Positions 1 through 32,000 of a stretch of 32,000 nt of DNA are shown in pieces. Made by a program: the position numbers and the translations under genes. Source of the stretch: Thermofilum adornatum. GTDB lineage: Archaea; Thermoproteota; Thermoprotei; Thermofilales; Thermofilaceae. The stretch's first letter is position 1. Every line of letters begins with the position of its first letter. The notes under the pieces were generated by a model that was not told the DNA's origin, did no database searches, and worked only from the letters and a program-made list of their open reading frames with translations. The DNA is taken from positions 1,440,001 to 1,472,000 of the forward strand of contig NC_022093.1 of the NCBI RefSeq assembly GCF_000446015.1. Reading direction: 5' to 3'.

Positions 1-85
1 TGCTGAAGTACTCGTATTGGATTATAGTTATTATCTGTGTTTTTATTGCAAAAAGATTGCAACGTTTGTTGAAGAGGAGGAGGCC

Positions 86-826
86 ATGACTGAAATACGC
101 GAAACCGAAGAGCCTGTCGAGCTGAGTGTCTGGGATTTGAGCGGAAGAGAGAGGCATAAGCAGGAACGCAGGGCGCAAGTAACAGCTTGGTTCCTAAAAC
201 CTGGAGAGCGAGATGTTATCATGGATGTTGGCTGTGGTGATGGTTTTGTGACTAGCTTCTTCTTAAAGGCCGGCTTCGTGGTGGGTTTGGAGCCTTCGTA
301 TCACTCACTCGAGATTGCCAAACGTAAGGTACCTAAGGGTAATGTCCAGTTTATTTGCGCTGATGCGCGCTTTATTCCTTTGAGAGCCAACTCAATAGAT
401 AAGGTGGCTATACTTGAAGTTTTGGAGCACTTGCCCCGAGCTTCTCAACAAATGGTTATTGAGGAAATCGATAGAGTTTTGAAAAAAGGTGGGATTCTCG
501 TCGTCACGGTGCCTTACAAGGAAAAGATTATTTATACCCGCTGTATCCACTGTGGAAAGCTGACTCCATTGTGGGGCCACTTACATTCTATGGACGAGGA
601 GAAGGTTAACAAACTCTTACCTCCGAGCTACGTGCTTGTAGCCAAAGCGCATTTTCCAAATCTAGAATTAATATCGATGTTAGGTATTTTTCATAGATTA
701 CCATTTCCATTATGGTTTATTATTAATAATTTCCTTGGAATTATAAAAAAAGGATATTGGATCTTGGTCAAATATAAGAAATTTTTAAATGAATGTAAAA
801 TTAGAGAAAAACCCATTATTGAGTGA
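86..826 (+). CDS. Class I SAM-dependent methyltransferase
   Basis: ORF 17..826. It carries SAM-binding motif I (VIMDVGCGDGF) and downstream motifs (VAILEVLEHL, VLKKGGILVVTVP). A CxxC (CIHCGK) plus GHLH insert suggests a small zinc knuckle. I prefer the ATG at 86, preceded by GAGGAGGAGG, over the TTG at 17, but the start is uncertain. Confidence 0.75.
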   Translation: MTEIRETEEPVELSVWDLSGRERHKQERRAQVTAWFLKPGERDVIMDVGCGDGFVTSFFLKAGFVVGLEPSYHSLEIAKRKVPKGNVQFICADARFIPLRANSIDKVAILEVLEHLPRASQQMVIEEIDRVLKKGGILVVTVPYKEKIIYTRCIHCGKLTPLWGHLHSMDEEKVNKLLPPSYVLVAKAHFPNLELISMLGIFHRLPFPLWFIINNFLGIIKKGYWILVKYKKFLNECKIREKPIIE

Positions 827-830
827 GATA

Positions 831-1052
831 ATGTTAACTCCAAATCGTATCTGTGTAATTGGGCTGGGGTATGTTGGTTTGCCTACTGCTGTTGTTTTTG
901 CTGGCAAGGGGTATGAAGTTGTTGGTGTGGATGTTGACGCTAAGAAGGTTGAGGCTGTGAATGATGGTAGGTGTTATTTGAGGGAGCCTGGGCTGGACGT
1001 TCTTTTGTGTGACTCAGTGTCTAAGGGGTTTTTGAGGACTAGCGCGCTCTAG
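831..1052 (+). pseudogene. N-terminal fragment of a UDP-glucose/GDP-mannose (UDP-ManNAc) 6-dehydrogenase family gene (WecC-like)
   Basis: The Rossmann segment ICVIGLGYVGLPTAVVFAGKGYEVVGVDVDAKKVEAVNDG is typical of this family. The frame ends after about 73 codons, whereas about 400+ aa are expected. wecB starts 35 nt later, so the rest of the gene is missing. Confidence 0.7.
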
Positions 1053-1057
1053 GGTTC

Positions 1058-1071
1058 TTAATATTTAAAAA
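1058..1071 (+). promoter_or_regulatory. TATA-like box upstream of wecB
   Basis: The AT-rich element ttaatatttaaaaa is centred about 23 nt upstream of the ATG at 1087. This fits an archaeal TATA box driving a leaderless or near-leaderless mRNA. Confidence 0.35.
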
Positions 1072-1086
1072 TGAGGAGTGGGCTGT

Positions 1087-2172
1087 ATGAAGATTCTTTC
1101 CGTGGTCGGGGCTAGGCCCAATTACGTTAAGTTGGTAGCGGTACACGATGTCTTCTCAAGGTTTTTCGAGCACGTTGTAGTGGATACTGGCCAGCATTAT
1201 GATTATGAGATGAATAGGGTGTTTTTCGAGCAGCTGGAGGTTCCAGAGCCGGACTACTTCCTAGGTGTAGGGAGCGGCTCTCACGGGTACCAGGTGGGGG
1301 AAATTGTTAAACGGGTGGAGGAGGTTTTGCAGAGGGAGCGACCTGACTTTGTGGTTGTTTATGGAGATACGAACTCGACTCTGGGTGGCGCGCTTGCGGC
1401 TGTGAAGGCGGGGTTTAGGGTTGGGCATGTGGAGGCTGGGTTGAGGAGTTTTGATATGTCGATGCCGGAGGAGGTGAATAGGAGGGTTGTGGATCATGTG
1501 TCGCATTTGCTTTTTGCGCCTACTGGGAGTGCGTATAGGAATTTGTTGGCTGAGCGGGTTCCTGGCAGGGTCTTTGTTACGGGTGATGTTCATGTTCGTG
1601 CTTTGAAGAGGTGGCTTCCTATAGCGGAGGAGAGGTCTCATGTGTTGGAGAGGCTTGGGCTGGATCCTGGCTATGTGGTTGTAACTCTTCACCGGGCTGA
1701 GAATACCGATGACCCAGCACGCCTTTCCAAGATTGTTGGTCTGCTGGTTGGTCTTGCTAGGCGGGAGCGTGTGGTTTTTCCTGTTCATCCGAGGATCAGG
1801 AAGAGGCTTGTCGATTTGGGTCTCTGGGAGGGTCTTAGCGGTAGCGGTATTGTTTTGTCGGAGCCTTTGGGCTATTTGGACTTTCTAAAGTTGCTGAGTA
1901 ATAGTCGGCTTGTGGTTACTGATTCTGGTGGTGTTCAGAGGGAGGCATACCTCTTAAGGAAGCCCGTAGTTGTTTTGCGTGGGGTCACGGAGTGGGTCGA
2001 GCTGGTGGAGTCTGGGCTTGCGTTGCTGGTTGATGTGGAGTCTGGCCTGGATCCGGAGAGGATTCTGGATTGGCGCCCATCTGGCTATGTGGAAGGTCTA
2101 TTGGGGGACGAGCATGCTCCTGAGAAAATTGCTGAAATCTTAAAGGGATATCTAGAGAGTGGAAATTTTTAG
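1087..2172 (+). CDS. wecB: UDP-N-acetylglucosamine 2-epimerase (non-hydrolysing)
   Basis: ORF 1078..2172. N-terminus is MKILSVVGARPNYVKL. Family motifs include DTGQHYD, GDTNSTLGGALAA, HVEAGLRSFD..MPEEVNRR, TLHRAEN and TDSGGVQREA. The length is as expected. I prefer the ATG at 1087 to the GTG at 1078. Confidence 0.85.
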   Translation: MKILSVVGARPNYVKLVAVHDVFSRFFEHVVVDTGQHYDYEMNRVFFEQLEVPEPDYFLGVGSGSHGYQVGEIVKRVEEVLQRERPDFVVVYGDTNSTLGGALAAVKAGFRVGHVEAGLRSFDMSMPEEVNRRVVDHVSHLLFAPTGSAYRNLLAERVPGRVFVTGDVHVRALKRWLPIAEERSHVLERLGLDPGYVVVTLHRAENTDDPARLSKIVGLLVGLARRERVVFPVHPRIRKRLVDLGLWEGLSGSGIVLSEPLGYLDFLKLLSNSRLVVTDSGGVQREAYLLRKPVVVLRGVTEWVELVESGLALLVDVESGLDPERILDWRPSGYVEGLLGDEHAPEKIAEILKGYLESGNF

Positions 2173-2314
2173 AATAATTTCTTGTTTATTTTTAAAGCGC
2201 ATGCTATGAAAGCTTTAAAAACCGTGGGCTGTGCGTGTAACGGAGATTCTGGCGTCGTATTTGGCACTAGGTTTTGAATAATTAGGTCCCTCCTCACAAT
2301 TCACGAGTCTTTAA

Positions 2315-2440
2315 AGAGTTTGTGCTGAGCTTAAGAAGGCTCTGGGTAGTGGCGTTGAGTTGCCTGGAGTTTTTCCTTTTGGTGATGGGAGGGCGGCTGT
2401 TAGGATAGTTGACTCTGTTTTGTCTCTGCTCGGGATCTAG
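2315..2440 (+). pseudogene. C-terminal remnant of a second UDP-GlcNAc 2-epimerase-like gene
   Basis: A 41-codon frame reads RVCAELKKALGSGVELPGVFPFGDGRAAVRIVDSVLSLLGI and then stops. The FGDGRAAVRIV segment resembles the conserved C-terminal (N)PYGDG(K/R)A..RI tail of WecB enzymes. It is preceded by an in-frame stop and has no N-terminal part. Confidence 0.4.
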
Positions 2441-2453
2441 CAGATTTAGTTCT

Positions 2454-2759
2454 TTATTTTTCTTCTATTTTCTCACGTTTCAATTCGAATATTACGGTTC
2501 CCCCGCAGGTGTAGGGTTTTCCTGGGTCTGGGCACTGAGTGTAGCCGGTGTCTTCTTGTTTGCCGATTCCGAGGGCTGTGGCTGGTACGCCTTTGAGCAG
2601 GGGGGCTAGGAGTGTGAGCATGGATGCTAGGGCGTGTAGGCAGATTCCTTTGCCTGTGTCTTTTATGTAGAATTTTTCGATGGTGAAGGTGTCTCCTGGC
2701 TTGTAGCCTAGGGCGCAGTTTCCCCTTACTTCTTTTACTTGGACTGTGACCTTGTACAT
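2454..2759 (-). CDS. TIGR04076-like small conserved protein
   Basis: A 101-aa ORF with an ATG start. The pattern G.C..GYK.GD.F......KGIC.HAL.S.....L..G........CPDPG.......V.FEL matches my memory of the TIGR04076 family. No search was run. Confidence 0.65.
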   Translation of the reverse strand: MYKVTVQVKEVRGNCALGYKPGDTFTIEKFYIKDTGKGICLHALASMLTLLAPLLKGVPATALGIGKQEDTGYTQCPDPGKPYTCGGTVIFELKREKIEEK

Positions 2760-3003
2760 TTTTTGCCTTGGATGTTTGGTTTTTGTGTTTATTTTGTTTT
2801 GTTGGCTGGGTTTTTACTCGTGGGGTGGGTGTATCATTTTTTGGGCTTTTTGTGGCTTTGGCTCGGGCTCTTCGGGATCCTTGCTCGGTGTTCTGCCCGT
2901 GGGGGTCTGGTGTGTGTTTTTCTTTTTGGAGGCGAGGGGTTCGGCTGCAGTTTCTATTGAGAGGGGGCTTAGGGGCGGGTCTTTGACGCTTTTTAGGCAT
3001 AGT

Positions 3004-3390
3004 ATGTATAGGCCTATGCTGTATGTGGATGTTAGGGATGTCGCGCGGGCTTTTAGGGCTTACGCGGTGAGGGTTCTCGACGGGAGGGTCGAGAAGGAGG
3101 GTGGTAGCCTTAGGAGGGTTTTGAATCTCTTCTATCCTGAGCCGTATACTGTGCTGGAGATAGCGGAGATGGTTCGTGACGTTATTAGGGAGGTTACTGG
3201 GGGCGCTTTGGAGCCTAGGATCGAGGTTGTTGACCAGGGCTTGCCTTCGCTGTTTGGGCCGGGGGATAAGTATAGGTTTAGGTTGGATGTTTCGGGGACG
3301 CTGGGCTTCCTTGGGCTAGGGAGGCTGATTAGCCCGAGGGAGTCTATCGAGTATATTGTGAGGAGGAGGCTCGGGAAAGAGACAGGCTAG
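3004..3390 (+). pseudogene. C-terminal fragment of an NAD-dependent epimerase/dehydratase
   Basis: MYRPMLYVDVRDVARAFRAYAV....RVLNL..PEPYTVLEIAEMVRDV resembles the C-terminal substrate-binding half of SDR-type sugar epimerases/dehydratases. The N-terminal Rossmann (GxxGxxG) half is absent. The upstream part of ORF 2746..3390 is only a G+T-rich tract. Confidence 0.6.
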
Positions 3391-3584
3391 GCTTTTCTTT
3401 GATAGAGGATCTCGGTCTTTCTTCTTCTTTTAGATTAGCTTAATGTGTTTATGAAAAATGTATGTTAACAATTTTATTCGTTTTTCTGTAGGGTCTCTTT
3501 GTGTTTATTTTGATGAATGTTCTTCTTGATTTAGTTATATTTGTATTTTTTTATTTTTCTTGATTCCTTAAAAATAAATTTTCT

Positions 3585-3908
3585 CTATTCATTGTCCTGA
3601 AGAAGACATGATATTATAATATAGCAACATCCAACTATTAGCATAACAAAGCCCAAAAAAGAAACTACATTAGTTATGTATTTTATAATCGTTTTTTTAA
3701 AGCTTGTTACGTTATTGATCAAACCTATCGCTTTTAGCTGGTTGCCAAACCATTCGACATGATTCTCGAGATGATCACTGACGATATTTTGAAGTGAACC
3801 ATCGTTTCCCATGGTAATGATTGCTGTCCCCAGCATAATTAATATTATCATTACAATTAATTTTATCGCTCTGCTTATGACTTGAGTACTATTTGAAGAA
3901 GTCCACAC
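3585..3908 (-). CDS. Hypothetical small membrane protein (two predicted TM helices)
   Basis: A 107-aa ORF with a GTG start inside a markedly AT-rich stretch. It has two hydrophobic segments (AIKLIVMIILIMLGTAIITMG and VVSFLGFVMLIVGCCYIIISCLL). I recognised no family. Confidence 0.4.
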   Translation of the reverse strand: MWTSSNSTQVISRAIKLIVMIILIMLGTAIITMGNDGSLQNIVSDHLENHVEWFGNQLKAIGLINNVTSFKKTIIKYITNVVSFLGFVMLIVGCCYIIISCLLQDNE

Positions 3909-4121
3909 AACGAAGTTTTCTCAAATAGTTTATTTAAAGTTAACGTGCGAGCGCACGAACTGGGGTCTAGAGTTCCGCTTGCGAGTTTGCTCGCTTTAGG
4001 ATATATTTTTAGCCTTTTCATGCTAAAGAAGTTTAGAAGTGCTGTTTGCAATATTGCTGATATGTATGGTGCTTTGGACTTAGCATTCTCTTTTTAAGCT
4101 CTTGGAGCGTCTATTAAGCCT

Positions 4122-4368
4122 ATTCAGGTTGGGTGTGAGATAGCTAAGCTTCTTTTGGTCGTGGCAGAGCTTAAACCAAAGGTTGTTTTGGAAATCGGCA
4201 CGGCTGGAGGGCAGGCTATTACTATTTACGAATGTTGCGGGTCCTGAGGCTAGGATTATAAGTGTAGACCTTCCAGCAGGACTCTTTCCGTGGAAAAGCT
4301 TGGGTTGTGCGCGCTCGCCTGTAGCTTCAGGGTTTTTGTTCCAAAGCTGGAAGATTGCAATGGTCTAG
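4122..4368 (+). pseudogene. Frameshifted, truncated class I SAM-dependent methyltransferase
   Basis: Frame 1 reads IQVGCEIAKLLLVVAELKPKVVLEIGTAGGQA (motif I) and stops at 4245-4247. The +1 frame (ORF 4183..4368) continues with LLLFTNVAGPEARIISVDLPAGLF (post-motif I / acidic D). Only about 80 codons of the methyltransferase remain. Confidence 0.45.
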
Positions 4369-4377
4369 GCGGGTGGC

Positions 4378-4806
4378 ATGCTGTGGGGAAGGTTTTTTAA
4401 AAGGCATTGTCATGCTAGGTGTGTGGTTGCTGCTGGGAGGTTTGAGCTGGTTAGTCGTTTGCTTTTCGAGGCTGAGGAGTACCTGGCTAAGGGGGATGCC
4501 GTCCAGTCTTCTGAGAAGCTTTACAAGGTTGCTGAGGAGTGCGTTAAAGCGCTGTCTGAGCGATTGGGTCTCCCCGAGGTGAAGGAAGCCGAGGTGAAGG
4601 GGAGGTGGACGGTTGCTCTGCTTGAGAGAGCTGTGAGGAGGCTGGCCGACGAGTTGGGCGTAGATGTTCAGCTCGGCTGGGATGCGGCGAGTCACCTGCA
4701 TGTGTGGGGGTTCCACGAAGCGAAGCTAGAAGTGGAGGATGTGAAGGCGAGGATTCCCCTGATAAAGCGGCTGGTAGAGTTGGCTGAGAAAACTTGTACA
4801 GAATGA
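4378..4806 (+). CDS. PaREP1-family protein (subtype B)
   Basis: EAEEYLAKGDAVQSSEKLYKVAEECVKAL...GRWTVALLERAV...WDAASHLHVWGFHEAKL aligns along its length with the ORF at 7568..7978. The start is uncertain and internal GTGs are possible. Confidence 0.75.
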   Translation: MLWGRFFKRHCHARCVVAAGRFELVSRLLFEAEEYLAKGDAVQSSEKLYKVAEECVKALSERLGLPEVKEAEVKGRWTVALLERAVRRLADELGVDVQLGWDAASHLHVWGFHEAKLEVEDVKARIPLIKRLVELAEKTCTE

Positions 4807-5359
4807 TGGTGCGCGGCTTTTATATTATCTCTAGCGCGCTAGCCACGCTATCCTCGTGTTGCTCTTACTGTTTAACTCTTGTAAGGGTTCTGATTTTAGG
4901 TTGGTGCGTCTCTTGGCACGATGAATGCGTGTGTGTACAGGACGTTCCCCAACTCTGTTTGCCCCTCAGTGCTCAGCTTGCGCCGAGTACCCGGTGTCTG
5001 GGGGCATAGGACGAGAAGCTGAGTTGCCTAGGGACGCCGCCCTTTAGGGGGCAGAGGCCTTAGCGCATGCTTCCAATAACTACAGCTACTAGAGCCCCAA
5101 AACAATCTAAAAAGCCTGCTACAGCATCTTCACTAAACAAAAAGCCAAGAGGCTAGACGAGTACAGCACAAGCCATTGAAGTGCACGTCTCGACCTAATA
5201 GCTACTCGACAAAAAGCTACGATTTCGAGGTGCTGGCAGTGATCGTCAATTACAACTCGAAGCCCTTCCTAGCAATTGAAAGAATGTTGCTCAAGGGGCT
5301 CGCCGATCTAGAGCGCTACAGCGCACCGGCTTTTGGTTGCTGTTTGATGCTGATAGGTC

Positions 5360-5881
5360 TTGGTTTGGAAGCTCGTTGAAGAGAAGCCTCTGGACGAGGC
5401 TGATGAGGCTAATTTGAGGGAGTTGGCTTGGGCTACGGGCTGGAGTGTTGATGATGTTGTAGATGATTTGAGGAATGGGTGGGGGGATCCTTTGGGTAGG
5501 GTTGATAGGTATAGGGAGATGTTTGAGAGGTACTATAGGGAAGCCTTGGAGCTGGTTGATAGAGATGCTCGGCAGGCGGCTGAAAAGCTTTGGGGCGCTG
5601 TGACGGCTCTGGTGAAGCTCCACGCGTCCCTGAAGAGGGTATTTTTTGCGTGGTGGGACCACGGCAAGCTCTACAACTACGTTACCCATAATGTCGAGGA
5701 GGAGCATAGGGAACTCTTCTATCATCTTCTGATGACGGGCAGGGAGTTGCATAGATACTTCTATGAAGGGGACCTGGACAGAGATACCTTCATTAATTTC
5801 TGGAATAAGGCTGTTAAGCTCCTAGAGGAGGCAAAGGAGGTGGTCTACAGGCTCTCTGCCAAGGCAGTACAAAAAGAGTAA
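5360..5881 (+). CDS. PaREP1-like protein (divergent subtype C)
   Basis: The core is RQAAEKLWGAVTALVKLHA...GRELHRYFYEGDL. It shares the Q-x-x-E-K-x-W-G and L-H-x-x-F-Y-E signatures of the other paralogs. TTG start. The N-terminal roughly 55 aa are unique. Confidence 0.6.
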   Translation: MVWKLVEEKPLDEADEANLRELAWATGWSVDDVVDDLRNGWGDPLGRVDRYREMFERYYREALELVDRDARQAAEKLWGAVTALVKLHASLKRVFFAWWDHGKLYNYVTHNVEEEHRELFYHLLMTGRELHRYFYEGDLDRDTFINFWNKAVKLLEEAKEVVYRLSAKAVQKE

Positions 5882-6034
5882 GCAAGTGTCGCTTGTTCAA
5901 AGTGTCTTCAGCGATCCCTCGGGCGTCTCCTGGAGATGGGGAAAACGTATTAGTGTTTAGTGTCGATGGGGGTTTGAATGTTGGTGACGGGTAGAGGTTT
6001 TAGGAGTGTGAGAGCTCTTTGATTATGGTGGCGT

Positions 6035-6403
6035 GTGAGGTGGGCGGGGAGTGGGCACGTAGGGGTTGAGGCTGTTGTTCGGAACCCGTTTACGGGTAGG
6101 GGCGCGCCTGTTAGGGCTCTTGTGGATGCGGGGGCTATGGACACTGTTATCTCTAGGAAGATTGCTGGAGAGCTTGAACTTCCTGTGACTGGGAAGAGCG
6201 TTGTGTTGACAGCTAGGGGCTCTATGGAGCTTGATGAGTGTATAGGGGTTCTAGAGGTTATGGGTAAGAGGAGGGCAGTGCCTATGTTGGTGTCGGATGA
6301 GATGGATTTTGCACTTTTAGGTGTTACAACGCTTGAGTTGCTGCGTCTCGAAGTAGACCCTACTACGGGTAAGCTTAAGGAAAGCGTGGCGTTTCTGCTC
6401 TAA
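6035..6403 (+). CDS. Retropepsin-like (clan AA) aspartic protease, archaeal AF_0612-like type
   Basis: VRALVDAGAMDTVIS occupies the position of the D-T/S-G-A active-site loop. The C-terminal LLGVTTLELLRLEVDPTTGKL is typical of this small single-domain family. The putative active site reads D-A-G rather than D-T/S-G. Confidence 0.65.
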   Translation: MRWAGSGHVGVEAVVRNPFTGRGAPVRALVDAGAMDTVISRKIAGELELPVTGKSVVLTARGSMELDECIGVLEVMGKRRAVPMLVSDEMDFALLGVTTLELLRLEVDPTTGKLKESVAFLL

Positions 6404-6847
6404 AACAGATTTAAAGGTAGTATGTCTGAGAGTTTGTGTGCTCTTTGGGGGCCGCTTTGAATTGAATGCTTCTTTATGGTGACGCTAGCAAGTAACAAGA
6501 GAGCTTTGACTTTATCTCTGTGTGTTTGTGCAATGTTTGAGACTCGGTTCAGGCTCTTTGAAGCTTCCGAGGTTCGTTGTATATTCTGTATCAAGTGGGC
6601 TACGCTAGTAGCACTTCATTTGTAAATTCATTTATTGAGGGGGTAGCGCGGATGTGGATATATATGATGTGTTTTCCATTTGGGAAGAGTCGTATAGGAG
6701 CTTGTACCGGAATTTTTCCTTTTTGCCGTCTAGCCTGACATGATTATGGGTAGGAGTAGCGTGGATAGTACTTTGTGCGTATATTTGTTGTAGTGCTCCG
6801 CAAGGTTTATAGCACAGGTGTCACTGGGAATATAATAGGGGTTTTCT

Positions 6848-7330
6848 TTGATTGTTCTGCCTAAGAGGATTGCGGAGAAATTGAGGAGGGAATCAGAGAA
6901 GGCTGGCGTTTCCGAGGAGGAATTGGTGGTTGAGGCTTTGTCGAGGATGTTAAATGAGCCGCTCGACCCGGAGGCTAGGTTTGAGGTGCACTTGAAGCTG
7001 TCGGAGAAGTATCTGAGGGATGCAGAGGAGTTGCTGGCTAGGGGTGACTATGTGCAGGCATCTGAGAAGGCCTGGGGCGCCGCGGCCCAGATTGTTAAAG
7101 CTGTGGCGGCAAAGGAGGGGAGGGAGCTCAGGAGTCATGCTGAGCTGTGGGGTTATATGGATGAGCTGGCCGAGAGGGCGGGGGACGTGATGTTGAGGTA
7201 TCTTTGGAGGACCGCGAATGCTCTTCACCAGAACTTTTATGAGGGCTGGATGCCGCCTAGGGAGGTTGAGCTCGCGGTGAGGGATGTTAAAGTGTTTGTT
7301 GAGAAGCTTAGGGCGATAGCGCGCCTGTAG
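6848..7330 (+). CDS. RHH-like N-terminus fused to a PaREP1 domain (subtype A)
   Basis: N-terminus is LPKRIAEKLRRESEKAGVSEEELVVEALSRML (beta-strand and two-helix RHH pattern). The PaREP1 core follows: LKLSEKYLRDAEELLARGDYVQASEKAWGAAAQIVKAVAAKEGRELRSH...LHQNFYEGW. TTG start. Confidence 0.8.
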   Translation: MIVLPKRIAEKLRRESEKAGVSEEELVVEALSRMLNEPLDPEARFEVHLKLSEKYLRDAEELLARGDYVQASEKAWGAAAQIVKAVAAKEGRELRSHAELWGYMDELAERAGDVMLRYLWRTANALHQNFYEGWMPPREVELAVRDVKVFVEKLRAIARL

Positions 7331-7567
7331 GGGTAATGGCGGTTTTAGGTGGGTTGGTCAGTTTGTGCTTATAGAAGGTGCTTCTTCCCTCTTTTGGACT
7401 AGGGGCAATTTGTTTTGGGTGAATTGTTGTTTTAGTGTTTCCCACAAGAACCACTGTTTGAGACGCGTGGCGAAAATAGTAGAGTGGAATGAGGGTGTGC
7501 TTCGACTGAGAAGTGGACATGTTTTGCAGGGTGTGCCCCATGACAAGCTTTTAGGGGCGCTATGTGT

Positions 7568-7978
7568 TTAGTCGTTGTTGCCATAAATGATTTTCCTTGT
7601 TTCAGAGATCATCCTTTCTATGTCTGGCATTCTCTCCTTTACGGCTTCTGAGTCTAGCTTGGCCTCGTGGAAACCCCAGACGTGTAGGTAGTTTGCCCTG
7701 TCCCATGTCGCGCTGAACCAGTCGCCTAGCTTCTTGGATATTCTTGAGACTGCCTTCTCGAGTTCTGTAACTGTCCACCTGCCCCTCTCATCAACAGTTT
7801 TGAGGATGTCTTCCATGTTGAAGCTTATAGCGAGCATCTTGACGGCTTCCTCGGCGGCCTTGTAGAGCTTCTCCGAAGCCTGAACAGGGTCTTTCTCGAT
7901 TAGTGTCTTCCCCTCTTCCAGGTATCTCAATGCGAGGGCGAGGTGGTGCTCAGCTCCAGGCAAGCTTAGTACCCCCAT
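7568..7978 (-). CDS. PaREP1-family protein (subtype B)
   Basis: ATG start. QASEKLYKAAEEAVKML...GRWTVTELEKAV...WDRANYLHVWGFHEAKL. Paralog of 4378..4806. Confidence 0.8.
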   Translation of the reverse strand: MGVLSLPGAEHHLALALRYLEEGKTLIEKDPVQASEKLYKAAEEAVKMLAISFNMEDILKTVDERGRWTVTELEKAVSRISKKLGDWFSATWDRANYLHVWGFHEAKLDSEAVKERMPDIERMISETRKIIYGNND

Positions 7979-8326
7979 GTCCTACCATGTTAATGGCCTA
8001 GATAAATATAAGCCGATAGAAAGAAGAGTTCATGTCGTCGGCACGTGTTTGAATCCTAGGCATTACCAAAAGTGGGTTCAAAGGGCAGGAGGTTGCGCAC
8101 TTTTAGCGAGCACTAAACTTGTTTATAGGGATGGTTTATACCTAAATATATGTAAATTTAAATTTAAATCCATCTTTGTGGTCGAACGCATAAGCTAGAT
8201 CTAGTGTTTTGGCGATTGGTCGTCTCTGGCTTTGAAATAGCGCGCTATAACTGACTAATGTTTCTTATGTTGGGGAAGGGCGCGTTCCTTATATATTTGT
8301 TTTGGGTGGACGGTTTTAGGAGTATA

Positions 8327-8509
8327 ATGTCCGAGGTTGTGGGATTGTTGCAGGAAATAAGGGATGAGCTTAAAGAGCTGAGGCTCCTATATAAAAGTCT
8401 TGTTGATAAACTTGTACCAGAGGAGGAGCCTCTTGAGGACGAGAAAGAGACTATTGAGTCTAGTGATGAAGTGGTAGGGGAGGATGAAGTTTTAAGGGTT
8501 TTTGGATAA
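8327..8509 (+). CDS. Small acidic coiled-coil protein, putative antitoxin of the decayed RelE/ParE-like gene downstream
   Basis: I prefer the ATG at 8327 within ORF 8258..8509. The sequence is MSEVVGLLQEIRDELKELRLLYKSLVDKLVPEEEPLEDEKETIESSDEVVGEDEVLRVFG. Its stop overlaps the ATG of the next frame as TAATG. A TATA-like ttatatattt lies at 8289-8298. The antitoxin role is an inference from context. Confidence 0.4.
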   Translation: MSEVVGLLQEIRDELKELRLLYKSLVDKLVPEEEPLEDEKETIESSDEVVGEDEVLRVFG

Positions 8510-8740
8510 TGTTTCGGCTATAGGCTGAGAGGAGGGTACTGGAATAAATTGAGATGCTTAATCCTTCGGTTAAAGCGAAGATCAAAGAGATACGGCTAAC
8601 AATTAAAAAAGACCCTGTGTCTCATAAGAGGTTTGATTTTTAGATTAGTTAACGAGAAGGAGTGCCGCCTATTCTTAACGGATTTGAGGCATAAAATTAA
8701 TTTTCCAGTACGTGTTATCGCGTTAGGATTGCTGTTTCTT
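8509..8740 (+). pseudogene. Decayed RelE/ParE-like toxin
   Basis: The frame from the ATG at 8509 reads MFRL*AERRVLE*IEMLNPSVKAKIKEIRLTIKKDPVSHKRFDF*. A shifted frame then gives LVNEKECRLFLTDLRHK. This resembles the RelE/ParE layout (Y.L.fs..A.k.l.kL......i...i..l..dP ... R.iY.v... i.hR) but is broken by at least 2 in-frame stops and a frameshift. Confidence 0.4.
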
Positions 8741-8745
8741 CGTGG

Positions 8746-9204
8746 CTAGAGGTAGCCGTGGGTAGGCGAGTATACGTGTAGTTCTTTTAGGCTGTATCTC
8801 GCAGATATTTGTCTCCATTTGTTCTTTATTTTCTTCCAGTCTTTTAGGTCTTCAGTGACTATGGTGTCGGCTCCAGAAGATATGGCTAGGGCAGCGTGTA
8901 GGGAATCATATGTGACGCGCGCAGTGCGAGCTATTTCTCGTGCTAACTCTAGTGCTTCTAGGGAGGGTTCTATTAGCTTTATGGGGAGTGAAAGATATGC
9001 GAGTGAAGTTTCGTATGCTGCATCAACGCTATATTTGGAGAGAGCTCCAAATAACTCGAAGAGTACTAGTTTTGATCCGTAAGCTTCGAAATCTCCTGAG
9101 ACGAGAGCTTCGAGTACATCGTGACACTTCGCGTAATAGTCTGGGAGTCTTGTTGCAACATAAATGAAGATGTTTGTGTCAATGTATACCTGCTTCCCTG
9201 TCAA
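8746..9204 (-). CDS. vapC: PIN-domain ribonuclease toxin VapC
   Basis: VYIDTNIFIY (first acidic residue), LFELF, TYDSLHAA and IVTEDLKDWKKI together give the PIN acidic quartet pattern. It overlaps the upstream AbrB-type gene by 26 nt. TTG start. Confidence 0.85.
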   Translation of the reverse strand: MTGKQVYIDTNIFIYVATRLPDYYAKCHDVLEALVSGDFEAYGSKLVLFELFGALSKYSVDAAYETSLAYLSLPIKLIEPSLEALELAREIARTARVTYDSLHAALAISSGADTIVTEDLKDWKKIKNKWRQISARYSLKELHVYSPTHGYL

Positions 9205-9433
9205 GGGACTCTTCGACTAGTCTCACCGCGTTTATACGCCTCGGCCCAGCGAGGTAGCGGTCGGCTATGCTTTCGAGCCTTTCCAACGCTTCTCTGTATT
9301 TGATGGGCTGGAGGATTATTGCTCCTTTTTCTATTCTTACCATGAAGCGGTCTCCAGGCTTGATACCTAGTTTCTCTCTCACTTCCTCTGGTATCTCGAC
9401 TTTGAAGTCGCTTGTCACTATAACTTCTTTCAC
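9179..9433 (-). CDS. vapB: AbrB/SpoVT-type antitoxin VapB
   Basis: SDFKVEIPEEVREKLGIKPGDRFMVRIEKGAIILQPI is a SpoVT/AbrB swapped-hairpin motif. The gene lies directly upstream of vapC and overlaps it. Confidence 0.85.
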   Translation of the reverse strand: MKEVIVTSDFKVEIPEEVREKLGIKPGDRFMVRIEKGAIILQPIKYREALERLESIADRYLAGPRRINAVRLVEESLDREAGIH

Positions 9434-9579
9434 GATTTGAAACTTGGTTTATTAGCTTACTTAAGTTTTCTCGTAGAAATTCAAAGACTGGGTACACTAC
9501 TCTTGTAAAGACTCGATGGAACAGAAGTGCGACAAGAAACGTTGCATGCTTCACATTTCTATACGCGTTCGGGAAGCAC

Positions 9580-9660
9580 AAGCCGGATATAAGTTGCGAG
9601 TCTCACTTGAAGCTCTCTGAGAAGTATTTGGGGACCGAAAAATTTCTACCTGGGGAGCGT
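9580..9660 (+). pseudogene. PaREP1 (subtype A) internal remnant
   Basis: KPDISCESHLKLSEKYLGTEKFLPGER aligns with DPDTSCELHLKLSEKYLREAEEFLARGD of the copy at 15356..15823, and the similarity is also visible at nucleotide level. No N-terminal or C-terminal part remains. It ends a few nt before the hicB ORF. Confidence 0.55.
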
Positions 9661-9728
9661 CAGTGTCTCTTTTATTGATTAGCTTCATCACAAAATTATT
9701 AAATCAATTTGCATTCATGATTTTTAGT

Positions 9729-9947
9729 ATGGCTAGAAAGTTGAGGTTTACTATTATTTTGAGGAGGGAGGAGGAGGGCGGGTATTCTGCTCAGTGTTTG
9801 GAGTTGCCTGGATGTATTAGTGAGGGTGAGACTAGGGAGGAGGCACTTGAAAACATAAAGGAAGCTATCAGGGGCTATCTTGAGGCTTTCCCGGAGGAGG
9901 CAGAGAAACTAAAAGAAGAGAAGGAGCTGGTCGAGATAGTTGTCTAG
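9729..9947 (+). CDS. hicB: HicB-family antitoxin (UPF0150 fold)
   Basis: RFTIILRREEEGGYSAQCLELPGCISEGETREEALENIKEAIRGYLE is the classic HicB N-terminal domain. I prefer the ATG at 9729 within ORF 9663..9947. It overlaps hicA by 8 nt. Confidence 0.85.
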   Translation: MARKLRFTIILRREEEGGYSAQCLELPGCISEGETREEALENIKEAIRGYLEAFPEEAEKLKEEKELVEIVV

Positions 9948-10164
9948 TAAACTCCCAATACTGTCTTGGCGAGAGGTTGTTAAGGCATTAAAGAAGGTTG
10001 GTTTTCGAATAGTCTATCAGAAGGGCAGTCACTTATACTTAACAGATGGTAAGCATAAACTCACTGTTCCTAGGCATGATGCCTTAAAGAGGGGCACCCT
10101 TCTCGCTATCATATATCAAGCTGGCCTAACAAAGGAGGAGTTCCTGAGGCTTTTAAGGGATTAG
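9940..10164 (+). CDS. hicA: HicA mRNA interferase toxin
   Basis: SWREVVKALKKVGFRIVYQKGSHLYLTDGKHKLTVPRHDALKRGTLLAIIYQAGLTKEEF carries the YcfA/HicA signature (..GSH.....g....t.P.H..l..gtl..I..qagl). Confidence 0.85.
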   Translation: MSSKLPILSWREVVKALKKVGFRIVYQKGSHLYLTDGKHKLTVPRHDALKRGTLLAIIYQAGLTKEEFLRLLRD

Positions 10165-10221
10165 GTTTTTTGTTCCAACTCGATGAGTGTTGTCAATTCA
10201 TAGATTACAAACGGCACGTGC

Positions 10222-10452
10222 TTAGCGCCAAGCTTCCCGTACCTTATCCAGCTCCCTTGTGAGCTCCTCGTAGGCTTCTCGGCCGACCGGCTGGCCGGGT
10301 TCTGGGAGATCGATTTTCTCAAGAATTACTTTGTCGTCTTCTTCCCAGACTGCCAGGATGTCGCCCTCTTTTATTCCTAGGGCTTTGCGGATTGGCAGGG
10401 GGATGGTGACTTGGCCCTTACGTGTGACCTTCACGTGGGTCTTGGGTCTCAT
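10222..10452 (-). CDS. Solo AbrB/SpoVT-family antitoxin-like DNA-binding protein
   Basis: VKVTRKGQVTIPLPIRKALGIKEGDILAVWEEDDKVILEKI is a SpoVT/AbrB motif. No toxin ORF follows on this strand, because the hicA stop lies 58 nt away. Confidence 0.8.
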   Translation of the reverse strand: MRPKTHVKVTRKGQVTIPLPIRKALGIKEGDILAVWEEDDKVILEKIDLPEPGQPVGREAYEELTRELDKVREAWR

Positions 10453-10517
10453 CCGCGGGAATAGCTCTTAGTGCTACTTTTTTAACTTTTTGTCATCTTG
10501 GTACGGATCTTGGTCAT

Positions 10518-10868
10518 CGGCGTTTCTGGGTTCTTCACTAGAGCGCTTAGGGAGCCGGCCTTGTCGCGTTGTCGGAGGAACTTGTGCTTCCCGTGATTGG
10601 GAAGAGGCTGTTTTTTGACCGCGGGTGTTCTGCGGAGCTTGATGAATATGTGGGGGTTGTGGAGGTTATAGGTAGGCAGTTTCATACCCATGTGCTTGTT
10701 TATGACGTGCTAGATGTTGTGTTGATAGGTTTGACGGTCCTCGAGATCCTGAGTTTCGAAGTGGATCCGGTTACGGGGAAGCTTAGAAAAGGAAAGATAT
10801 ACTTGCCCATAGGGCTGGATAGCTGGGGACCCGCTATTGTTATTGTGGGGCTTCTTGTTCCTGTGTGA
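10518..10868 (+). pseudogene. Decayed paralog of the retropepsin-like protease
   Basis: The frame reads ..VLH*SA*GAGLVALSEELVLPVIGKRLFFDRGCSAELDEYVGVVEVIGRQFHTHVLVYDVLDVVLIGLTVLEILSFEVDPVTGKLRKG. It is collinear with 6035..6403 (..LVDAGAMDTVISRKIAGELELPVTGK...ELDECIGVLEVMGK...LLGVTTLELLRLEVDPTTGKLKE). Two in-frame stops fall in and around the active-site loop. Confidence 0.6.
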
Positions 10869-11328
10869 GTAGTGTTCTCAGTTTTCCTATGAGTTTGAGG
10901 GTTTGCTGTCTGTGTGCTTCGAAGTTGAGTGGGGATAGGAAGTTGCGGTAGTAGTTTGCGTGTAGGCGTTCTGTGTTTGCGAAGAGTGGCCCGAGGGGCT
11001 CTTTTAGCTGTTCGGAGAGCTTCTCCACAATGTCTGCGTAGTCCCTGTGGCTGTAATGCGGCCATTTTCTCTTCTCGGCGATGGCGTTGAGGAGGGCTGC
11101 TGTGGCTCCCCAGTATTTTTCTCCTGACTGTGGGAGGTAGCCCTTCTTGTAGAGTTCCTCGGCTTCGACGAGATACTTTTCGAAGAGCTCTAGATATTTT
11201 CTGGTTCCAGTTTTCGGAGATGTTGTATTGTTCTCCTTGCTCGCCATGTTTTTCTTAGCGTTATCTCCAGCTTCTCTAGGATGAGTAAAACTCTCTTGTT
11301 CTTTAATCGTTCTACCATTGACAGCCAT
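10840..11328 (-). CDS. PaREP1-like protein (divergent subtype C)
   Basis: FEKYLVEAEELYKKGYLPQSGEKYWGATAALLNAIAEKR...RLHANYYRNF. The start may be the ATG at 11328 or the internal ATG at 11247. A TATA-like tttttattag lies upstream of 11328 on the minus strand. Confidence 0.7.
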   Translation of the reverse strand: MAVNGRTIKEQESFTHPREAGDNAKKNMASKENNTTSPKTGTRKYLELFEKYLVEAEELYKKGYLPQSGEKYWGATAALLNAIAEKRKWPHYSHRDYADIVEKLSEQLKEPLGPLFANTERLHANYYRNFLSPLNFEAHRQQTLKLIGKLRTLLTQEQEAPQ

Positions 11329-11529
11329 TTTTACGCTCTACAAATTTTGATGTTTCCTCTAATAAAAACCTTTGAGTTATATTTTGGCAATAGGAATATT
11401 GCTCTGCTTGTTGAAATCAATGAATGCATGCATGTGTTAGCGTCGCGCGCCGCCTGTAAGTAAGACACTAGGTACGGCTAGTAAGACTTTTTAAAAGGCT
11501 GAGAAGTTTTTAAATAAGGGGAGTAAAAT

Positions 11530-11766
11530 TTGTCTGAAATACTGGTATTGTTTGATGAGTATGATAAGAACTGGTCATGGTTTATGGAGCACTATGAAGA
11601 GCTTGCCGAAAGGTTTGATGGAGAATTTGTTGCCATATACCAGCAAAGGGTTGTAGACCATGAGAAGGATATTGGCTCTCTGATGAAGAGGATTAGGAAG
11701 AAGTACCCTTTAGGCCAAGTCCTTGTGGAGTTTGTTAGTAAAGAGAAATTAGCCTTTATAATCTGA
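11530..11766 (+). CDS. DUF5678-like small protein
   Basis: NWSWFMEHYEELAERFDGEFVAIYQQRVVDHEKDIGSLMKRIRKKYP..VLVEFV matches the DUF5678 pattern as I recall it (W...n...L...y.G.wVAi.dg.Vv.........l). TTG start. A TATA-like tttttaaataagg lies just upstream. Confidence 0.55.
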   Translation: MSEILVLFDEYDKNWSWFMEHYEELAERFDGEFVAIYQQRVVDHEKDIGSLMKRIRKKYPLGQVLVEFVSKEKLAFII

Positions 11767-11873
11767 GGGTTGTCTGTAGTAGTGTTGCATGATGAACACA
11801 TAGGCTCACATGGTGCGAGTTTCGGATTTTAAAAGAGTTTACCGAGATATTTATTTGCTTTCTCCAAGTAATT

Positions 11874-12146
11874 ATGCGTGTGCGGAGGAAGATTAGTGTG
11901 TATGTTGATGTGGAGCTTTGGGAGAGGTTTAAGAAGTACGCTGAGGAGAGAGATGCGGGGGCTAGTAGGCTTTTGGAGGAGCTGATACGGGAGGAGCTCG
12001 GGGACTATGTTGACGAGGCTCTTGGCGCGCTGGCCGGCTCAGATAGCTACGAGCTAGGCTTTGATCCTGTGGAGCCTAAGGGTCCAGTGAGCCTGTTTGT
12101 TAGGGAGACGAGGGATGAGAGAGAGCGTGGCCTGCTTGGACAATAA
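11874..12146 (+). CDS. Ribbon-helix-helix (CopG-like) antitoxin-type protein
   Basis: KISVYVDVELWERFKKYAEERDAGASRLLEELIREEL is an RHH pattern. The C-terminal tail FDPVEPKGPVSLFVRETRDERE resembles toxin-wrapping tails of archaeal RHH VapB antitoxins. No intact toxin follows. Confidence 0.6.
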   Translation: MRVRRKISVYVDVELWERFKKYAEERDAGASRLLEELIREELGDYVDEALGALAGSDSYELGFDPVEPKGPVSLFVRETRDERERGLLGQ

Positions 12147-12251
12147 GACAGTGTATTTGGGTTCGGGTCTATGTAGCTGTGACGGCGTTATGTGATTTAA
12201 GCCTGTTTTTGTTAATCTTTATCTTAGGGCTGTTGACTGTGATTCCACAAG

Positions 12252-12260
12252 TTTTATAAG
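12252..12260 (+). promoter_or_regulatory. TATA box for the ATPase gene
   Basis: ttttataag is centred 27 nt upstream of the ATG at 12283, the canonical archaeal spacing for a leaderless transcript. Confidence 0.4.
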
Positions 12261-12282
12261 GGCTTGTGGATTTATATTCCAC

Positions 12283-13518
12283 ATGGGTTTCCTTAGAGAG
12301 ATAACTGAGGAGTACCTGGGGGCGCTTAGGTATGTGAAGGAGGTTCCGAGGGACGTGGAGCTTCCCGTTGGTAGGGATATTGTTGCGCTTGTTGGGCCGA
12401 GGAGGGCTGGAAAGACGTTTTTGATGTTGAGGCATGCTAAGGACTTGCTGGACTCTGGGAAGCAGGCCCTCTACGTTTCGTTTGACGAGTTTCAGTTTCG
12501 AGGGATTGATGCTAGGAAGCTTGCCGAGATGGCTAGAGAGGAGTATCCTAGTGGCGAGGTCTACTTGTTTCTTGACGAGGTTCAGGAGTGGGAGGGCTGG
12601 GACAGCAAGCTTCGCTGGCTACATGACGTGAAGGATTTCTTTTTGTATGTTACTGGGTCTTCGTCTGTTCTTCAGTCTTCTGAGATTCCGAGCAGGCTTA
12701 GGGGGCGTTATGTTTCTGTTCTTCTTCTCCCTTTTTCGTTTCGGGAGGTTTCTCGACAGGAGAAAGTTGACGTTGTAACTTTTAGGGAGAGGGGTGCTAT
12801 TAGGGCACTGCTCAACGATTACATGACGTGGGGAGGCTTTCCTGAGGTTTGGATTTATAGGAGTAGGGAGAAGCTTGTCTCCCTGCTGGAGACGATGTTC
12901 TATAGGGATGTGATGGAGAGGCATAGGGTAAGGGATACCGCTGTTTTCTTGGAGGTTGCACGTCTCGTTATCTCTAGCTATTCGTGTCCTGTGACGTGGC
13001 ACTCGATTCGCAGGGCTTTGAAGTCTTCCGGGGTCAATATTGATGTGAAGACTGTTATGAGCTATGTGGAGTACATGAGGCAGGCCTACCTGGTTTTTCT
13101 CGTCAAGAGGTTCACGTATTCTGATAGGGAGGCCTTGGCGGCGCCTAAAAAGATATACCTCGTGGATCCGGGCATAGCCACGCTCCTAGAGAAGCCAATG
13201 GACAAGGGTAGGAGGGCTGAGAACCTTGTCTTCCTGGAGCTCGTGAGGAGGGGATACGAGCCGTACTACTATGTAACGAGGAGCGGCAAGGAGGTTGACT
13301 TCGTAACGAAAAAGGAAAAAATGATTGTCGAGGTTGCTCTAGAGGACTGGGAGAAACATGTCGGAAAGGTTGCTGAAGCCGCGAGGGAGCTGGGGGTCAA
13401 CGAGGCCACGATAATTACATGGGATGCAGAGGGAGAAGAAAAGGTTGGGAACCGCAGGGTAACAATAGTTCCTCTATGGAAGTGGTTGCTCCAAGAAACA
13501 ACAAAAAACAAACCATAG
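12283..13518 (+). CDS. AAA-type ATPase with DUF4143-like C-terminal domain
   Basis: Walker A is VGPRRAGKTFLM and Walker B is YLFLDEVQ. The overall 411-aa layout is an N-terminal P-loop domain followed by a C-terminal nuclease-fold-like DUF4143 region (..IYLVDPGI.. ..EVDFV..). This architecture is common in archaeal accessory regions. Confidence 0.8.
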   Translation: MGFLREITEEYLGALRYVKEVPRDVELPVGRDIVALVGPRRAGKTFLMLRHAKDLLDSGKQALYVSFDEFQFRGIDARKLAEMAREEYPSGEVYLFLDEVQEWEGWDSKLRWLHDVKDFFLYVTGSSSVLQSSEIPSRLRGRYVSVLLLPFSFREVSRQEKVDVVTFRERGAIRALLNDYMTWGGFPEVWIYRSREKLVSLLETMFYRDVMERHRVRDTAVFLEVARLVISSYSCPVTWHSIRRALKSSGVNIDVKTVMSYVEYMRQAYLVFLVKRFTYSDREALAAPKKIYLVDPGIATLLEKPMDKGRRAENLVFLELVRRGYEPYYYVTRSGKEVDFVTKKEKMIVEVALEDWEKHVGKVAEAARELGVNEATIITWDAEGEEKVGNRRVTIVPLWKWLLQETTKNKP

Positions 13519-13632
13519 TTCACAGAACGGTTCTCATTATAGCGCGCGGTTTTGTACGTGTTTGACACACTAGCATGTAAGTACTGTGAAACTCTTGGAT
13601 AATACTAGGTCGACAAGCTTTATAACGAAAGG

Positions 13633-14130
13633 GTGGTGGTATTGGAGCTGGAGCTTGTTTTGTCCAGGGAGATTAAGAAAAAGCTTGGGGAAGTGTCTGT
13701 GAAGATGGAGATCAGTATTGAGGGGCTCGCCTTGGATGCATTCAAGGGAATGAATGAAGGGATGGATCCTGCCGAGAGGGCAGAACTATATTTAAGGCTC
13801 TCTGAGAAGTATCTCAAGGACGGAGAGGAGCTGTTAGCTAAGGGGGACTGTGTTCAGGCTTCTGAGAAGCTTTGGGGCTCGGCGGCGCTTATGGTTAAGG
13901 CTCTTGCGGCTAGTAGGAGTGTCTCGGTCTCTTCTCATGGCGAGCTATTTAGCTATGTTAGGAGGCTGGGCGAAGAGCTGGGGAGCCCCGAGCTCAGGAG
14001 GCTCTTCTCTGTGGCTAGCACGTTGCACCAGAATTTCTATGAGAATTGGCTGAGTGGGGACGTTGTAAGAGAGTACGCGGAGGACGTGAAGCAGTTAGTT
14101 TGGGAGCTCAAGAAGCTGGTAAGATTCTAG
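13633..14130 (+). CDS. RHH-like N-terminus fused to a PaREP1 domain (subtype A)
   Basis: N-terminus is VVVLELELVLSREIKKKLGEVSVKMEISIEGLALDAF. The core is LRLSEKYLKDGEELLAKGDCVQASEKLWGSAALMVKALAA...LHQNFYENWL. GTG start whose exact position is uncertain. Confidence 0.8.
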   Translation: MVVLELELVLSREIKKKLGEVSVKMEISIEGLALDAFKGMNEGMDPAERAELYLRLSEKYLKDGEELLAKGDCVQASEKLWGSAALMVKALAASRSVSVSSHGELFSYVRRLGEELGSPELRRLFSVASTLHQNFYENWLSGDVVREYAEDVKQLVWELKKLVRF

Positions 14131-14248
14131 CGCTGTTTATTCCCGCTGGAAGATATTCTTCGAGCAGTCCTTCCCACATGACTTTAAGATAGACTTTACC
14201 CAGTCCCGAAGCGTTTTTTTGATTGCTATGTATTCATTGAGAATGACT

Positions 14249-14488
14249 TTACTCTCTCTTGGCCCAAAACTTTTCCTCTTCTCTATCCAGTTCTTCCTCT
14301 GCTTCTTCGGCACTGCCCTGACAGCACTTCCATACTCTTCCCCAGAGGTCAAATGGCTCCAGCAGGATTTTGCCGTTTTCGACCCTTAGTTCTAGGAGGG
14401 TTCCTTCATCGATGCTAAGCATTTCTCTTATTCTCTTCGGTATAACAATGATACCCCTTTTATGTACCTTGATTATTGCCTTTTCCAT
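14249..14488 (-). CDS. Solo AbrB/SpoVT-family antitoxin-like protein
   Basis: IKVHKRGIIVIPKRIREMLSIDEGTLLELRVENGKILLEP is a SpoVT/AbrB motif, followed by an acidic C-terminal tail. No recognisable intact toxin lies downstream. Confidence 0.75.
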   Translation of the reverse strand: MEKAIIKVHKRGIIVIPKRIREMLSIDEGTLLELRVENGKILLEPFDLWGRVWKCCQGSAEEAEEELDREEEKFWAKRE

Positions 14489-14737
14489 ATTACATCAACT
14501 CGTTGCTGGGGCTGACTTATAGCTTTAACCCTAAGTTGGATATGCGAGTTACTGGAATGGGTTCAAGCGCTGTTTTTAGATCAGAATTAAGTGGCTCAGT
14601 TGGGGACGAAAAGTAGGACTCCTTCGGGTTTCCCTTCTCTTTACAAAGTTGATTCTAGTGGTCCCTTTTTTTGGGTTTTTCCTAGGTTAAGTTTTTCGTC
14701 AGGAGGTAGTCGTGGTACCTAGGGATTTATTTGTTTG

Positions 14738-14748
14738 AAGCTTTATAA
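14738..14748 (+). promoter_or_regulatory. TATA-like box (aagctttataa) upstream of the PaREP1 gene
   Basis: It is centred about 27-29 nt upstream of the GTG at 14772. An identical 11-mer, aagctttataa, occurs at 13615-13625 upstream of the paralog at 13633, though with different spacing. Confidence 0.35.
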
Positions 14749-14847
14749 GTTAGAGTGATATTTCTATAACTGTGGAAAATGTAGTTTCGTTGGAGCTGTT
14801 TTTGCCTAAACGTATTGCTGAAAGGCTGAAAAAGGGAGTCCGAGAGG

Positions 14848-15276
14848 GTGGGAGCGTCAGAGGAGGAGCTTTTAGTTGAGGTTTTGTCGGAGAGGTTTGG
14901 TGAGCATATCGACCCAGCATCAGAAGTCGAGATGCATTTGAGGTTGTCAGAAAAGGAGCTCATGGAGGCGGAGGAGCTTCTGAGGAAAGGAGACTATTTA
15001 CAGGCGTCCGAAAAGGCATGGGGAGCCGCGGCCCAAATGGTTAAAGCCGTGGCGGCAAGGGAGGGGAGAACGATCAGGAGCCACGGTGAACTGCAACGGG
15101 AGGTTGCGAGGATCGTCAAGGAGACGGGAGACGAGGAGCTGAGAAGGCTTTGGCAGTCCGCCGGGATGCTTCACCAGAACTTCTACGAGAACTGGCTTCC
15201 ACAAGAAATGGTTGAAGGGAACATTAGGGACGTAAAAAGGTTTATCGAGAAGCTGAGACAGCTTTTGAATTATTAG
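14848..15276 (+). CDS. PaREP1 domain protein (subtype A) whose RHH-like N-terminus is disrupted by a frameshift
   Basis: The core is MHLRLSEKELMEAEELLRKGDYLQASEKAWGAAAQMVKAVAAREGRTIRSH...LHQNFYENWL. The homologous N-terminus (VENVVSLELFLPKRIAERLK) starts at GTG 14772 in another frame. The two frames join if one A is removed from the A5 run at 14829-14833. Confidence 0.75.
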   Translation: MGASEEELLVEVLSERFGEHIDPASEVEMHLRLSEKELMEAEELLRKGDYLQASEKAWGAAAQMVKAVAAREGRTIRSHGELQREVARIVKETGDEELRRLWQSAGMLHQNFYENWLPQEMVEGNIRDVKRFIEKLRQLLNY

Positions 15277-15355
15277 CGCGCGCTCGCGCTAACTTGATGC
15301 TTAACACTTATATTGGGCTCAGCAGGAACATATACTATGGGTTTTTTTCATTGAT

Positions 15356-15823
15356 TTGCCTAGGAGGCTTGAAGAAAGGATAAGGAAGGAGTCTGAGAAG
15401 AGGGGTGTGTCAGAGGATGAGCTTGTTGTGAAGCTCTTGTCAGAGGCTCTTGGGGAGAGTCTTGATCCCGATACAAGTTGTGAGTTGCATTTGAAGCTCT
15501 CTGAGAAATATTTGAGGGAGGCAGAGGAATTCCTGGCTAGGGGTGACTATATGCAGGCATCTGAGAGGGCTTGGGGTGCAGCAGCTCAGATTGTTAAGGC
15601 GCTAGCCGCTAAGGAAGGGAGAGAGCTTAGGAGTCATGGGGAGTTGCATCGGTATGTCTCGAAGCTTAGCAGTGAGATGGATGATAGGGAGATATCGAGG
15701 CTCTGGCTCTCTGCTGTGTCTCTTCACCAGAATTTTTACGAGAATTGGCTTCCCGGGGAAATTGTTGAGGAGGGAGTAGAGAGTCTCAAGGAGTTTGTGG
15801 AAAAGTTGAGGAAGCTTTTGTAA
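15356..15823 (+). CDS. RHH-like N-terminus fused to a PaREP1 domain (subtype A)
   Basis: N-terminus is LPRRLEERIRKESEKRGVSEDELVVKLLSEAL. The core is LHLKLSEKYLREAEEFLARGDYMQASERAWGAAAQIVKALAAKEGRELRSH...LHQNFYENWL. TTG start. Confidence 0.8.
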   Translation: MPRRLEERIRKESEKRGVSEDELVVKLLSEALGESLDPDTSCELHLKLSEKYLREAEEFLARGDYMQASERAWGAAAQIVKALAAKEGRELRSHGELHRYVSKLSSEMDDREISRLWLSAVSLHQNFYENWLPGEIVEEGVESLKEFVEKLRKLL

Positions 15824-15879
15824 GTTCTTTGACGTGTTCTCGTGCCTCCGTAGACATTTGAGTCGAGTGCAACACACAT

Positions 15880-15990
15880 GCTTTGAACTTTCTTGGTAGC
15901 CTTGTTCGAAAGGAGGAGCCTCTCGAAGATGAAAGGAAGGCTATAGAGTCTGGAGATGAGCTAGTCGGGAGGATGAGATTTTTAGGGTTC
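15880..15990 (+). pseudogene. Remnant of a second copy of the small acidic antitoxin-like gene (paralog of 8327..8509)
   Basis: ALNFLGSLVRKEEPLEDERKAIESGDELVGRMRFLGF aligns with ELRLLYKSLVDKLVPEEEPLEDEKETIESSDEVVGEDEVLRVFG, including nucleotide-level similarity. There is a frameshift near the end and no proper start. The ORF track fuses it artificially to the MNT gene (15883..16380). Confidence 0.45.
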
Positions 15991-16080
15991 TCAGATAAAG
16001 TTTTGGCGAGTGGTGGGATGCGGGTTGCTCGGTTTAGCAGAAAACATATATGGATCTCCAAATGTAACTTCTTTGGAAAC

Positions 16081-16380
16081 ATGGAGGACATAAAGAAGAT
16101 TATTGTCCCAGTATTGCGGCGCTATGGTGTGAGGAGAGCGGCTGTTTTTGGGTCTTTTGCTCGTGGGGAGGCTAGGGAGGATAGCGACTTGGATATTATT
16201 GTTGAATTTGAGGAGGGTAGGAGCTTGCTGGACTTGGCTGGCTTAAAGGTTGAGCTAGAGGATGTTCTCGGCAGGAGAGTGGACATTGTTACGTATGGTT
16301 CCCTGCACCCACTTCTTAGGGAAAGAGTTCTTAAGGAGGAAAAGAGGATACTATGGGGAAAGACCCGAAAACAACCTTAG
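16081..16380 (+). CDS. Minimal nucleotidyltransferase (MNT / MntA-type antitoxin)
   Basis: I prefer the ATG at 16081 within ORF 15883..16380. AAVFGSFARGEAREDSDLDIIVEF carries the GSxxRG...DxD pol-beta-type nucleotidyltransferase signature. The roughly 100-aa size is typical of MNT antitoxins. Confidence 0.8.
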   Translation: MEDIKKIIVPVLRRYGVRRAAVFGSFARGEAREDSDLDIIVEFEEGRSLLDLAGLKVELEDVLGRRVDIVTYGSLHPLLRERVLKEEKRILWGKTRKQP

Positions 16381-16432
16381 GGACATACTTGAGAAAATTT
16401 GAATTAGAGAAAATACCTAGGGGATCATATTG
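16376..16432 (+). pseudogene. 5-prime remnant of a DUF86/HEPN (HepT-type) toxin
   Basis: The frame overlapping the MNT 3-prime end reads NLRDILEKI*IRENT*GII. This is collinear with the usual DUF86 N-terminus (L.DILE.IE.IE.YT.G.) but has two in-frame stops. The DUF4258 gene start at 16435 truncates it. Confidence 0.4.
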
Positions 16433-16434
16433 GC

Positions 16435-16719
16435 ATGATTAAGAAAAAGCTTGTCTTCACTAAACACGCAAGGGAAGCTATCGTTAAAAGGGAGCTTGAT
16501 GCAGAGTCAATACTTAATGCTATTCTAGCTCCAGATGAACTCTTCTGGGATAGGCGTTCAGGTTGCATGGTGGCTATTAAGAAAGACGACCTAGCACTTA
16601 TTGTTGTTTATGAGGTGACAAATGAAAAATTCAGAGTGGTTACAGCATTTAAATCATCCAAGTTAGTTAAACTTATTAGGAGCAAGCTTAGCAAAGGATT
16701 CTGGGTAAAGATTCAATGA
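16435..16719 (+). CDS. DUF4258-like toxin-type protein
   Basis: LVFTKHAREAIVKRELDAESILNAILAPDE....LALIVVYEVTNEKFRVVTAF matches the DUF4258 pattern (i.fT.HA...m..R.i....i...l......). It overlaps the next gene in an ATGA junction. Confidence 0.65.
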   Translation: MIKKKLVFTKHAREAIVKRELDAESILNAILAPDELFWDRRSGCMVAIKKDDLALIVVYEVTNEKFRVVTAFKSSKLVKLIRSKLSKGFWVKIQ

Positions 16720-16958
16720 GGGTGAGGTACGACAAAAGACACGATATACTTTATATCGATGTCGCCCCGGGCAAGAAGGCACGCGAGACACAGCCATTGA
16801 ACGATGATATCTTTGTGGATCTCGATGAGGAGGGGAACATTGTGGGTATAGAGATTTGGAACGCCTCCGAGAACATTGTAGAGGCGCTTGCGGAGCCACT
16901 GATAGAGAAGGTGAAGAAATCGCTTGAAAAATCTGTCATGGCAGGAAAAGGTTCATAG
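16716..16958 (+). CDS. DUF2283-like antitoxin-type protein
   Basis: MRVRYDKRHDILYIDVAPGKKARETQPLNDDIFVDLDEEGNIVGIEIWNASE is the characteristic DUF2283 pattern (YD...D.LYI.........i.vD.d..G.ivGIEI..AS). Confidence 0.7.
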   Translation: MRVRYDKRHDILYIDVAPGKKARETQPLNDDIFVDLDEEGNIVGIEIWNASENIVEALAEPLIEKVKKSLEKSVMAGKGS

Positions 16959-17183
16959 TAATATGTGGGGAATTTTTGGTGTAAGTTTCCCGTTGATAGT
17001 TCCGTCGTGAAATTCAGTCTTTTTCGAAATTGAAGGGTACGTAGAGGCCGGTGTATCTATTCTTAGTATAAGAGAAAGAATTAAGGTAAAAAGAGTGATA
17101 TTTGAACGATAACATAAAAATTGGTTTACAAATTCTTTATTAAAATAAAACAATTTTTGCCAGAATAGGATTGAAAGAACGTT

Positions 17184-17209
17184 GAGTAAATATTTAAATA
17201 TATTTACTC
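17184..17209. repeat. Perfect 10-bp inverted repeat with 6-nt spacer
   Basis: The element gagtaaatat-ttaaat-atatttactc was read directly from the sequence. It lies in the AT-rich gap between the DUF2283 gene and the 17.3-19.3 kb locus. Confidence 0.7.
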
Positions 17210-17381
17210 GTTTATGTTAAACCAAATAGAAAAATAAATTAAGCTGTGATAGTGATGCAGAGAACCAAAAACTCGGCATCCCTGCTTTTAAAGCTTCTTG
17301 AAACAGACACGGTGAGGTTAGAAGCCGCTGAGAAAAAAATTAGAAAAAATATCGCGTAGTCGTTCAGAAAGTGGGGAGAAG

Positions 17382-17822
17382 TTGTCTTCGGGCTTGGGTA
17401 GTTGGAGGGAGGGCCTCGAAGAGCTCATAAAGTTGCTGGAGGACACGTGTAGCAGTATGGGTAGCCTTAATGCTGACAAGCTCTTGGAAATCCTGGGTCT
17501 CGTGGGTAGGTTGGAGAGAATGCTTGAAACGGGGTCTCAGCAGGCTTTGGGGTCTGGCGGCCCTGCTAAAGGAAGCTTGGAGAGTGACGGCTTGCTTTTG
17601 ATCAGGGAATACGTCAAGGAGGCTGTCTATAGGTTTTCGGCTGGCGACGACGCTGGGAGTGTTCTGGCCGAGGCTCTGAGTGTCGCAAATGCTTTGCGGG
17701 ATCTAGGCGCGCTTGCTGAGAGGGGGGTAGAAATTATACGTCCCAAGGATCTGGTGGTTGTAGGGTATATCGATGGGAAGCCGGTCTACTCGTTTAGGCA
17801 GGGAAATAGTCCTAATAGATAA
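17382..17822 (+). CDS. Hypothetical protein (acidic, predicted helical), no family recognised
   Basis: A 146-codon ORF with a TTG start; an alternative ATG lies at 17455. Codon composition resembles neighbouring genes. Its 3-prime end overlaps the next ORF by 50 nt. Confidence 0.4.
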   Translation: MSSGLGSWREGLEELIKLLEDTCSSMGSLNADKLLEILGLVGRLERMLETGSQQALGSGGPAKGSLESDGLLLIREYVKEAVYRFSAGDDAGSVLAEALSVANALRDLGALAERGVEIIRPKDLVVVGYIDGKPVYSFRQGNSPNR

Positions 17823-18333
17823 GGAGCCCGAGAAGGTTTTCATCGAGAAAACGGGCGATAGGGAGATACACTATTTTTACTGGAGACTTGACCTATACAA
17901 GCCCTTCGACTATGAGCCTGTCACCTTGCTTGACGGCTTTCTGTGTTCCCGTTACCATTGGAAAGGGCTTGTCCTCTGGACCGAGCCAGTTGTTAGGGAC
18001 AAACCTTTGATGACTTTTGCCTTGGGGGTTCACACGCCACTTGTATACTCGAGGAAGTGGCAAGTCTTTGTGGTTTATTGCCTTCCAGAGCTTACTCTTA
18101 GTGAGAGTTTCTGGCTTGGCTTTTACTTGACTATATTTAACGCATTACTTAAGGGTATGATAAAGCTCCCAAGCGATAAGGCTTTCCACGGCTACATGGA
18201 TAAGGCTGTGGAGGGCAAGGTTCCAGAGGAATACAGGTTCAGGCTTAAGGAGTGGACCTTTCTCATCATTGTGGGGTCTCTACCAGAGAAACTGCCAAGT
18301 GCTGTGTCGGACAGGCTAAGGGAGTGCGGATAG
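17773..18333 (+). CDS. Hypothetical protein, no family recognised
   Basis: A 186-codon ORF with an ATG start, in the +1 frame relative to 17382..17822. It is aromatic-rich (HYFYWRLDLYKPFDY, CSRYHWKG) with one hydrophobic segment (FWLGFYLTIFNALL). Confidence 0.45.
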   Translation: MGSRSTRLGREIVLIDKEPEKVFIEKTGDREIHYFYWRLDLYKPFDYEPVTLLDGFLCSRYHWKGLVLWTEPVVRDKPLMTFALGVHTPLVYSRKWQVFVVYCLPELTLSESFWLGFYLTIFNALLKGMIKLPSDKAFHGYMDKAVEGKVPEEYRFRLKEWTFLIIVGSLPEKLPSAVSDRLRECG

Positions 18334-18344
18334 GCTCTTCTAAC

Positions 18345-18368
18345 GCTGTTTTGTCTAGCTTAAACAGC
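18345..18368 (+). repeat. 7-bp inverted repeat (possible terminator hairpin) after the 17773..18333 ORF
   Basis: gctgttt-tgtctagctt-aaacagc begins 12 nt after the stop codon and is followed by cttgtttgc. Its function is not established. Confidence 0.4.
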
Positions 18369-18428
18369 CTTGTTTGCTGGATGAGATTGGAGTTGGGTAT
18401 TGTTTTCTTATGTTGACAAATTGAGGAT

Positions 18429-19292
18429 ATGTTGCTTTGGGCAAATTTTATTTCTTGTATTCGCAAAGAGCTATGTGTGGAGATTAGGAGCTTGGTGTCG
18501 CAGGCCTGGGAGAGCCTTAACAAGGTGAAAGAGCTAGTTGGTTCTGGAGTTTCCAGTGATCTGGAGGTGGCCGCTTTAAGATGGTATCTTTATTCTCTGC
18601 ATCAGAATGTTCTTGACGCTTTAGCTTCTCTGATTTCTGAGGCTGGGCTGAGGAAGCCGGGTTCCTACGCGGAGCTGGCGAAGCCTTTGGCTGAAAAGGG
18701 CTTAGTATCTGAATGGTTTGCTTGTGAGGTGGCGAGGATGGCAAGGACTGGGAATCTGCTTGCGCATGCCTATCGGAGGGTTCCCAGGGAGGAACTCGTA
18801 GAGATTGGAAACCGGGTCTTTGGGACAGCTCCAGCGCTGCTGGAGACAATAATCAAGCTAGCTGAGAGGCTTGGGGTTGATCCGCCTCATGAGAATGCGT
18901 CGAGTGATATGATAGCAGTTTTTAAGCAGTATCCGGGGATAATTGCTGTTCTGCTTTTTGGCAGTAGGGCTCGGGGCGACTATAGGCCTGACAGCGACTA
19001 TGATATTGCTGTCCTAGCGGAAAAACCGCTGGAACTGAGAGAGCTGGAAGAAATGGCCCTAGAGATGGCTGACTTGCTAGGAGTTCCAGCCGACAGGGTT
19101 GACATTGTTGACCTGCAGGTTGCCCCTAACGAGTTGCTCTACAAGGTTATTAGGGACTATGTTCCTATATATGTTTCTGACAATGAAAGGTTTAAGAGGT
19201 GGGTCTCTGAAAACTATATAAGGGTTCTCGACGAGGAAGAATCTCTTAAGGAAACCTATTACATTCGCTTAAAGAAGAAGCTCAGGCAATGA
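18429..19292 (+). CDS. Single-chain fusion of an N-terminal DUF86/HEPN-like domain and a C-terminal minimal nucleotidyltransferase (MNT)
   Basis: The N-terminal half has ...EVARMARTGNLLAHAYRRV (compare DUF86 ..fRNilvHeY). The C-terminal half has IAVLLFGSRARGDYRPDSDYDIAVL (GSxxRG...DxD). It is one uninterrupted 287-codon frame. Confidence 0.75.
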   Translation: MLLWANFISCIRKELCVEIRSLVSQAWESLNKVKELVGSGVSSDLEVAALRWYLYSLHQNVLDALASLISEAGLRKPGSYAELAKPLAEKGLVSEWFACEVARMARTGNLLAHAYRRVPREELVEIGNRVFGTAPALLETIIKLAERLGVDPPHENASSDMIAVFKQYPGIIAVLLFGSRARGDYRPDSDYDIAVLAEKPLELRELEEMALEMADLLGVPADRVDIVDLQVAPNELLYKVIRDYVPIYVSDNERFKRWVSENYIRVLDEEESLKETYYIRLKKKLRQ

Positions 19293-19466
19293 ATCTCTTA
19301 GTCTTAAAAGTAACAGTGCTGGGTGTATGTAAGGGAAAATATTTTGCGAAAAGTAAATATTTGTTTACGTAGGTTTATTCGCGTAATTTAGGGCGAGGCG
19401 TGTAGGGATGCAGGGATGCAGTGACACGTCAGACATGTTCAATGTTTTTTCTCTGGTGGTAACACT

Positions 19467-20699
19467 ATGCTCGACACCGCTTGCCTGCTAGGGATTGCCA
19501 GGTTACTGTATGTGCTATTGTCTTCTCTGAGCACCTTTACACTCTTCCTTATACTTCTATGGACTGTTTACCATACTCCTATTGTCCTTGCCGCGGTGTT
19601 TTCTAGGAGGGACAAAGACGACCCGCCCGGAGACAATTATTTGCCTAGGGTCAGCGTGATTATACCCGTCAAGAACGATGTGAGTATTGCTGAGCGTTCT
19701 CTAAGGTCCGTGGCTGTTCAAGATTATCCACGCGACAAGATCGAGGTTGTCGTCGTAGATGGCTCCAGCGATGACGTCTCTGAAAAAATAAAAGCCAGCA
19801 TTCAAGGCTTCCCTTTGGACGTCAAATACATAAGGGAGGATACGCCAAACGGGAAGCCCTCAGCGCTCAACCGTGGATTAAGGCATGTTTCAGGAGAGCT
19901 GGTGGCTGTGCTGGACGCAGACAACGTGCTTGAACCAGACGCCTTTAGGAACGCTGTAAAGTACTTCTCTGACCCAACAGTAGGGGCAGTACAGGGGGTC
20001 ATCGACCCCTTGAATGAGAAAGAGTCTATCTGGACGAGGATAGCTTCAAAGGAAGAGAAGCTCTGGAACAGGGTTCTTCTCCTCGGCAGGGCCCGGCTTG
20101 GCCTCTTTACGCCGCTTAGCGGAAGCTGTTATTTTGTCTCGCGCAGGGCTCTTCAAGAGATTGGCGGTTTTCCTAATACCCTAGCGGAAGACCTTGACCT
20201 GTCCCTGAGCCTATTGAAAAAGGGCTACAGGGTTGTATACGCCGAGGATGTGAGGGGCAAGTGGGAGACGCCTAAAACGCTTGGGGCGCTTGTCGTGCAG
20301 CGTAGGAGGTGGTATAGGGGCTACCTTGAGTCGTTTTTTAGGAACTGGAGGATAATTGGGCCAGATAGGAGGCGCTTGGACGCAGAAGTAGTTATGGCTG
20401 GACCACTTCTTCTCGTTCTAAGCTTTTTAACAATCATGTGGTGGCTTCTCATAACGACGCTCGGCCTCCCGAAACTTAACGGTGATATATCAGCGTATAT
20501 TGTTACCTCTTTGAATTTCTTCACTGTTCTCACAGTGGGATCGGCCTTGTCGTTTGGCGAGAAGCCTCGCCGCTTGACAAACATCGCATGGATACCCATT
20601 GTGTATGCGTATTGGTTGACAATGATGAGTGTTGCTCTTTGGGCTTTTCTCGGGGTATTGTTCAGGAGGCCTGCCAAGTGGGAGAGGACTCCCAAGTAA
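19467..20699 (+). CDS. Membrane-embedded processive family-2 glycosyltransferase (synthase type)
   Basis: N-terminal TM segment(s) are followed by VSVIIPVKND, VVVVDGSSDD, VLDADNV, LAEDLDLSL and QRRRWYRG (the D, D, D, Q(Q/R)xRW signature). Several C-terminal TM helices follow. Confidence 0.85.
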   Translation: MLDTACLLGIARLLYVLLSSLSTFTLFLILLWTVYHTPIVLAAVFSRRDKDDPPGDNYLPRVSVIIPVKNDVSIAERSLRSVAVQDYPRDKIEVVVVDGSSDDVSEKIKASIQGFPLDVKYIREDTPNGKPSALNRGLRHVSGELVAVLDADNVLEPDAFRNAVKYFSDPTVGAVQGVIDPLNEKESIWTRIASKEEKLWNRVLLLGRARLGLFTPLSGSCYFVSRRALQEIGGFPNTLAEDLDLSLSLLKKGYRVVYAEDVRGKWETPKTLGALVVQRRRWYRGYLESFFRNWRIIGPDRRRLDAEVVMAGPLLLVLSFLTIMWWLLITTLGLPKLNGDISAYIVTSLNFFTVLTVGSALSFGEKPRRLTNIAWIPIVYAYWLTMMSVALWAFLGVLFRRPAKWERTPK

Positions 20700-20740
20700 A
20701 GTTATAAATGTTATAGTTTTTGGAAAATGTGGCTTGGTGT

Positions 20741-22699
20741 ATGGCACGCGGCCCTACTGAGAAGATGATTGCGGCAATGCTGGTCTTGTTGCTAGTTGTT
20801 TACACACAGACGTCGACTGTGACGCATCATGTAGCCGTGGAAGTTAAGGCTGAGCCACTGGTGGACTGGCTTGAGCTTGCTAGGTCTGCTTGGAACTACT
20901 TTCAGCCCGGGGTTGGTCTTAGCAGTCTAGGCTTAAATTATGCCTCTATATCGTGGCACTATTTGACTGACTGGGATCTTGGATGCTATATTTCTGCGAT
21001 TGTTGATGCCGAGGCTCTCGGCTTAGTGGATAAAGAAGGAACAATGGGTAGTGATGCTAGAATAAGGAAAGTGCTGAATTTCCTTGCTACTCGCCCCCTA
21101 CACCCAAGCGGGGTCCCCTACGGTGTTTATGATGCAGACACGGGTGAGCCAGGGACAACTAGCCCATCGAACCCCAGCGACGCGGGACGTCTTCTTATAG
21201 CTCTTTACCGGCTGAAGCAACACAGACCGGAGTTTTCAAACTATATCGACTATGTCGTGGAGAGGAATGGTATGTTAAAGTTTGCTGGTGGGGTTCCTAA
21301 TAACGGTTTTTACTCTTATTACTATGCTTACGGCTACTACTTGTGGGGTGCGAGAACCAGGCAAGTCAACGATGCTCTGAACGTGCTTTCAACACTTAGG
21401 TCTAAACAGGTGGTTGACGCTTACGGGGTAAAGCTTCCCTTTGTAGAGATAACGATGGAGCCAATACTCTACTCGATCTTTGAGCTAAGCTTGCCTGAGG
21501 ATTTCTTTTACTGGGCGAACCTGACACTCCAGGCACAATTTAACAGGTACAAGGCAACGGGGAAGCTGACAGCGTTTACTGAAGGAAACCTTGCAGTACC
21601 ACCCTACTACATATACGAGTGGATAGTCGACATTTACACTGGGAAAACCTTTACTTTATGGAGTCCTTCTATGGGGCACACCAGCTTGACTCCTGTTGTA
21701 TTTACCAAGGCGGCCATAGGCATGCATGCAATATGGGAAAATGAGTATACGTCACTACTTTTAAACTATGTCATGAAAGCAAAGACACCAAATGGCTTCT
21801 ATGAGGGTGTTGACGAGAACGGTAACATAATCTACATTATGACTGATAAAACGAATAGCCTAATTATTAACGCCGCCAGGTACGCACTACAAAAGGCTAA
21901 GCCGCCTTCACTCGTTGTACAGGAGACCTTAGAGACTTTTCCAGGCGAATCTGTGACTCTACCTGTCCTTGTTAACCATTCGCTCTCGCTACCCGTGCAT
22001 CTAAACGTCTCGTCTGGGATAGAAGGTCTCACATTATCCTTACAAAACTCTTCTGGGAAAACCCCTCTAAAAACAAATCTTACAATTACAGTTTACAACA
22101 TGATTAGGCCAGGCTCTTATCAAGTAATCATCCTTGCCACTTCCCCACTTGCCAAGCCCGTAAACAGGACTTTGACTGTTATCGTGAAACCTCCAGGATA
22201 TACATTGAAGATAAAAGCTCTCAATGCCTGTGGAGAGCCCGCGTCGAACGTAACCATAGTTCTAGGAGACTTCAAGGGACTCACGGCCCGAGACGGGACA
22301 CTGACATTTCGACATCTCAACGGCACCTATATGTTGTATGCGTTTCTAGGGAGAGTACAGGTGGCCGACCCAACAACTATAACAATCTCCTCAGACACGG
22401 AGCTCACACTTAAGCTCAAACTATACAAGGTTCTCATAGATGCCAAGACTACCAAGGGGACACCCGCTGAGGGCATCATTCTTAGGGCTTTTGTTGACGA
22501 CCAATTCTTGTCCTATGCAAAAACCAATAGTAGCGGGCTAGCGGTTCTCAAAAACATTCCGCCAGGAAACATAACAGTAAAGGCTTACTCGAGTGACGGG
22601 AAAATAGAACTAGGTAGCTGGAGCATAACTGTGCGGGGAGACGTTGACGTGGTCGACCCAGAGATAGTTGTTCCCGAGATAGGAAAAATAGAGGCATAA
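20741..22699 (+). CDS. Secreted/anchored glycosidase-like protein (DUF3131-like six-hairpin region) with C-terminal beta-sandwich repeats
   Basis: I prefer the ATG at 20741 within ORF 20720..22699. There is an N-terminal signal/anchor (MIAAMLVLLLVVYTQTS). WNYFQPGVGLS....TDWDLGCYISAIVDAEALGL....PSDAGRLLIALYRL resembles DUF3131/glucoamylase-like (alpha/alpha)6 proteins as I recall them. The C-terminus has two carboxypeptidase-regulatory-like repeats. There are 10 N-x-S/T sequons, 9 of them in the last roughly 245 aa. Confidence 0.6.
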   Translation: MARGPTEKMIAAMLVLLLVVYTQTSTVTHHVAVEVKAEPLVDWLELARSAWNYFQPGVGLSSLGLNYASISWHYLTDWDLGCYISAIVDAEALGLVDKEGTMGSDARIRKVLNFLATRPLHPSGVPYGVYDADTGEPGTTSPSNPSDAGRLLIALYRLKQHRPEFSNYIDYVVERNGMLKFAGGVPNNGFYSYYYAYGYYLWGARTRQVNDALNVLSTLRSKQVVDAYGVKLPFVEITMEPILYSIFELSLPEDFFYWANLTLQAQFNRYKATGKLTAFTEGNLAVPPYYIYEWIVDIYTGKTFTLWSPSMGHTSLTPVVFTKAAIGMHAIWENEYTSLLLNYVMKAKTPNGFYEGVDENGNIIYIMTDKTNSLIINAARYALQKAKPPSLVVQETLETFPGESVTLPVLVNHSLSLPVHLNVSSGIEGLTLSLQNSSGKTPLKTNLTITVYNMIRPGSYQVIILATSPLAKPVNRTLTVIVKPPGYTLKIKALNACGEPASNVTIVLGDFKGLTARDGTLTFRHLNGTYMLYAFLGRVQVADPTTITISSDTELTLKLKLYKVLIDAKTTKGTPAEGIILRAFVDDQFLSYAKTNSSGLAVLKNIPPGNITVKAYSSDGKIELGSWSITVRGDVDVVDPEIVVPEIGKIEA

Positions 22700-22705
22700 T
22701 GCCAT

Positions 22706-24175
22706 GTGGTGACAATTATGCGTCTCGGTGAAGATAAGGCAAGGGTGCTCGCGTTTTTCGTTCCCATGTTTGTGAGAGCGATTCCAGAAGTATTGTCCTG
22801 GCCTTATCCAATTGGGTTCGATACCATTGTCTATGCTGGCTACGCGGTTAGAGGAACATTTGTCAGGATGCCTGTTCTACAAGTGTTTAAGACAACAAGC
22901 TTGCTCTATATCATCTACACGTTGCTATATAAGGCTCTGGAAGACCCCCTTCTCCCTGCAAAGTTATTGGGACCATTGCTAACTGGCCTCGTGGGTTTTA
23001 CTATTTATTTGTATGGTAGGGCCGCCGGCTATAAGCCGGGAACATCTCTTCTCGCCTCCCTGCTTGCCACCACATATTTTGTTGGGCTCAGGATTTCCTG
23101 GGAGATGTATAGGCAGATGCTCGGAACGATCTTCCTCTTCCTGATATTTTACCTCGAGACAAGGCCCCAGACGAAGACGAACAGGCTTGGCCAGGCGGTC
23201 TTGTCGTTCCTCACGGCGTGGAGCCACGAATTCATAACTGTGATACTTCTATCACACAAGGCTATACAGTCGTTGGGAAAAAGGCACCCATACAAAATTA
23301 TAGAGGAAGCCCTAACAGCCGTGCCGGCAGGCCTGCTTTTCCTGTACCAAATATACAGCCCCTCCACGGGCGCACTGCAGGTCCCAGTTTTGCAGGTAGC
23401 TTCGCCAACCCCTCTTCACCTCTTTCTATACATAACTGGCTTTGTCTTGTACCTCTATCTTCCGCTCGCACCCCTAATAGTCTTCGGGATAGGTGAGTTG
23501 GGCAAGCCACAGCTCAGGGACTTTGCCATTGTCTGCCTCCTGTTGACCTACTTGCCCCTCCTTAGCATAGGAATCCTCGACATTCTGTGGTTTAGGTGGA
23601 CTATCCTCCTCGTCTACCCAGTAGCATTTTTGGCGGCTGGGGGCTTCGAGAGGCTCGTGAAGGGTGAGGCTCCCTTGAGCCGTGAGACTGCTAGGAGGCT
23701 AGCAGTTGCAACCCTCGTGCTGAATGTCGTGTTTACGGCTACTTACCTTGTCCTGCCTCCCGAGGGACAGTTTAACAAGTATTTTGGAGACTGGAACATG
23801 TATAAACAGTTCATGCAGACATCCATGCTCCAGTCTTGTATCCCCCTGAGAGACATACCCCCAACCATTGAGGCCATTAAATGGGTAGACTCTCTCCCCG
23901 GGAATAAGACCCTCGTGCTCCACGAGGCCTTCCATAACTGGGCCCAAATATATGCAAAAAACACGAGGCTCGTCAGGATTAACGAGCAGAAGCTTTCTTC
24001 TCCAATAAGGCAGAACATCTCGCAACTACTAGTAGCCTTGGCAGAAAAACAAAACACCACTGTCTATACCATATGGTGGACAAATACAACGTGGTATAAT
24101 ATGTCCTCGCCACCTCCACAGTACAAGCTTATAAAAACATTCCATGACATTGCAGTATACGTCTACCAGCCTTAA
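22706..24175 (+). CDS. Multi-pass integral membrane protein, GT-C-like putative glycosyltransferase/polymerase
   Basis: A 489-aa ORF starting at GTG 22706 or ATG 22718. It has roughly 10 or more hydrophobic helices and an early loop IPEVLSWPYPIGFDTIVY. The soluble C-terminal roughly 120 aa carry 5 N-x-S/T sequons, so that end is probably external. The functional call is an inference from architecture and context. Confidence 0.55.
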   Translation: MVTIMRLGEDKARVLAFFVPMFVRAIPEVLSWPYPIGFDTIVYAGYAVRGTFVRMPVLQVFKTTSLLYIIYTLLYKALEDPLLPAKLLGPLLTGLVGFTIYLYGRAAGYKPGTSLLASLLATTYFVGLRISWEMYRQMLGTIFLFLIFYLETRPQTKTNRLGQAVLSFLTAWSHEFITVILLSHKAIQSLGKRHPYKIIEEALTAVPAGLLFLYQIYSPSTGALQVPVLQVASPTPLHLFLYITGFVLYLYLPLAPLIVFGIGELGKPQLRDFAIVCLLLTYLPLLSIGILDILWFRWTILLVYPVAFLAAGGFERLVKGEAPLSRETARRLAVATLVLNVVFTATYLVLPPEGQFNKYFGDWNMYKQFMQTSMLQSCIPLRDIPPTIEAIKWVDSLPGNKTLVLHEAFHNWAQIYAKNTRLVRINEQKLSSPIRQNISQLLVALAEKQNTTVYTIWWTNTTWYNMSSPPPQYKLIKTFHDIAVYVYQP

Positions 24176-24294
24176 GGTACTGCAAAGCCCTCGCTTTATT
24201 GGAGATAATTTCTCAATGTTTTGTTTCTATCTTTAATAAAAATAAATCAACCAAGCTTAAATATTTAGGATCGTTCCAGTAATTCAGGGAATGT

Positions 24295-25329
24295 ATGGGG
24301 TATCCGCGGGTATCCTTAATATGGGTGAACTATAATTCTGGAAGGTTTTTAGAGATTGCAAAGGAGTCTCTTCTGGCACTTACAGAGCTAGATTATCCGA
24401 GCTACGAGGTTATAGTGGTTGATAATGGTTCCAACGATGCGAGCCGTGAGTACGTACGTGAGATTGCCGAGAAGTATAGGTTCAAATTCATAGGTTTAGC
24501 GCGAAACCTGGGGTTTACTGGTGGGAACAATGTAGGCTTCAGGGCTCGGGATAAAGAAGCTAAATATGTTGTTCTGATAAATAACGATGCGATAGTTTAC
24601 AAGGATAGTTTACGGGAGTTGGTAGAGTTTATCGAAAACGAGAGAGCTGTGGGAGCTGCTCAGGGAATAATTTTAAGCTCAGACAACACGGTAGATTCAG
24701 CCGGCGTAATTATGGATGAGGTTTTGGCTTCCCATCCACTTTACAGGTACAAATCTCCTGGAATGATTAATAGGCCGCTTGCTGTAACGTATACAAGTGG
24801 AGCTTATTCTATTTATAGGGTAAGTTCTCTTCTCGATGTATGGCATGGTATGGAAAAGATTTTCTTTGACTTTGGCTTTGGGTACTTTGATGACAATGTG
24901 CTTGGTTTACAAATGTGGAATCATGGATGGAAATGCAGAGTTTACCCAGTAAAAGTGGGCATCCATAAAGCAAGCCTATCTTTCGGCAGGGCAAGCTCCC
25001 TAAGAGCATACCTATCTCTGAGAAACACCTTGTTGTTGAACGAGATCACCAATAGTCGATACAAGTCAGTTATTCCAATTTTTGCGTTCCGAGACGCTTT
25101 TCCCAGAGCTTTTAGGTCGAAGGACAAATTCTATGAAGTTATAGCTTATGCAATAAAAGACTATAAACGTTTTAAGCCCTTTTTAGTTGGTTATAGGCTT
25201 GACATCTACAAGGCCCCTATTATGAAAATAGAGCCCTGGAACTTGATAAAGTTTCTTGGACTAAGGCGTAGGGTTACACATAAGATAGATGAGGAATTAT
25301 CTCTATTCTTCAAAGACACCAAAAAATAG
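24295..25329 (+). CDS. Family-2 glycosyltransferase (soluble, rhamnosyltransferase-like subgroup)
   Basis: VSLIWVNYNSGRFL, YEVIVVDNGSNDAS, NLGFTGGNNVGF and VVLINNDAIV form a typical GT-A GT2 N-terminal half. Confidence 0.85.
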   Translation: MGYPRVSLIWVNYNSGRFLEIAKESLLALTELDYPSYEVIVVDNGSNDASREYVREIAEKYRFKFIGLARNLGFTGGNNVGFRARDKEAKYVVLINNDAIVYKDSLRELVEFIENERAVGAAQGIILSSDNTVDSAGVIMDEVLASHPLYRYKSPGMINRPLAVTYTSGAYSIYRVSSLLDVWHGMEKIFFDFGFGYFDDNVLGLQMWNHGWKCRVYPVKVGIHKASLSFGRASSLRAYLSLRNTLLLNEITNSRYKSVIPIFAFRDAFPRAFRSKDKFYEVIAYAIKDYKRFKPFLVGYRLDIYKAPIMKIEPWNLIKFLGLRRRVTHKIDEELSLFFKDTKK

Positions 25330-25470
25330 TATAAACTTGGTTGTATGAAGTTTGTTTTAATTTGATGTTGGATTGTTCCCCTTGGGCAATGTTTCCAGCA
25401 AAACTACTGTGAATATTTTCCAGCTAAACTCTTTTAAACAGGCAGATGTCGGTATGTAGGTGGGAGCGTT

Positions 25471-26415
25471 ATGATTGCAATGTTTAATGATTGTGCCTAT
25501 GTTGGTGAGACGCTTGTTAAGTACTTTCCGAGGGAGCTACCTGTTATACATATAAAAAGGAGTAGAGGTCTATGGAGTAAAACATTTGGTATAGCTTTAA
25601 AGATCCTGAGAACGAAGGCCGAGTTATATCATGTTCATTATCTTCTGCAGGACTGTTATATAGCAGGCAAGCTTGGGAAGAAGCCGCTTGTTGGGCATGC
25701 ACATGGAAGTGACTTAAGGAGAACTTTGTTTCATCCTGTGTGGGGCAGAATTGTAAGGTATAACCTAAAAGTTTCTGATAGGGTGCTTGTGAGTACTCCT
25801 GATATCCTTGGGATAGCTAGGAAGTTTAGAGAAGACGCTGAATATCTGCCTAACCCTGTAGATACGAAAATTTTTTACCCTAAACCTCTCATTGGACGTG
25901 AGAAGAAAAAGGTTCTTATAGCCTCTGACTCCAACTGGAGCGTAAAGGGAACTGATATAGCAATTAGAGCTTTAAGCAGAATAAAGGATAAAGTCGAGGT
26001 GAGTATCATTAGATATGGTAGGGACTTTGAAAATACTGTTCTACTTGCACAAAAGTTGGGTTTAAAGTTAAATGTTCTTCCAAAGGTTTCCCATGAGAAA
26101 CTGGTTGAGTATTTCTGGGAACATGATGTTGTTATTGATAGGTTTAAGCTTGGCTCTCTTGGGATGGTTTCTTTGGAGGCTATCGCTGCTGGCAGACCGG
26201 TTTTATGCTATGTTTCTTCTGAATTTGAGGAATATAGGGATTTCCCATTGAAAGACGTTCGGGACGAAGAAGAGATTATTGAAGCAGTCATGAACGCAGA
26301 TGAGGATTTATGGAGGAAGCAATATGCTTATTTAATGAAGCATCATGAGCCCAATACGGTAGCAAAAAGGGTATTGGAAATTTACAGGTCTCTAGGCGTC
26401 GAAATATCTGTTTAG
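25471..26415 (+). CDS. Family-4 (group 1) glycosyltransferase
   Basis: GHAHGSDL lies in the N-domain. The C-domain has ..VLIASDSNWSVKGTD.. and GMVSLEAIAAGRPVLCYV (the E-x7-E region), giving a GT-B layout. Confidence 0.75.
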   Translation: MIAMFNDCAYVGETLVKYFPRELPVIHIKRSRGLWSKTFGIALKILRTKAELYHVHYLLQDCYIAGKLGKKPLVGHAHGSDLRRTLFHPVWGRIVRYNLKVSDRVLVSTPDILGIARKFREDAEYLPNPVDTKIFYPKPLIGREKKKVLIASDSNWSVKGTDIAIRALSRIKDKVEVSIIRYGRDFENTVLLAQKLGLKLNVLPKVSHEKLVEYFWEHDVVIDRFKLGSLGMVSLEAIAAGRPVLCYVSSEFEEYRDFPLKDVRDEEEIIEAVMNADEDLWRKQYAYLMKHHEPNTVAKRVLEIYRSLGVEISV

Positions 26416-26511
26416 CTTTGCAAAATATGTGAGGGCATGAAAAACCCCGCATGTCAATAATCCTCTTCATAAAATTTAAATGAAGTAGCCTGGTGTTAAC
26501 GGTGGATCTCC

Positions 26512-27366
26512 ATGATACTTGTCACTTATGTCCCATTTTATCGGATACACGAGGTTTTACTCTACTTTACCAAGAATTGTGAAATAATTTCGCCGAGGGA
26601 ATGCTGGGTGTTTGTTGACAATGTTTATCATGAGAAACAGAAAGAGCTTTTGAGAAAAATTTTCCCAGACAGTTACCTGTTGTCTACGGGAAACTGGAGG
26701 AATAGAACGGAGACATGGCTAGAAATTATTAGACATGCTTCTGCTACAGACGACGAATGTGTGGTTGTTGACAGCGATAATTTGTTAGAGGATTCATTCA
26801 AGGAAATCTATTCAGCTTTAAAGGACGCCCCCTTGTATACACTTATGAACATAGAGGCATGGAGCAATGACCAGACAAGAGCCACATATTTGAGGCGTAG
26901 CAGGAAGATTGGAGAAATAACTATACGAGGAGAAACTAGACCCTTACTGCTTTATAAGGTTTACGAAGGTCCCGGACCAAGTTTATTCCGCGGAGGTTCT
27001 CCATTCTTTATAGGTCCTAAACAAGTAGTGGTTTTCAGAAAATATCCAAGCGAAGAGATCCTGAGGGGCATAGAAAGGGCAATCAGGGAAGTTGATCCTT
27101 GGCTTAGAAACTTTATAAATGACGAGACACCCCTAGGGATAATTGCCTACCTCATGGGGATTAAAGAGGTTTATTGGACTTTTGGCTCGTATCACTTGTA
27201 TCATGGGTCAACTCCTTCTAGGCAAACACCTTTTCTGGTGGCTCTTGCCCACGTGCAGTTTGCAAATGGCTTAGCCAAGGTTTTTAGGAAAAAGGAATTT
27301 ACATATTATGGCTTGAAGTATAGGCTAGCATTTTGGAAGAACTTCTTAAACTTGCTGAGCGTTTAA
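26512..27366 (+). CDS. Hypothetical protein, possible unclassified GT-A-like glycosyltransferase
   Basis: A 284-aa ORF co-directional with the GT genes. ILVTYVPFY (beta1-like) and CVVVDSDNLLED (DxD-like) hint at a GT-A fold. I recognised no family. Confidence 0.45.
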   Translation: MILVTYVPFYRIHEVLLYFTKNCEIISPRECWVFVDNVYHEKQKELLRKIFPDSYLLSTGNWRNRTETWLEIIRHASATDDECVVVDSDNLLEDSFKEIYSALKDAPLYTLMNIEAWSNDQTRATYLRRSRKIGEITIRGETRPLLLYKVYEGPGPSLFRGGSPFFIGPKQVVVFRKYPSEEILRGIERAIREVDPWLRNFINDETPLGIIAYLMGIKEVYWTFGSYHLYHGSTPSRQTPFLVALAHVQFANGLAKVFRKKEFTYYGLKYRLAFWKNFLNLLSV

Positions 27367-27387
27367 AGAATACATTAAAACAGCAGT

Positions 27388-27774
27388 CTAGTGCGATTCA
27401 TCTTCTTCTCTAGGTCCAGTTGCCTCTTCGGCTTTTCCGGCTAGGAACATTTCCATTGCTTCTTGCAGGGTCATTGTCTTTTTGCCCTGTGGGGGCGTCA
27501 CGTAGTAGATTTTTATGCCGAGCTCTCTTAGCCTGTAGTAGGCCCCGTAGCCTGCTCCGAGCGATAGGAGGGTGTTTACCCCCTTCTTTACTAGCTCGTT
27601 GACTACTCCTACTCCCCTGCCGTGTGAGTGGGTTAGGAAGGGGTTCTGGAATATTTCGACGATTCTGTAGCTGTTTCCGTCTAGGTCGATAATCGCAAAG
27701 CTGGGAGCCCTGCCGAAGTGTGGCACTAGGAGGATTTTGTCCCCGGACTTAACAACTGGAACCGCTATCCTCAT
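27388..27774 (-). CDS. NifB/NifX-type (dinitrogenase FeMo-cofactor biosynthesis domain) protein
   Basis: MRIAVPV......VPHFGRAPSFAIIDLDG......I.NP......G.G..V...L...GV..L.....G..A...L...GI..Y matches the small stand-alone NifX/NifB-like family. Confidence 0.75.
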   Translation of the reverse strand: MRIAVPVVKSGDKILLVPHFGRAPSFAIIDLDGNSYRIVEIFQNPFLTHSHGRGVGVVNELVKKGVNTLLSLGAGYGAYYRLRELGIKIYYVTPPQGKKTMTLQEAMEMFLAGKAEEATGPREEDESH

Positions 27775-27848
27775 GTTTGTCGATGTGTGGTAGTCCTACC
27801 TTCAGAAATATTTTTCTATTGCAGAATCACCAGAGAGAATTTTTGCGT

Positions 27849-28577
27849 CTACAGTTGGCTCGTTATCTGCTTTACCACTTTTTCTAGGTATGGTCGAAGC
27901 TTCTCGGCTAATCTGTCGCGGTCGCCCTCTATGCTGGGCATCTCTTCATGGTATGGGATGCTAGCTATAGGCTCTATGCCTAGGGCTTCTCGGATTCTCT
28001 CTGGCTGGCTACACATGTTTGCAACTACTCCCAATGACTCAACTTTCTCGCTGTCTAGGAATTCGAGGATCCTCTTCGTAGATACTATGCTCATCTTGTC
28101 ACAGGTGGAGGCCACTAGGACCCTCACCTTCCTGTGCAGGCGGAGAAGCTCTAGGAGTGTGTCAGAGAGTCCTGGAGGTGTGTCGACAACGAATACCTTG
28201 CCGGTCCACCTTGTTACTGCTAGGAGCTCTCTGAACGCGTCAACGCTTTCTCTTCCACGTAGGGGAAGAGCCCTGTCCTTGCTGTAAAAAGCTATGCTCA
28301 TGAATTCTAGGTTTTCCTCTACTTTTACTGGCAGTACTCCTTTTTCTTCTTCTGGCATCAATTCCTCAACGTCCACGCCGAGAGAGATGTGGGTCGTTGG
28401 GTTCGTGAAGTCTGTGTCTAGGAGGCTTGCCTGGACACCGCTCCTAGCTAGAGCGAGTGCCAGCCCCACAGAAATTGTAGTTTTACCTACTCCCCCCTTG
28501 GGACTAGTAACTGGGACAACTAGCTTGAAGCCTCGGAGTCTCTCCCTTATGAGGGGTACTCGGAAATCCGTCTCCAT
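27849..28577 (-). CDS. Mrp/MinD-family P-loop ATPase, HypB-type nickel-insertion partner of HypA
   Basis: It has a deviant Walker A (TSPKGGVGKTTISVGLALALA), DTDFTNP and ..PLRGRESVDAFRELLAVTRW..VVDTPPGLSD... It lacks the Mrp/NBP35 CxxC. Its ATG abuts the hypA stop (TAGATG). The layout resembles the Mrp/MinD-type HypB described in Thermococcus kodakarensis. Confidence 0.7.
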   Translation of the reverse strand: METDFRVPLIRERLRGFKLVVPVTSPKGGVGKTTISVGLALALARSGVQASLLDTDFTNPTTHISLGVDVEELMPEEEKGVLPVKVEENLEFMSIAFYSKDRALPLRGRESVDAFRELLAVTRWTGKVFVVDTPPGLSDTLLELLRLHRKVRVLVASTCDKMSIVSTKRILEFLDSEKVESLGVVANMCSQPERIREALGIEPIASIPYHEEMPSIEGDRDRLAEKLRPYLEKVVKQITSQL

Positions 28578-28973
28578 CTAGTCCACCCTTACCTTTACCC
28601 CTCTGCCTCTAACTATCTCAAAGTCCCGGCTACCACATTTCGGGCAGGAATAGTAAGAGTGAACAACTTCTGGGACAAAGTGTATCGCCTCCCTGAACTC
28701 TTCCCCAATGCTCCAGTCTTTTAGGCTCCATTCGTAGCCGCACACCATGCACTTGAAGACTGCCTCTTCACGTGTAATCTTGAAATCTTGGACGTTGATG
28801 CCTTTCTCTGTCCTGAGCTCTTCCAAAAGCTCTCGTAGCGCCGTCTCGAAGACCCCCTCGTCTACGGCCTGTAGCTCTCCGAGGACAACCTCTATGTGCC
28901 TGACGTCTTTGTTGCTAGTTACAAGCTCTTCAACAGTCTTAACTACTGCCTCTGCAAGCGCCCACTCATGCAC
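28578..28973 (-). CDS. hypA: [NiFe]-hydrogenase nickel incorporation protein HypA
   Basis: HEWALAEAVV at the N-terminus, with zinc-ribbon cysteines CMVCG...CPKCGS. The ORF track starts at GTG 28982 (MGLVHEW). The GTG at 28973 instead yields the canonical MHEW nickel-binding N-terminus. Confidence 0.85.
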   Translation of the reverse strand: MHEWALAEAVVKTVEELVTSNKDVRHIEVVLGELQAVDEGVFETALRELLEELRTEKGINVQDFKITREEAVFKCMVCGYEWSLKDWSIGEEFREAIHFVPEVVHSYYSCPKCGSRDFEIVRGRGVKVRVD

Positions 28974-29404
28974 AAGGCCCACCTACCTTACGGATCCTAG
29001 ATGCACGTCTAAGATTGGTTAAGGTTTACATGGTTAATTTTAAGCTTGCTGGCTGGGTTGCTTCCTTTTATTGTTACTCTTCACTTGGAACGATGACAGA
29101 GATTTTGGTTCTCTTGAGGCCCTCTTAACTAGGTCCATGTAAGTGTTCTTGAGGAGCTCGAATTCAGGTGTGATATACAGCTCAATACCCTCGCTCAAGG
29201 CGGCTATAATAAGTGGGTTCCCTTTTTTCAGCATTTTCAGAGCGCGCGCTAAGAAACACGTGCTCCTAGTCAAAATTTTATAGCAGAAATTTGTAGTTTT
29301 GTGTTCGATCAGATAGGCTACAACTCAACCGAAATATTTTTGTATGTCACAGGGAAAAAATAAATAGTTTTTCATATACCAATATATCGTTATAGGGGGT
29401 CTAC

Positions 29405-29749
29405 TTGGACGGCTCAAATATTTCATGGTTGCTTCCTGTTGCCGTCATACTCTATTCTATATATAGGGCCTCCGGCTCATACCAGAAGGGCCCGCAAGAC
29501 CCGTGGCTGAAGGTTTCCCTCGCCGTAGCAATGCTGGGCGGAGGACTCACACTGTACTCCTTGCCTTTAATGGTTGTGCAGTTGCTTGGCTGGGATACTT
29601 CCATGCTTGCGCTTCTCTTCATGTTTGGCTTCGTGCTTATTACTTTCTCTATTTTCCTTATGAGTCTATGGAACACTTATATGTGTGAGAGTGGCCAGTT
29701 GGAGGTGGCAGGCGCCCGGGCGGAGTCGATATTTTTGCATGCGACATGA
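29405..29749 (+). CDS. Hypothetical membrane protein (3 predicted TM helices)
   Basis: A 114-aa ORF with a TTG start. Its hydrophobic segments include WLLPVAVILYSIY, LAVAMLGGGLTLYSLPLMVV and LALLFMFGFVLITFSIFLMSL. It overlaps the next gene by 4 nt (ATGA). Confidence 0.5.
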   Translation: MDGSNISWLLPVAVILYSIYRASGSYQKGPQDPWLKVSLAVAMLGGGLTLYSLPLMVVQLLGWDTSMLALLFMFGFVLITFSIFLMSLWNTYMCESGQLEVAGARAESIFLHAT

Positions 29750-30531
29750 TGTCTGTCGCGTTGACGCTGGTCTCATTCACGTTGAGCTGGGCGGCGATAC
29801 TCCTGGTCTCAGATCTTAAGCCCACCATAGTCAAGGGGGCTTCGGGGAAGACCTTCTACGATGTTTCTCCGTTTAACTTTTACATGGTGATTATATCGCT
29901 TGCATTTTTGCTTTTATCGATTAGGGCTCGGAGAAAACTAGTAACAACACTAATATTAGTGCCGCAAAGGAGCCAGCCCGTTGTTCTACCGCCCCAGAAA
30001 TCCACTGGGGCAAGCTACCAGCAGATAAAAGAGAAAAAAGAGATAAAGGATTCCGGGCTTCTGCTTACAAGTTTTACGGGCTTGGCTCTTTACTTGGTCT
30101 TGCTCTTCGTGATTCCAGCAAGCCTCGACCAGCTGGGCTACAATCTTGCTTTCCTAGTGTGGCTCCTGGTCACGTTTTACTTCGTCAAGCGGTACAGGGA
30201 GGCCCCTATGAGCTATCTTGTCACCATGATGAGTAACCTCCTAAGCTTTTATTGTCCAAGGTGTCAGAAGAAAATCGAGCCTTTCGAGAAGAGCGGCTCG
30301 CTTCTGGAGCACTTCATAAATGGTAGGCTCTCGCTTAAAGGGGCACAGGAAAGGGTCATAGTGGCCCACTACAGGCATGTCCACACAGAATACGAGAAGG
30401 AGATAAGGGACTTACAGAAGGTCAGGAGCCCGCTTCTCAACAAAGAGCAGAGAAGGGAGGAGCTCAAGAGGGAGTACTCTGAGAAGGCTCGCTTTCTCGC
30501 CGAAAAGGACGGCCTACTCAAGGAAAAGTGA
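29746..30531 (+). CDS. Hypothetical membrane protein with cytoplasmic Cys/His-containing, charged C-terminal domain
   Basis: A 261-aa ORF with about 4 TM segments. These are followed by YCPRCQKKIEP...LEHF...AHYRHVH and a Lys/Glu-rich helical tail. Confidence 0.55.
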   Translation: MMSVALTLVSFTLSWAAILLVSDLKPTIVKGASGKTFYDVSPFNFYMVIISLAFLLLSIRARRKLVTTLILVPQRSQPVVLPPQKSTGASYQQIKEKKEIKDSGLLLTSFTGLALYLVLLFVIPASLDQLGYNLAFLVWLLVTFYFVKRYREAPMSYLVTMMSNLLSFYCPRCQKKIEPFEKSGSLLEHFINGRLSLKGAQERVIVAHYRHVHTEYEKEIRDLQKVRSPLLNKEQRREELKREYSEKARFLAEKDGLLKEK

Positions 30532-30637
30532 AAAATTCTAGCTGTAAATATTTCTGGATTCATACAAAAGTATTTGTAAGAAATGTAAAGTTTTCTTCGA
30601 ATAGACGGAAATTCTCTTAAAGAATAGTATTCCTTGG

Positions 30638-31717
30638 ATGCTTATGTCGATAAGGGTGCTCACAGCTCGGGACATTGCAGAGCTTGTACGCCAAGTAGGA
30701 ATAGACAAGTTCATGGATGGTCTAATTGAAAGCCTAGAAACCACATTTAAGAAATGGAAACAGCTAAAGGTGACCCCAAGGGTAAGCTTCCACTATAGGC
30801 AAGGCGTCGTAGAAGCAATGCCAGCCTCAGACGACAAATGGTACACAGTCAAAATAGTAAACGGTCACCCCCTAAACCCCTCCAGGGGCCTCCAGACAGT
30901 CGTAGCCGTAGCAGTGCTAGTAGACGTTGAAACCGGCTACCCCCTGATGTTTATGGATGCAACCCTGCTAACGTCTCTCCGTACAGGTGCAGCCTCGGCA
31001 CTCGCCACCAAGTACCTTGCAAGGGAAGACTCTGAGACCCTGGGAGTCATCGGCAACGGGGCGCAGTCAGAGTTCCTGGCCTACGCGATTACACGTGTCG
31101 CCAACAAGCTCGACAGGATACTCGCCTTCGACATCGACAGGAAGGCCACCGAAAAGTTCACGAGAAACATGTCCCACCTAGGCTACACGGTCGAAAGCGT
31201 TGACAGCCCACGAGAATTAGCCTTGAACTCAGACATCATAGTAACAGCCACAGCTTCGCCCGGGAGAAACAGAGTCATCGAGAAGTCCTGGGTCGAGCCT
31301 GGAACCCACATCAATGCTGTAGGCGGAGACGCCCCTGGAAAGACAGAGCTTGACCCAGAGCTTGTACGCTCCTCAAAACTCGTAGTGGAGCTTCTAGACC
31401 AGGCGTTAGTAGAGGGAGAGGCCCAAAACGTTGGTAGAGAACATGTCTACGCGGAGCTGTGGGAAGTAGTAGCTGGAATCAAGCCCGGCAGGACAAGCCC
31501 ACAGGAGGTAACAATATTTGACTCTGTGGGAATAGCTATAGAGGATCTCGCGGCCATAACCTATGTATATTCACTGGCTAAAGGCGACGATATCGGGACA
31601 ACGATAAAGATTCTGCCTGAGACAAGTAACCCTAAAGACCTGTTCTCGCTTATAGCCAAACCTCTACAAGGAAGAGAAAAAGGCTTCTTGAAGAACATAA
31701 AATTATACGAGAATTAG
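30638..31717 (+). CDS. Ornithine cyclodeaminase / mu-crystallin family protein (archaeal alanine dehydrogenase-like)
   Basis: TLLTSLRTGAASALATKYLAR, the Rossmann segment LGVIGNGAQSEF, INAVGGDAPGKTELD and TIFDSVGIAIEDL are family-typical. Confidence 0.85.
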   Translation: MLMSIRVLTARDIAELVRQVGIDKFMDGLIESLETTFKKWKQLKVTPRVSFHYRQGVVEAMPASDDKWYTVKIVNGHPLNPSRGLQTVVAVAVLVDVETGYPLMFMDATLLTSLRTGAASALATKYLAREDSETLGVIGNGAQSEFLAYAITRVANKLDRILAFDIDRKATEKFTRNMSHLGYTVESVDSPRELALNSDIIVTATASPGRNRVIEKSWVEPGTHINAVGGDAPGKTELDPELVRSSKLVVELLDQALVEGEAQNVGREHVYAELWEVVAGIKPGRTSPQEVTIFDSVGIAIEDLAAITYVYSLAKGDDIGTTIKILPETSNPKDLFSLIAKPLQGREKGFLKNIKLYEN

Positions 31718-31740
31718 CGAAGAGAGGGGCTAGTGTATTG

Positions 31741-32000
31741 TTATGGGTCTATATTCTTCGCTTTGCTGGACTCAAGAAGTTTCGCGGCGGCCTCTCTTAG
31801 TGTCTGGATTATGTCTTCCAAGTTGTCATAGATGATTTCTGCATCTATATCGGCGTACATGTGAACAATGATGTTTCTTAGCCCAACAATTTCCTGCAAC
31901 TTTTTTCGAGATTTTCATCTATTATACCTTCCTCTCGTACTTTTCTAATGATTTCCCTGTAGGTGTCAGGTACTTCTACTTTTAGCTTGGACAAAATGTA
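31741..32000 (-). pseudogene. DUF86/HEPN (HepT-type) toxin gene, frameshifted and cut by the window edge
   Basis: The minus strand reads ..YILSKLKVEVPDTYREIIRKVREEGIIDENLEK in one frame and KKLQEIVGLRNIIVHMYADIDAEIIYDNLEDIIQTLREAAAKLLESSKAKNIDP* in another. GLRNIIVHMY is the canonical R-N-x3-H-x-Y motif. The frames switch in the T6 run at 31901-31906. Confidence 0.65.

Follow-up and report, generated by a model that had tools for sequence, protein, structure and literature searches.

A cluster of eight PaREP1 genes and one remnant occupies the window, i.e. the whole 32-kb stretch of DNA that was analysed, between 4.4 and 15.8 kb, where it forms the core of a strain-variable toxin-antitoxin (TA)/defence island on a Thermofilum adornatum-like chromosome. 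Rather than tandem duplicates formed on the spot, the eight copies are separate lineages gathered in this island, where purifying selection maintains them and individual ones are lost via frameshift, truncation or deletion. The copies, named below by their start positions, and the genes around them are:

4378..4806, plus strand: PaREP1 of subtype B without RHH, 142 aa (PF05942, E 9.9e-34)
5360..5881, plus strand: divergent PaREP1 with a helix-helix N-terminus, short form of a longer lineage (PF05942, E 1.4e-16)
6848..7330, plus strand: RHH-PaREP1 of subtype A, 160 aa (PF05942, E 4.1e-28)
7568..7978, minus strand: PaREP1 of subtype B without RHH, 136 aa (PF05942, E 9.8e-34)
8746-9433, minus strand: VapC(PIN)/VapB(AbrB) (PIN 4.9e-13, MazE_antitoxin 6.8e-8)
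9583..9633, plus strand: PaREP1 remnant of ~17 aa (..SCESHLKLSEKYLG..), 84% nucleotide identity to 15467-15517
9663-10164, plus strand: HicB/HicA (HicB_lk 2e-9, HicA 2.1e-17)
10222-10452, minus strand: orphan AbrB (MazE_antitoxin 1.9e-10)
10840..11328, minus strand: divergent PaREP1 copy (PF05942, E 2.4e-21)
11530..13518, plus strand: DUF5678, RHH protein and AAA_14+DUF4143 ATPase (Pfam; PADLOC PDC-S01, E 3.5e-92)
13633..14130, plus strand: RHH-PaREP1 of subtype A, 165 aa (PF05942, E 2.2e-26)
14781..15276, plus strand: frameshifted RHH-PaREP1 of subtype A (PF05942, E 1.7e-28)
15356..15823, plus strand: RHH-PaREP1 of subtype A, 155 aa (PF05942, E 6.4e-29)
16081..16380, plus strand: minimal nucleotidyltransferase, MNT (NTP_transf_2, E 6.4e-18)

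The coordinates of the eight open reading frames given in a preliminary description of this DNA were all exact, and all eight products belong to PF05942 (60.9-116.2 bits, E 1e-16 to 1e-34, cutoff 24.4 bits). Searching the six-frame translation of the full 32 kb with an HMM built from the eight copies returned the same eight and a weak match to the remnant (E 0.013), and no further copies. The remnant itself is real, but with 51 nt it is slightly narrower than the span of 9580-9660 assigned to it before. Two motifs derived by hand, Q[AS][SAG]E[KR].[WY][GK] and LH.[NWY][FGY][YF][EHR], each had eight matches in the six-frame translation, one in every copy, and the 34-mer quoted as common to the 6848 and 15356 copies was located at 7034-7067 and 15533-15566, the two genes sharing 75.6% nucleotide identity across 320 nt.

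Three sequence subtypes had been proposed, two of which stand: A, with pairwise identities of 45-63%, and B, whose members 4378 and 7568 are 43% identical. Subtype C was rejected, since its two members, 5360 and 10840, are no closer to each other (24% identity) than to the remaining copies and are thus unrelated singletons. Within subtype B the 4378 copy carries the signatures GRWTV and LHVWGFHEAKL, and the 7568 copy has 1227 homologs, many of them with an RHH, and is 88-90% identical to Thermofilum proteins. The lineage of the 5360 copy is usually ~100 residues longer at the N-terminus, and the copy corresponds to the C-terminal 160 aa of four relatives (P0149, P0151, P0166 and P0208; 43-56% identity); homology upstream was detected in no frame, and a stop codon immediately precedes the start. 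The start of the 10840 copy is probably an internal Met (MASKENN..). The 14848 copy descends from an RHH-PaREP1 that started at ~14781 and suffered a frameshift: compared with its relative at locus L023 (92% nucleotide and 93% amino acid identity) a 1-nt insertion near 14835 disrupts the RHH frame, and the intact reading frame 14848-15276 codes for the HEPN part alone.

That the copies are diverged and not recent duplicates, as supposed from the beginning, was confirmed by saturated pS values of 0.63-0.74 within subtype A. For each of the eight, the best foreign match exceeds the best window paralog, e.g. 93% vs 62%, or 73% to a Caldivirga copy (L013) vs 47% for the 13633 copy. We also compared the window with a strain variant (L001) that is 98.5-99.6% identical to it. 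The variant lacks the 10840 copy owing to deletion of a 1.24-kb segment (10604-11840), and instead of the segment around the remnant (9515-9720) it has a different cassette of 1.39 kb. This deletion, together with the remnant, the frameshifted copy and the 5'-short copy, would fit a cluster of passive repeat debris, i.e. decaying local paralogs without current function. This explanation is largely refuted and retains next to no probability: dN/dS among the copies is 0.10-0.27 with dS saturated, Q70, E73, L126 and H127 are retained in all eight, no copy has its closest relative among its neighbours, foreign genes being nearer in every case, six copies show 100% nucleotide identity between window and variant, and copies have promoters of their own. 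TATA-like boxes were found 30-59 nt 5' of the gene at 57 loci and at window copies; the 6848 copy has its own BRE/TATA box ~35 nt upstream, the 7568 copy a TATA box of its own, and the 13633 copy a AAGCTTTATAA box ~20 nt upstream.

The basic unit is one gene with a BRE/TATA promoter of its own, comprising an N-terminal ribbon-helix-helix (RHH) domain, a conserved Asp-Pro cap and a five-helix HEPN bundle. Placement in the HEPN/KNTase_C clan, initially ascribed to Pfam, was borne out, as three of the four subtype A copies score above the PF05168 cutoff of 22 bits (6848 copy, 23.8 bits; 15356 copy, 23.3 bits), PDB entries 2JPU/2Q00 were matched at E 3e-19, and PaREP1 is listed within CL0291 in a reviewer exchange (PMC3710099). 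The suggested structure comparison likewise returned HEPN proteins as best matches. The AF2 model of the 6848 copy (pLDDT 85, >90 across the bundle) gave HEPN crystal structures as top Foldseek matches with TM scores of 0.67-0.82 normalised to the target (2Q00, 2HSB, 1WOL and 1O3U; besides 2Q00, the proteins named are AF0298, ST0689 and TM0613), the AMPylated HEPN toxin 7AE6 and MntA-HepT complexes being weaker matches. The helical domain of PaREP1 models as a HEPN bundle. The RHH-like N-terminus described for subtype A was recovered at the profile level, with matches to CopG (E 0.0027), AvtR, VapB26, Arc and MazE6; among 39 members 15 match RHH_1, 12 a FitA-like RHH and nine RHH_5. Taken by itself, the N-terminus of the 6848 copy matched no RHH model, and in the structural model it consists of an extended stretch followed by two helices. 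Both subtype B copies lack the RHH, which is also lost through the frameshift in the 14848 copy.

Conservation across 91 sequences is highest for E73 (91), K74 (89), H127 (88) and Q70 (86), followed by K84 (85), E132 (82), H97 (81) and Y131 (80). The canonical Rx4-6H arginine occurs in only 25 of the 91 relatives and two of the eight window copies. This conserved polar site corresponds to the HEPN pattern of an upstream acidic residue plus the motif His, with the Arg lost (PMC3710099). Our preferred reading, to which we give even chances, is that an RHH-tethered HEPN domain constitutes a self-contained, conditionally active one-gene module and not a classical toxin. PaREP1 would dimerise, the RHH pair forming a DNA-binding ribbon that probably represses its own or other promoters and the HEPN pair displaying E73/K74 and H127 (plus Q70, H97, N129, Y131 and E132) as a variant, arginine-less site. 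This site would bind, and probably cleave, RNA, and the one-gene module would combine a regulator with a latent RNase or RNA binder. In fused TA/sensor systems of the CapRel type regulatory and effector domains also share one chain and a separate antitoxin is unneeded; the likeness is that of the single-chain concept, an analogy only, as the folds are unrelated. To our knowledge PaREP1 has not been linked to toxicity, a phage or an activating trigger, and in the literature searched no activity measurement was reported for any PaREP1 protein.

Alternatively, RHH-PaREP1 proteins could be non-catalytic transcription factors whose HEPN-like bundle only dimerises or senses a ligand, nucleotide or protein, the RHH-less copies being modulators or decoys with neither RNase activity nor toxicity. 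The poorly conserved arginine points in this direction and speaks against our preferred reading, as does the His, which several tandem double-domain relatives have exchanged for R, E or W, meaning that not all members can be catalytic and perhaps none is. Solitary copies without antitoxin among housekeeping genes, the coexistence of eight copies in one genome without cognate antitoxins, and the substrate-binding, non-nuclease nucleotidyltransferase domains in the HEPN-T clade (PMC3710099) are also in line with it. Yet we regard such a role as rather unlikely. The polar set E73, K74, H127, Q70, H97, Y131 and E132 is near-invariant across phyla and exceeds the needs of a dimerisation scaffold, and the RHH was repeatedly lost with the HEPN residues being kept, arguing for an independent function of the bundle. 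Moreover, operator-like palindromes were not found in the 57 regions upstream of RHH-PaREP1 genes, where inverted repeats did not exceed shuffles (4.81 vs 4.90), a result that likewise gives no operator support to the autoregulation proposed in our preferred reading.

The preliminary description had every copy interleaved among TA genes. The island is indeed TA-rich, but no TA gene lies between 4378 and 5360, 6848 and 7568, or 14848 and 15356. Nor does the TA association, used there as an argument for a conflict role, generalise: at 64 of ~72 foreign loci the gene occurs as a single copy, and subtype B homologs are solitary amid complex I, enolase and TenA genes. Within this sample (~72 loci from other genomes, 114 immediate neighbours) no Pfam family recurs more than three times (MNT 3, PIN 3), the largest neighbour cluster covers six loci, and small flanking ORFs show no kinship among one another. 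As this sample shows no conserved partner and solitary RHH-less copies retain the HEPN residues, the HEPN domain is presumably not a constitutive toxin restrained by a neighbouring antitoxin. PaREP1 matched no PADLOC defence model and was absent from viral and plasmid collections, hence there is no direct defence link. Matches in Rfam or repeat RNAs were not present. The AAA_14+DUF4143 ATPase of the island corresponds to the PADLOC candidate PDC-S01. A conflict or addiction role of PaREP1 is plausible, being favoured by strain-level loss, cross-lineage spread and frameshift decay.

The MNT at 16081-16380, located 3' of the 15356 copy, is intact, has no HepT/DUF86 partner of its own and is a possible partner of PaREP1. 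PaREP1 might accordingly be the HEPN half of a type VII-like HEPN-MNT TA system in which this or a distant MNT controls activity, for example by AMPylation of a conserved Tyr near the His. PaREP1 shares with HepT/MntA (7AE6, 6M6U) the HEPN bundle with a catalytically placed His and the similarity seen in the Foldseek comparison; the order PaREP1-then-MNT recurs at L023 and L084/L085, Y131 (80/91) lies four residues past H127, and Parep operons with MNT were listed by Anantharaman 2013. We nevertheless consider this assignment improbable. An MNT adjoins one of the eight window copies and ~3% of neighbourhoods, the order of the two genes and their gap of 60-250 nt are unlike overlapping MNT-then-HEPN operons, and Makarova 2009 and 2013 describe the family as not MNT-associated. 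In addition, RX4HXY is missing, PaREP1 having LHQNFYE with Tyr at H+4 and no conserved Arg, and HepT lacks the predicted DNA-binding RHH of PaREP1.

Type II TA systems with RHH antitoxins (CopG/Arc-type: ParD, FitA, VapB, RelB) resemble PaREP1 in the N-terminal RHH, the location in TA islands, the patchy distribution and horizontal spread. PaREP1, however, is a single gene instead of a two-gene operon, lacks a conserved cognate partner, and carries the presumed effector domain behind its RHH where antitoxins have a neutralising tail. Nothing essential separates the window copies from the published PaREP1/PaREP8 family (PF05942; HEPN-T(Parep1/8) group, Anantharaman et al. 2013; structure 2Q00/2JPU from Sulfolobus solfataricus): all eight match the model, with the His conserved and the Arg lost as published, and RHH fusion, tandem or clustered layout, strain-variable location and Thermoproteales-type crenarchaeal expansion fit earlier accounts (PMC2701414, PMC3632139, PMC3710099, PMC3558965). 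Family, fold, clustering and suspected conflict role are known, not new, the HEPN assignment, RHH fusion, tandem arrays and toxin hypothesis being found in Makarova 2009/2013 and Anantharaman 2013 and the conflict/addiction hypothesis in PMC2701414, PMC3632139 and PMC3710099. Incremental points are the Thermofilum host, the separate lineages in place of local duplicates and the quantified lack of a conserved partner. PaREP1 relatives also occur in Bathyarchaeia, ANME-1, Methanomethylicota and bacterial MAGs (Chloroflexota, Planctomycetota), a range exceeding the 'Archaea/thermophiles' stated in 2013.

All eight PaREP1 ORFs listed in the preliminary description of the window were recovered at exactly matching coordinates in the ORF list, and all eight belong to PF05942 (PaREP1/PaREP8), with 60.9-116.2 bits as compared to a whole-protein Pfam gathering cutoff of 24.4 bits; they are named here by ORF start (4378, 5360, 6848, 7568, 10840, 13633, 14848 and 15356). 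Scanning the six-frame translation of the 32-kb window with an HMM built from the eight sequences returned these copies, a weak 20-residue match (E 0.013) at the suspected remnant and no further copy, so that the cluster is confined to 4.4-15.8 kb. The remnant, previously placed at 9580-9660, is real and comprises 51 nt (9583-9633) that are 84% identical to 15467-15517. The 34-mer quoted as common to the 6848 and 15356 copies is present in both, and each of the two hand-derived motif signatures has exactly eight matches in the six-frame translation, one in each copy. Q70, E73, L126 and H127 are invariant in the eight-way alignment (residue numbers refer to the 6848 protein).

The division into three subtypes stands only in part. 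Subtypes A (6848, 13633, 14848, 15356; 45-63% identity) and B (4378, 7568; 43%) hold, whereas the proposed subtype C dissolves into two singletons, since the 5360 and 10840 copies share 24% identity and are no closer to each other than to other copies. The 14848 copy is a damaged fusion of a ribbon-helix-helix (RHH) and a PaREP1 domain: as compared to the homolog in L023, a contig labelled Archaeoglobales (92% nt identity), a 1-nt insertion near 14835 splits the RHH-coding part, starting at about 14781, from the HEPN part. The 5360 copy matches, at 43-56% identity, the last 160 residues of the 245-282-aa proteins of one lineage, the N-termini of which have no counterpart upstream of it in the window, where a stop codon precedes its start. 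Subtype B is not intrinsically RHH-less, as many of its 1227 homologs are proteins of 157-172 aa with an N-terminal RHH-like segment, which has a clear beta-alpha-alpha pattern in these longer homologs (e.g. MLTITIPSKIAEELARRGIDAETYIIDLLSRNL).

The copies had been judged not to be recent duplicates, and the substitution patterns agree: synonymous sites are saturated within subtype A (pS 0.63-0.74) and dN/dS is 0.10-0.27, identifying old genes under purifying selection. Given this signature of selection, and despite one remnant and one frameshifted copy in the cluster, we consider functionless debris an extremely improbable reading. For each of the eight copies the best match in another genome exceeds the best paralog in the window, with the following values for subtype A.

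Best matches of the subtype A copies (identity)
13633 copy: 73% in another genome (Caldivirga), 47% to the best window paralog
6848 copy: 67-71% in other genomes (Ignisphaera, Thermofilales and Geocrenenecus MAGs), 62% to the best window paralog
15356 copy: 69% in another genome, 62% to the best window paralog
14848 copy: 93% in another genome (L023), 62% to the best window paralog

Local tandem duplication as origin is rejected by this comparison together with the saturated dS, and the better matches abroad imply that the island gathered separate lineages instead of multiplying a single gene. The 93% match was not counted as inter-phylum transfer, because the synteny of L023 with the window over 14.4-17.3 kb points to possible mis-binning; L023 may be the contig of a mis-binned relative.

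The island is flanked by glycosylation genes, and neither tRNA genes nor integrase-like ORFs were seen in the window. Proteins of the flanks cluster at 90% identity or above with Thermofilum adornatum or Thermofilum sp. proteins. Apart from the PaREP1 copies, the gene content of the island comprises PIN/AbrB, HicB/HicA, two orphan AbrB genes, an RHH protein, DUF5678, an AAA_14/DUF4143 ATPase in its middle, a minimal nucleotidyltransferase (MNT), a DUF4258/DUF2283 pair and a HepT-MNT fusion. Taken as a whole, it is rich in toxin-antitoxin (TA) genes, but the statement that every copy is interleaved among them went too far: in three pairs of adjacent PaREP1 genes, no TA gene separates the two copies.

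Selected genes of the island
11874-12146, + strand, small RHH gene preceding the AAA_14 + DUF4143 ATPase
12283-13518, + strand, AAA_14 + DUF4143 ATPase, PADLOC candidate single-gene system PDC-S01 (E 3.5e-92)
16435-16719, + strand, DUF4258
16716-16958, + strand, DUF2283
18429-19292, + strand, HepT-MNT fusion of 287 aa, N-terminal HepT-like HEPN domain (RTGNLLAHAY) and C-terminal MNT

Several of these genes and their neighbours have features of their own. The 287-aa fusion carries toxin and antitoxin domains in one chain, in the order HEPN then MNT, and the DUF4258 and DUF2283 genes, which overlap by 4 nt and are about 82% identical at the nucleotide level in L023, resemble a two-gene TA-like pair. 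Two overlapping + strand ORFs, 17382-17822 (146 aa) and 17773-18333 (186 aa), lie between the TA genes and the fusion and have no Pfam or PADLOC match. The 83-aa ORF 8258-8509 (+), whose N-terminus is a coiled coil and whose tail is acidic (EEPLEDEKETIESSDEVVGEDEVLRVFG), has no significant Pfam match; a 74% identical remnant of its 3' half at 15890-16007 (+) directly follows the 15356 copy and continues in frame into the MNT ORF, so that ORF and remnant each adjoin a PaREP1 gene. Genes for Asp_protease_2, a small retropepsin-like aspartyl protease, also lie beside PaREP1 copies (6035-6403 and 10569-10868, both +) and represent one intact and one degraded paralog with 67.6% nt identity.

Comparison with L001, a metagenomic strain variant (Logan ERR14373512) that is 98.5-99.6% identical to the window, revealed differences in whole cassettes only, six PaREP1 genes being 100% identical. 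The remnant segment (9515-9720) corresponds to a 1.39-kb cassette with a 210-aa protein and a ParE-like gene in L001, the HicA segment (9956-10224) to a different 65-aa gene, and 1.24 kb (10604-11840) comprising an Asp-protease-like fragment, the 10840 copy and DUF5678 are absent. An insertion with target-site duplication was rejected for the latter difference, which is a deletion in L001, as L001 keeps the first 36 nt of the adjacent ORF and direct repeats do not exceed 7 nt.

The placement of PaREP1 among HEPN-type helical bundles was corroborated by structure comparison. The AlphaFold2 model of the 6848 protein, a single-sequence prediction, has a mean pLDDT of 85 (>90 over residues 41-158) and shows five helices within 41-158, preceded by an extended N-terminus and helices 6-19 and 23-36. 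In a Foldseek search of the PDB rank 1 was 2Q00, a structural-genomics entry of a Sulfolobus PaREP1 (TM 0.77), followed by the HEPN proteins AF0298 (2HSB), ST0689 (1WOL), TT1696 (1UFB) and TM0613 (1O3U), the top matches having TM-scores of 0.67-0.82 (all target-normalised); sacsin HEPN and AMPylated HepT (7AE6) appeared lower in the list. The only solved relative reached by sequence is 2JPU/2Q00 (profile E 3.1e-19), and profile searches of the PDB reached no HEPN entry other than 2JPU; the cutoff of the HEPN family PF05168 is passed by three of the four subtype A copies. As modelled, the helical domain of PaREP1 has the all-alpha up-down bundle of HEPN type, for which a length of about 100-120 residues is characteristic.

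A profile of the N-terminal domain (39 members) matches CopG (1B01/2CPG, E 0.0027) as well as AvtR, VapB26, Arc and MazE6, designed repeat proteins heading the PDB list being rejected as low-complexity artefacts. Scanned singly, these domains hit RHH_1 (15/39), FitA-like RHH (12/39) and RHH_5 (9/39), those of the window proteins themselves do not reach the Pfam thresholds, and the 6848 N-terminal sequence alone gives no RHH match at E<0.1. On the basis of profile and model the N-terminal domain of RHH-PaREP1 is a predicted ribbon-helix-helix domain with beta-alpha-alpha layout. An Asp-Pro conserved at the junction of RHH and HEPN domains is most simply explained as a helix N-cap.

Residue conservation was counted in 91 family members, i.e. 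the window copies and genomic loci, a sample biased towards subtype A.

Conserved residues in 91 family members
E73: 91/91
K74: 89/91
H127: 88/91 (8/8 window copies)
W76: 87/91
Q70: 86/91
K84: 85/91
F130: 84/91
D67: 82/91
E132: 82/91
H97: 81/91
Y131: 80/91

The Rx4-6H motif is mostly absent, with an Arg 4-6 residues before the His in 25 of the 91 sequences and two of the eight window copies (6848 and 7568). The upstream acidic residue, part of the general HEPN signature (Ex3[KR]-type; PMC3710099), is kept as E73, subtype B reading E-K-L-Y-K, i.e. Ex3K. We took the equivalence of H127 with the HEPN motif His from the same study, in which the HEPN-T (Parep1/8) proteins keep the His and lack the R, and other conserved basic residues may substitute (PMC3710099); our survey agrees exactly with this description. 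No signal resulted from aligning the PaREP1 profile to that of the HepT domain encoded in the window (probability 0.2). Double-domain relatives were dropped as a probe of a composite active site, since motif retention is inconsistent between their halves, some keeping His/Glu and others having R, E, W or K. We found no experimental studies of PaREP1 in the literature, including any of RNase activity. The mostly missing arginine speaks for a role of PaREP1 as non-catalytic regulator and the near-invariance of E73, K74 and H127 against it; we regard this role as possible rather than probable.

Searching 1.84 billion representatives exhaustively with an HMM yielded 2653 family clusters at E <= 1e-3, of which 1177 remained at E <= 1e-10. 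The proteins are standalone (115-130 aa), fused to an RHH (155-175 aa), tandem double-domain or extended by a long N-terminal part. Unusual architectures (P0134, P0123, P0125, P0130 and P0139 among the representative proteins) join, as a single case, a dCTP-deaminase-like domain to PaREP1 or are covalent double PaREP1 proteins. A scan of one genome per species identified 268 subtype A relatives in archaea (Thermoproteota, Bathyarchaeia, Nitrososphaerota, Methanomethylicota, ANME-1, Alkanophaga) and in bacteria (MAGs or chromosomes of Chloroflexota, Planctomycetota and Latescibacterota).

PaREP1 is a single copy in 64 of the 72 loci with a called PaREP1 ORF (6 kb either side); clusters comparable to the present one were seen in Caldivirga with 6 copies, in Pelearchaeum with 4 and in a Dehalococcoidia genome with 4 tandem copies. 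BLAST clustering of the 408 ORFs that lie no more than 2.5 kb away gave no conserved neighbour, the most widespread group of homologs, an ABC ATPase, being found at 6 of ~72 loci, and the commonest Pfam families among 114 immediate neighbours, MNT, PIN and Asp_protease_2, occur three times each (one Asp_protease_2 gene lies 26 nt upstream of PaREP1 in an Anaerolineae MAG, L079:5651-6028). TA-linked density, from which a conflict role of the family had been argued, is therefore not general: the TA-rich surroundings belong to this and similar crenarchaeal islands, not to the family at large.

Small same-strand flanking ORFs are mutually unrelated, and two flanking 'small ORFs' turned out to be antisense tRNA-Glu. 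As ORF clustering, the Pfam neighbour scan and small-ORF inspection gave nothing conserved, a hidden partner gene is rejected; an RNA partner is likewise rejected, there being no Rfam match and no relevant tandem repeat. The adjacency of 4378/5360 and 6848/7568 hinted at pairing of RHH-less subtype B with an RHH-bearing copy, which we rejected because subtype B homologs are solitary in four independent contexts (among complex I, enolase, TenA or radical-SAM genes) and many have their own RHH. TATA-like boxes cluster 30-59 nt upstream on the RHH strand in 57 loci, and three of the four subtype A window copies have their own clear BRE/TATA-like box, the box before 15356 being weaker. Single-copy loci, the lack of a recurrent neighbour, an own promoter and the lack of an RNA partner thus define the PaREP1 unit as a self-contained single gene. 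The family is absent from IMG/VR viral contigs (subtypes A and B), PLSDB plasmids and INPHARED/GenBank phage or virus records, and none of four PaREP1 copies significantly matched a PADLOC 2.0 model, the adjacent ATPase being the sole match (PDC-S01).

The RHH proteins of the CopG/Arc/MetJ type bind a repeat operator, usually in their own promoter. Inverted repeats, in contrast, are not enriched upstream of the 57 RHH-PaREP1 genes (4.81 vs 4.90 in shuffles, in a crude test covering inverted repeats only), so that autoregulation by the RHH domain stays an assumption.

HepT of type VII HEPN-MNT systems has an RX4HXY motif with an AMPylatable Tyr, and its gene is adjacent to, usually overlapping, an MNT gene. 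That PaREP1 is the HEPN half of such a system is favoured by the MNT following the 15356 copy and by the same order in L023 and two further loci (L084/L085). However, MNT adjacency amounts to only 3% (3/114 neighbours) and applies to one of eight window copies, where about 250 nt separate the copy from the MNT start, and RX4HXY is missing, PaREP1 reading LHQNFYE or LHVWGFHE without Arg; position H+4 is Tyr in subtype A but His in subtype B. We regard this assignment as distinctly unlikely. Type II TA systems, in turn, are operons of a toxin and its cognate antitoxin, whereas PaREP1 is without any conserved neighbour. Since there is no conserved partner, the promoter is its own, RHH-less solitary copies keep the site and the family extends to mesophilic bacteria, we argue that PaREP1 should not be viewed as a classical two-gene TA system, and that a self-contained or trans-regulated module is the candidate to consider in its place.

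For PaREP1 the domain architecture, the conserved polar set, gene autonomy, purifying selection and cassette-level gain and loss are established. PaREP1 would dimerise through both domains, the RHH ribbon would bind DNA, and the HEPN pair would form an arginine-less site on H127 and E73/K74 that would bind, and probably cut, RNA. As RHH-less, partner-less copies keep the site and eight copies coexist without cognate antitoxins, a toxin with constitutive activity can be dismissed; PaREP1 is better explained as an effector that is latent or activated only under certain conditions, or as a pure binder. More specifically, RHH-PaREP1 might be a one-gene 'fused' addiction or abortive-infection module with a latent arginine-less HEPN RNase (His127, Glu73/Lys74) released by stress or infection, a proposal that we consider unlikely. 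Its own RHH domain, bound to DNA, or MNTs acting in trans would keep the RNase latent, and release might even occur by heat-labile cleavage at the conserved Asp-Pro junction. If true, a fused module would explain the never-found antitoxin of paREP1/8 and the pile-up of diverse lineages in one island.

Much of this phenomenon is on record. The RHH-HEPN fusion subfamily was named paREP1 and described as expanded in Thermoproteales without MNT operons (Makarova 2009, PMC2701414), the question whether paREP1/8 are toxins with an unidentified antitoxin was raised subsequently (Makarova 2013, PMC3632139), Parep1/8 were placed in the HEPN-T clade with a motif variant and tandem arrays or MNT/REase neighbours, 2Q00 being cited (Anantharaman 2013, PMC3710099), and paREP1/8 genes were located in strain-variable regions of Pyrobaculum oguniense (PMC3558965). 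As family, fusion, arrays and toxin question are published, the reading of the window cluster is a correct reading of a known phenomenon. New, and incremental, are the Thermofilum instance, evidence that lineages accumulated instead of one being duplicated, numbers for the lack of a partner, a broader taxonomic range that takes in mesophilic bacteria, and the decay states of individual copies. PaREP1/8 is among the largest expanded families of hyperthermophilic crenarchaea and the toxin question has been explicit since 2013; the island offers a compact natural test set of three intact RHH-fused copies, two RHH-less copies, one with a frameshifted RHH and one followed by an MNT, together with a sister strain missing one copy.

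Further observations concern other genomes and the margins of the island. The Dehalococcoidia chromosome carries four tandem RHH-less PaREP1 genes with 32-nt spacers (L081:4828-6396), Caldivirga sp. MU80 (L013) has its six copies within 8 kb, and the family members in Planctomycetota (Scalindua) and Latescibacterota MAGs lie outside the archaeal/thermophile range of the 2013 papers. In two Nitrososphaerota-type MAG contigs a tRNA-Glu(TTC) is located 170-190 nt downstream of RHH-PaREP1 on the opposite strand (L002:6653-6729, L011:4069-4145) and may mark an integration hot spot. The left flank of the island, read by eye except for the Pfam scan, contains an 87-aa N-terminal dehydrogenase-like piece (789-1052, +) and a 214-aa ORF (2746-3390, +) without Pfam match, the C-terminal half of which resembles an epimerase tail; these sugar-nucleotide enzyme-like fragments suggest gene decay at the island border. 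Finally, GC skew on the + strand is strongly positive over the first 20 kb (0.12-0.39 per kb) and about 0 afterwards, the positive stretch (1-20000) coinciding with the location of nearly all genes there on the + strand.
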